Assembly: GCA_036785375.1 (NCBI GenBank)
Contig: JAWMAR010001515.1
Span: 186,001 to 250,000 of the forward strand
Reading direction: 5' to 3'
DNA length: 64,000 bases
From: Leucoraja ocellata
Taxonomy: Eukaryota
How positions within the stretch are numbered: position 1 is the first letter of the stretch; each line of letters opens with the position of its first letter. The position numbers and the translations under genes were made by a program. The notes beneath the pieces were generated by a model, which saw only the letters and a program-made list of their open reading frames with translations, was not told the origin of the DNA and did not search any database. Below are positions 1 to 64,000 of the stretch, piece by piece.

Positions 1-1222
1 TGAATTTTTTGAAGAGGTTACTAGGGAAATTGACGAGGGTAAAGCAGTGGATGGTGTCTATATGACTTTAGTAAGGCCTTTGACAAGGTTCCTCATGGAA
101 GGTTGGTTAAGAAGGTTCAACTGTTGGGTATAATTGCAGGAGTAGCAAGATGGATTCAACAGTGGCTGAATGGGAGACGCCAAAGGGTAATGGTGGATGG
201 CAGGTGACTAGTGGGGTGCCTTAGGAATCTGTGTTGGGTCCTTTGTTGTTTGTCATGTACATCAATGATCTGGATGAAGGTGTGGTAAATTGGATTAGTA
301 AGTATGCAGATGATACCAAGATAGGGGGTGTTGTGGATAATGAAGAGGATTTCCAAAGTCTACAGAGTGATTTAGGACATTTGGGAGAATGGGCTGAAAG
401 ATGGCAGATGGAGTTTAATGCTGATAAATGTGAGGTGCTACACCTTGGCAGCACAAATCAAAATAGGATGTACATGGTAAATGGTAGGGAATTGAACAAT
501 GCAGTTGAACAGAGGGATCTGGGAATAACTGTGCATAGTTCCTTGAAGGTGGAATCTCATATAGATAGGGTGGTAAAGAAATCTTTTGGTATGCTAGCCT
601 TTATAAATCAGAGCATTGAGTTTAGAAGCTGGGATGTAATGTTAAAATTGTACAAGGCATTGGTGAGACCAAATCTGGAGTATGGTGTACAATTTTGGTC
701 GCCCAATTATAGGAAGGATGTCAACAAAATAGAGAGAGTACAGAGGAGATTTACTAGAATGTTGCCTGGGTTTCAACAACTAAGTTACAGAGAAAGGTTG
801 AATAAGTTAGGTATTTATGCTCTGGAGAGCAGAAGGTTAAGGGGGGACTTGATAGAGGTCTTTAAAATGATGAGAGGGATAGACAGAGTTGATGTGGACA
901 AGCTTTTCCCTTTGAGAATAGGGAAGATTCAAGCAAGAGGACATGACTTCAGAATTAAGGGACAGAAGTTTAGGGGTAACATGAGGGGGAACTTCTTTAC
1001 TCAGAGAGTGGTAGCGGTGTGGAATGAGCTTCCAGTGGAAGTGGTGGAGGCAGGTTCGTTGGTATCATTTAAAAATAAATTGGATAGGCATATGGATGAG
1101 AAGGGAATGGAGGGTTATGGTATGAGTGCAGGCAGGTGGGACTAAGGGAAAATAATTGTTTGGCACGGACTGTTAGGGCCGAGATGGCCTGTTTCCGTGC
1201 TGTAATTGTTATATATGTTATA
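1..1222 (+). mobile_element. CR1-clade LINE, 5'-truncated 3' fragment (RT C-terminal half plus 3' UTR)
   Basis: ORF 231..1145 has LGPLLF..YINDLD, SKYADDTK, WQMEFNADKC, RPNLEY.VQFWSP and FFTQRVV..WN.LP, all typical of CR1 ORF2; indels upstream; short simple-repeat tail. Confidence 0.93.
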
Positions 1223-1322
1223 CCGAAGATAGATAGAAAATACGAGAGTAAATCTGCGGGTCAGGCAGCATCTCTAGAGAAAAGGAATAGGTGATGTTTC
1301 AGGTCGAGACCCTTCTTCAGAT
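1222..1322 (-). mobile_element. Penelope-like terminal-repeat fragment with degenerate hammerhead motif
   Basis: Matches the terminal sequence of the Penelope-like copies at 12356 and 20470; minus strand reads CTGAAGAAGGGTCTCGACCTGAAACATCAC. Confidence 0.75.
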
Positions 1323-2755
1323 GGTGCTGTTATATAGCATACCTCATATAATGGACCTTTCCTGGCTCAGACATCATTGCTGGGTCCCCAAGGCGTGCTG
1401 GTGTCAATGTTGCAGGTTTTGTTATCAGATCTGCAGCTTCAGAAACTAGACATTTTGCATGCTAACCATAGGAGATGCATTCGAACATCATTTCCCTGCG
1501 ATATATTTTGTGCATAAGGTTACCTGTGAGCTTTGAATGCGGTTGACAGTGTTAATGTGACACACAACACTGATACATAATATAGTTAGATTTCCTAAAG
1601 TGCCTTTGCTCCCAATTCTTGCAGTCGCCGTACATTTCTGACCCTGGTGGTTGCATCTTGCTCTGTACAATGCCTTGATGTACTCTGACAACACTGAAGG
1701 GCCAAATAGGCAGGACGAATCATTTAAAGTGCTGATAACATTTACAGTCTCTGGCTGTTCTGTAAATTCCTGCTAACAATCTGATATAAATTTTATTAAA
1801 ACCACGTTTCACATACAAACTTTGATTAAAAACGAGAATGACAAATGGCCGTGATTGAACGTGGGGTAATGTTCTCACTGACAGAGCACAGGTGATGACA
1901 CAAGGCACTGCCACAGAGCTCCAGCAGGTCATGACCATTATCGAACGCCACAGGCAAGATTACAGTCTTGAACTCACTCAGCTGCATCTATTATTTTTTG
2001 TGTTACACACAATGGATTTTGCAGCATTATTTCTTCCTTACAATTTCATGGTGGAGGTTGTAATCAGCAGTTAATAGCTCTAAAATTCACACTGCAGCAC
2101 TTAAACATTGCGATATAGCCATTGTTAGGGTCTTGACTGATGATTCGAAGTGACTATCGGGGAGAAATATGCACTCTGTAAATATTACAGAGCAATTTAA
2201 TAAAAGATATTAGGTAATTTAAGTTGTTAAGTGTTTAGATACCAATGCAAGCACCAAATCTCAGGAAGTTCATTTTCAGCGAGAAATGTGCCTGTTAAAA
2301 ACAGATTAAATGATTTGATGAAATCTGTGTACAATCTAGTGAAGCAGTTTATAATTATTCAGGCGATATGGATGTCTCTTTGGATGACAGAGGGAGACCA
2401 TTGTTTCTCCTGCACGACTGAAGCCAGGATATGAAAATCCCACTGATTTATGAAATGGTGCATCAAAATGCGATGCCGTACAGACAAACAGTAGTGATTA
2501 AACCCTAGTTAATTAAAAATGCATCAGCTATTGCCTTCAAAAGTAATTGCAAAAAATATGCACTGACTTAGGCAGCTGTAGAAGGAAGATTTTTCATTAT
2601 TTTAAAATGTCTTTCACGCAGACAGTGTACGAGCAAATATCTTGCCTCATGAAAAGATAATTCAGATTCTGCAAAAAATTATGTACATACTGCTGTAGAA
2701 CTAATCAACCAGCTTTTAACTTTCTCAAAAATTATTGGCTGCTGAAAATGTTTAT

Positions 2756-3005
2756 TGTAACAATGTGGCGGCACCTGGTGGCTAGCCACGGGCATAGCGA
2801 ATCCTCGGCTCAGGAGGGAGGGGTTGAGCGTCTCGGAGTGGGAGGCGTAGGGTCATGGGGTGTGGCCCTGGGTATTTAAGGTCGGGTAACGCCCGTGCAC
2901 GGTTTGGAGTAGGGAGCAGCACGGTAGTAGTAATAAAATACATTTCGTTCTCACAACTTTGTGTTAGACTAATTCGTGGCTGGACTCCTGTGAGTTCCCG
3001 CTACA
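2756..3005 (+). repeat. 5' LTR of Gypsy-type retrotransposon
   Basis: Begins TGTA and ends TACA; TATA-like TATTTAA near 2873 and AATAAA near 2932; followed by PBS-like AGGTGACCCCGA at 3007. Confidence 0.7.
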
Positions 3006-4008
3006 CAGGTGACCCCGATGAACAGGATTGTAATCCTGGAAAAATTTCAGAGAAAAATGCACCCCGCTCAACCCGCCACTGCCGCCTATGAGGCTGAACT
3101 TAACGTGGTAGCCCTGAAGCCATCTACCTTTTGGTTGCCGTTCCATGTCTGCGGCGTGATGATCGACGAGATCCGTTACCATTACGTGGTAAGTGCTCCC
3201 GACCAGGAAGCGGCCGGTCGGGTTGTGCCATACCTGGATAATCCCCCGGCAGTGAGGAAGTATGCAGGCCTAAGGAACGGCTGCTCCGGATTTTCGGGCC
3301 GAGCCGCATGGAGCGAGTGAATGTGCCGTTGGGTCCTTCGGGGACGGTTATCCCCGCGGCCTGACGCCTTATCCCACCCATCATTCCAGGCCACGGTTGC
3401 CATGGTGGCGGCAAGATTCATCTGGCACGGTCTACGGAAGCAGGTCGGTCGCTGGGCACGGGCGTGCATCCGATGCCAGTCGTCCAAGATACATCGGTAA
3501 GTCCAGGCACCAATACAGGATTTCTTGGTTCCACACCGGCGGTTCAACCAAGTGCACATGGACATCGTGGGGCCACTGCCGCCATCCCGGGGTGTGTCAC
3601 ATCTACTGCCGGTGGTAGATAATTTTACACGGTGGCCAGTGGCCATCCCACTGGTGGACACTTCCGCCCAGTCGTGCACTCGGGCCCTTGTGGCAAATTG
3701 GATTGCCCGCTTCGGGGTTCCCCTGGATATCACTTCAGACAGGGGCACCCAGTTCACATCGATCTGTGGTCCGCAATGGCCTGCCTGCTGGAGACGCAGC
3801 TCCACCATTCGATAGCATACCATCCCTAGTCGAATGGTTTGGTAGAGCGGTTCCACCGCTGTCTCAGGGCCGCCCTGAGAGCTCACCTTACGGGCCCGGA
3901 GTGGATGGATGAGCGGCCATGGTGTTGGGGATTCGTACTGCCTCTAAGAAGGATTTGGCATCATCCTCGGCAGAGTTGGTGTATGGCGCTCCGCTCGCCG
4001 TCCCAATG
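2756..4008 (+). mobile_element. Gypsy/Ty3 LTR retrotransposon remnant (gag N-terminus joined to integrase; internally deleted and frameshifted)
   Basis: Gag-like VALKPSTFW..YHYVVSA; integrase zinc-finger remnant (WARACIRCQ) and core VHMDIVGPLPPS..VDNFTRWP..WIARFGVP..ITSDRGTQFTS, then VERFHR; no protease, RT or RNaseH seen. Confidence 0.9.
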
Positions 4009-4964
4009 GACACAAAGTAACTCAGCAGGCCTGACCCCAGCTCTGGGGAAAAAGGAAGGGTGACATTTTGGGACGTTTTGGGAAAATATTAAGACTTATC
4101 AATGTGTAGGAAAAGTAGGTAAGAAAAAAAAGACTTGAAGTACATGTCCTTGAGAAGTTATTAATTTAACTTCATGTACAATCATTAAAATATAATTGCT
4201 CTAGTAAAATCAATACTTTTGGACATTGCTACCAGTACAACCTCAGACTTAATTCCCAAGTTCCAGCATCTATACACTCTTGTTTCACTAGAAACAAACT
4301 TGCCTCCAACTATGTAATTACCTCTGTGTTCCTTATTCCATAAATGATTACTTCAAAGATGGGCCTAAAGATCAGGCTATAGATAAAGACAATAATTAAA
4401 ATAATGTTTTCTATATCTCAGTTACTAAATGAAAACACACCACAGCAGTTCCACATTGGTTTTCAGTTCATACTGTAAGTGATAGGAGCAGAATTAGGCC
4501 ATTCGGACCATCAAGTCTACTCTGCCATTCAATCATGGGTGATATATCTTTCCCTCTCAAACCTATCTTCCTCCCTTCTCCCCATAACCTCTGGTGCCCA
4601 TACTAATCAAGAACCCAATTTTTGTGGGAACGCTCTGACCAATATGCTTTACCCACTCATTATAAGATACGCGCATTTAGAAATTTACAATGAGAATAAT
4701 TGAATTAGTGGGACAGTAATGACAGATTGAAGTAAAAAGATGATTTCTAAGTATTTTAGTTGGTCATATCCTCAACATACATATTCAAAGGTTCCCAGTA
4801 GTGCTGACTTCTTGCAATTGATGGACTGACTCACTGCTGCATTCACTGCATTGCAATTTCCATGTCACATTTTCGTTATTTGGTGAAAGCATCTTTGCTT
4901 AGAAATTCATCCTCAGTTACTAGCAATAAATGCGTATTATAGCGTCATCATATTACATTCTGCC

Positions 4965-7210
4965 CAGGGCCAGATTTACGTATAAGCTAGACAAGCTTAA
5001 GTTTAGGGCCTTGAGATCTAAGGGGGCTTATGCTCGCTGCACCAAGATGTGTTATAATTTTGAGTAGTGGCGTTGTTACAAAACCTACCATCAGTGGCGC
5101 TGTGGGATAGTGGCATTGTTACAAAACCTACCAGTGGTGGCGCTGTGCTTGCGATTCCGGAGGCTTTGGTGGTGTGGGGGGGGGGGGGGGGGGGAGGGAT
5201 TAAAATGCAGGTGATGTATATATTCGTTGTGGAGAGGAATTTGCTCCACAGATCCTTGCATCATTGGAAGTGCAGGACAACGGAAAAGGTATGTAGTTTA
5301 ATTTAACCCTTTTCCCTCGTTGCCGCACAAGGGGCCTACACATCTCCACGCCGCACAGGGGGCCTACACATCTCCACGCCGCACCTGGAGCGGACGCACC
5401 TTGCCGCCGCACGGGGGGGCCTTCCCAATTTGCCGCCGCACCTGGGGTGGAAGCACCTCGCCGCCCCACCGGACCCATCAAACCTCGCCGCCCCACCGAC
5501 CATCCGCCCACCGGGACCTCCCACATTTTGCTCGCCACTCCACCGCCCTCCAGCAGCCTGCAGCTGTCGCCTTACCTGCAGCCTGGACTCATCACGGCCT
5601 GAATTTTCCACCAAAGATACTAGAAGAGCTCCTCTAGTATCTTTGGTTTCTAAGCTGCAGGCTTTTATTATTTATTCTAATATTCTAATATTCTAATAAC
5701 CGTTGAATATTAATTTTTCTTTGTATTTTCAGATTCCAATCTGAGCACGAGTAAAAAATTTGAAAGTGGTGCTAGCAAGCGCAAGAGAAAGAGACTTGAA
5801 AATGATACGGTGAAGAAGTTAAGACCAATCACTGCTTTCTTGGGTCAGCCACAGACAGAGGCAACATGTGCCAGCGGTGAAGCAGATACATTGCTACTAA
5901 CACAAGGAAATCAGTCTGGTGAAGCTATCCAGCCATATACTAGCATTCAACCAGAAGAAAACCTCCCTGAAACAGAAGCAGCAAAGCAGGACGTGGAACA
6001 GCAAGCTGAATATGAGGAAGCAGCCATGATGCCGTCTCAAAATGAAAATATAGAACTGATTGATGATTCCAAATATAGATGTATTGCAACAGACGTTGGT
6101 TTGTGGACAGAATTATCGCATGAGGACGTATCGTATTGGGTAGAAAGCGGCCCCTCTCAAGTTCAGCATCGTTGTGGACCGTTTTCAAATTCCAAGTGAG
6201 TGTATAAAAGTCAGTCTAGGTCTTGCACCAAGGCTCTTTTTTATTCAACAAAAGTCAATGGAGAAACATATAGCCGAGAGTGGCTTGTGTATTCTCCCTC
6301 AAAAGGCTGGATATATTGCTTTGTTTGTAAACTCTTTCCAAACATTGCGTCTTATTCTTCTGCTACATCTTTAACTTCTGAAGGATTTGATGATTGGCGA
6401 AACCCCTATTTTAACCAAACTCATGAAAACTCAGAGAAACACAGGAATGCCATGTTGACCTACTTAACAAGAAAGCGAGGGCAAACCTTAACTTCAAAGC
6501 TACAGGAACAAATAAAAGCAGAGCAGCAGTACTGGCGGCATGTCATGGAGAGAATTGTTGCCGTAATATGCACTCTTGCCGAACGAGGCTTACCATTCAG
6601 AGGAGACAATGAACAATTTGGATCTCCAAATAACGGCAATTTCTTGGTGTTTTGGAGCTAGTTGCAAAATTTGATCCATTTTTACTGGCTCATATCAATC
6701 GGTATGGAAACTCCGGATCAGGAAATCCCTCTTATTTGTCAAAAACTGTATGTGAGGAAATAATTCAACTCATGGCAAAAAAAGTTAAGGATGCAATTCT
6801 GGCTGACTTGAAAAAGGCTGGATATTTCAGCTTGTCAGATTCCACCCCTGACATTTCACATACTGATCAGTTGACTTTAATTATCAGATATGTATCAACT
6901 GAAGACGGTTTACCAAGTGAGAGATTTATAACTTTCCTTGAGCTAAAGGACCACTCAGGAGAAAGCATGGCTGATTTTGTGTTTAACTATCTCACCACTG
7001 AGCTTGAAATTTACTTTAGAAAATGCCGAGGGCAGTCTTATGACAATGCTGCCAACATGGCTGGTAGGTACAAGGGTATGCAGCAAAGAATCCTCGAAAA
7101 AAACAAATTTGTAAGATTTATTCCAAACGCTGCTCACTCATTAAATTTGGTGGGCCGTTCGGCTGTTGATTGCTGCCTTGATGCAGTGAACTGTTTTGGA
7201 ATTATCAATG
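4965..7210 (+). mobile_element. hAT-superfamily (Tip100/ZMYM1-like) DNA transposon, left end plus decayed transposase
   Basis: Left terminus CAGGGCCAGATTTA at 4965; GC-rich subterminal repeats 5320-5560; transposase motifs downstream; right end not seen. Confidence 0.85.
5733..7210 (+). pseudogene. hAT transposase pseudogene (TTF-type zinc finger, DUF4371-like region, DDE core)
   Basis: WLVYS..IYCFVCKLF..THENSEKH, LPFRG, YFSLSDSTPDISHTDQL, RGQSYDNAANMAG, NAAHSLNL; in-frame TGA at 6197-6199, frameshift near 6650, truncated near 7210; acceptor-like ttttcag just before 5733. Confidence 0.85.
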
Positions 7211-7211
7211 A

Positions 7212-7676
7212 TATAAAAAGGCAGCCAGCATAATCAGATATCCGCACCATCCTGGCCACACACTCATCTCACCACTGCCATCGGGAAGAAGGTACAGGAG
7301 CCTGAAATCTGTAACATCCAGGTTCAGGAACAGCTTCTTCCCTACAGCCATCAGGCTACTAAACACTACAACCTCATANNNNNNNNNNNNNNNNNNNNNN
7401 NNNNNNNNNNNNNNNNNNNNNNNNNNNNNNNNNNNNNNNNNNNNNNNNNNNNNNNNNNNNNNNNNNNNNNNNNNNNNNNNNNNNNNNNNNNNNNNNNNNN
7501 NNNNNNNNNNNNNNNNNNNNNNNNNNNNNNNNNNNNNNNNNNNNNNNNNNNNNNNNNNCTCGTTTATCATATTATTTACGGTGTACTATGTTTACATATT
7601 CCATTGTGCTGCAGCAAGTAAGAATTTATTTGTTCTATCTGGGACATATGACAATAAAACACTCTTGACTCTTGAC
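7212..7676 (+). mobile_element. Rex1/Babar LINE 3' end spanning the assembly gap
   Basis: HPGHTLISPLPSGRRYRSL..RFRNSFFPTAIRLLN before the gap; AATAAA and TCTTGAC tail repeats after it. Confidence 0.8.
7379..7558. other. Assembly gap (180 N)
   Basis: Run of N. Confidence 1.
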
Positions 7677-8123
7677 ACTTTTTTCCAAAGGTGAAGATGG
7701 ATGTTAAAGACTAGAGGGCATAGTTTTAAGATGAAAAGGGTAACCTTTAAAATACCTTTGCAGAGGATTTTTTTTTAATATAAAGGGTAATGGGTGGTTG
7801 GAACATACTGGAGTTTTAAACTTCTGCGTTTACCGAATGTTCTGCCAATTTGCTGCCAATGGTAGCAGGAATCGTCATACTGTCTTCAGGTAGGAGGGGT
7901 GGTAGAAATTAAGTCACTACCCAGAACAGAGATGATCCCTTCAACGTAAGTACAGATTGCCTTTTCCTTCTAACACACAACCTTTAAAGAAACATGATAA
8001 TCCTGCAGACAGGATTAATATTGTTGACAGCTGTGATGACAGATTGTTGACTGCAGGAATGCACAACCTTTAGTCAATGCCTACGTGCCTGCATCTTAAT
8101 GTCCTTTAAATGTGTTTCATCAG

Positions 8124-8302
8124 CAACTAAACACAAAATGCTAGAGTAACTCAGCCGGGCAGGCAGCATCTCTGGAGAGAAGGAATGGGTGACGTTTTGG
8201 GTTGAGACTCCAGCATTTGTGTCACCCGTCCCACTGAGTTACTCCAGCATTTTGTATCTATCTTCCGTGTAAACCAGCATCTGCAGTTCCTTCCCACACA
8301 CC
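8124..8302. mobile_element. Short Penelope-derived inverted unit with 11-bp TSD
   Basis: ACACAAAATGCTAGAGTAACTCAG...CTGAGTTACTCCAGCATTTTGT in inverted arrangement; TGTTTCATCAG at 8113-8123 and 8303-8313. Confidence 0.75.
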
Positions 8303-8602
8303 TGTTTCATCAGAGACAGGTGGAGATTAAGTTGTAGGTTTTACTTTCAAACTGAGATAACATTCCAGGTCCAGGACCCTTTGTCAGAAAATTGAACATC
8401 TTACCTGATACATCTGTCTTGGACCTAAAACTTTAACTGCGTTTCTCTTTCTACAGATTCTATCCGACCTCTTATGTGCCTCCAGCATTTTCTGCTTTAG
8501 CACAAGCCCTTCCCCATTCAGCAGATGACATGTGCAAACTCATATGTGGATTCTGAATTTTGAAGTGTGATTGCAGCTGTTCAGAGGCTCAAAATGGGAT
8601 GA

Positions 8603-9236
8603 CAGCAGGATTTGAGTATAAGTGCAGGGAGGTTCTACTGCAGTTGTACAGGGTCTTGGTGAGACCACACCTGGAGTATTGCATACAGTTTTGGTCTCCT
8701 AATCTGAGGAAAGAAATTCTTGCCATAGAGGGAGTACAGAGAAGGTTCACCAGGCTGATTCCTGGGATGTCAGGACTTTCATATGAAGAAAGACGGGATA
8801 GACACGGCTTATACTCGCTAGAATTTAGAAGATTGAGGGGGGATCTTATACAAACTTACAAAATTCTTAAGGGGTTGGACAGGCTAGATGCAGGAAGATT
8901 GTTCCCGATGTTGAGGAAGTCCAGGACAAGGGATCACAGTTTAAGGATAAGGGGGAAGTATTTTAGGGCCGAGATGAGAAAAACATTTTTCACACAGAGA
9001 GTGATGAATCTGTGGAATTCTCTGCCACAGAAGGTAGTTGAGGCCAGTTCATTGGCTATATTTAAGAGGGAGTTAGATTTGGCCCTTGTGGCTAAAGGGA
9101 TCAGGGGGTATGGAGAGAAGGCAAGTACAGGATACTGAGTTGGATGATCAGCCATGATCATATTGAATGGCGGTGCAGGCTCGAAGGGCCGAATGGCCTA
9201 TTCCTGCACCTATTTTCTATGTTTCTATGTTTCTAT
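8603..9236 (+). mobile_element. CR1 LINE 3' fragment
   Basis: ORF 8560..9138 LYRVLVRPHLEYCIQFWSP..RRLRGDLI..FFTQRVMNLWNSLP; (TTTCTATG)n tail. Confidence 0.92.
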
Positions 9237-9873
9237 TTTTGAAATTAGATAAGCAGATTGGCAATCCACTCCATCTGATCCCCATTCAGATGGGGGTCAA
9301 ATAATTCCTACAAATAGAACAAAATCTAAATTATAAGAACAACATGGAAACTCAATTCAACACCTGAGGCAGCAATGCTTAGATTTCGTCAGAGTTCTAT
9401 TCACGAGGAGCATCCATTTGCAACATTTCAAAGGCAAAGTGAGCAAAATTTGGTCCCACTGTCACAATCTTATTATTTGCAACACTGACAAGTACATGTT
9501 GCAGGCAGCAATCTATCACATTCCTGGCTGATCTGAAAAGTTTTTTGATATGATCTTCTGGCAGAATTCACAGTCTTCTAGTGAATTGAAGCCTTTATTC
9601 TGCTCTCCATCTTCAAAGATTTATTACAGCTAAAACCGGTGAGGAGATCAGTAGGACTTGGAAAACTAGTTTCTAGATTTGTATCTCACTTACTTTGAAA
9701 ATAATATAGAGGGTGCAGACTGTAACGTATATTTCTGTACTTTTGGTTTGCACTATTGGTGCTGCAAATCGAATTGCAAAAGCTATGGAGCATGGTCATA
9801 TCCACTTAATTTATGCAACAAGTCAAAGTCTCAAACAAATAAATACTTTGATAGATCCTGCCATGTAAATGAA

Positions 9874-9918
<45 letters not shown>

Positions 9919-9922
9919 GTAT
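9874..9922. repeat. (TG)n(TA)n compound microsatellite
   Basis: Direct reading. Confidence 0.9.
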
Positions 9923-11864
9923 ACCTATCCACCCATCACTTGCCACGCTTTGTCCCATCCCTCACCTCTTTTCCAGTTTACCACAATTGGCCCAAGTAAG
10001 AGTCCCGAGCCAAAATGGCACCTATCCATGTTCTCCATTTACGCTGCCTGACCTACTGAGTTACTCCAGCACTTTGTGTCTTTTTTGGTAAACCAGCATC
10101 TGTGATTTTTTATCGCCATGTATTCTCTCTTTTAATGCAATCATAAAGACTTTACACTACCACATAACCATTGGCAGAAGTGACTAACATAAGAATACAA
10201 GAAGATGGAAGCAGGAATAGGCCAGTCAGCCCCTCAAGCTTACCACATTATTCAACGTGATTACAGCTAATCGGCTCCAGGCTACATCTTCTCTTCTGTG
10301 CCCATTCCTCATAACCCTAGATTCCAAGATCTTTCCGAGTCAACACTTCTCACTTGATTATGATTAATGTATCCAATGAATAACTACTTTTTTTTACTAA
10401 CTTAGAACGTAATATTTATTATGAGGAGTTTTGGAAGCACAAGATCCAATATCTTAATAGGTACCTAGTTAAGGGTCAATTAAGGGGAGAAAATACTTTG
10501 TTTTTTTTAAACACATTTTTATTATTGACAGGAAATAGAAATACTACAAGATTTCATTTGAAGCATATGTTCCATAATAGCATAGTGATTCAGATTATTT
10601 TGAAAATAATTTTAAAGTTTTTTAAAAATCAAGAAATACTAGTACAAAGATGGTTGGGACTTCAATTCTAAACTAAAATCTTGAACATTACAAATGTTTG
10701 TTATAAAATCTAAGGCAAGATTATGTAACATCAGCATAATATTCCACACAGTAAACTGAATGCTAAACTAATATTTTTTTCAGGTAGTTAGTTAATGTAA
10801 AATAAACAGTGCAATTATTAAATAATCCTACAAGGTGCTGATTAACATTAAAGTCTCAATGTGTTGCAAAAAACTTTCCATATGCCCCTTTATTAAAATG
10901 TGTCATATGTTGTATAAAATTCTATTTCCCATTTGCTGGATTATATCAACCCATTTAAATTACACAACCCTTCTGAAATAGCTGAGAAAGGAATTTCAGA
11001 TGAATGAGCATAATAAGTTTTCACATACCGAGTCCTGTAAGGTAATCGTGAGGGCTGGAACAGTTCCTTACTTAGAAATCAACATGATTAAATGTTGCCA
11101 TAGTGCTCTATTGTACAATCAGTGCACAAAATTAGTGTATGTATATTAAACCGTATTCGTAAGGAAATACAATTCAGTGTTCAAAGGCTCCAATAGCTAA
11201 TTTAGCAATTTCCTTTTTTCCAAAATTCTGTCAGTATGTGAAAAAAATAGACTAATGCATTATTCAAGCAATATTGGACACATGAGAGTACTGTCTTGCT
11301 AAACTAATTAGAAGTAGAATAACTGAAGGATAAGTCTGAAGGTCAAGGCTATCAATCATCTCGCAAATCCTCATTTTGGCAAGTGAGTACATAGAGCTCA
11401 TTACTGTTACCATGCCTTAAGGAAAGCTATTTTTCAGTTTATACCATAAAAAGAATCAGATATTGCTTCACACAATCCTGTTATGTCTATGTATAAATCC
11501 ACAGCAGTAGCACATTGTGATGTCCATGCTGCCTTACTGATCCTGGGATGACAATTTGGGAATGCAGTCAATCAAATGTAAGTTCAAATTCCATGGACAT
11601 GGAGCTTCAGTGGTTGAGTTTGGCTTATAATTGAGCCCAGTAGTCACTAGAAATTGTTAAAGATATGACTTAATCAAAAGGTAAAACTGATAACCATGAG
11701 AATTATATATTTTCTTTATCACAAAGGATGTCAATTTAAATTGGCATTCTTTGTTTTACATCTGGTAATCCAGCAATTGATATTCAATAAAGGCACATAT
11801 ACACAGTGAGCCAGATTTTGTTGGAATAGAGCAATTTGTTTTAGGGGGAAAAAGAAAAGATTTA

Positions 11865-12071
11865 TGCCCCTGTCCCACTTAGGAAACCTGAATGGAAACC
11901 TCTGGAGACTTTGCGCCCCACCCAAGGTTTCCGTGCGGTTCCCGGAGGTTGCAGGTAGTGGAAGCAGGTAGGGAGACTGAAAAAAAACCTCCGGGAACCA
12001 CACGGAAACCTTGGGTGGGGCGCAAAGCCTCCAGAGGTTTCCGTTCAGATTTCCTAAGTAGGACAGGGGTA
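11865..12071. mobile_element. PIF/Harbinger-like palindromic MITE
   Basis: Inverted arms of about 85 bp (TGCCCCTGTCCCACTTAGGAAA...TTTCCTAAGTAGGACAGGGGTA); TTA on both flanks (11862-11864, 12072-12074). Confidence 0.85.
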
Positions 12072-12355
12072 TTACAGACGGTAGTTGGTTAATGAAGAGG
12101 TTTCATTTTAACAAATGTCCATGTCGATTCTGGCTATGTCAGAAAATACTCAAAATCATATCTGCAGAGTTTTTGTAATGAATGGCAAGACTGGACTGAT
12201 AATAAAGAACAATTGCTAAAACTGGAGATAGAGGGGAAACTAGTTTTGCCATTCATGGGACATGAATAATATTATGGGAGCTTGGTTTAATCTCAGTTAT
12301 TCATAACGCAGAGATGTACCCACAAAAAATACTGGAAACCATCTCTGATACAATG

Positions 12356-14325
12356 GTAGACATAAAATGCTGGAATAACTTAGCAGGACAGGCAGCATCT
12401 CTGGAGAGAAGGAACGGGTGACGTTTCGGGTCGAGACCATTCGTCAGGGGAGTGGGCGGGACAGAGATAGAATGTAGTCGGAGACAGTAAGACTGGTGGG
12501 AGAAATGGGAATGGGGAGGGGATAGTGAGGGAGAGCAAGGGCTATTTGAAGTTAGAGAAGTCAATGTTCATACCGCTGGGGTGTAAGCTACCCATACGAA
12601 ATGTGAGGTGCTATTCCTCCAATTTGCACTGGGCCTCACTCTGACAATGGAGGAGGCCCAGGACAGAAAGGTCAGATTGGGAATGGGAGGGGGAGATAGT
12701 GCTGAGCAACCGGGAGATCAGGTAGGTTAAGGCAGACTGAGTGGAGGTGTTCAGCGAAACGATCATCGAGCCTGCGCTTGGGTCACGCCGATGTACAGAA
12801 GTTGTACAGAAGCGGATACAGTAGATGAGGTTGGATCAGGTGTAAGTAAACCTCTGCCTCACCTGAAAAGACTGTCAGGGTCCTTGGATGGAGTCAAGGG
12901 GGGAGGTAAAAGGACTGGTGTTGCATCTCCTGTGGTTGCAGAGGAAAGTAACTGGGAGGGGGTAATTTGGGCGGGGAGGGACGTTTAGCAGGGAGTTGCG
13001 GAGGGAACGGTCTCTGCGGAAAGCAGAAAGGTGTTAAGATGGGAAGATGTGGCCAGTAGTAGGATCCCGTTGGAGGTGGTGAAAGAGTTGGAGGATTGTT
13101 TGCCGTATGCGACGGTTGATGGGGTGGAAGGTGAGGACAAACGGGACACTCTCCTTGATGCGAATGGGGGAAGGGGGAGCAAGAGCGGAGCTGCGGGATA
13201 TCGAGGAGACCCTCGTGAGAGCCTCATCTATAATGGAAGAGGGGAACCCCTGTTTCCTAAAGAATGAGAACATCTCCGATTGTCTAGTATGGAAAACCTC
13301 ATCCTGGGCGCAGATGTGGCGTAGACGGAGGAATTGGGAGTAGGGGATAGAGTCATTACATGAATCAGGGTGGGAAGAAGTGTTGGCTGGAAAGCTATGG
13401 GAGTCAGTAGGTTTATAGTAGATTTTGGTCAATAGTCTGTCTGGAGACGGTGAGATCCAGAAACGGTAGGGAGATATCGGAAATGGTCCAAGTTAATTTG
13501 AGTGCAGTATAGAAATTGGTGAAGTTGATGAAGTCAGTGAGTTCTGCATGGGTGCAGGAGGTAACACCGATGCAGTCGGCAATGCACAGTTCGGGGATAG
13601 GGCCAGTGATTGTTCGACGTACAGTGATTGTTCGACGTACCCTACAAAGAGGCAGGCATAGCTGGGGCCCATGCGAGTGCCCATAGCCACACTTTGGATT
13701 TGGAGGAAGGAGGAGTAGTCGAAGGAGAAGTTGTTGAGGGTAAGGACCAGCTCCGATAGGCGGAGCAACATAATGGTGGACGGAAATTGGCTGGTTCTGT
13801 GGTCGAGGAAGAAACTGAGGGCTTTAAGACCTTCCTGGCGGGGGGATGGAGGTGAAGAGTGACTGGACATCCATAGTAAAGATGAGGGAGTGGGGGCCTG
13901 GAAAACGGAAGTCGTTGAAGAGACGGAGAGAGTGTGAGGTGTCTTGGACATAGGTAGGGAGGGATTGGACCAGGGAGGATAGGATGGAGTTGATGTATGT
14001 GGAAATTAATTTGGTGGGAAATGAACAAGCAGAAACAATGGGTCTGCCAGGACAGTTCTGTTTGTGGATTTTGGGGAGAAGATAAAATCGGGCCGTGCAA
14101 GGCTGGGGAACGATAAGGTTGGAGGCTTTATAGGGCGATGAGCCGAAAGTAATAAAATCAGAAATGGTGTGTGATATTAAGGTCTTGTGCTCGTCTGTGG
14201 GATCATGGTCCAAGGATAAGTAGGAAGGGGTGTCTGAAAGTTGTTGCCTAGCCTCAGCCCGGTAGAGGTCAGCACGCCAGGCTACCATGGCACCTCCCCT
14301 GTCGGCGGGTTTGATTATCAATTTT
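12356..14325 (-). mobile_element. Penelope-like element (probably Neptune clade), RT plus GIY-YIG, decayed
   Basis: IIKPADRGG, FYLLPKIHK..PGRPIVS, MDVQSLFTSIP, AMGTRMGPSYACLFVGYVE, IPYSQFLRLRHIC; terminal repeat with hammerhead-like core at 12417-12447. Confidence 0.9.
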
Positions 14326-14589
14326 CTGAGGTGTCGTCTGCCCTGATACTAGGGCATTGCGAGCTACAGTACATCTGGTTCATTGATATGCAGTGTAACA
14401 AATGGAGCACTGCCTTATCTCATGAGAATAAAGGTGTGTCAAATAAATGAAGGATTAATTAAAAAGGAGTGAAGTGGAAGTATCCAATATCAGAGAAAAA
14501 GAAAGGGCAAAACACGATGCAGAGAGAGATAAAAGAGAGATAAAAGAAAACAAAATAATTGAAATATTGAATACTAAATTTTGCTAAAG

Positions 14590-15222
14590 AAAGGAACTTT
14601 ATTCCTTGTAGTGCAGGAGGATGATGGGTGATCTTATCAGGAAGATGGAGTGTGATGTGTGATGCTACAGAAGGCTGTGGAGGCCATCAATGGATATTTT
14701 TAAGGCAGAGATAAATGGATTCTTGATTAGTACAGGTGTTAAGGATTATGGGGAGAAGGCAGGAGAATGGGGTTAGGAGGGAGAGATAGATCAGCCATAA
14801 TTAAATGGCGGAGTAGATCTGATGGGCCCATTGGCCTAATTCTGCTCCTACCACTTATGACTTTATAGAGGTGTACAGTATGAGATCATGAGGGGAATAT
14901 GAGATGAATAGATAGGGTAAATGCACAGTCTTTTACCTATAGATTTAAGGAGGTGGGGGGGGGGAGATTTAATATGAACCTGAGGGGCAACTTTTTTTAC
15001 ACAAAGGGTGGTAGGTATATTTCAAGTTGCCGGAGGAAGTAGTTAAGGCAGGTACAATCGCAACATGTAAAATACAATGGGACAGAGATACATGGATAGA
15101 ATAGGTTTAGAGGAATATTGGCGAAATGCAGGCAGGTAGAACTAGGAGATGGCGCATGTTAACCGGTGTGGGAAAGTTTGGCCAAAGGGCATGCTTTCCA
15201 TGCTGTATGGCTCTATGGCTAT
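14590..15222 (+). mobile_element. Nested degraded CR1 3' ends
   Basis: CR1 3' motifs (gaggggcaacttttttacacaaagggtggt; ggattatggggagaaggcagg) from two subfamilies. Confidence 0.65.
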
Positions 15223-15258
15223 AAAGGAATCCAATGCATAAAGAGGTGAAATTCCATG

Positions 15259-17309
15259 TTTATTAATATTCTGCAAAAGATTGATTAGAAGTCATCAATA
15301 ATCATTGCAATGTTAAAAGAATGTGAACCCCTTTTATTTTTAGGTTTATTTTTCAATATTTAAATTCTGTTACTCTTTCAGCAAAACCTGACACAATATT
15401 TCATAATTAAAATCTTCTTGGAGGTTTTTACCTCACAATACACTGTAAGACAGTTTTGCAAGTTGCTAAGTCATACGTTGGTCTGCTGGAAGGGACCATT
15501 CCAATTAAAAAATTGGTCAAAATTACACAATTAAAAAAACAACTGAATACTCATTTGTGCCTGTGCAAAAATCCTAAATGTTATCCAGTTTAGTTCTGTT
15601 CAGTTGGCATCTTCTTAAACAAGCCCTTTATCAAAAATAGTGAATTAGGTTTAACAGAGATTTTAATTAAAAAAAACTAAAGAAAGACTGGAATAGTTGA
15701 AGGTTTAAATAATTTTCTTGTTTAAAACTAATATGGAATATGATTACTTCCATTTTAGTTTTCATCATCTAGATGTATATACATCTCAACTAGCAGCAAA
15801 TCACACCGTAAAAAATACATTCAATTTCAAATAAACCCACAATGTAAAATTATGTACATATTTTGTAGGCACGTTAAATACTACACAGATTGCAGTAGCA
15901 TTTGAATATGCATTGTAAAGTACCTGCTGAATGAGTCTTAATGCTTTAGTTAAATGATTATTACCAAATGTTTTAGACTACATTTGCACTTAGCAAAAAC
16001 CCCCCCACTATCATTGAAGGAGACATGTATCTTTGTCAACATGTTCTACAGATACATTGAGGGGTTAACAATGGAAGATAAATGTGTATAAATATTTTCT
16101 CTTTATATGACATCTATTTATCTTGTTATGATATTAACTGAAATTATGTATGAGCCTTTAAGTTTCCCCAGACGTGGTGTAGTTGGGGAGCGTGGGGTGA
16201 TTGAGACAGAAACTAATAAAATCTGGCACCTGCTATATGAACACATTTGGGCAGGACAGGTTAGTTGTATAATATGTATTGTATAACAACACTAAAGCCA
16301 ATGCAAATTTCTTCTTTCTTACTTGTTTGACGGAATGGTCAAATATGTAATAGCTTTCTATGTAACCTTTATAAATCCTGCCGGATTTTCTATTTTAATG
16401 TGGTCAATAAAAATATCTATACTTTTCCAGTTTGGACGTTGGTGTCTGGACAGGATTTTTCAGGAATATCTCCAGCTCCAGGGCAGCACAGTGATGCAAC
16501 TGGTAGAGCTGCTACCTCACAACGCCAGAGACCCAGGTTTGATCTTGACTCCGTGTGCTGTCTGCGTGGAGTATGCACGTTCTCCCTGTGATCGTGTGGG
16601 TTTCTTCCAGGTGCACCTGTTTCCTCCCACATTCACAAAACTTGCAGATTTATGGGTTAATTGGCCTTTGTAAAATTGTGCCTAGAACATAGAACTAGTG
16701 TGAACGGATGATCGATGGTCGGCGTGAACTTGATGAGCTGAAGGGTCTCTTTCCTCACTGCATCTCTTGGTGAAATAGCATAGCTGACAGCTGATCGTTT
16801 TATTATTCCTTCCCTATCTTTTCTCAAACATCTCCCCCCCCCCTCCATCTCCAACAGCTAGGGGACATTTCCAGAAGCTAGTCCAATTGATTATTGTTAT
16901 GCTAAAGAAAAGACTGACTTTTTGAACCAGAAAATAACGTTGCGTTATTCCCTCCAACAATTTGTGCATATCCTTTATCTCAGCATATTCAAAACAGAAA
17001 CCTTTTTTTTCACAAACCACGGAGTGCTGATTGGCCTCTTCATTAATATAGTCCACTCCGATGATGTCACTCCAGCATCTTATTAAAAGCAACAAGATTC
17101 AGTACACTTCCTTCAAAAATAATGTGCAAATTAACTTCAATGACATGGAATCCTTTATAGCCTTTGGGCAAGTGCATGAACTCATAGCTGTTTGACATAT
17201 GTACGTACCAGCCTAAATCAAAGCCATTAGATTATTTAACAAAATCCAAGATTTGAATATTAAATCTGTTCTATTCATTGCAGGCACTAAATCATCAATG
17301 TTGCTGATA
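15259..17309 (-). other. FRK: Putative FRK 3' UTR
   Basis: AT-rich, largely TE-free sequence downstream of the stop; minus-strand AATAAA at 15259-15264, 15333-15338 and 15345-15350 (another near 16800). Confidence 0.45.
16480..16765 (+). mobile_element. tRNA-derived V-SINE (HE1-like)
   Basis: tRNA-like head (degenerate A/B boxes) then V-domain-like GTGGAGTATGCACGTTCTCCCTGTG..GTGGGTTTC..TTTCCTCCCAC. Confidence 0.8.
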
Positions 17310-17524
17310 TTAACTAACAAAAGCTTGAGCATCTGTGTAGGCTGAAAGATCAGTCTCAAAGAAGTCCTCCAGCTTCCATTGGAGGGTCTCAAATGTTGGC
17401 CGTTCACAATCATTGTCTTTCCAACAATCTATCATGATTTCATACAGTGGCGGGGGGCATTCTGCAGGGCAAGGCATTCTGTATCCTTTTGCCAACTCCT
17501 GGATTACTTGATAATTTGTCATCC
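17310..17524 (-). CDS. FRK: FRK last coding exon (kinase C-lobe and regulatory tail)
   Basis: (G)MTNYQVIQELAKGYRMPCPAECPPPLYEIMIDCWKDNDCERPTFETLQWKLEDFFETDLSAYTDAQAFVS*; acceptor tttcag; TAA stop. Confidence 0.95.
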
Positions 17525-17887
17525 CTGAAATAAAGAAAACGTTCAACATTTTACAAAATTTTAAAAACACAGAAACAGTTAATAAATGTGCCATAAATTT
17601 CACAAAAGTTACATATTTTTTCATTTTTAACTTTTTATTAAAAAACGCTTCAAAAGCTATTACTAATTCCATGAGAGGGGTTACTAGTCTCATCTTCAGA
17701 CAGTATCTGCCGCATGTATTTAGTCTGTCTGCAGCAATATTCGGATTTGCAACAAGTTTGTTTACTAGCATAAATATGACACACATGCGGAAACTGTTCC
17801 TAATTTGGATTTCCATTTGCTCAAACCGCTCCAGAAAAGTTCAAGAAGGAAGGAAAGATGTCAGCATCTTAGTGATCCTGAATTTGA

Positions 17888-18662
17888 AGGACCTGTCCCA
17901 CTTAGGCGATTTTTCAGCGGACCGATTGTCAAGTTCGAGGCACTCGCCTGAAAAACCGGGAACTGGAACGGCGACTGTCAGAGTGAAACACACAGACACA
18001 CACCTCGCGAAGGCGGGGGCCAGGACAAATGGGGGGAGCGCTGTCTGAAATTCACACGGTGCAAAGCCAAAATAATAGACACACAACACGATGAACAGTG
18101 TACGTTAAGTCCTTTAAAAGAGGGGGGAGGGGGGAAGGGGGAGATGGGAGCGGGGGGTGGGGGGGGGGGGGAGGAGTGGAGACACTTTTAAGAAGCAGAC
18201 AACTTTTAGTAAGCCAGTGATACACAACTGTGAAGTTTGGCGGGAATTTAATATTACCGGTCGGTTATCCTTGGTTCTGAAAATTCGTGCTTGCGTATTT
18301 TTTCCCCAATGAGCCAATGAAAATGCCCGGTCAGCAAAGGCGATTACCTAAAACAACCTACGACTACCTCGACTACCCATAACTATATGGCGATCCCACT
18401 ACAACTGCACCTACAACTACAGGATTATTGATTTTTCCATGGCGACCAATTTTTGATCGCAGAAAATTTTTCAACATGTTGAAAAATTTACGGCAACCAT
18501 ACTGTGGCCGCGACTAGTTCCCAGAATGTGGGAACTCCTCGCGACTACGAAGGAGACTCACCAGAGACCACCAGCGAACATCTGGCGACCATGTGGTGAT
18601 CATGTGGCGAGTGCAGAGTCTCCTGCACAGTCCTAAAAAGTCGCCTAAGTGGGGCAGGCCTT
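17888..18662. mobile_element. PIF/Harbinger-like non-autonomous element in the last FRK intron
   Basis: TIRs AGGACCTGTCCCACTTAGGCGA / TCGCCTAAGTGGGGCAGGCCT; internal CGAC-rich short repeats; same TIR family as 21073. Confidence 0.8.
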
Positions 18663-18685
18663 TATGGATATTAAGTGATAAACTA

Positions 18686-18853
<168 letters not shown>

Positions 18854-19090
18854 CTAATGATATCAAAAATGGTATCAGTAACCATGTATCTAACAGTTCA
18901 AATAACATAATAAATTATATTGACAAGATATTGGCATTATATTTTGCTGATCAGGGCTCAATGTCCACACTCATTGCTCAGAATCAGCATTGTTCCTCAC
19001 AACCACATTCAGTCGTCCAACATGCATATCAGCCCATGTCTGTTGTTTAAATGAACAATAAAATGAATGGAATATAATTGTTATTCTTAC

Positions 19091-19272
19091 CATAAAAACT
19101 CGGGCAAGTCCAAAATCAGCTACCTTACAGATGTTGTTCTCCCCAACCAGAACATTCCTGGCAGCTAAATCACGATGAATATAATTTTGAACTTCCAGAT
19201 ATGCCATTCCTGAAGCTACTTGCGCCGACATTTCCAGTAGGTCACTTATGGTCAAACTCATTCCCTGGTTTT
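19091..19272 (-). CDS. FRK: FRK kinase exon (catalytic loop, DFG), 182 bp
   Basis: [60 protein letters not shown]; caacag acceptor and gtaaga donor. Confidence 0.95.
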
Positions 19273-19504
19273 CTGTTGAAATTAATATATGGCAAATATT
19301 ACATTTCAAAAATTATTTCCATTTGTCCTTAAACTGTCTTATCTAGTAATAAATAAATCACTGGGTCTTAAACCTCTCATTGCCAAGTGTCTTCTGACAA
19401 AATTAAAGTCTGAATACAAGATCTGTTTACCATGAAATTGAGCTTATTGTACAGCCTTGTTTGAATTCAGAATACTTCCTATGGTTTAACTTCATTAAAA
19501 ATAG

Positions 19505-19690
19505 TCAATGGATATTTTTAAGGTGGAAATTGACAGATTCTTTATTAGTCAGGATGCCAGAGGTTGTGGGGAAAAGGCAGGAGAATATGGTTGAGAGGAA
19601 AAGATAGATCAGCCATGATTAAAAGGCATAGTAGACTTGATGGGCCAAATGGCCTTATTCTACTGCGAGAACTTATGAACTTATGTATGC
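19505..19690 (+). mobile_element. CR1 3' tail fragment
   Basis: ggggaaaaggcaggagaat..agatcagccatgatt..gatgggccaaatggcc, matching other CR1 ends here. Confidence 0.65.
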
Positions 19691-19694
19691 AGTA

Positions 19695-20225
19695 ATTTCA
19701 ATTTCAAAAACATAAAGTGCAAGTGAAATGAACTTGCCAGCAGTGGTACAATGAAAAAAGAACACCCAAAAACACAATAAAAATTTAACACAAATATCCA
19801 CCACAGCATTCATCACTGTTCTGGAATGCAGAAAAATTGGCCAGTCCTCCTCCATTTCCCCCGTGGTCGGGACCTCAACCCTCCGCAGCCGCCGCTGCGG
19901 CGTCCAGATGTGCAGACAGGTAAAAGTCCAGGTAAGTCCAGAATCAGCTCTTCCCCACCGGAGACCGCAGCTTCAGGTTGGTGTAGGCCACAGGCCGGCG
20001 GTCGAAGATTTAAAGTTCCCGGCGCGCCGCAGCCAGAAGCACCACAGACCGCAGAGCCGGCGGTTGAAGCTCCCCTCCAGGGGTCCCCGGCGAGGGACCC
20101 TGCTCCTGATGGTAAGTCCCCACCGCGCCCGCGGTAGAAGTAGGCAGCGGGCAGGCAGTGGAAGCCTCTTCTCCTCCGGGGTCCCCAACGACGGATCCCA
20201 GGCTGCGTTACCTGGAGCTATGACC
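19695..20225 (-). mobile_element. Unclassified GC-rich interspersed repeat with LINE-like 3' tail
   Basis: CpG-rich body; tail similar to 41265-41350 and 62536-62775 (gtgaaatga..aatttaacacaaa.atcc.ccacagca). Confidence 0.5.
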
Positions 20226-21072
20226 TTTTAAGGTGATGAAAAGTTATCAACCAGATGAAATCAGACCTATTTCTTAATTTACAAACTGCAAAGGAATTTT
20301 TTCCACGTAAATGTCACCTGAAATTAAAGGTATTTTGTCAAAATTGGCATTTGCAAACCTTGTTTAGGTAGTGTAGTATTCTTGACATCTAAAGATTCTT
20401 AATCAAGATTCCATTTATTATTTGGCATAATCAAATTGAAGCAAACAAATGGCCAAACAAAGTATGGGTGAGAAAGAACTGCAGATGCTGGATAAAATCG
20501 AAAGTAGACACAAAATGCTGGAGTAACTCAGCGGGTGAGGCAGCATCTGTGGAGAGAAGGAATGGGTGACATTTCGGGTCGAGACCCTTCTTCAGACTGC
20601 TGTCAGAGGGGGTGGGAAACTGATAGAAAGTGGGTGGGGGCAGTAGGACAAGGGAGAACTGGGAAAGGGGAGGGGAAGGAGGGAGAAAGCAAGGGCTATC
20701 TGAAATTAGAGAAGTCAATGTTCATACCGCTGGGGTATAAACGATCCAAGCGAAATATGAGGTGCTGTTCCTCCAATTTACGCCGGGCCTCACTCTGACA
20801 ATGGAGGAGGCCCAGGACAAAAAGGTCAGATTGAGAATGGGAGGGGGAGTTGAAGTGCTGGGCCACTGGGAGATCAGGTTAGTTACGACGGACTGAGCGG
20901 AGGTGTGTTCAGCGAAATGATCGCCAAGCCTGCACTTGGTCTCGTCGATGTAGAGAAGTTGACACCTGGAACAGCGGTTGCAGTAGATGAGGTTGGAGGA
21001 GGTGCAGGTGAACCTCTGCCACACCTGGAAAGACTGATTGGGTCCTTGGATGGAGTTGAAGAGGGAGGAAAA

Positions 21073-21173
21073 TGGGCCTGGTCCACTTAGGCGATTTTTC
21101 AGCGGACTGCCGGTGATGTGACTGCATAGTCCTCTGCAGTTGCCTAAAAAGTCGCCTAAGTGGGACAGGCCCG
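21073..21173. mobile_element. 101-bp Harbinger-like MITE (deletion derivative)
   Basis: TGGGCCTGGTCCACTTAGGCGATTTTT...AAAAAGTCGCCTAAGTGGGACAGGCCCG with AAA on both flanks, inside the Penelope-like element. Confidence 0.85.
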
Positions 21174-22000
21174 AAAGGGACAAGTGTAGCTTCTCCTGCA
21201 GTTGCAGGGGAAAGTACCCAGTGAGGAGGTGGTTTGGGTGGGAAGGGACAAATTGACCAGGGAGTTATAGAGGGAATGGTCTCTGTGGAAAGCAGAAAGA
21301 GGTGAAGATGGGAAGATGTGGCCAATAGTGAGATCACGTTGGAGGTGGTGAAAATGTCGGAGGATTATATGTTGTATGCGATGGCTGATGGTGTGGAAGG
21401 TGTGGACAAGGGGGACTCTGTCCTTGTTACAAATTGAGGGAGGGGGAGTAAGAGCGGAGCTGCGGGATATAGAGGAGATCCCAGTGAGTGCCTCATCAAC
21501 AATGGAAAAGGGGATGTTCCATAAAGTTCCATAAAGAATGTGGACATCTCCTATGCCCAAATGAAACACCTCATTCTGGGCGCAGATGCGGCGTAACGGA
21601 GGAATAGGGAGTTGGGGATAGAGTCTTTACAGGAAGCAGGGTGGGAAAAAGTGTAGTCAAGATAGCTATGGGAGTCAGTGGGTTTGCAGTCGATGTCGGT
21701 CAGTTCTGTTACCTGCGATGGAGACGGTGAGGTCTAGAAACAGTAGTGAGATGTCTGAAATGGTCCAAGTGAATTTGAGAGCTGGATGGAAATTAGTGGT
21801 GAAGTGGATGAAGTCAGTGAGTTCTGCATGGGTGCAGGAGGTAGCACGAATGCAGTCGTCAATGTAGCGGAGGTAGAGTTCAGGGATAGGGCCAGTGTAC
21901 GCCTGGAACAGGGATTGTTCGATGTATCCTACAAAGAGGCAGGTATAGCTAGGGTGCCCATAGCTAGGCCTTGGATTTGGAGGAAATGGGAGGAGTCAAA

Positions 22001-22792
22001 GCATAAATCCTGGCCAAAATAGAGCCAAAATAAAGCAGAGGATTCATGCATTTACAAGGCCTGTTTGCCCCTTTCTGTGAAAGAAGCTACAGGATGCTAG
22101 CTGGTGCCGGGATGTCTAGGTCCCAGATCAATACCTCATATAAGGAAGGTCCAAATGTCTTAGCAATTGATAGTATGTATGATAATTTTCTAGAGAAACT
22201 CTAAGGTATTGTAAATGCATGGGTTTGATTGGATTACTGCAGAGGGATTGTAAATAATGTAAATAATGTTGCAAAAACAGTTACCCTGCTGTTTGTTGAT
22301 TGGCCAGAGTGTGAAGCCCGGGCTGAATTGTTTGTATTCCAGGGTAAATGTTGAATTATTGAGTTAAACTGACTTCCTTCCAGAAGCTTCTGTAAGAAAC
22401 ATTTTTTGGAACTCTTTGTAATTGGGTTGGGGAACTGTCAATAATACTTTGATGTAATTGATATTTATGATTGGTTTGTAAGGTGAACCACCCCTATGTT
22501 GTTCGGTCCCTGAAGGTTTGTTGACTTATAAAAGGTAGCCCCCATTTAGATCGATGTCGATCTTCTGGAAGGGCGCTTGGGACTTTGTGACATTTTGGTA
22601 GTGTCTGCTTGCACGAGGCTGAAGGGCTTTGTCAGGCAGAGACAAGGATCAAACCCACGGTGGTTTAGGTATCATATTGGGGAATTAGTTGTGTGTTCAA
22701 AAATAAAGATTAGATGGTCCAATGCTTGACTCAGTGTTTTACTGAACTAGACTAAGGGGGGTGGGGGGTAATAGGCTAGGAGCATATTTACA
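22001..22792 (+). mobile_element. Solo-LTR-like insertion
   Basis: Interrupts the Penelope-like RT; TATAAAA 22527-22533, AATAAA 22702-22707, ends TTTACA; no 5' TG seen. Confidence 0.5.
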
Positions 22793-23261
22793 AAAGGAGA
22801 CATTGTTCAGGGTAAGGACCAGCTCCGCTAGGCGGAGGAGTATAGGTAGACGGAAATTGGCTGTTCTGCGGTCGAGGAAGAAACTGAGGGCTTTAAGACC
22901 CTCCTGGTGGGGGATGGAGATGTAGAGTGACTGAACGTCCATAGTAAAGATGAGGGAGTAAGGTCTTGGAAAACGGAAGTCATGAAGGAGACGAAGAGCG
23001 TGTGAGGTGTCTTGGACATAGGTAGGGAGGGATTGGACCAGAGGGGATAGGATGGAGTCGAGGTATGTGAAAATTAGTTTGGTGGGACATGATCAAGCAG
23101 AAATAATGGGTCTGCCAGGAAACAGTTACACTCAGTTTCTCCTCACCATCATCTGTATACTGTCTTTCAGAGATCACATGAATATTGCAATTGTAGCTTT
23201 AACATGTACCTTGCCTTCACATTCTTGGATTTCTTGTTTAATTCTCTATTTGCAAACTTCT

Positions 23262-24480
23262 ACAGATGCACCATGGAAAGCATATTGTCAGGTTGCATCA
23301 CAGCTTGGTTTGGGAACAGCTCTGCCCAAGACCGTACGGAATTGTAGAGAGTTGTAAATGTAACCCGGTCCACCAAACGGCCCAGACTTCCCACCATTGT
23401 CTCAATCTACACTTCATGCTGCATCAGAAAAACAGCCTCTGTATCAGACTTGTCTTGCCCCAGTTATTCCTTCTTCTCTATACTCTCGTCAGGCAGAAGG
23501 TACCAAAACTTGAAAGCGTACACCACCAGAATCAGGAACAGATTCTTTCCCTCTATTATCAGGCTTACGAATCCATCGAACCATCCACTCCACAGTCAAA
23601 AAGGCACAACACAGGATGTACTTCCTGCGGCAGCTGAGGAAGCACAATCTGCCACAGGCAATGATGGCCCAATTCTACACGGCCATCGTAGAGTCTGTCC
23701 TCACCTTCTTCATCATAGTCTGGTTTAGCTCAGCCACCAAGCACGACACCTGGAGGCGGCAGCGAATCGTCTGATCAACAGAGAAGGTTATTGGCTGCAA
23801 CCTTCCCTCCATTGATGAACTGTACACTGCAAGGGCCAGGAAGCGAACGGGCAAGATCATCTCTGACCCCTCTCACCCTGGCCACAAACTCTTTGAATCA
23901 CTTCCCTCTGGAAGGCGACTCCGTATTGTCAAAGTTGTCACAGCCAGACATAAAAACAGTTTTTATCCACGAGTAGTTGCTCTACTCAACAGCCAAAAAT
24001 CTGTAGCCTCCCTTTGATCTGGTATTTTGTTGGTTCACATGCTTGATCAATGGTGTTTTATCATTCATGTCTTATTTTTATTAATCTTTAGTGTTTTCTG
24101 AGTCATTCGTATCTGTCACTGTATGTCATGTTGCTACTTGTGCGCGGAGCACCAAGGCAAATACCTTGTATGTGAATACTTGGCCAATAAACTTACTTAC
24201 TTACTTACTTACTTACTTATGAATGGTCCTTCCATAAGCTAGGTTACTGGTGGATTCAACTCTACCCCATTGTGGACTTTGGACTTTGTCCCTGAAAATG
24301 ATGCACTACAATGTAGAGAATTATAATCTGTCCTCTGCACCTCATTTGCCCTGTTTATTGTACTTGAGTTTGACGTGATTATATTTATGTATAGTATTAT
24401 CTGATCTGTTTGGATAGCATGCAAATCAAAGCTTTTGATGGTACCTCCGTACATGACAATAATAAACTAAAACCTAAAAT
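23262..24480 (+). mobile_element. Two nested Rex1/Babar 3' fragments
   Basis: KKAQHRMYFLRQLRK..SHPGHKLFESLPSGRR; (ACTT)n tail near 24191-24220; the older copy's UTR resumes after it. Confidence 0.82.
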
Positions 24481-24519
24481 TAGACTAGAGTCTTGGATGT
24501 TAGGTTCAGTACTGGGCAG

Positions 24520-24705
24520 AGTGGGTGGACAAATGGCTCAACTGGGAGAGCCTCCCAGCTCCCGCAACCTGAGTTCAATCCTGATTTCAGGTGCAGTTTG
24601 TATCTTCTCCTCATGACTGCATAGGTTTCCACTGGGTGCTTTGATTTCCCCACCACAGCCCATAGATGTGCAGTCGGTAGATATTTAATTGGCCAGTGTT
24701 AATTG
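24520..24705 (+). mobile_element. Degraded HE1/V-SINE-like copy
   Basis: ctgagttcaatcctgatttcaggtgc..ttctcctcatgactgcataggtttcc resembles the SINE at 16480. Confidence 0.5.
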
Positions 24706-24719
24706 ATGTAGATTTGAGT

Positions 24720-25330
24720 GACAGAGTTAGAGTCTTACAGCATGCAAACAGGCCCTTCAGCCCACCTTGCCTACACCGGCCAACATGTCCCACCAACACT
24801 AGTCCTACCTAACTGGCAGCTCATTCCATACACCTACCTCCCTTTATATGAAACAGTTACTCCTTGGATTCCTCTGAAATCTTTCTCCCCTAACCTTAAA
24901 CCTATGTGCTCTGATCCTCGATTCCCTCATTCCCAGCAAGACTCTGTGCATCTACCCAATCTATTCATCTCATGATTTTGTACACCTCTATCAGATCACC
25001 CCCTCATCCTTCTGCGCTCCAAGGAATAGATTCCTAACCTACTCAACCTCTCCCTATAGTTCAGACCCTCGGTGCCTGGCAACATCCTCGTAAATCTTTC
25101 CTGTAACACGCTGCCCAAAACTGAACACAATACTCTAAATACGGCCTCACCAATGTCTTATACAACTGCATTATAACCTCCCAGCTTCTATACTCAATGC
25201 TGTGACTGATGAAGGTCAATAAGACAAAAGCTTTTTTGACCACCCTATCTACCTGTGATGCCACTTTCAACAAACTATGTACCTGTACTCCTGGATTCCT
25301 CTGCTCTGCAACACTACCTAGAGCCCTCCT
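24720..25330 (-). mobile_element. CR1 LINE 3' fragment
   Basis: QVDRVVKKAF..EYRSWEVIMQLYKTLVRPYLEYCVQFW. Confidence 0.85.
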
Positions 25331-26207
25331 CCCCAAAGATTAATAGAATCTGGGAATGTGGTGAGTTTAGAATACAGGGAAAATACAGGAAAACATTGCT
25401 CTGTGAGCCAGAATAGACAGGATGAGTCAAAGGGGCTTCTTTCTATGTTGTATGGAAATGTAGTTATTTCCTCCTAGTAATTCCATCATTTGCTGTGGCC
25501 ATTCTCTTAGGCAGAACATTCTTCATTATTTGCTTCATACGTTACACCACGCATCCTTTCCATCATATGCTTTCTTCCTAACAACATTTTAAATCTTTCT
25601 TGCTCCACATTAGCTCCAATATTGAAACTCTTCTAAGTGTTTTTGCTTTGATCAGACGATCATTTTAAACAGCATGCATTGACGTTAAGCAGTCTGCTCC
25701 TCCAACTGGCTCCAACCTGACAAGCTTTTGACATCTATATCCTGCCTTGCAGTATATCCTGTTCATTAATCAGCCTGCCTCATCAACCTATACCTCTGCT
25801 CATTCTCTTGCCCTTGCTTAGAATACACTCCGTTGCTTTCTATTATTGCAGCGCTAATCCCAGCCTTCAATCCCTGTTTTCATCATTTATTTAGAAAATA
25901 CCTCCTTGATTAATTAAATATGATCCAACGAAAGACCTTTGAAATGAGGTAAACATTGTAAAATTAATGTTCACACGCAACGTCATGTGACATTGAACCA
26001 GCCTTAATTAACATCTTCTGATATCAAAATTAAAATTACCAAAATCTTAATAGGATGCAAAATTGACACCAGTGCTTAATAGTCAGAGATAATAGGGATT
26101 GCTGATTCACAACATGAGAAGAAAAGTACATTGAGGTCTTCTCATCAGATGAAAATAACTTAAAAACAAATGGAGGTCATGGTTATATAACACTAACCAT
26201 GAGACAT

Positions 26208-26435
26208 CTATAGACAATAGACAATAGGTGCAGGAGTAGGCCATTCAGCCCTTTGAGCCAGCACTGCCATTCACTGTGATCATGGCTGCTGATCTTCAAT
26301 CAATACCCCGTTCCTGCCTTCTCCCCATATCACTTACTCTGCTATCTTTAAGAGCTTTATCTAACTCTCTCTTGAAAGCATCCAGAGAATTGGCCTCCAC
26401 TGTCTTCTGATGCAGAGAATTCTACAGATTCACAA
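26208..26435 (-). mobile_element. CR1 3' tail
   Basis: Reverse complement of the CR1 end (ctatagacaatagacaataggtgcaggagtaggcc). Confidence 0.75.
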
Positions 26436-26660
26436 TCTAGAAACAAATCTATATTACTAAATCTCTGATCTTGACCGCTTTTGGCCCACTGTGCTGCGAT
26501 TTCTGACAGAACGCTGCCACCTAGGGCCGTCATTTTTGGCCACCTCGCTCAGAGCCCCCCTCCGCCTTACGGGTGCAGAGGATTTTTCCCATCGATGACA
26601 AATCAGAGAGATATTAATGTTTAAAAAAGATTCACCATTCTCTCTGCTGCCTCTGCTGAA

Positions 26661-26712
26661 GGGAGGGGGAGCGACTATAAAACCAGGAAGTGGTGTGCCT
26701 CACTCAGTCTCT
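26661..26712 (+). promoter_or_regulatory. Pol II core-promoter-like motif set (G-rich box, TATA, ETS-like, Inr)
   Basis: GGGAGGGG; TATAAAA 26676-26682; CAGGAAGT; TCAGTC with its A at 26706, 30 nt from the TATA start. Confidence 0.45.
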
Positions 26713-26821
26713 GCAAGATGGATGAAGCTTAGGGTCATGTCTCTCTGAGCTCTGAATAACATGGACAAATGTCTACACAACTGTGAGTACCCTTAATGTG
26801 GTTTGAAAATGAAAATATGGT

Positions 26822-28572
26822 TTGTTTGAAGTAAAAAGGCACTGCCTGCAAATGGTTGTTTGGGTGCTTTGGCTTGAAGTTGAAAGGCACTACTTACTGC
26901 AAATGGTGGCTTGGGAGCTTTGGCTTGAAGTTGAAAGGCACAACATACTGCAAACAGTGGCGGGTGGTATGCTTGAAGTTGAAAGGCACTACTTACTGCA
27001 AATGGTGGCTTGGGTGCTTTGCTTGAAGTTGTAAGGCACTACTTACTGCAAATTATGGCTTGGGTGATTTGGCTGGAAGTTAAAAGGCACTACTTACTGC
27101 AAATGGTGGCTTGGGTGCTTTGGCTGGAGGTAAAAAGGCACTGCCTGCAAATGGTTGTTTGGGTGTTTTGGCTTGAAGTTGAAAGGCACTACTTACTGCA
27201 AATGGTGGCTTGGGTGCTTTGCCTTGAAGTTGAAAGGCACTACTTACTGCAAATGGTGGCTTGGGAGCTTTGGCTTGAAGTTGAAAGGCACTACTTACTG
27301 CAAATGGTGGAGGGTGATTTGCTTGAGTCGAAAGGCACTACTTATTGCACATGGTGGCTTGGGTGCTTTAGCTTGAAGTTGAAAGGCACTACTTACTGCA
27401 AATGGTGGCGGGTTATTGGCTTGAAGTTGAAAGGTACTTCTTACTGCAAATGGTGGCGGGTGCTTTAGCTTGAAGTTGAAAGACACTACTTACTGCAAAT
27501 GGTGTCATGAAGTCGAAAGGCACTACTTACTGCAAATGGTGGCTTGGGAGCTTTGGCTTGAAGTCGAAAGGACCTACTTACTGCAAATGGTGGCTTGGGT
27601 GATTTGGCTTGAAGTTGAAAGGCACTACTTACTGCAAATGGTGGCTTGGGTGTTTTGCTTGAAGTTGAAAGGCACTAGTTACTGCACATGGTGGCTTGGT
27701 TGCATTGACTTGAAGTTGAAAGGCACTACTCACTGCAAATGGGGGCTTGGGTGCTTTGCTTGAAGTTGTAAGGCACTACTTACTGCAAATTATGGCTTGG
27801 GTGATTTGGCTGGAAGTTGAAAGGCACTTCTTACTGCAAATGTTGGCTTGGGTGCTTTGGCTTGAAGTTAAATTGCACTATTTACTGCAAATGGTGGCTT
27901 GGGAGCTTTGGCTTGAAGTTGGAAAGCACTACTTACTGCAAATGATGGCTTGGGTGCTTTGGCTTGAGGTAAAAAGGCACTTCTTACTGTAAATGGTGGC
28001 TTGGGTGCTTTGGCTTGAAGTTGAAAGGCCCTACTTACTGCAAATGGTGGCTTGGGTGCTTTGCCTTGAAGTTGAAAGGCACTACTTACTGTAAATGGTG
28101 GCATGAAGTTGAAAGGCACTACTTACTGCAAATGGTGGATTGGGTGTTTTCCTTGAAGTTGAAAGGTGCTACTTACTGCACATGGTGGCTTGGGTGGTTT
28201 GGCTTGAAGTTGAAAGGCACTACTTACTGCAAATGATGGCTTGGGTGCTTTGGCTTGAGGTAAAAAGGCACTGCCTGCAAATGGTGGCTTGGGTGCTTTG
28301 CCTTGAAGTTGAAAGGCACTACTTACTGCAAATGGTGGCTTGGGTGCTTTGGCTTGAGGTTGAAAGGCACTACTAATTGCAAATGGTGGCTTGGGTGCTT
28401 TGGCTTGAAGTTGAAAATCACTACTTCCTGCAAATGGCGGCTTGGGTGCTTTGTCTTAAAGTTGAAAGGCACCACTTACTGCAAATGGTGGCATGAAGTT
28501 GAAAGGCACTACTTACTGCAAATGGTGGCTTGTGTGCTCCGGCTTGAAGTGAAAAGGCACTACTGCAAATGC
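26822..28572 (+). repeat. Tandem minisatellite, 51-bp unit, about 35 copies
   Basis: Consensus GGCTTGAAGTTGAAAGGCACTACTTACTGCAAATGGTGGCTTGGGTGCTTT with shorter variants; explains the 17-aa-repeat ORFs. Confidence 0.95.
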
Positions 28573-28741
28573 ACTTACTTCCTGTTTGCACTGTATATTG
28601 ATTTTAGATACCACTTACGACTGTGATTTTTGGCTATCTTACTCAGTCCCCCCTCCGCTGAGCAGGTGCAGAGAATTCTTCCAATCAATGAAAAATAAAA
28701 GTGTTATTAGTGTTTAAAAAATGTTGAGAATCTCTCTCCTG

Positions 28742-28828
28742 CCAATCACGCCCTGAAAGCCACACCTTTCAACCGGTGGGAGGGGGAGGGGTTATAAAAC
28801 CCAGATGTGTGGGTGTGGCTCAGTCCCT
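28742..28828 (+). promoter_or_regulatory. Second Pol II core-promoter-like motif set (CCAAT, G-rich box, TATA, Inr)
   Basis: CCAAT 28742; GGGAGGGGGAGGGG; TATAAAA 28793-28799; TCAGTC with its A at 28822. Confidence 0.45.
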
Positions 28829-28944
28829 GTATGATGGGGGAGGGAGAGGTCATGACTCTGTCTGAGCTGTGAATCAACTGAACACACTGAATTTCTACTG
28901 AACTGTGAGTTTGGTGTTTTGTGTGGTGTTATGGTGGTTTGACC

Positions 28945-29152
28945 CGGCATGAAATGGTAAGAAGCTGCATTTGAATTTGGTGGCCTTCGACCCTGCTTGA
29001 AGTGGAATGAAACTGCACTTGAATTCGGTGGCCTTGCACCCTGCTTGAAGTGGTTGGAAACTGCACTTGAATTTGGTGGCCTTGCACCCTGCTTGAAATG
29101 GTAGGAAGATGGATTTGAATTTGGTGGCCTTGCTCCCTGCTTGAAATGGAAT
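28945..29152 (+). repeat. Tandem repeat, about 45-bp unit, 4-5 copies
   Basis: GAAACTGCACTTGAATTTGGTGGCCTTGCACCCTGCTTGAAGTGG-like units. Confidence 0.9.
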
Positions 29153-30397
29153 TTCAAGGAATAGTCATGAGTCACCTGCCAGCCCACCAGCCGTGAGTAA
29201 GCTGCCAGCAGATCAGGCTTGAGGGACTGAGCTGCCACCCCAAGAACCCATACCAGCACTCCAGAAAGCCCCCCCACTGGCCTCCAATATTGGAATTGGT
29301 GGAGAGGTGGAATATTGCGTCGGGGACCAGCCCTCCCGTGTGAACATGGGACCCAACGGGTCCCACTTATTCTAGTATAATATACAATGCATGACCAAAC
29401 TAAAGAGAAAGCTACCTTCAACTCATTAGAACGACAGAAAGGTAGGTTCTAATGGAAGGTCACTAAAGGAAACCATTGACTCCATTTCACTTTACATGGG
29501 GAACATCTGATATGTTTTTGTTTTCTGCAATCTCTATTTATTTAATATCAGAAATACATATCAAACTAAAGAAGCATTTTTGTATCCAGTATAAGCCAGG
29601 CATGAGACAGGAAAAACTGAAAAAGAGATGGGGGTGCAAGGGACAGCGCCCCTGGCAGGGGTAAAAGGGTGCAGCGCCCCCTTTATTCAGAATTGTTTTG
29701 ATAATTGTACCTTGAAATGACACTGTTTTCTTGCCTGTTCACCCTTTATTTATACTGTCATTTTTTTATTGTACCTTAAAATAACACATTTTACTTGCTT
29801 GTCACTTCTTAATTTACACAGAAAATTTGTGATAATCATACCTTAAAATCACACCAACTCCTTGCTTGTTTACACTTAAGTCATATTGAAAATGTTTTAT
29901 ATTACACCTACACCTACTTGTAACATACCTGTTCCTTGCTTTTTTGATAATTATTCCTTGAAATGACACAATTTCCTTGCTTGTTTACCCGTAATTTATT
30001 CTGTAATTTTATTTACCTTTAACATATTTTACCTGATTGAATCAGGTACAAAAAAGAACATTGTAGTGTCTATGACATACAGACTCTTGAATGCAGTGTG
30101 AGCGTTGTGTACGTGTATGTAACCCTGGTACGGTAGGCCAAGGGGACAGAGCACTAGCCGTGGAGATGTGCCTGCAAAGACGGTCGGCCCGCACCCGCAT
30201 ACATGCTTTCCGCTAAAATAGACTCCGTGTATTTCCACGTGCTCAACCATCGGCGCAGCGCCTCACTGTCTCGCGGAAAGCCATTAATAGCGGAGATTTA
30301 GACAGATTTTTTTTTAACCAAATTTCAAAATCCACGGAGCCGCGGAGAAATGTCATGTCTGAAATCATTCAATGTAATGTAAACAAAGTAAAATAAT

Positions 30398-30502
30398 GTG
30401 AGAGAGAAAGGAGAGAGAGAAGGAGTGACAGAGAGAGAGAGAGAGAAGGAAAGCAAAAGAGAGAACGAGAGAGAGAGAGAGAGAGGGAGAGAGAGAGAGA
30501 GA
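30398..30502. repeat. (GA)n-rich microsatellite
   Basis: Direct reading. Confidence 0.9.
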
Positions 30503-31528
30503 CATGTTTATCAGCTGCTGAGAGCATCGCTATGGATGGTAAGGATGAGGAGGCAAGGGTTAGTCCTCAGGGAGATGGCGAAAGTTACGGGAGAGGGAGG
30601 GGTAAATACTGAACACGTCTCAGTCTATATGAAGCAGTACCACACCACACAATGTAATTAACTGCTGGGCCACCTGGGAGGCACTTTATTTTAGAGTGTG
30701 CAGTATGGTCTTTAGGCAATGTGCACTGATATTTACCGAGCAAAACAGCACTCCAAAATGAAAGGGATGTGTTTGCCCCCAACACCACTGCTTTCGGACG
30801 AGTGATTAGTCACATTGAAACTTCATTCAACAAGAATGAACTTAAAACACTTAGAAGTCTCATTAGAAGTTACCTGGGGAAAAAATGGCACTATTCCTAA
30901 CACATGTCAAAGACAAGTATTTGGTGCAACTTTGGGATCTTTTCTGCATGTTAAAATATACCATTGAGTAGATTGAAACAAATTATGTTTTCCACAAGCA
31001 TTTTGATTTCCAAAACACAAAAAATATATTTTGAACGAAGCTCCTAGAATCAGCCTTTAGCCAATGTGAATTCTAGTTAACGTTTACAACATTTGCTTTA
31101 AAGAGTCTCAAAAATGTTAATAAAACAAATCTCTAAAAAAAGTGCAAAAATTGAAATGTTTTCCTCACAACATGTTTTGGTACCATGGAATCATTTTAGA
31201 TGCATCAGAAATAGGTTTTGGTTTGCATTACAACCTGATATGCAAAAGCTTCATCATCATTGTAATCAAAACTACTGTACATCACCCAGGGATAAGCTTA
31301 CCATAAATTTAAACTGAAGCTAATTCTTCTTCAAAAGTAACCATCTGTATGAACACACTCACATTAATATCACAAGGATACTTGGAGACTGCTCATTTCC
31401 TACATTTCCGTTCCCTTTGGAATTAATTGCAAACTACTTATTCTCATGATATATTAATGCTGTATCACATTGTTCTTTAGTTCTGTGAACCAAAGCATTG
31501 GTTGATTCTAAATAGCTACCATACTTAC

Positions 31529-31687
31529 TGTGTAAGTGGTCAAGCAAGCTGCCATTTTTCATTAATTCGGTAATAATGTAAATTGGCTCTTCAACAGTGC
31601 ACACAGCATACAGCTGAATTAGCTTGGGATGTCTTAATTTTTTCATTAATTGTGCTTCCCTTAGGAAGTCCTGCTTGGCCATCGTAC
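31529..31687 (-). CDS. FRK: FRK kinase exon (alphaC helix to hinge), 159 bp
   Basis: (G)[52 protein letters not shown]; ttttag acceptor and gtaagt donor. Confidence 0.95.
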
Positions 31688-32034
31688 CTAAAAATAAACA
31701 CATTAAACAAATTCTAATCACCTTTACTCTTATCCAGGAAGATCCATGATAACATCTAATAGGCATATTATATTCCACACATAGTTGACAGTGATATATC
31801 TTCTTTGAAAATAAAATCATTCCTGTCCAATATTATTTATTTGAAAAATAAATTTCACTCCTGTTCGATGTCATAGTCATAGTCATAGAGCACAGACACA
31901 GGCTCTAGGGCCCAATTTATTGCTGCTGTCCAAAATGCTCATCTAAGCTAATCCCATTTGCTTGTGTTTGGCCCATGTCCTTCTAAACCTTTCCTAGAGT
32001 ACACCTAATATAATATGAATACATTGAGGTAGCA

Positions 32035-32568
32035 ATTCCTAATTTGAGGAAGGGCATCCTTGCTATTGAGGCAGTGCAGTGTAGGTTCACAAGGTTAATC
32101 CCCGGATATCGGGACTGCTATATGAGGAAAGATTGGAAAGACTGGGCTTGTATTCACTAGAATTTAGGATGAGAGGGCATCTTAAAGAAACGTATTAAAT
32201 TATAAAAGGACTGAACAAGCTAGATACAGGAAAAATGTTCCCATTGATGGAGAAGTCCAGAACCAGGGACCACAGTCTAAGAATAAAGGGTAGGCCATTT
32301 AAAACTGAGATGAGAAAAAACTTTTTCACCCAGAGAGTTGTGAATTTGTGTAATTCTCTGCCTCAGAGGCAGTAGAGGCCAATTCACTGGATTAATTTAA
32401 AAGAGAGTTAGATAGAGCTCCTGGGGCTAGCGGAATCAAGGGATTATGGGGAGAAGGCAGGCATGGGTTACTAATTGTGGATGATCAACCTTGATCACAA
32501 TGAATTGCGGTGCAGGCTCGAAGGGCCAAATGGCCTCCTCCTGCACCTATTTTCTATGTTTCTATGTT
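32035..32568 (+). mobile_element. CR1 LINE 3' fragment
   Basis: Homologous to 8695-9236, with (TTTCTATG)n tail. Confidence 0.85.
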
Positions 32569-32880
32569 TAATTCTACTTGAAGCTAAGTGTATTAGCGCC
32601 AAACAGCTCACTGGTCCCACAAACTTCCAGGCCATTATTTTCCAATGCTGATCTGTTCAAAATTAAAAAGAAATGTTGTTTCAAGGTGAAAATGGAAGAA
32701 AGGCATAGGTTTGTTTCTGCGACTGCTGAGTGGAATTACTTTTATTAACCTCCCATATACCTACTCACTATGATGCTACTGTATCACTATTTCATTGAAA
32801 TCCTTTCATCTAGCATTACCTAATTTCCGTTCTTATATTTCCAGGCAATAGCAAAGTTCAACCAAGATCCAATGTTGATT

Positions 32881-33035
32881 TGTGTAGGAAAGACCTGCAG
32901 GTGCTAGTTTAAATCAAAGGTAGACACAAGATTCTGGAGTAACTCAGCGGGACAGACAGCATCTTTGGAGAAAAGGAATGGGTGACGTTTCGGGTCGAAG
33001 CCCTTCTTCAGACTGATGGGTGATATTTTGGGTTT
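32881..33035 (-). mobile_element. Penelope-derived terminal fragment
   Basis: Same terminal sequence as the 20470 copy. Confidence 0.8.
32981..33014 (-). ncRNA. Minimal type I hammerhead ribozyme-like motif (Penelope-associated)
   Basis: Minus strand AGT-CTGAAGA-A-GGG-CTTCGA-CCC-GAAA-CG-TC-ACC: CUGAnGA/GAAA core, stem II, palindromic ACGU in place of stem III. Confidence 0.6.
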
Positions 33036-33039
33036 AGCC

Positions 33040-34545
33040 AAGTAATGTTCTCAGCTAATGACTCGTCTTCAGTGTGGACGGGCTTGCAAGAAATCACCAG
33101 CTACAAGAGGAAAACCCCCCACTCCTTGGGCAATCGTCTGCTGACCACAGACCTGAACGAGTTCTATTGCAGGTTTGAAAGACAGAAACATAACCCCCTC
33201 CCCCACCCACTCCTCTCCAATCACCAATCACCACTTCACACCTACTTACAGCCTGACTCCAGTTTGCAAAAACTGGACCCTCCTCCACTATCCGCCCCCT
33301 TCTTGCTGCCCAACATCAGTCTGGCCACTTCTCCATCATTAGCAATAGAAATTGAGGAGGTGGAAAAGTTATTCAGGAGACAGAAAAGCAGGAAATCTCC
33401 AGGACTGGAAAATGTTTCCCCCTCTACCCTCAAGCTCTGTGTCGAACAACTGGTACCAGTCTACACAAATATTTGCAATCAGTCCCTGCAAACCTGCACT
33501 GTCCCTGCCTGCTTCAAAGTCTCCACTATATAGTGATCTGCCTACAGACAGGAGGTGACACAGCTAGCATCCTGGTGCCATCGCAACAACCTGGGGTTCA
33601 ATGTTCTTAAGACAGTGATTGTAGACTTTAGGAGCACTTCCCTCCCCCCCATTCACCATCAACAACACTACAGTCACAACTGTGGAGTCATTAAAGTTTC
33701 TTGGAACCATCATCTCAAGGGACCTTAAATAGAAAGCCACAGTGGAGTAGGAATTCCACAATCAAAAACGCCCAACAGAGGATTTACTTCCTGCGGCAGC
33801 TGAGAAAACCCAACCTGCATGTCTGAAGAAGGGTTTCGGCCCGAAACATTGCCTTTTTCCTTCGCTCCATAGATGCCGCTGCACCCGCTGAGTTTCTCCA
33901 GCTTTTTTGCGTACCTGCCACAGGCAATGATGGTCCAGTTTTACACTACCATCATAGTCTGTCCTCACTTTCGCCACCATGTTCTGGTTTGGCTCAGCCA
34001 CCAAGCATGACATCCGGAGGCTGCAACACATCGTTCGATCAGCCGAGAAGTTGTTGTCAGCAACTTTCCCCCCATTGACGAACTGTACACTGCAAGGGCC
34101 ATGAAGCGAGCGGGTAAAACCATCTCTGGCGCCTCTCAGGTAGACAAAAATGCTGGAGAAACTCAGTGGGTGAGGCAGCATTTATGGAGCGAAGGAAATA
34201 GGCAACGTTTCAGGTCGAAACCTTTCTGCTGACCCCTCTCACCCTGGCCACATATGCTTTGGCACTTCCCTCGGGGAGGTGACTCCAGACTGTCAAAGCC
34301 ATCACAGCCAGACATAAAAATAACTTTTTTTTTCCATGAGCAGTAGCTCTACTCCACTGACAAAAGCCTGTGACCTCTTTTTGCTCTGGTATTTTATCTT
34401 CATGTTTAAATTATAATGTTTTATTTTTAATTTTCTACTGTATATCGTGTTTTTATCCTTGCGAAAAAAGCACCAAAGCAAATTCTTTGTATGTATACTA
34501 TACATACATGGCTAATAACATTTATTCAATTAAATTCAATTCAAT
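33040..34545 (+). mobile_element. Rex1/Babar LINE, internally deleted, with two Penelope-end insertions
   Basis: SVWTGLQEITSYK, DLNEFYCRFE, KSPGLENVSP..LKLCVEQL..VPACFKVSTI; 3' region with (AATTC)n tail. Confidence 0.85.
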
Positions 34546-35219
34546 GGTTTGCAATTTGTATCACTGTACTTTGTCAGCATAGATTCAATGCCTCTGATGG
34601 CTTCCTTTAAGTAGTCCATTCAAGTCGTCAAGTCACGTTTATTTGTCACATACACATACGAGATGTGCAGTGAAATGAAAGTGGCAATGCTCACGGACCT
34701 CTGTGCAAAAAGACAAACAACCAAACAAACTATAAACACAATCATAACACACATATACCTTTACATAATAAATAATGGAAGGAAAAACGTTCAGTTTTGT
34801 CATGTTTAGTCTAGCTTAGTTTATTGTCACGTTTAGTCTAGCTTAGTTTATTGTCACGTGTACCGAGGTACCGTGAAAAGCTTTTGTTGCGTTCTATACT
34901 GTCAGCAGAAAGACAATACATGTTTACAATCAAGCCATTTATAGTGTATATTTACATGATAAGGGAATATGTTTGGTGCAAGATAAAGCCAGCAAAGACC
35001 GATCAAGGATAATCCGAGGGTCACAAAAGAGGTAGTTAGTAACTCAGCACTGGTCTCTGATTGTGGTAGGGTGATTCCGTTGCCTGATAACAGCTGGGAA
35101 GGAACTGTCCCTACTAACAAACTTTGTGATGCCTTAGGGGAAGAAGTCTCCAGTGAGGGTACAACATAGCATCCCTAACAGTGACTATATTGTAGAGCAG
35201 AGTACAGATTAACATTTAT

Positions 35220-36482
35220 ATGGGTTTTGTGAGGAAGATACGGCAATAATCATGGACGATAATAATTATCAAGCTCACAAAGTGTATTCAGAATGGTTTG
35301 TCAGAGTGAAACAGTGAGGAACCGACCAGGGAGCAGGCTATTTGAGGTCTGGTATTGTAAAAGGATACAAGATTAATTAGATATCTTATAATAAAGGATC
35401 CCCCAGGAAAGATTCTTCACAGCATTGCAAAGTTTCAAATTCAGTTGAAGGTAAGAAATTTGAGTCAGAAACCTGTGTGCTAGACTTATACAAAGGCTAT
35501 TACACTTGTAGGGGCTCAGAGGTGGTGAAAGCAGATGGCAAAATAGGTTAAAGGGTAAGATAATGAATCAACTGTGACAGATATTTAAGAAATCATTTCA
35601 CAAATTTTCAAAATATGCGTATTCTGCTACAAAGAAAAGACTCTACAAAAATGATGCACGTTCCATGGGCATCTACTAAAGTGTAGGATGGTGCTACAAT
35701 GAAAGAAACACCATACAATGGTGTGAAAACATAGTGGTAGTAGGCCAGAGGACCAGAAATCTTTTAGTAACGAACGATCAATAACAAAAAAAATTTCAGA
35801 GAATGGGAAAATATAGAGTACAAGAGAAAACTAGCAAATTATATTAAAACAAGTTAAGATCTACAGGTATATACCTTAGTTCACTAAAGTAAATGTTGGT
35901 CCCTTAGAGGATCAGGTAGGAGGGAAGGGGGGATAATAATGGGATACAGAATTGGCTTCATGGTTGGAAGCAGAGGTGCTGGTTGAAGGGTAATGTTCGG
36001 ACTGGAGGCTTGTGACTAGTGCTGTGCCTCAGGGATTGGTGCTGGGCCCCATTGCTGTTTGTCATTTCTATCAATGATTTGGATGAGAACGTACAGGGCA
36101 TAATTAGTAAGCCTGCAGGTGGCACTGAAATAGATGGTATCGTGGACAGTGAAGATGGTTATCAAGGGCTGCAACGTGATTTTGATCAGCGAGGCAAGCA
36201 GGCTGACCAATGGCAAATGGAGTTTAATATAGGACAGCACCTGCCCCAATGTGATTACTGACCACCTAGATTCCCCAGTCTCTCTTATTGCCTCCTGTCA
36301 GGTGTGATACAAGGTGCAGTCTCCCCCCCTTTAGTTATCTGCACGCTTTTTCCCACTGTGAATACTTCTCCATGACAACAAGCTCAGGGTATTGAGGCCA
36401 ATATGGGTTCAGCCACAGTCTTGTTGACTGGTGGATCAGGCTCAAGGGACCATCAGCTTACTCCTACTCCTGTTTTCTATGT
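35220..36482 (+). mobile_element. Old degraded CR1 fragments
   Basis: PLLFVISINDLDE..WQMEFN at 36019-36261; CR1-like tail near 36400-36482. Confidence 0.6.
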
Positions 36483-37464
36483 ATCTTGAGTTTCTTCTGC
36501 TTCTTAAAAGCTTTCCATGGTCCTAGTTTCATGTAATCAACACACTTTTCACTGTTTCCAAATCCAGATAACTTATAATAGACCAACTAAAAAATAGTCC
36601 AAAGCACATAGCATCATTCAGCATCATTGACTTAAATTTTGTTTCCAATCTTCCAAACTATTTCCCATATGCCTCTTGTGTCCTTATCTGTCCATAAGTT
36701 TCTTTATCAGTTACTAATTATTTTTACAAAATTACAATATAATAATTTCTCCCTATTTAACTTATTCATTACCTACATCTTCACATCTCGACATAATGGC
36801 CTTGAACTTCTCTCATGTAGGTAAATATGATTTGGTATTGTTAGCACAGGCGGTACGGTAAAAAATAATTCCATCCAGGTCAGTCATGAATGTGGCGCAT
36901 ACACTCCTGGAACCCATTGATATGTACGCTGATTTTAAGCTCAAAATAACAATGATACAGGTCTTAGCAAAAAGGTGGCACTTTGTTTTGGTATTAGTTT
37001 AAAGGCCCAAACTTAAGTGGTCCATTGTTGAGGTGATTTTCCTTGAGTTACATTCCTTCGTATCAATTTTAATCCCTCCATACTATCGCTGCCACTGCTC
37101 CGAGTAACTCCCCTCCTTCCACAAACCCTCACTTCTCTGCACAGCTCATGGTCAATTTCCTCGGTGCCCCTTGGACCCCGAGTTATTGCCCTTCCCCAAA
37201 TTTCTCCTCAACCTTCCACTTGTGATTCATATCTTCTGCTTCTCTACCAAGTCATCCACATGGTCCTCTCTCAACCACTCCACGCCTCCCACCCTTGATA
37301 ATCCCTTTGTGACTATTTGCATGTGAAAGGTGTACCCTGCTGACATAGTTAATAACAAAGCTTCAAGAGCCCTGCCCCATACTGGACGATGCTTCACACA
37401 TGTAGTCAATGCTAAGCTATTATCTCTTATACTAGCTTTCAATACCTTGATTAGCATTCCTCTA

Positions 37465-37740
<276 letters not shown>

Positions 37741-39062
37741 TCAATAGCACACATGAAATCAGTGATGAGAATCTTCAAATTTATGAAAAAAAACATAAGA
37801 AACCACATCATGAAATCTAGAAGAACCACTTAGCTTGATTTTGTCTTCACTACAAAGCGGGGAGCTTAGATTTGAAAACTGCTGTGAAGACGCTCAGTTC
37901 ACCATACTTTGTTTGAGGGGACTGCCTGCCGCCAAAAGAAACCTGGCTGTTTGTAAGGATCCATCTCGGATAGTCGGGGTGAAACCAGATTTACTAAAGA
38001 AAGAGGACATCTCAGATGTCCTAGAGTGGTAAACCTCATCATGGGAGGATGAGGCAAAGACAAAGAAATTGACAGGAAGCTCCTCCCCCCCCCACACACA
38101 CATAACTTCTCTTTCCAGCTTTCTCTCTCCTACCAATCAGTCTGAAGAAGTGTCGCAACCCCAAAACATCATCCGCCCATTCCATCCATGGATGCTATCT
38201 CACCCTCTGAGTTCCTCCAGTGTTTTGTTTTGTGTTTTTTGGAGCCTTCCCTCATAGTGGAAAACTTTGATCCCGCTTTGTGGGAATGTTTGTGTTAAGA
38301 CTTTGTGTTATGTGCACTTTATTACTCGTATGGCTGTATGGCGACCACCCATTTCACTGTACCAATTGGTACATGTGGCAAATAAATGTATCTTGTATCT
38401 TGTATCTTGTTTTGCTCCAGTACAGCATCTCTGTTCTAGGTTCTTCTAATGATTACTTCTTGCTGCACTAACACAGGAATGATTGTCCCACAACAAGATT
38501 AGAGAATGCAGGCTGGCTGTTAGGTCAGCACAGTAAATGGAGAATTGGACCAAGAGTTGCATCTACATGGAGCTATTCGTAAAGACCCATAACAAGTTAC
38601 TCAGTTAAACAATGTTTGCCATCCAGTCACTATGTTCTGTTGGGAGGCACAGAAGCCTGCTAAGCCTGCTAAGTTTCACAATGATTGACAAACCGGGAAA
38701 AAAATTAACCAGGATTATAACGAAATGGGCTCCAGGGCCATAATGTGTACTTTTGCTTCATTTCTTTGAGATGTGTTTGTGCCATGCAGGGTAAAGAGCT
38801 CTACATCTTGAAGTGCCAATGAAAAAGTGGTATGTGTACCAGAACCAAAACTATCAACTAGAACACAAATATCATAAATATCTCCTGCCTGACAAAACAC
38901 ACAGCCAAAGTCTTTAGGAATTTACTGACCAGCTCAATGAACACATTTCATCTGAAAACTTCAAAAAACTTTGTGACAAATAAAAACATTCTCCTAGTAC
39001 TACTACAGAAAATTAAAATTATATAAATTATGCAATAATTTTAATTTTGCATATTATCTTAC

Positions 39063-39226
39063 CTTCTGGCATGGTGCCTCAAGCTTTGTACACAAGCCAT
39101 CTTGCTTCTGCATGTAGTTGTAAACCATTTCTGCCAACGTTTTAAATGTTGATCTTCTTGTAATGAAAAAGCCTCCTTCATCCAACCGTCTGATTTTATA
39201 ATGTTTCACAGTATCTCCATCACGAA
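39063..39226 (-). CDS. FRK: FRK SH2 C-terminal exon, 164 bp
   Basis: (V)RDGDTVKHYKIRRLDEGGFFITRRSTFKTLAEMVYNYMQKQDGLCTKLEAPCQK; ttgcag acceptor and gtaaga donor. Confidence 0.95.
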
Positions 39227-39469
39227 CTGCAAATTAGGTCATAAAAAATAAATAAACAAAACATAATTCAAAATACATTTTATTCAATCAGTTTTTATAC
39301 AGAAGTGGTGATGGTTGATCAATAACAATGTGAATGAGATAACACTGCATTTAAATCAAAGTTTCATTGCCTCTGGGGCTTTGATATGAATTAACTTGGA
39401 CATATCATACTGTTCGAATGGATTTTTAGGCATCAATTAATATTAGTTAAAAAAAATTAAAATAGCGGA

Positions 39470-39603
39470 TAGCAAGCACCCAATGGAAACCCCTGTGGTC
39501 ACAGGGAAAATGTGCAAACTCCACACAGACAGCACCCGAGGTCGGGATCGAACCCGGGTCTCTGGCGCTGTGAGGCAGCAGCTCTACCTGCTGCGACACT
39601 GTG
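39470..39603 (-). mobile_element. HE1/V-SINE-like 5' part
   Basis: Minus strand GTAGAGCTGCTGCCTCACAGCGCCAGAGACCCGGGTTCGATCCC (intact B box), then V-domain start. Confidence 0.8.
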
Positions 39604-39677
39604 TTTGTATGTACTAGGTGAAGAGTAGGACAGTCACACTTCAAACACAGAAAGTTGATTATACAGATGTAACAAGT

Positions 39678-39807
39678 GCAGGAAGGAACTGGGGATGCTG
39701 GTTTAAACCGAAGATAGACACAAAAAGCTGGAGTAACTCAGCGGGAGGGCAGCATCTCCGGAGATAAGGAATGGGTGACGTTTCAGATCGAGACCCTTCT
39801 CCAGGCA
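39678..39807 (-). mobile_element. Short Penelope-derived unit with 9-bp TSD
   Basis: GTAACAAGT at 39669-39677 and 39808-39816; contains a degenerate hammerhead core. Confidence 0.75.
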
Positions 39808-40734
39808 GTAACAAGTTATACATTTCATAACAAGCTATACATTTCAGTAAAATAAATTAGAGGAGTCAATGCAAATTAAATGGTTCGCATTTGAAGGGAA
39901 TGCAGGACCAGAAGACCAATGCGTAAGCAAACAAAAGTCTCGGATAATGACAGAAACTGAATATGCAGACTTGGCTTTTTAAATGGCAGGACAACATGCT
40001 ATTTGCTGACTTTTAAGCACCATTGGTCAGATACCAGCCGGAGTACTTGAGTCAACTTTGCCTGCACATTTTAGGGAGCAAATTAAGGCTCAGCATTGAT
40101 GCAGAAAATAATGCCAGGATAACGTTTCAGCAAAAGACTTCCATATAATAGAGATGAAAATTAAGTTGTTCCCCCTCGCACAAAGGTTTTTATGGAAGGA
40201 TTTAAAACTGCGGAAGATTTTGATGGAAGAAAACTCTAATTCTCTATTTCTAATAGCAGAAAGAATGCTAACCATCAAGAATGGATTTACAGTAATTGAC
40301 GAAATCCAACTTGACAAAAAAGTTAACCAGCCTGTAATTATGATCTGCGACACACTGCTAGAAAGGATTATGATAGCACATTGAAAAATAATGTTAAATA
40401 AAGTGAATTGGATACAATATTACATGGAACAGAAACATTTTTGAAGTGAGACACTGGTTCGAGGAGTACTTGTAAGTAAACAGATGTGGGGATAAAACAT
40501 GCAAAGCTCAGCTTAATGGGCAAACATGTAGATATTTCAACCCATACATTTATTGACTTTAATGTCCATTATCATTGCAATGCTGTCTTAGAAAGATTGA
40601 GGACAGTTACTCAGGAAGCTATAATGGTTGGGAAATGTTGGACGATTTAATGAATGTAATGTATTGAAGAAGGACTTTGAGATTCAATTATGCCTAGCAT
40701 GAACTTAATGACTAAAATTAAATTAAAAAGGAGC

Positions 40735-41750
40735 TATAAACCTTATGACCACATGAGCCAGCTCTGCCATTCATTATTCATCTTCAATTAGTACTATTTT
40801 CCAGCACTATTCTCATTTGCCATGATTCCCAAAAATCTATCAATCTCTGTTTTGAATGAAAACAATTAAACCTCCACAGTCCTCCAGGGTAGAGAATTTC
40901 AAAGGTTCATGGTCGTCTGACAGAAGAAATGTCTTCTTCTTTTGGTCATAAATGGTCTATCCTTCATTTCAAACTGGTCTCCTGATCTTAGAATCTTCCG
41001 TCAGGGCCAACATCCTCCTGACTTTCAACTGGTCAAATACTAGTTATAAGATTTGATGAGATGTTCTCTTACCTTCTAAACTCTCAAGATGTCTTATCTG
41101 TATCTCCTCATTCACAAAACGCTACCATCCCCAGAAGGAGTCTAGTGAATTTTCACTGTACTCCTTCAATGGCAAGTACCACCTTTACTTAGTTAATTAG
41201 ACCAAAACTCAACACAATACTCTAGGTGCAATCACACCAAGGCTCTGTACAATTACCTTAAGGCAATACAATACAATACAACGGTTTATTTGTCACATTG
41301 CACAAGAAGTGCAAGTGAAATGATATGTCAGCAGCGATACAATGATAAAGGGCCCCACCGGCATTCTTACTCCAGTAATCAAACTTTCTTGTAAAAGGCT
41401 ACTGCATCATTTGTTCTCCTAACTGCTTGCTATATCTGCAAGTTGACCTTTGGTACCTTTTCTACAAACACACCTGGGTCATTTTGATCATCTAAACAAC
41501 CCATTCTCTCACTAAGTGTCCGTTATTTGTACATAATGGATGTTCTCCCATTTTCCACATTATATTCCATTTGCCATATTCTTGCCCACTCATCCAACTT
41601 GTCAAAGATCCCCTTGAAAACCTTTTACACCCTCCTCCATATTCACAAGTTTGGTATCACCAGCAAACTTGAAGACATTTCATACCTCAGGCAAGTTGCT
41701 TGTCTAGATTATAAATACTGGAGATCAAGCATTGATCCCTATACTGTTCA
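40735..41750 (-). mobile_element. Old degraded CR1
   Basis: Reverse complement of CR1 RT/3' motifs (gaccaaaactcaacacaatactctaggtg; ttccatttgccat). Confidence 0.6.
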
Positions 41751-43267
41751 ATAATTAATTCACACTGCATATCAAAATATTACCCCCATTCCATGTGCTT
41801 TAACTTTATCAATCCGCCTCCATCATGGTTACTAAAATATTCTAAAATTATGAAGAGAAAATCACATTTGATTACTTATGTTATTCAAAATCTAGAGATT
41901 TATTCACATCTATCAGGATGAAAACGTTCAAAGTGCAAGATAAGCAAGGTAAGGAACAACCCTTCAGAAACATAACAGATGAAAAGAACGAACACCCTGA
42001 AGCTAATCAATTTTATTCTGTTTGAAATTAAACTGCAAGAGTGCTCCATAGATGTGCGTAATCAATTCCATGTTTCTGAGCAGAAATTTCAGCAGAGGTA
42101 ATGTAGCTTTGCAAACTGATGACCTTACACTGTTGCCCATCAAACTCACTTGAGAAATATTGACAATAATGAAGAATAAAGCATGAGCTTGAATATTAAA
42201 GCTTTAATTGACATCAAAACTTGATTGAATTATCAGATCAATATAATTATTTCTTCTATATGTGTGACCTGATAAATTGATTTCCGTATAAAGATCACAG
42301 CTGTGTGCATTCTACAACTTTAAGAAAAAGTACTGTGCATGCATTTATACAAATGTACTCGTCCCAAAACTAATTTTGGATTGCTGCAGCCACAAGCAGT
42401 AAAGAGAACTGTTGTTAAGAAATGCTTTATTTATAATATTCTAAAACTTTAAATCATTAAGGGAAGGTAATTCTTTCCATTTCAGACATATGTCACAGCA
42501 CATCACAGTGTAAGACACATTCTATCATAACAATAGACTGGAGTTTGTGATAGATGATGACTGCACACCCTTTCAAAGTGAAGAAATATGCAGTAAAATC
42601 TAGTGATCACAGGCCTATAAAGAGTTTTGTCAGGTGGGGTAATCAGGTGGTAGGGACGCCAGTGGCTGGAAAGGATCAGTATGGTGGTGCAGAGAGTTAT
42701 AGGGGCCCAGAAGGAGAACACCTACATCATCTCTACCTGAGTACTGGTCTTGGAACTGCTCAAAGTCCCCTTCAATCATACTACTGAGGAACAAACAAAG
42801 CTAGGAAAACCCGGCGGGGTTGTAATAGCCAAAGGACAAACATAACTCAGAGCAGTATAACATAATTTTGCCATCAACATTTTTGCTCGACAACAGACAT
42901 CATTACAGGTATATTGAATGCAGAGACCATTGGCTTTAAAAATGCTTTTTGTGATAGGCAGTATCCAGTCGAATAAAAGTACAGCTTTCCATCTAACTAA
43001 ATATAACTGATGCCCACTAAGATTGAAGATAAGTGTTGAAGATGCTCATCTGCCATTACATTACATTACATTTTTATTTTACATATCTCTCATACACCAC
43101 ATTGAGCCCTGGTCACCTAAACAATAAGAATGCTTGTGTCAAAGGGTGATTCGTTGATGACAGCTTTGCCTTCAACACCATAAGTGTGGGTCTTGGATTG
43201 TTTTGTAATGTAAAAAACGGTAGAAATTATATTTTGTTCAAACCTAGGTTTGAATGACAATAAATTG

Positions 43268-43310
43268 CATTCTATTCTATTCTATTCTATTCTATTCTAT
43301 TCTATTCTAT
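43268..43310. repeat. (TATTC)n microsatellite, probable LINE tail
   Basis: Follows AATAAA near 43259. Confidence 0.85.
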
Positions 43311-43624
43311 AATACAGACTCTCATCCCTAAAGTTCTGGGCCTGGCCTTGGGGACTCCAGGCATTTCCTCCACCCTGACCCTCAATACTGATGTCCCTCA
43401 GGCTTATGTTATCAGTCCTTCGCTCTTCGCTCTATACACCATGGCAGTGTGGATAAGTACAACGCCAACTAGATCCTTGAGTTCACCATAGATGCCACTG
43501 TTGTCAACCGGCTCAACTACAATGATTCGAAAGAGTACAGAAAAACATAAAAAACCTCATGCCATGGCGATAGGCCAACAGTCTTGCCCTCATCCTCAGC
43601 AAGACAAAAGATTAAGCAGAATGG

Positions 43625-44855
43625 CACAAGAAAACCTGGACTCACTGCATTTCGCTTACCGCCAAATCAGATCAACGGTGGAAGCGATCTTGCTGGCTCT
43701 CCACTCCGCTCTGGACCACTTGGACAACAAAAACCCATGTGTCAGGCTGTTATTCATTGACTACAGCTTGGCATTTAACACAATCATCCCTTCCAAGCTG
43801 GTAACCAAACTCTCAGAACTGGGTCTCTGCGCATCTCTCTGCAATTGGATCCTCGACTTCCACATTCACAGACCACAGTCTGTCCATATTGGTGGAAATG
43901 TGTCAGCCTCGATAACAATCAGCATGGGAGCACCTCAAGGCTGCATGCTCAGCCTCCTGCTGTACTCAGTCTATACTCATGACTGCGCAGCCGGACATAG
44001 TGCGAACTCCACTGTTGTGGGACGTATCACTGATGGAGATGAGTCAGAGTGTAGAAGTGAGATCGACCGTTTGACCAAATGATGCCAGCACAACAACCTG
44101 GCTCTCAACACCAGCAAAACCAAGGAACTGATTGTGGACTTTGGAAGAGGTAGGATGTGGACCCATAGTCCCGTTTATATTAACGGGTCGATGGTGGAGA
44201 GGGTCAAGTGCTTCAAATTCCTGGCCGTGCATATCTCTGAAGATCTCTCCTGGTCCGAGAACACGGATGCAATTATAAAGAAAGCACATCAGTGCCTCTG
44301 CTTCCTGAGAAGATTACGGAGAGTCGGTATGTCAAGGAGGATTCTCTCGAACTTCCACAGTAGAGATCATGCTGACCGGTTGCATCGTGGCTTGGTTTGG
44401 CAACTTGAGCACCCAGGAGCGTAAAAGACTGCAAAAAGTTGTAAACACTGCCCAGTCCATCATCAGCTCTGACCTCCCCACCTTCGAGGGGATCTATCGC
44501 AGTCGCTGCCTCAAAAAGGCTGTCAGCATCATCAAGGACCCACACCATCCTGACCACTCACTCATCTCCACGCTGCCTTCAGGTAGCAGGTACAGGAGCC
44601 TGAAATCGGCAACATCCAGGTTCAGGAATAGCTGCTTCCCCACAGCCATCAGGCTATTAAACTCAACTCAAACAAAACTCTGATCATTAATAGCCCATTG
44701 CACTTTATCTGTTTATTTATGTGTGTATATATATTTTCATTGGTATATGGTCACACTGATCAGTTCTGTTCTGTATTTTGTGCTGAAGCAAAGCAAGAAT
44801 GTCATTGGCCTATCTGGGACACATGACAATAAACTCTCTTGAATCTTGAATCTTG
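43625..44855 (+). mobile_element. Rex1/Babar LINE 3' half
   Basis: [62 protein letters not shown]; (TCTTGAA)n tail. Confidence 0.9.
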
Positions 44856-45426
44856 ATTATACTTCAAAGGAATCGAACAAGTGCAAAAATATTAAAGTAC
44901 TATAATGGAATAACCAAATCAGGTAGAGTAAAGAGTAGGAATACATGGCAGCACCTTGTATATTGTTGGCCAAAGGAGGGGAGGGCAAGAACACAACACT
45001 ATCTTCAGCCATGCAGCTGCTGTAAAGATGAACAACAGCTTCAGGTTCCGAGACATCCACACTACCAGCAACCTAAACTGCTCTCTTGACATTGATGTGG
45101 TGATCAAGATAACGCATCAACATAATTACTTTTTTAGGCGTCTAAGTATTTTCGGCTAAAGAGGATTCAATGTGTCCATGAAGGTTCTCTTGAATTTCTA
45201 AAATGCATTTCATCCTGACATAACAATTGCTCTGCTCTTAACCACCTGAACCTGCAGATAGTGGTAAACACAGCCCAGTCTATCTCAGGCTTGTCACCTC
45301 TTTTAATCCTGTTCATCTTCATGCCACATTGCATTGGGAAGGCTGGAAGTATCGTTAATCATGTCTGCCACCCTCGTCATTCCCTCGTCTCTCTTCTACC
45401 TTTTCAGAGAAAGCTTGGATGTCCAG

Positions 45427-45993
45427 TTTTTTTTTGTTTTCTTTTTTGATTTTTTTTTATTAGAAACAAATGTACAAAAATATAACCAACGGCATATGAA
45501 ATAATACAGTTATTATACATCTTCAATTTTAACTTTTAGAAGAAAAGAAAGGAGAAAAAGCAAGAAAGAGAAAAAGTGAAATGTGCCAAGATAGAACCAC
45601 TAGACTACCAAAGTGATATAGCCAAAGAGTGAGTAAATGAAAGAAAGAAGAAGGGAAAATAAAAAAATAAGAAAAATAAAAAGACAAAAAAGAGAAAGAA
45701 AGATAAAAGTGGTGATATACCAACTTTGCATCCCTCCCCACCCATCACCCAACCTGTAATTACATTTAACTCCAAAGTTGTGTTGTACCATACTATCCTT
45801 GTAATACATCAATGAATGGTGTCCATGTCTTTGAAAAAGGATCTGGTTTTTCTGCTAAGACAAGTCTAATATTTTCAAGATGTAGCATCTCAGACATGTT
45901 TGTAATCCACATTTTAAGAGTAGGGATAGATTTAAGTTTCCAAAATTTGAGTATTAGTTTTTTTGCTGTTATCAGGCCATGATTAAGGAAACC
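45427..45993 (-). mobile_element. L1-clade LINE 3' end with 10-bp TSD
   Basis: Minus strand LITAKKLILKFWKLKSIPTLKMWITNMSEMLHLENIR..FSKTWTPF (L1 ORF2 C-terminus-like); A-rich tail; GGATGTCCAG at 45417-45426 and 45994-46003. Confidence 0.75.
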
Positions 45994-46479
45994 GGATGTC
46001 CAGATTTAAGAGCAGTTCTTCCCCACTGCTTCCAGACTCCTGAACCAACTACCTTTAACAACCACTTTACTCCTACTCTTAACTCTACTTGGTATGGTTA
46101 TTCTGTTATTGTACTTTAAACATTTTTGCACTCGTTTGAATTATTTTGTGGTACAATCTTGCACCATCCTGCTGTTTTACATTTGTCGTTGCATGTATTG
46201 TTATATTTATATTTACTGCCTATCCCACTTCCTCTGTAAACTTCATGTGCATATGGAATTTTATTGCACCCTGGTGTAAGTGTTTGTGACAATAAACTAA
46301 TCTGAATCTGAACATGTAGAACTAGTTCAGAAAGCATCTGCATGCCTAAAATAGTGGTGTGGGGGGGGAGACAAACTGGAAATACAAGGATGAAGTTAAA
46401 GGGAAAGAGAGTATAGGAAAAGTTTAAAAATACACCAGAATTAACGGGGCAGAAAGCTCAGGATGGGATAGGAGAGTAT

Positions 46480-48605
46480 GGCAAAGTGAAATAGGAATCG
46501 ATGTGAAAGATTAGGGGAGTAATGGATTAAAAGTATTATATATAAATGCAAGACGTATAAGAAATAAAGTGGATGAGCTTGAGGCCCAGTTAGAAATTGG
46601 CAAGTATGATGTTGTAGAATTACAGAGACATGTGCTAAGGTAATGCTATGGTTATGGGAGATTTCAACATGCAGATGGACTGTGAAAATTAGGTTGGTAC
46701 TGAACCCCAAGAAAGGGAGTTTGTGGAATGCCTCCGAGATGGATTCTAAGAGCAGCTTGTACTGGAGCATATGGGGAGAAGGCAATTCTGCATTTAGTCG
46801 TGTAACTTTTTAAAAAAGGTGGGAGAAAGAAAACAGGGAATTATAGACCAGTTAGCCTGACATTGGTGGTGGGGAAGATGCTGGCGTCAATTATAAAAGA
46901 TGACGTAGCGGCACATTTGGAAAGCAGTAACAGGATCGGTCCGAGTCATCATGGATTTACGAAGGGGAAATCATGCTTGACAAATCTGGAATTTTTTGAG
47001 GATGTAACTAGGAAAATGGACAAGGGAGAGCCACCTGGACGTTCAGAAAGCATTTGATAAGGTCCCACATAGGAGATTAGTGGGCAAAATTATTTATTTA
47101 TCTATTTATTTATTGATTTATTTTTTGGTTAGAAGTAAGTACAATAATGTGGTACCACAGTACCTAATACATATTGACATATTACATTTCATATACAACT
47201 TCTTATTTTTAATTTAATAACAACAGAAGGAAGAAAAGAGTAGAAAAAGAGAGAGTATCATAGAGATTGGTGCATGAGATAGTAAGGTAGCACGAAAGAA
47301 GAGAGAAGTACACAAAACGGTACAGAAGAATAGAGAAGAGAGAGAAATAGAAAATAAGAAATAGGGAGAAAAAGAGAAAGAAAAAAAGTAGATAAAAAAG
47401 GAGATTGAGGGAGATATACTTATTTAATGTTCTTGGCCACCCGTCACCTGATTCTGAAACATTTGATTTCTACAGTTGTGCTGCACCATATGCTTGTAAA
47501 AAGCGTGGGCAAAATTAGAACACATGGTATTGGGGGTAGGGTCTGACATGGATAGAAAATTGGTTGGCAGACAGGAAACAAAGAGTAGGGATTAACGCGT
47601 CCCTTTCAGAATGGCAGGCAGTGACTAGTGGGGTGTCACAAGGCTCGGTGTTGGGACCGCAGATATTTACAATATACATTAATGATTTAGCTGAAGGGAT
47701 TAAAAGTAACATTTGCAAATTTACAGATGACACAATGCTGGGTGGCAGTGTGAACTGTGAGGAGGATGCTATGAGAGAAAATACAGGGTAACTTGGACAG
47801 GTTGGGTGAGTGGCCAGATTCATGGCAGATGCAGTTTAATGTGGATAAATGTGAGGTTATCCCCTTTGGTAGCAAGAACAGGAAGGCAGATTATTATCTG
47901 AATGGTGTCGTTGGGAAAAGGGGAAGTACAACGAGATCTGGGGGTCCTTGTTCATCAGTCACTGGAAGTAAGCATGCAGGTACAGCAGGCAGTGAAGAAA
48001 GCAAATGGCATGTTGGCCTTCATAACAAGAGAAGTTGAGTATAGGAGGAAAGAGGTCCTTGTACAGGGCCCTAGTGAGACCACACATGGAGTATTGTGTG
48101 CAGTTTTGGTCTCCAAATTTGAGGAAGGACATTCTTGCCATTGAGGGATTGCAGAGTAGGTTCACGAGGTTAATTCCCGGGACTGTCATATATAGATAGA
48201 ATGAAGCCACTGTGCTTGTATACACTGGAATTTAGAATGAAAGGGGATCGTATTGAAACATATAAGATTATTAAGGCATTAGACATGCTAGTGGCAGGAA
48301 ACATGGTCCCAATGTTGGGGGAGTCCAGAACCAGGGGCCACAGTTTAAGAAAAAGGGGTAGGCCATGTAAAACGGAGAAACGTTTTTACCCAGTTGTGAA
48401 TCGGTGGAATTCTCTGTCTCGGAAGGCAGTGGAGGCCAATTCCCAGGATACCTTCCAAGAGAGAGTTAGACAGACCTCTTAAAGATAGCGGAGTCAAGGG
48501 ATATGGGGAAAAGGCATGAACGGGGTACTGATTGTGGATGATCAGCCATGATCACAGCTAATGGTTCGAAGGTCTGAATGGCCTACTCCTGTAACTATTG
48601 TCTAT
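46480..48605 (+). mobile_element. CR1 LINE, fragmented (endonuclease pieces, RT, 3' UTR)
   Basis: NYRPVSLT, HGFTKGKSCLTNLEFFE, SGVSQGSVLGP..KFTDDT, 3' tail. Confidence 0.88.
47093..47504 (-). mobile_element. L1-like 3' UTR insertion with 13-bp TSD inside CR1
   Basis: GTGGGCAAAATTA at 47080-47092 and 47505-47517; (TAAA)n-like tail; resembles 45427-45810. Confidence 0.75.
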
Positions 48606-50176
48606 CGTCTGCTTTTGTCTAAAGTAGGCCTACTGTCCAAGTAAGCATGGGATAGTCATTTCGGATAACTATTAAATCCATCAAATGGTCTATTCCAGTC
48701 AATTGGAAGGTAAAATAGTATGTTGATTTTTTTGTTTAGTTCTGTCTTTCGCATCTTATCTCTCAGGACGTGTAATGCAAACAATATAGAAAAGAAAGAA
48801 AAAGTAATTTGATATGTGAAAGATTGATTTGGTTCCTGAAATAAATTAAATTGCTCCTCACAATCCAAGATTTCATTAAACAAAATCATTATCATTCACA
48901 ATCATTCCTCACAGTCCAGGATTTATTTAAGCAAAAATATTTCACCTCTGATCTCAACTCAAACGAACATCTCAAAAAGAAGCTATTCAAATTTATCTGG
49001 GCTAAATATTTCAGCAAAACATTCTTATTTTCCACCCATATTCTAGAATTACAGTGAGTGGACCAAAGATAGATTAATTGAAACCATTTTACATTGAATG
49101 AAATTTGAAAAATAATACTTTTGTTAAGAAATTAGCCCGTCTACAATTAGAAGTTTCACTTTGTGTAACTTGGACAACACACACAAAATGAAAAGTAAAT
49201 AAATTGGGGGAAATGTTCCTCCCAGAATAATTGAACATTAAAATAAAACATACTCAGATGGGGCTGAACTGAATATATGCAAGAATAAAATTTGAATAAA
49301 GGAATAAATATCAATATGAATATATGCAAGAATAAAATTTGAATAAAGGAATAAATATCAAAATGGATAATTAAATAGACACTGAAACACTGACTAAGAT
49401 CAAGGACTGTATAACTTTCTGCAGATGTGATCAGATCCATGCTTTTTCTCAACAGATTCCAAAAGTGATTTGCAAATAGATCAATTATTTTATTTGCTCA
49501 ATGCAAACTGCTTTGTTCAATGTGGGTGAACTTTGCAGTCTCAAAATCTATATTAATTTTCCCACACTGCTGCCTTAAAAAGTGTTGTAAAATAATGTAT
49601 TTCTTCGCTTCTTTCTTTTTTCACCAGAATGTTACATGGGCATGCAGGCTTGGGTTATAGGGAGAGGCTTGATAGGCTGGGAATTATTTGGAACATAGGA
49701 TGCTGAGTGGTGGTTTTATTTAAGTGTAAATATCATGATGGGCATGGATAAAGTGAACACTTTTTCTCAGAGTAGAGGATTTTAAAACTAGAGGACATTA
49801 GCTTAAGATGAGAGGGAAGAGATTAAAGAGGGATCTCAGGGAAAACTTTTTCACTCAAATTATAGTCTGTATCTTAAATGAACTGTCAGACGAAGCTATA
49901 GAAGCAGGTACAATTCTGAGGGGTCGGAGGCATATGCACCAAATGCAGGTAAATAGGCCTAGCCTAGAATGTCAATTTGATCAACATGGACATTGAGCCG
50001 AAGGGCCAACTTCCATGTGGACAGCTATATGACTCAATGCTTCGCACTCCTTTGGAACATCAATCTCAGATCTTTTTTTGATTCAATCCGTACACCAATC
50101 GCAACAGCAATGGCAAAGGATGAGATAAACGTGAAGGATGCATTAGAACTATATATATTGTCCATGTATGAATAAG

Positions 50177-50303
50177 ATAGACACACAATGCTGGAGTAAC
50201 TCAGTGGGACAGGCAGCAGCATCTCTGGAGAGAAGGAATGGGTGACATTTCGGGTCGTGACACTTCTTCAGTTGGATCTTTCGGGTCGAGACCCCTCTTC
50301 ACC
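50177..50303 (-). mobile_element. Penelope-derived end with two tandem hammerhead-like cores
   Basis: ggtgacatttcgggtcgtgacacttcttcag followed by tttcgggtcgagacccctcttca. Confidence 0.7.
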
Positions 50304-50551
50304 GTGTATCATGGTCATGTAGTTAATGATTATAAGTTTGGGATTAAAATTTATTTCCTAAAAGAGTAAAACAGCAGAATAGTGAATCAATTAGACCCTG
50401 CCCAGATAGACTGGCAAAAAGAAATTTGAAATGAATTTAGCAGGGCTACTTCTGAACAACAAGGATAATATCCATGCATGCGTTTCAAACCAGACGACAG
50501 ATAATGAACAAGATTCCTAAAGAGCCATGAACAAAAAAAGTTAGAAAGTTA

Positions 50552-50716
<165 letters not shown>

Positions 50717-50765
50717 TTAAATAGGAACTGTGAAATGGTTGGCAGCAAGGCAAGCAGAACATCAT

Positions 50766-51142
50766 TCAAAAAGGCACAACAGAGGATGTACTTCCTGCGG
50801 CAGCCGAGGAAGCACAATCTGCCACAGGCAATGATGGTCCAATTCTACACGGCCATCGTAGAGTCTGTTCTCACCTTCTCCATCATGGTCTGGTTTGGCT
50901 CAGCCACCAAGCACGACACCTGGAGGCTGCAGCGAATCGTCCGATCAGCAGAGAAGGTTATTGGCTGCAACCTTCCCTCCATTGATGAACTGTACACTGC
51001 AAGGGCCAGGAAGCGAGCGGACAAGATCATCTCTGACCCCTCTCACCCTGGCCACAAACTCTTTGAATCACTTCCCTCTGGAAGACGACTCCGGATTGTC
51101 AAATCTGCCACAGCCAGACATAAAAACAGTTTTTATCCACGA
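50766..51142 (+). mobile_element. Rex1/Babar 3' fragment
   Basis: KKAQQRMYFLRQ..SHPGHKLFESLPSGRRLR; very similar to 23597-23972. Confidence 0.88.
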
Positions 51143-52049
51143 ATTGCTTTGTGTTTGAAAATCAAATTTCTTTACGAAGTCTACCCCTTGATTTGCACGA
51201 TAAACGTGTGTGTGTGTGTGTGTGCGAGAAAGGGTTGGTGATGGAAGGGTAAAAAAAATGCGCAAGTCAAGTTTTTATACGGGGGATTTGATATCAATAT
51301 TTTGAAAAGCAAACTGACTCCGTAATTCAATACATTGCTCAATATGCCCAAAGTGATTTGTTTCTCAGTTACTAAATACTAATTGTGTCGTTTCAGATTC
51401 GCTGAATCTCTATACCCCTAAGAAATGTGATGATTTTATGGAGTTAAGAGTGGCTCTGTCTTCTCGCTGCTGTTTATCCATATCCACGTCCATTGACATG
51501 GATTCCAGCAATACCTAGTTGCTAATCAGAAATAGAATAAGGCCCTTCGGCACTTCGAGCAGATGTGGGCGGCCAGCGGACAGTTCCCCTCACGTTATAA
51601 GCTTTGTAAGGTATGTCGGGTTTAATAAGTAGTCATTCGTTTCGAGTCGAGACGTTCGATTCGAGTCGTTCGTTCATCACTGCATTCTCTGACTCACAAA
51701 AAATGATGTGCTAACTGTCTATGTGACTGTTAACTGCTATCCCATTCCTGCATCCTTAATTGTGTCACATTGTTTTCGTGTCAGAGGAATGGAATGGTGT
51801 GTTAAATGCCTCTACGCATCTGAGTTTTAATGACATTGTCTATTGTCTATCTCCCGTTAATATTATTCAAAGAAACACAAAATGCCCTTCTTCAGACTGT
51901 TCCGTTGTATCGACCGAAAACGAACGATGTAACATTATCGGCGACTTAATGAATGAAATGGAAACACGTGGAATTAAATGGACTTGGAATAACTGGGGTG
52001 GTGGGGTTTTATCGAAAAGTGACTACAGGAAATCGGTGGAAGGAAACAG

Positions 52050-52830
52050 GCAGGTGAGGTTTCGGGTCAGGGTCCTTCTTCAGACTCCATGACCCGCTGA
52101 GTTCTTCCAGCTGTCAAATGGAGACATGGGGGACCACAGATGCTGGTATGTTGAGCGAAACACTAAGTGTTGGAGCAACTCGATGGGCCGAATGGCCTAA
52201 ATCTGCTCCTATGACATGAACTCACGAAGTGTCGAAGTAAGCCAGCGGGTCAGGCAGCATCTGTGGAGGGAATGGATCGGCAATGTTTCGGAACGGGTCC
52301 CTTCTTTTCGAGCCAAATAAACGTCTGTCCATTCCCTCCGCTGATGCTGCCTGGCCCGCTGAGTTACTCCAACGCTGTGTGAGTTCCTACAACACTTGGT
52401 GTGTGTTTTATGATCATGATTCCAGCATCTGCAGTTTCTTGTCTCTACATAAACTAGGCCTCAGCAACACTGAGTGTACTAACCGGGAGATTATGTTGCT
52501 GCTGCCAAAACAACAGTTGGCAATGTATGCACGGTAGATGTTACACTGCATGGGAAACAAGGTCTCCAGGGAGACAGACGCAAAGTGCTGGAATAACTCC
52601 GCGGGACAGGCGGCATCTCTGGACATTTATAAAGCATTACATTTTGGAACACAAGGAACTACAGAAGCTGGCTTACGAAAAAATATAAAGTGCTGGAGTA
52701 ACTCAACGTGTCAGGCAGTATCTGTGGAGAACATGGACAGGTAACGTTTGGGGTGAAAGAAGGGTCTAAAGTTTGAAGAAGGGTCTCGACCCAAAACGTC
52801 ACCTATCCAAGTTCTCCGGGGATGACTAAT
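52050..52830. mobile_element. Cluster of Penelope-derived terminal fragments in both orientations
   Basis: Repeated gctggagtaactcagcggg..ggcagcatct and its reverse complement; several degenerate hammerhead cores. Confidence 0.7.
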
Positions 52831-52906
52831 CTTCAACATTTCACTTCTGGCACTCAGGCCAAACCCACGGTTGACTCAAGAGTCACTAGGTAAACGTCCA
52901 TGAGTT

Positions 52907-53040
52907 CCACAGATTAAAAAAACACTGGACATCATGCTGGACAGCGGACAACATAATATACGATAGGACAAGCAGCTTGAAAGTGTCCTGTCCTATATTA
53001 TGTTGTCCAGCATGATGTCCGGTGTTTTTTAAATCTGTGG
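52907..53040. repeat. 134-bp near-perfect inverted repeat (MITE-like hairpin)
   Basis: CCACAGATTAAAAAAACACTGGACATCATGCTGGACA.. pairs with ..TGTCCAGCATGATGTCCGGTGTTTTTTAAATCTGTGG. Confidence 0.8.
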
Positions 53041-53282
53041 TACAGATCTGCAGTAATTGACACATGCTAACGGTAACGGCCCCGTAGTAGAAGCATCCAC
53101 GTCGCGGGGCTGGAAACTGGAAGAATCCTGAGCTAATTACCGTTCACAGGACGCACGGCTGAAGCTTCCGATGCCTCGCGTGTGTGTGTGAGTGTGTGCA
53201 TGTGCTCGTGGCCGCCAATAAATTGTGTCCCCCCTATCCCCCGGTCCCCTCTATGTTTTAACAGCAGTTTCCGTGTCACTTC

Positions 53283-54130
53283 CATGTCACTTCCTGTCTG
53301 TAGACAGATTCCTCCCCATCCTGGATCAGTCCAATCAGGGTTGTGTCATCTGCAAACTTGAGAAACTTGACAGAGGAGTCAGTGGCGGTACGGTCCTTGG
53401 TGTAGAGAGAGTAAAGGAGAGGGGAGAGTACGCAACCTTGCGGTGCTCTTATGCTGAGGGTCTGTGGGTCTGAGATGTGCTTTCCCAGCCTCACATGCTG
53501 CTTCCTGTCTGTCAGGAAGTTGGTAATCCACTGACAGAGGGGTTCAGGCACAGTCAACTGGGAGAATTCGGAGTGTAGTTGCTCTGGCACAATGGTGTTG
53601 AATGCAGAGCTAAAATCCACAAACAAAATAAGTCCCCTGGCGGTCCAGGTGCTGGAGGATGAAGTGCAGGCCTAGGTTGACTGCATCATCCACAGATCTA
53701 TTGGCCCGGTATGCAAACTGCATGGGGTCCTACAGGGAGGGGGTTTGTAATATTTTTCAGGCGGACCAACACAAGTCTTTCAAGGGTCTTCATGATTACA
53801 GAGGTCAGTGCGACAGGCCTGTAGTCATTAAGACCAGTAATCCTTGGCTTTTTGGGTACAAGAACAATTGTGGAGACTTTGAAGCGGGCAGGGACAGTGC
53901 AGGTTTGCATGGACTGGCTGAAAATGTCTGTGTAGACTGGTGCCAGTTGTTTGGCCAGAGCTTGAGGATAGAGGGGGGATCATTGTCCAGTCTTGGGGAT
54001 TTCCGGCTTTTCTGTCTCCTGAATAGCTTCTCCGCCTCCTCAATTTCATTTTCTGTCTCCTGAATAGCTTCTCCACCTCCTCAATTTCTAATGTTAGTGA
54101 TGGAGAAGTGGCCAGGCTGATGTTGGACAG
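53283..54130 (-). mobile_element. Rex1/Babar RT fragment
   Basis: [55 protein letters not shown]. Confidence 0.9.
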
Positions 54131-55931
54131 AATGTTAACACCTGACTTCAAGGTTAAACCTGAATCCCTGGAAATAAGAGTTAACAGCACAGACTACCAC
54201 TCACCACGCCACCACTAGTGCCAAAACCTGCACATGATAACGGCAGACTATTGTATTTAAATGAAAACTATTGAGCCAAAGCCAACATTAAACATTTTCC
54301 TCAAAGCTATGCTGCAACTTAAGGATATATCTTTATTACAGCATTGCTTTCAGTAACTTTTGAAATATTTAATAATTTATTATAGATAATTAATGAAGAA
54401 CTTTCTAAATTGATACGTGCAATCGGATTATACCACACAACAGAACAAAGTTCAATTTTTATATTTTGAGGGCAGGTTGACAAACAGCGCACGCAGGCTA
54501 TGTCTTAATGCTGTTTGTTTGTTACCAGTGAGGCTCAGTAAAGGCATAAACATTTTACAACAAGGTGATAAGGGCATTGTGGCATTGGAATATATTAGAG
54601 AAATGCACCAGAGATAAAAACAGAAAATGCTGGAAATACCCAGAGTCAGGTCATATTCGTGTCAATTAAAACAATGTTTCATGTTGATGATTCCTTTCCA
54701 CACACACACCCTGACATGCTGATGGATTTCAACATGTTCAGATGGTATTTCAGATTTCCACCATGTACAGTAAGTTTACAAGTAAACTTAATGACATGGA
54801 GAAGAACGGGTGGCACAGTGCTGCAACGGTAGACTTAAAGGGCTGTCTCACATTGCGAGTTGACACAAGAGGTACCCCGAGTTAAAACTCGTGGTAATAA
54901 CGTGCGATTAATGTACAGAACTCGTGGACGCAACTTAGAGACTCGTGGCGCTAACGGAAGGTACCTGTGAAACTTGTCAACTCTTGAAAAAAAATCAAAC
55001 ATGTTTAAAGTTTTCCGCGAGTCAATTTTACTCTTGTGGTTAAGAATTGAAACATTTTAACTCGTCGTAAGAACGTAGTGGCCCGTGAGTTACTTTAGTG
55101 TATCGTGAGTCTACCGTGGGAACTCTTTAACTCAGCGGGCAGGCAGCAGCAGATTGTCGCTCCCTTCAGTTTCCCACGGGGTCGGGACGGGACTGGAATT
55201 GGGTGGGAAAGGTGGGGGGGGTGGGGGGGGAGGGGGGGGGGAGGGGGGGAGGGGGGGGGGTGGAGGAGAGAGGGTGGACAGGAGGGGGGGGGGGTGTCTT
55301 CATTTACTGGCGGCAGGTGCCTGTCACTGAAACAAGCAGGTGAGATTTCACATCCACCTTGTGTATGTCTCTCTCTCTCCCTCCCTCCCTCCCTCCCTCT
55401 CACACAGGCTGAGAGACTCTGCTTCTGTGAGTGCACGTCTCTTTCTCCCCCTCTCCCACACACAGTAAGTACAGTAAGTGCTCAGTCCATCTGTGTCTCC
55501 CACATACACAGTAAAACTCTGCTTTGTGTGTGTATATACTTCTCCCCTCACCTCTCCCTTTCTCCCCCCACCTCTCCCTTTCCCCCCCCCACACACAATA
55601 AGACCCTCCCACACACACAGATAGACCTAGGTCCTGTGCGCTCTTTCTCTTCCCCCAGTCATGCCAAAGTACATCACACTGCCTCTGTGCGTCTCTCTCT
55701 GTCTCTCTCCCCCTCTCTCCTTCCTACACAGTCAAAGGTCCACACTGTCTCTGTGTCTCTCTCTCCCCTACACACTGCCTGTTGTGTGTGTGTGTGTGTG
55801 TGCCTCTGTCTCTCTCTCCCACACACAGTTAAAGGTACTCCACGCTGCCTGTGTGTGTGTGTGGCTCTCTCTCTCTGTCCCACCCCCCACACCCACACAC
55901 AGACAGTCAGTCAGTCAGAGGAACTCCACAC

Positions 55932-55935
55932 TGTG

Positions 55936-56020
<85 letters not shown>
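55932..56020. repeat. (TG)n microsatellite within a low-complexity tract
   Basis: Direct reading. Confidence 0.95.
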
Positions 56021-56023
<3 letters not shown>

Positions 56024-56702
56024 CTTTGTCTCTCCCTATCACAGTCAGAGTGAGGTACTCCCCCCGCAGTCTCTCCGCGGCCATTCCACAGGCAGGGTGC
56101 ATCTGCCACCCTCTGGCTGCCCAGGCAGTCATACACAACTACACGATTGTCGCTCCCTTCAGTTTCCCAGGGGGTCGGGGCAGGACTGGAGTTGGGAGGG
56201 AAAGGTGGGGGGGGGGGGGGGGGGGGGGATGGGTGGGATAGGTGAGCAGGTGAGTGGGGTTGTTTGCAGTTGCAGAGGGAGGGGGCAAGGGCGGTACAGT
56301 TCCCAATCTCAGCTCCTGGTCCACCGAGCGTGTGGACCTGGACGGGTGGCTTGGTTGGCGGCGGCCCATGGTGTGCCAGTCAACTGCAAACAACCCCACT
56401 CTCCTGCTCACCTAACCCACCCATCCCCATCCCCCCCCCCCCCACCTTTCCCCCCCAAATCCAGTCCCGTTCCGACCCCCTGGGAAACTGAAAGGAGCGA
56501 CTGCCCCGGGGCGACTGGCACTGACCTGCTGGCATCGCCGACGTGAAGACAGTGCAAAGCCCCCGCGCCGGTGCAATGGGCGAGGAGGTGGAGAGGGGAG
56601 GGAAGGGGTCACGCACATGGCCGGAAGCAGAGGGTGGGGGTGGTGACAGATAGGGCCAACAATGAGTGGAGAAAGACAGAAACACCGACGTGCAAAGGAG
56701 AC

Positions 56703-57560
56703 CTACAAGTTTGCAGACGACACAACAGTGATTGGGCTGATCACCAACGGTGATGAAACAAAATACAGAGCGGAGGTGCAGAACCTGGCAGACGAGTGCG
56801 CACGTAACAACTTGTCACTAAACACCTCCCAAGACCAAGGAGCTGATTATTGACTTCAGGAGATCCCATAATGGAGAATACGCCCCAATCTCCATTTACG
56901 GGGAAAGTGTGGAGAGAGTGTCCAGCTTTAAGTTTCTGGGCACTCACATTTCAGAGGACCTCACACGGTTCACCAACACCGCTGCGCTGGTCAAGAAGGC
57001 ACAGCAACGACTGTTCTTCCTGAGGACATTAAAAAAGACTGGTCTGCCCCAACAGCTGCTGACAACCTTCTACCGCTGCACCACAGAGAGCATATTAACG
57101 TATGGCATCTCTGTGTGGCATCCCAGCTGCACGGAGGCGGAGAGGAGAGCTCTTCAGCGGGTCGTCCACAGAGTGCAGAGGATTATTGTGATGCAGCTAC
57201 CAGCCTTGGAGGGCATCTACCACACACGGTGCCTCACGAAGGCCGTCAGCATCCATAAAGACTCCTCACACCCTTGTAATGGACTGTTCGAACTACTTCC
57301 CTCCGGAAGACGTTACAAGGCCTTCTACGCCCGAACCTCCAGACTCAGAAACAGCTTTATTCCCAGAGCTATAGCGGCTCTGAACCGGCCCTGCTGAGTG
57401 CCCCCCATCCCCCGTGGACTGTCTCCCTCGGATGGTCACGCTGCAGTTTATTTATTTATTTATTTATTTTTGACATCGGTTGGAAGCTGCATACTAAATC
57501 TCGTTGCACTGATGTGCAATGACAATAAAAGATATTATTATTATTATTATAATATTATTA
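56703..57560 (+). mobile_element. Rex1/Babar 3' fragment
   Basis: YKFADDTTVIGLI, FKFLGTHISEDL, KKAQQRLFFLR, SSHPCNGLFELLPSGRRY; AATAAA and (TTA)n tail. Confidence 0.9.
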
Positions 57561-58754
57561 ACAGTGCATGATCTCTCTCGCGTTGTCGCCTGCCCGCTGT
57601 TCCTGACGCTAAAGCCTTGGGATTGTTGCCCTTCGTGTTGGCGTGGAGGGGGAGGGGGGTATTGTGCTGTTTGATCACCCCCTGCTATCCCAGGGACAGG
57701 GAGACACAGCGGCTTTTGAGACTGGTGAGAAATCACTTCCAAAGTGTCTGCCCACACAGTCAGTACACTAGATCATCCCGCAGAGAATGATCCCAGCCTA
57801 ACCCAAGAGCCATGCCACCCCAGAGAGATTAATGGCACCCCCTCCCCCCCACCCACCTCTCTCCACCTCAACTCATGCCTGGGCACCAAAGCAGCTCAGG
57901 AGGCAAACCCTGAGCTCCGTCTCACAACAATCTGATGTGCACATCTGTCCACATTCAAAGATTTAATCTCCCGTCTCCCCGCAGTGTTTAGACATGGCAG
58001 TAAATTCAATTAAAACATATCAAACCTGTGTGTTTCAAACAAATCATAAGTATAACTGCTCTGGCACTGGATGGTGCGTAATTTCCCTTTGTAGGTCACA
58101 TCAATAGATGCAGCCGCGCTGAATTCTATCTTTAAAACGAATCCACAGGATGGAGAGGTCTTCTTTAACACTGTTGCTTATTAAAACAAACCTTCAATCA
58201 GGATTGGCTCAAGAGTAACTCGGGAGACGAACTTGGAACATTGCAGAAATGACAAGTAAACGGCAAACTTGTCATACCCGTGGGAACTCGGTTAAACTCT
58301 TGATCATACACTTGGGATCTCGTACACAACCACGAGTCTTTCACTCGGGGTACCTCATGGGTCAGCTCCTCCCGTGAGACAGCCCTATTACAGTGCCAGA
58401 GACCCAGGTTAAAACCTGACTTTGGGTGCTGTCTGTCTGGTTTGTACATTCTCCCTGTGACCGCATGGGTTTTCTCAGTGTATTCCGATTTCCTCCCACA
58501 CTCCAAAGATGTGCAGGTTTGAAGGTTGATTGGCTTTGGGAAAAAAATCATTGAAAGAAGATCAAATAATTTTTTCCTGTGCTCTAGGAATATGATTTGA
58601 TTATCAAGACACTGCTTGGAATCAAGGAATGGAGAAGCATATTAAGAAAAAGAAAAAAATAGCAGTGTAGAAAATACAAACAGGAACTGATTATTCACCT
58701 ACGAGCATCCTCTGCTTAGTTGGTATTAACCTGGCTACGTATCCAATTTCAGGA

Positions 58755-59330
58755 TAGACGCAAAAGGCTGGAGTAACTCAGCAGGACAGGCAGCATCTCT
58801 GCAAAGAAGGAATGGGTGACGTTGAGACCCCTCTTCAGGCTGAAAGTCCGGGGAAATGGAAACGGGATAGAGCTCTTAAAGATAGCGGAGTCAAGGGATA
58901 TGGGGAGAGGGCAGGAAATGGGTACTGATTGTGGATGATCAGCCATGATCACAGTGAATGGTGGTACTGGCTCGAAGGGCCGAATGGCATACTCCTGCAC
59001 CTATTGTCTATTGAGAGATATTGATGGTCATGTAGAGAGATATAGAACAAATGAATGAAAGATATGTAAAAAGGCAACAACGATTGGAGCTAACAATGGC
59101 CTGTTTCCTTTATCATCATTACTTTTTTGATATCTTTCATTCATTTGTTTATATCTCTCTACATTTCCGTCAATGACTCCCTTTCCCCTGACTCGCTGCC
59201 TGAACAAGGGTCTCGACCCGAAACAACACGCATTCCTTCTCTCCAGAGATGCTGCCTGGCTCGCTGAGTTACTCCAGCATTTTGTGTCTATCTTCGGTTT
59301 AAAGTAGCACCTGCAGTTAACTTCCTATAC
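58755..59330. mobile_element. Fold-back Penelope-derived element with 14-bp TSD, containing a CR1 tail insertion (about 58865-59012)
   Basis: ATCCAATTTCAGGA at 58741-58754 and 59331-59344; long inverted arms, each with a degenerate hammerhead core. Confidence 0.8.
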
Positions 59331-59637
59331 ATCCAATTTCAGGACCATGCTCCTGGCTTATTTATGTTCCATGCATAAAAATCAATTTACAAAGAGAGCA
59401 TTTCATTTTTTAATCTTATGGAAACAAATTAATTAATTAATCCAGGCACTGCGGGCTTTGGTTGATTCCAGCTGCCTAACTCAAGATGAGCAAAAAATAA
59501 ACCAATCTTGTAAATTCCCTGTTCATTGCATTAAGATTAATTTGACCAGTAAGACCAAATGCCCTAAAAAATTCCCATTTGATAAAACTACCTCAATCTT
59601 TCCTGTAAAAATAATCAGAGATTGAATTTGCTTCCTC

Positions 59638-60418
59638 AAAAAGCGAATGGCATGTTGGCCTTCATAACAAGAGGAGTTGAGTATAGGAGCAAAGAGGTAA
59701 TTCTGCAGTTGTACAGGGCCCTAATGAGACCACACCTGGAGTATTGTGTACAGTTTTGTTCTCAAAATTTGAGGAAGGACATTCTTGCTATTGTGGGAGT
59801 GCAGCATAGGTTCAGAAGGTTAATTTTCGGGATGGCGGGACTGTCATATGCTGAGAGAATGGAGCATCTGGGCTTGTATACTCTGGAATTTAGAAGGCTG
59901 AGAGGAGATCTTATTGAAACATATAAGATTATTAAGGGTTTGGACACGCTAGAGGCAGGAAACATGTTCCTGATGTTGGGGGAGTCCAGAACCAGGGACC
60001 ACAGTTTAAGAATAAGGGGTAAGCCATTTAGAACAGAGAAGAGGAAACACTTTTTCACACAGAGTTGTGAGTCTGTGGAATTCTCTGCCTCAGAGGGCGG
60101 TGGAGGCAGGTTCTCTGGATACTTTCAATAGAGAGTTCTTTTTTTTTTCCCCGTTATATACAATGTTTACATATTCACATATTCTGTTGTGCTGCAGCAA
60201 GTAATAATTTCATTGTCCCATCTGGGACATATGATAATAAAACTCTTGACGACTCTCTTGAGCTAGATAGAGCTCTTCAAGATAGCAGAGTCAGGGGATA
60301 TGGGGAGAAGGCAGGAACGGGGTACTGATTGTGGATGATCAGTCATGATCACTTTGAATGGCGGTGCTGGCTCAAAGGGCCGAATGGCCTACTCCTGCAC
60401 CTATTACCTATTGTCTAT
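59638..60418 (+). mobile_element. CR1 3' fragment with nested Rex-type tail
   Basis: [30 protein letters not shown]; Rex-like UTR at about 60135-60260. Confidence 0.85.
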
Positions 60419-61020
60419 GTCCTGGACTGAACAGACAAAAAAGGCAAATTCGAAAAAAATCATTTTAAACTAGGTTTAGAGAGATATGGCCCAAATGCGA
60501 TAAGGTCGGATTAGGGTAGATGGGGCATCTTGGTCAGCATAAGCAAGTCGAGCTGAAGGTACTTTTTCCATGCTGTATGACTCTATGTGTATAAAGGAAC
60601 TGCAGATGTTTGCTTACACTGAAGCTAGATGCAAAATGCCAGAGTGACTCAGCAGGCCAGCCCACATTTCTGGAGAAAAGGATGACTATGACTGATTCAT
60701 GCCGAATGAATGATGAAAGTCCAGTTTCAATGACTTTGGCTTGGCTTCACATTCCACAATTAGATTCTTTGCTATGACAATTGCCGTTAGCTACTGTGGA
60801 GGGGCAATCGAATGTGGGAATTACAGAGACATGGCTGCAAGTGCCAGGGCTGGGAACTGAAAATTCGAGAGTATACATCCTATCGAAAAGACAGACAGGT
60901 GGGCAGAGGGGGTGGGGTAGCTCTGATGGTGAGGAATGAAATTCAGTCCCTTGCAAGGGGTGACATTGAAACAGGAGTCAATATGGATAGAACTAAGGAA
61001 TTGTAAGGGTAAAATGACCA

Positions 61021-61557
61021 TCTGGTGGGCGGCGCGACCGACGTCGCAGCGGCCTCTGCAGTCCGTCTGTCTTATTTTTTTTGTCCCGTTGAGGGTATAG
61101 TCTGTAGTGGGTTTTTAACTGTGTATATGTGGGGGGCGGGGGGGGGGGGGTGGGTGGGGGAAACTTTTAAATCTCTTCCCTGTACGGGGACCCGACCTTT
61201 TCCCTTTCGGGTCTCCGTTGTCGTTGGGGCCTAGCACCGTGGAGTGGACTCCAACCGAACGATTTGGGGGCTCAAGTCACGGAGCCGGCGGAGCTGCGGA
61301 CCTACCATTGTGGAGCTGGCTGACTTCGGAGCATGGAGACCTGTGGTGGCGCGCTGCTGCGACCTGACTCCGATGGATGGTGACACCGGGAGCTCGTGGG
61401 TCCCCGGTGGGAGACTGCTTTATGGAACACCAGCAACGGCAACTTCTCCTGCTCAAATTGCGGGGTTGAAAGTGACCTGGAGCGGGGCCATACATCGCCC
61501 GGCGCGGTTTAAACAGCCGCGGAACTTGGTAGCGCCCGCCGGGGTGGGATCCCACTC
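61021..61557. mobile_element. Unclassified CpG-rich interspersed repeat
   Basis: Abrupt GC/CpG-rich block that interrupts the CR1 endonuclease region. Confidence 0.45.
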
Positions 61558-61982
61558 GTAGACAAAAAAGCTGGAGAAAATCAACGGGTGAGGCAGCATC
61601 TATGAAGCAAAGGAATAGACGACGTTTTGGTCTGATGTCGGGGGGGGCGGGGGGGATAAAGAAAGGAAGAGACGGCGACTGTAGGCTGTGGGAGGGCTGG
61701 GAATGGGAGGGGAAGGAGGGAGAAAGCAAGGACTATCTGAAATTGGAGATGCCAATGTTCATACCGCTGGGGTGTAAACTACCCAAGCGAAATATGAGGT
61801 GCTGTTCCTCCAATTTGCGGTGGGCCTCACTCTGGCCATGGAGGAGGCCCAGGCCAGAAAGGTCGGATTCGGAATGGGAGAGGGAGTTGAAGTGCTGAGC
61901 CACCGGGAGATCAGGTTGGTTATTGCGAACTGAGTGGTGTTGTGAGAAGCGATAGCCAAGCCTGCGCTTGGTCTCACCAAGG
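61558..61982 (-). mobile_element. Penelope-like 3' fragment (GIY-YIG end)
   Basis: GETKRRLGYRFSQH..PVAQHFNS..RKLEEQHLIFRLGSLHPSGMNI. Confidence 0.85.
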
Positions 61983-64000
61983 TTGATCATACACTGAATA
62001 ATCCAACCACATTATTGTGGAAAATGGAAAGAAATAATAGAAATGTCATTCATTGCAATGTGTAAAAAGAGTTGAGATACTATACATACTGTATTATAAT
62101 TTTGCTGCATTGTGGTATATATCATGCCTTGATTGGTGAGTATGTTTAGTTTGTGACTTTATTTGAAGCAGAAATAATATGTGAATGCTTCAGTGAGCAT
62201 AATTCCCACTGGTAACTACGCACTCCGTCTGATCACATTATCGCACACATTATGCAAGCCATCTTAAATGACCACCTAAACTATCATTTGGCAACCTAAA
62301 AAGCTGCCTATGTTGCCCGGCTGGAATCAAGAGGGAAAAAAACTTAAGTGAGAGACCATAATATGATGTTTAAATCTACAATTTGAGAGGGAGAAGGGTA
62401 AATCGGAGGTGTCAGTATTACAATTGAACAAAGGGGTCTATGGAGCCTTGAGAGGAGCTGGCCAAGGTTGACTGGAAAGATACCCTAGCAGGGATGACAG
62501 TGGAACAACAATGGCAGATATTTCAGGGAATAAGTTTCAAGATTCAAGATTCAAGATAGATTTAATTGTCACATGTGCCAGATGGCACAGTGAAATGAAT
62601 TCCCATTCAGCCATACAATAAAAATAAACAGGACTTAACACACTATAGAATTTAACACAAAACATCCCCACACAGCAGAATCAAAGTTTCCCACTGTGTG
62701 GGAAGGCACCAAAGTCAGTCTTCTTCCTCCACTGTTCCCCGTGGTCAGGGCCTCCCCAAGCCCTCCGCAGTTGCAGGTACAGGAATAATACAGAAGGTGC
62801 AGGATCAGTTCATTCCAAATAGGAAGAAAGATTCTAAGGGAAGTAAGGGGTGACCGTGGCTGACAAGGGAAGTCAGGGATAGTATAAAAATAAAAGAGAA
62901 GAAGTACAACATAGCAAAGATGAGCGGGAAGCCAAAGGATTGGGTAATGTTTAAAGTGCAACAGAAGATAACTATAAAGGCAATACGGGGAGAAAAGATG
63001 AGGTACAAAGGTAAGCTAGCCAAGAATATAAAGGAAGATAGTAAAAGCTTCTTTAGGTATGCGAAGAGAAAAAAATTAGTTAAGACCAAAGTTGGACCCT
63101 TGAAGACTGAAAAGTGTAAATTTATTATGGGGAACAAGGAAATGGCAGATGAGTTGAACAGGTATTTTGGATCCGTCTTCACTAAGGAGGACACAAACAA
63201 TCTTCCTGATGTACTAGTGGCCAGACGATCTGGGGTGCGGAGGAACTGAATGAAATCCACATTAGGCAGGAAATGGTGCTGGGTGGACTGATAGAACTGA
63301 AGGCTGATAAATCCCATGGGCCTGATGGTTTGCATCCCAGGGTACTTAAGCAAATGGCTCTAGAAATCGTGGACCCCAAGAAAGGGAGTTTGTGGAGTGC
63401 CTCCCTGATGGATTCTTAGAGCAGCTTGTATTGGAGCCTACCAGGTGATCATTTTCTAATGTTCTATAGATTCAGGATCAATTCCTGTGGATTTGAGGTT
63501 AGCTATTGTTATCCCACCTTTTAAGAAAGACGGGAGAGAGAAAACAGGGAATTATAGACCAGTTAGCCTGACATCGGTGGTAGGGAAGATGCTGGAGTCA
63601 ATTATAAAAGATGAAATAGCCGCACATTTGGAAAGCAGTAACAGGATCGGTCCAAGTCAGCATGAATTTACGAAGGGGAATTCATGCTTGACTAATCTTT
63701 TGGAAACTTTTGAGGATGTAACTAGGAAAATGGACGAGGGAGAGTCAGTGGATGTAGTGTACCTGGACTTTCAGAAAACGTTTGATAAGGTCCCACATAG
63801 GAGATTAGTAGGCAAAATGAGGGCACATGGTATTGGGGTGGAGTGCTGACATGGATAGAACTGTGAGGAGGATGTTATGAGGATGCAGGGTGACTTGGAC
63901 AGGTTGGGTGAGTGGGCAGTTGCATGGCAGATGCAGTTTAATGTGAATAAATGTGATGTTATCCACATTGGTGGCCAAAACAGAAAGGAAGATTATTATC

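Follow-up and report, generated by a model that had tools for sequence, protein, structure and literature searches.

The insertion at 26448–29375 of the window, i.e. the whole stretch of 64,000 nucleotides of Leucoraja ocellata DNA analysed here, raises the question of how one transposable element came to carry two homologous heads, each directly followed by a minisatellite array of its own, and of what function such a head may have served. A preceding sequence-only reading had taken the element for a Helitron in which one head-plus-array cassette was duplicated and diverged, with each head possibly able to transcribe its array.

The element, its family and its host gene

The element is a non-autonomous canonical Helitron (Helitron1) of a high-copy family, and its parts are collected in Table 1. 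Canonical Helitrons are defined by TC and CTRR ends, a 3' palindrome about 10 nt from the end, and insertion between A and T without target duplication (PMC4067079, used, like the other papers cited here, in excerpt). The TC start, 3' hairpin, CTAG end and A-to-T insertion named by the sequence-only reading were all located: the termini are those of Helitron1 (5' TC, 3' CTRR), and the 19-nt hairpin at 29347–29365 (z −2.7) ends 10 nt before the 3' end, in line with the Helitron1 palindrome of 16–20 nt lying approximately 11 nt from that end. Family-wide, 61 of 64 3' ends close with CTAG or CTAA, 60 of 72 5' ends open with TC, and A and T flank 47 of 56 full-length copies without a consistent target duplication, which fits Helitron1. 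Joining of the flanks yielded a spanning match among the fetched loci, indicative of an empty site, for 18 of the 56, and 8 of these 18 best matches, read by eye, crossed the junction free of gaps. No inverted pair was found linking the ends of the window element in the manner of the subterminal inverted repeats of Helentron, HINE and DINE-1 elements, and the family flanks are A and T, not the TT of Helentron insertions.

A RepHel-coding partner is expected to share at least 80% over both the first and the last 30 nt (PMC4224331). This degree of sharing was found with L191 and L195, the frames of which are broken: the first 30 nt of the window element agree at 25/30 with both and at 28/30 with the RepHel-bearing L208, and the last 30 nt agree at 28/30 with L191, L195 and L210. 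The sole Rfam match over 26000–30000, to a snoRNA (E 0.76), was dismissed as weak and outside the element. Four degenerate 72-bp repeats at 29696–30013, 320 bp beyond the element, are probably part of another repeat; the window also contains small GC-rich tandem repeats of 43 and 28 bp (5065–5470) and 180 bases read as N (7379–7558).

Table 1. Features of the window element and of its host gene
Feature	Position in window	Strand	Remarks
Src-related kinase gene (FRK-like)	17200..50800 (approximate span)	-	seven coding exons with AG/GT borders
Whole Helitron	26448-29375	+	T26448 to G29375; host A26447 before, host T after
5' terminus of Helitron	26448..26476	+	TC start after host A
Head 1	26477..26788	+	subterminal region with predicted core promoter, non-coding exon and splice donor; RepHel-bearing lineage
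TATA box, head 1	26676..26682	+	sequence
ETS-like GGAAGT, head 1	26686-26691	+	follows the TATA box
Initiator-like TCAGT and DPE-like GGTCA, head 1	26704..26737	+	A at 26706; GGTCA at +28 to +32
Predicted splice donor GTGAGT, head 1	26783..26788	+	sequence
Array 1	26821..28572	+	51-bp minisatellite, ~34 units, including variants of 37 and 48 bp; predicted to lie in intron 1
Head 2	28577..28910	+	5' end of a second Helitron lineage, most likely, minus its first 29 nt
Head 2 motifs	TATA 28793-28799; TCAGT 28820-28824; GGTCA 28848-28852; donor 28905-28910	+	
Array 2	28942..29149	+	48-bp minisatellite x 4.3; common to free-standing single-module elements
3' subterminal region	29150..29346	+	homologous to 3' end of RepHel-bearing relatives
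3' hairpin and CTAG end	29347..29375	+	8-bp stem, 3-nt loop; before host T

In the element's own genome (3.44 Gb), first-look candidates numbered 2542 for the 3' end, 4897 for head 1 and 3520 for head 2, figures which are not copy numbers, the best 40 being scored in each case. About 10 kb was then fetched around the best-scoring matches, 39 anchored at the 3' end and 37 at the 5' end, with the window itself and duplicate matches omitted. The order terminus, head 1, array 1, head 2, array 2, 3' end recurred in 34 of the former and 26 of the latter, together 60 of these 76 best-scoring loci, with varying array length, bearing out genome-wide the two-module layout read from the window; the loci departing from this order are truncated, deleted or below thresholds. 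The 73 loci with a 5' end correspond to 61 distinct sites by flank, and full-length copies span 1.3–6.8 kb (median 2.0 kb, n = 63). Twelve pairs among L031–L136 have a common flank, several differing in element length (1459 bases in L049 vs 2024 in L103; 4984 in L045 vs 3835 in L053). Five copies (L035, L045, L062, L066, L201) have inserted immediately next to the 3' end of another Helitron and form head-to-tail clusters with it.

The exons of the host gene lie on the minus strand, and the element, on the plus strand between the exons near 31667 and 19177, is therefore antisense and intronic. Its earlier placement as antisense in FRK intron 5 thus stands as to orientation, intronic position and a Src-related kinase host, and is less secure as to the name, since the SH2 exon scored 65.7 bits with HCK and 62.7 bits with FRK, a near-tie; for one kinase exon, PTK6 was the best named Src-related match. 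The FRK layout comprises eight exons. Numbering the intron as the fifth presupposes one more upstream coding exon than the seven found, and the motif scan did not reveal it; these exon matches agree with the name FRK but do not prove it. A second copy of the host region (L100/L138, at G000:C190:2200000-2214100), approximately 97–98% identical over more than 10 kb, has the insertion in common with the window, its 3' end being deleted, and represents either a segmental duplicate or a divergent haplotype.

Origin of the two modules

The homology claimed for the two heads was corroborated by local alignment of 26517–26788 with 28611–28910, in which 213 identities over 264 aligned columns, together with 44 gap columns, gave a score of 137, the highest score among 300 shuffles being 30; head 2, homologous as it is to head 1, starts further upstream than earlier given, at 28577. 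Array 1 likewise has the proposed 51-bp unit in nearly the proposed number (~34 for ~35), the units being counted over 26846–28564, and the array 2 unit measures 48 bp, not 45. The asserted kinship between the two units is present but weak (shuffle p = 0.014), and a 64-bp unit bridges them at p = 0.002. Across lineages, the array occupies a fixed position after the predicted donor of the head, and its unit differs by lineage (26, 29, 31, 33, 36, 41, 48, 51, 56, 64 or 70 bp). Within one and the same insertion, the duplicate locus L100 holds ~8 array-1 units vs ~34 in the window, with flanks ~97–98% identical. Elsewhere, L106 shows partial head-2 starts repeated within array 1, and L233 an inverted array block.

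Whether the second module arose by duplication within a single element or by fusion of two elements was assessed from the heads themselves. Duplication of a head together with its array does occur in this family, as young partial head-1 copies: one to five of them lie inside array 1 in 39 of the 76 loci (the window copy has none), 41 of 65 begin at one base, corresponding to 26619 of the window, at a microhomology with the array unit, and in the head tree they nest among head-1 copies. Extending this process to head 1 and head 2, such that one cassette was duplicated and both copies diverged, would draw on the homology of the heads and on the array units related weakly and through the 64-bp bridge, and would require that free-standing head-2 elements later regained a 5' end. 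The tree places the heads otherwise. It comprises 45 heads, made up of key rows and at most 8 random rows per class out of 208 distinct long heads; head 1 groups with the heads of RepHel relatives, this group is separated from that of head 2 at 100/100, and the single-module L219/L220 are the sisters of head 2 at 99/98; lacking an outgroup, the tree is rooted at its midpoint only, so the order of events rests on parsimony. Moreover, a pattern joining the 5' terminus directly to the head-2 start had 21 exact matches in the genome (control, 0), among them four single-module elements composed of terminus, head, 48-bp array and the same 3' end (L215, L216, L219, L220) and several others with a first head, a 26–33 bp array and a partial second head. 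Since head-2 starts are thus found fused to their own 5' terminus, head 2 of the window would correspond to a 5' end of this kind from which the first 29 nt are missing; in keeping with this, it contains a homologue of nt 30–70 of the terminus of the other lineage, with the diagnostic indels of that lineage. Several families of the head-2 lineage have intact termini, and apparent intermediates exist: in L211 a near-complete second 5' terminus comes after a head and array, and in L137, of related layout, the second module is the same but is preceded by another first head and a 41-bp array. Two lineages of head, each with its own 5' terminus, argue against the duplication that the sequence-only reading proposed for head 1 and head 2, and we regard it as unlikely; the window element most likely arose when two Helitron lineages were fused.

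These observations are most simply explained if two lineages fused and the product was then amplified. The commonest junctions between array 1 and head 2 are variants of a single junction with a 4-nt overlap, and a head-1 element without a working 3' end may have come to lie next to a head-2 element, or have recombined with one, at this 4-nt microhomology, insertion beside a truncated element being an alternative route. RepHel supplied in trans would then nick at the upstream TC and stop at the downstream hairpin, so that the fusion would be amplified from a single origin, and the arrays and partial head-1 cassettes would change in number by slippage and unequal exchange. Taken as a whole, the window element is held here, with fair rather than high confidence, to be a non-autonomous Helitron in which a head-1 module was likely fused to a nearly complete element of a sister lineage, each head likely representing the promoter, non-coding first exon and splice donor of a transposase gene, with a minisatellite in the predicted intron 1.

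The head as a putative promoter, first exon and splice donor

Both heads present, in the same order, a G-tract, TATAAAA, the ETS-like GGAAGT (mutated in head 2 of the window), TCAGT, GGTCA and GTGAGT. The consensus sequences of the TATA box, initiator, downstream promoter element (DPE) and splice donor, along with their canonical spacing, are textbook knowledge, and by motif the heads match an RNA polymerase II core promoter with a first exon in TATA box, initiator, downstream element, spacing and 5' splice site. From the start of the TATA box to the initiator A there are 30 nt in head 1 and 29 nt in head 2, with GGTCA at +28 and +27, respectively; in all lineages keeping both motifs, the TATA-to-initiator offset is 28–33 nt and GGTCA lies at +27 to +29 or +28/+32. 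Across 10 lineages, 29 motif columns are conserved at 0.94 vs 0.77 for 105 others, with a block permutation p of 1e-4 that is optimistic because the motifs were first recognised while reading these very sequences. Conservation in the same lineages drops to 0.49 after the donor.

RepHel-bearing relatives give this anatomy a probable purpose. Among 29 RepHel regions read out of 120 matches, five carry the head 5' of RepHel (L191, L195, L203, L206, L208), the link between the two being uncertain in L203 and the 5' end of L206 lying outside the fetched stretch; the frames are broken in all five, as they are in L192, which retains Helitron_like_N and PIF1 domains. Downstream of the head, these relatives carry a lineage-specific array, a CpG-rich region with a second donor, a GT microsatellite and an AG acceptor, the last situated 17 nt before the RepHel ATG in related coding copies. 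Because the same head stands upstream of RepHel in coding relatives, it is likely to comprise the transposase's own promoter, a non-coding first exon and its splice donor, and since the predicted donor separates head from array, the array would be intronic, in intron 1.

Two other readings of the head deserve fair consideration, and both appear improbable, to a like degree. Instead of belonging to the transposase, the promoter of the head could have been captured from the host together with a first exon and donor, in the manner of HelibatN3, and such capture is documented in bat Helitrons (PMC4778049, PMC4224331). Against this origin, in each lineage observed the head runs on from the terminus without a break; it also sits upstream of RepHel and keeps its motifs across lineages up to ~30% apart. 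Among the 40 best of thousands of candidates scored per search, a listing too short to reveal one, no single-copy host source turned up. Alternatively, it may be no promoter at all and instead a conserved subterminal region bound by the transposase, with motifs matching by chance, in agreement with overall conservation that is no lower in the upstream part of the head than in the motif region (0.86 vs 0.81) and with RNA of other species that gave neither a start nor a splice signal at head 1. Chance matching accords poorly with five motifs in correct order, with the narrow range of the TATA-to-initiator offset in all lineages keeping both, and with the fall in conservation past the donor. A native transposase promoter is thus preferred to both.

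Among sequencing runs, none recorded as RNA was listed as containing the head, a finding that speaks neither for nor against its activity. The RNA evidence consists of four raw runs of other, related species, aligned to head 1 at 82% likeness, runs with small word shares being left out. No start peak was seen at 26706 in these runs, a weak test given that most reads are less than 95% alike and are not 5'-end data, and no loose end fell at the donor of head 1 among the 24 listed of 532. Reads at head 1 derive from both strands and extend across the 5' terminus into many different flanks, bulk RNA depth is lowest over the predicted exon, and one run displayed a threefold strand excess over the TATA region, its reads reaching further upstream. 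RNA at head 1 accordingly looks like passive inclusion in host transcripts. Poly(A)/poly(T) loose ends at 26447, 26628 and 26809 in single-cell runs coincide with genomic A/T runs, and are best read as oligo-dT internal priming. Of the earlier suggestion that each head transcribes its array, the promoter-like character of the heads survives; the donor separates head from array, and the RNA of related species shows neither start nor splicing at head 1.

Within the non-autonomous family, no selection on the promoter motifs was seen when rates of change at motif and other sites were compared (0.041 vs 0.031 changes per site in head 1; 0.029 vs 0.035 in head 2). All three of TATA box, initiator and donor are preserved in 20 of 68 head-1, 7 of 53 partial and 36 of 65 head-2 copies, counts that include some misalignment at the head-1 initiator. 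The motif pattern fits a promoter selected in coding ancestors and then left to neutral decay in the copies, in which the promoters would be mostly unselected, inert leftovers.

Several related elements were encountered in the course of this analysis. A Helitron family with intact long frames (1,500–1,850 aa) does not share the head and was rejected as the direct parent, having no head match, 17/30 at the 3' end and termini below 80%; it may nevertheless be a source of RepHel in trans. Loci L173–L188 (e.g. G000:C2974, C2153, C4112) belong to a Helitron family other than that of the window element, probably young, in which open frames reach 1,764–1,851 aa and 69- and 96-bp repeats lie within the part coding for the N-terminus; on C4112, whole elements are repeated in tandem at a distance of ~11.8 kb. 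In L200 (3750–3910) and L210 (2625–3735, on the reverse strand of the locus), a whole small Helitron-like unit lies upstream of the RepHel gene, its 3' hairpin lacking a CTAG end and running straight into the acceptor and ATG, a layout which suggests that 5' modules are swapped in coding elements too. A further non-autonomous family (L264–L293; 1267 first-look candidates) has the order terminus, head, 65–70 bp array, CpG-rich region, second donor, long GT microsatellite and 3' end, and the CpG-rich region contains repeated YY1-, ETS- and CRE-like motifs. No support was obtained for deriving the second, CpG-rich donor region of coding relatives from an earlier duplicate of the head (p = 0.07, 0.05 and 0.49).

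The element is well explained as a chimeric non-autonomous Helitron, and the part worth following is the candidate native promoter, exon and donor with its fixed minisatellite position. The location of the Helitron transposase promoter is poorly described, and this clade offers a concrete candidate with conserved spacing; it also fixes the birthplace of new minisatellite units, which can be traced from lineage to lineage. Should the heads be active, host transcripts could be altered by promoter-plus-donor cassettes in their thousands; should they be silent, they provide a well-resolved example of ordinary transposon turnover. A more far-reaching conjecture, which we advance as doubtful, is that cassettes of promoter, exon and donor have been stacked repeatedly in this clade, with two to seven in each element and no fewer than three families built independently, since transcription in cis would aid mobilisation. 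The thousands of copies would then act as antisense promoters and as native alternative first exons, and intron 1 would be a fixed nursery of new minisatellites.

Comparison with known systems

In the literature, as far as the excerpts consulted extend and with repeat libraries outside their scope, no account was found of the window family or of a mapped native RepHel promoter in an animal Helitron. The single family described here joins three observations known separately, namely composite elements, double arrays and promoter dispersal. As to the first, Helibat-type canonical non-autonomous Helitrons have the same ends, 3' palindrome and A-to-T insertion (PMC4067079), and in bats new ends arise beside 5'-truncated Helitrons (PMC4778049), a situation resembling that of the window element; composites similar to it may be those in Supplementary Fig. 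4 of the latter paper. In the window family, unlike Helibat as portrayed in these excerpts, two 5' modules with a minisatellite apiece are stacked and have been amplified together as a single family.

Double arrays are exceptionally found in the Cg_HINE elements of the Pacific oyster, non-autonomous Helentrons with satellite-like central repeats, for which recombination of elements was the proposed origin (PMC7492417). These are, as excerpted, Helentrons with subterminal inverted repeats, whereas the window element is a Helitron1 with a full second head between its arrays, a predicted promoter and donor anatomy, and coding relatives to which it can be traced. Internal minisatellites have also been described for Xenopus and Drosophila elements (PMC12001565, PMC9659126, PMC4067079): those of Heli2Xen are common to autonomous and non-autonomous members (PMC12001565), and the central tandem repeats of Drosophila DINE-1 are likewise shared by both (PMC9659126). 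Compared with what these excerpts report, the array here is fixed after a predicted donor and its unit is lineage-specific.

The nearest parallel to the putative promoter is HelibatN3, in which the NUBPL promoter and a splice donor exon trap were dispersed by a Helitron, giving the combination of promoter, first exon and donor that is predicted here, and which can drive chimeric transcripts (PMC4778049). The promoter of HelibatN3 was captured from the host and its activity demonstrated, on the evidence of that excerpt, whereas those predicted in the window family are likely native to the transposase gene and number two to seven per element.
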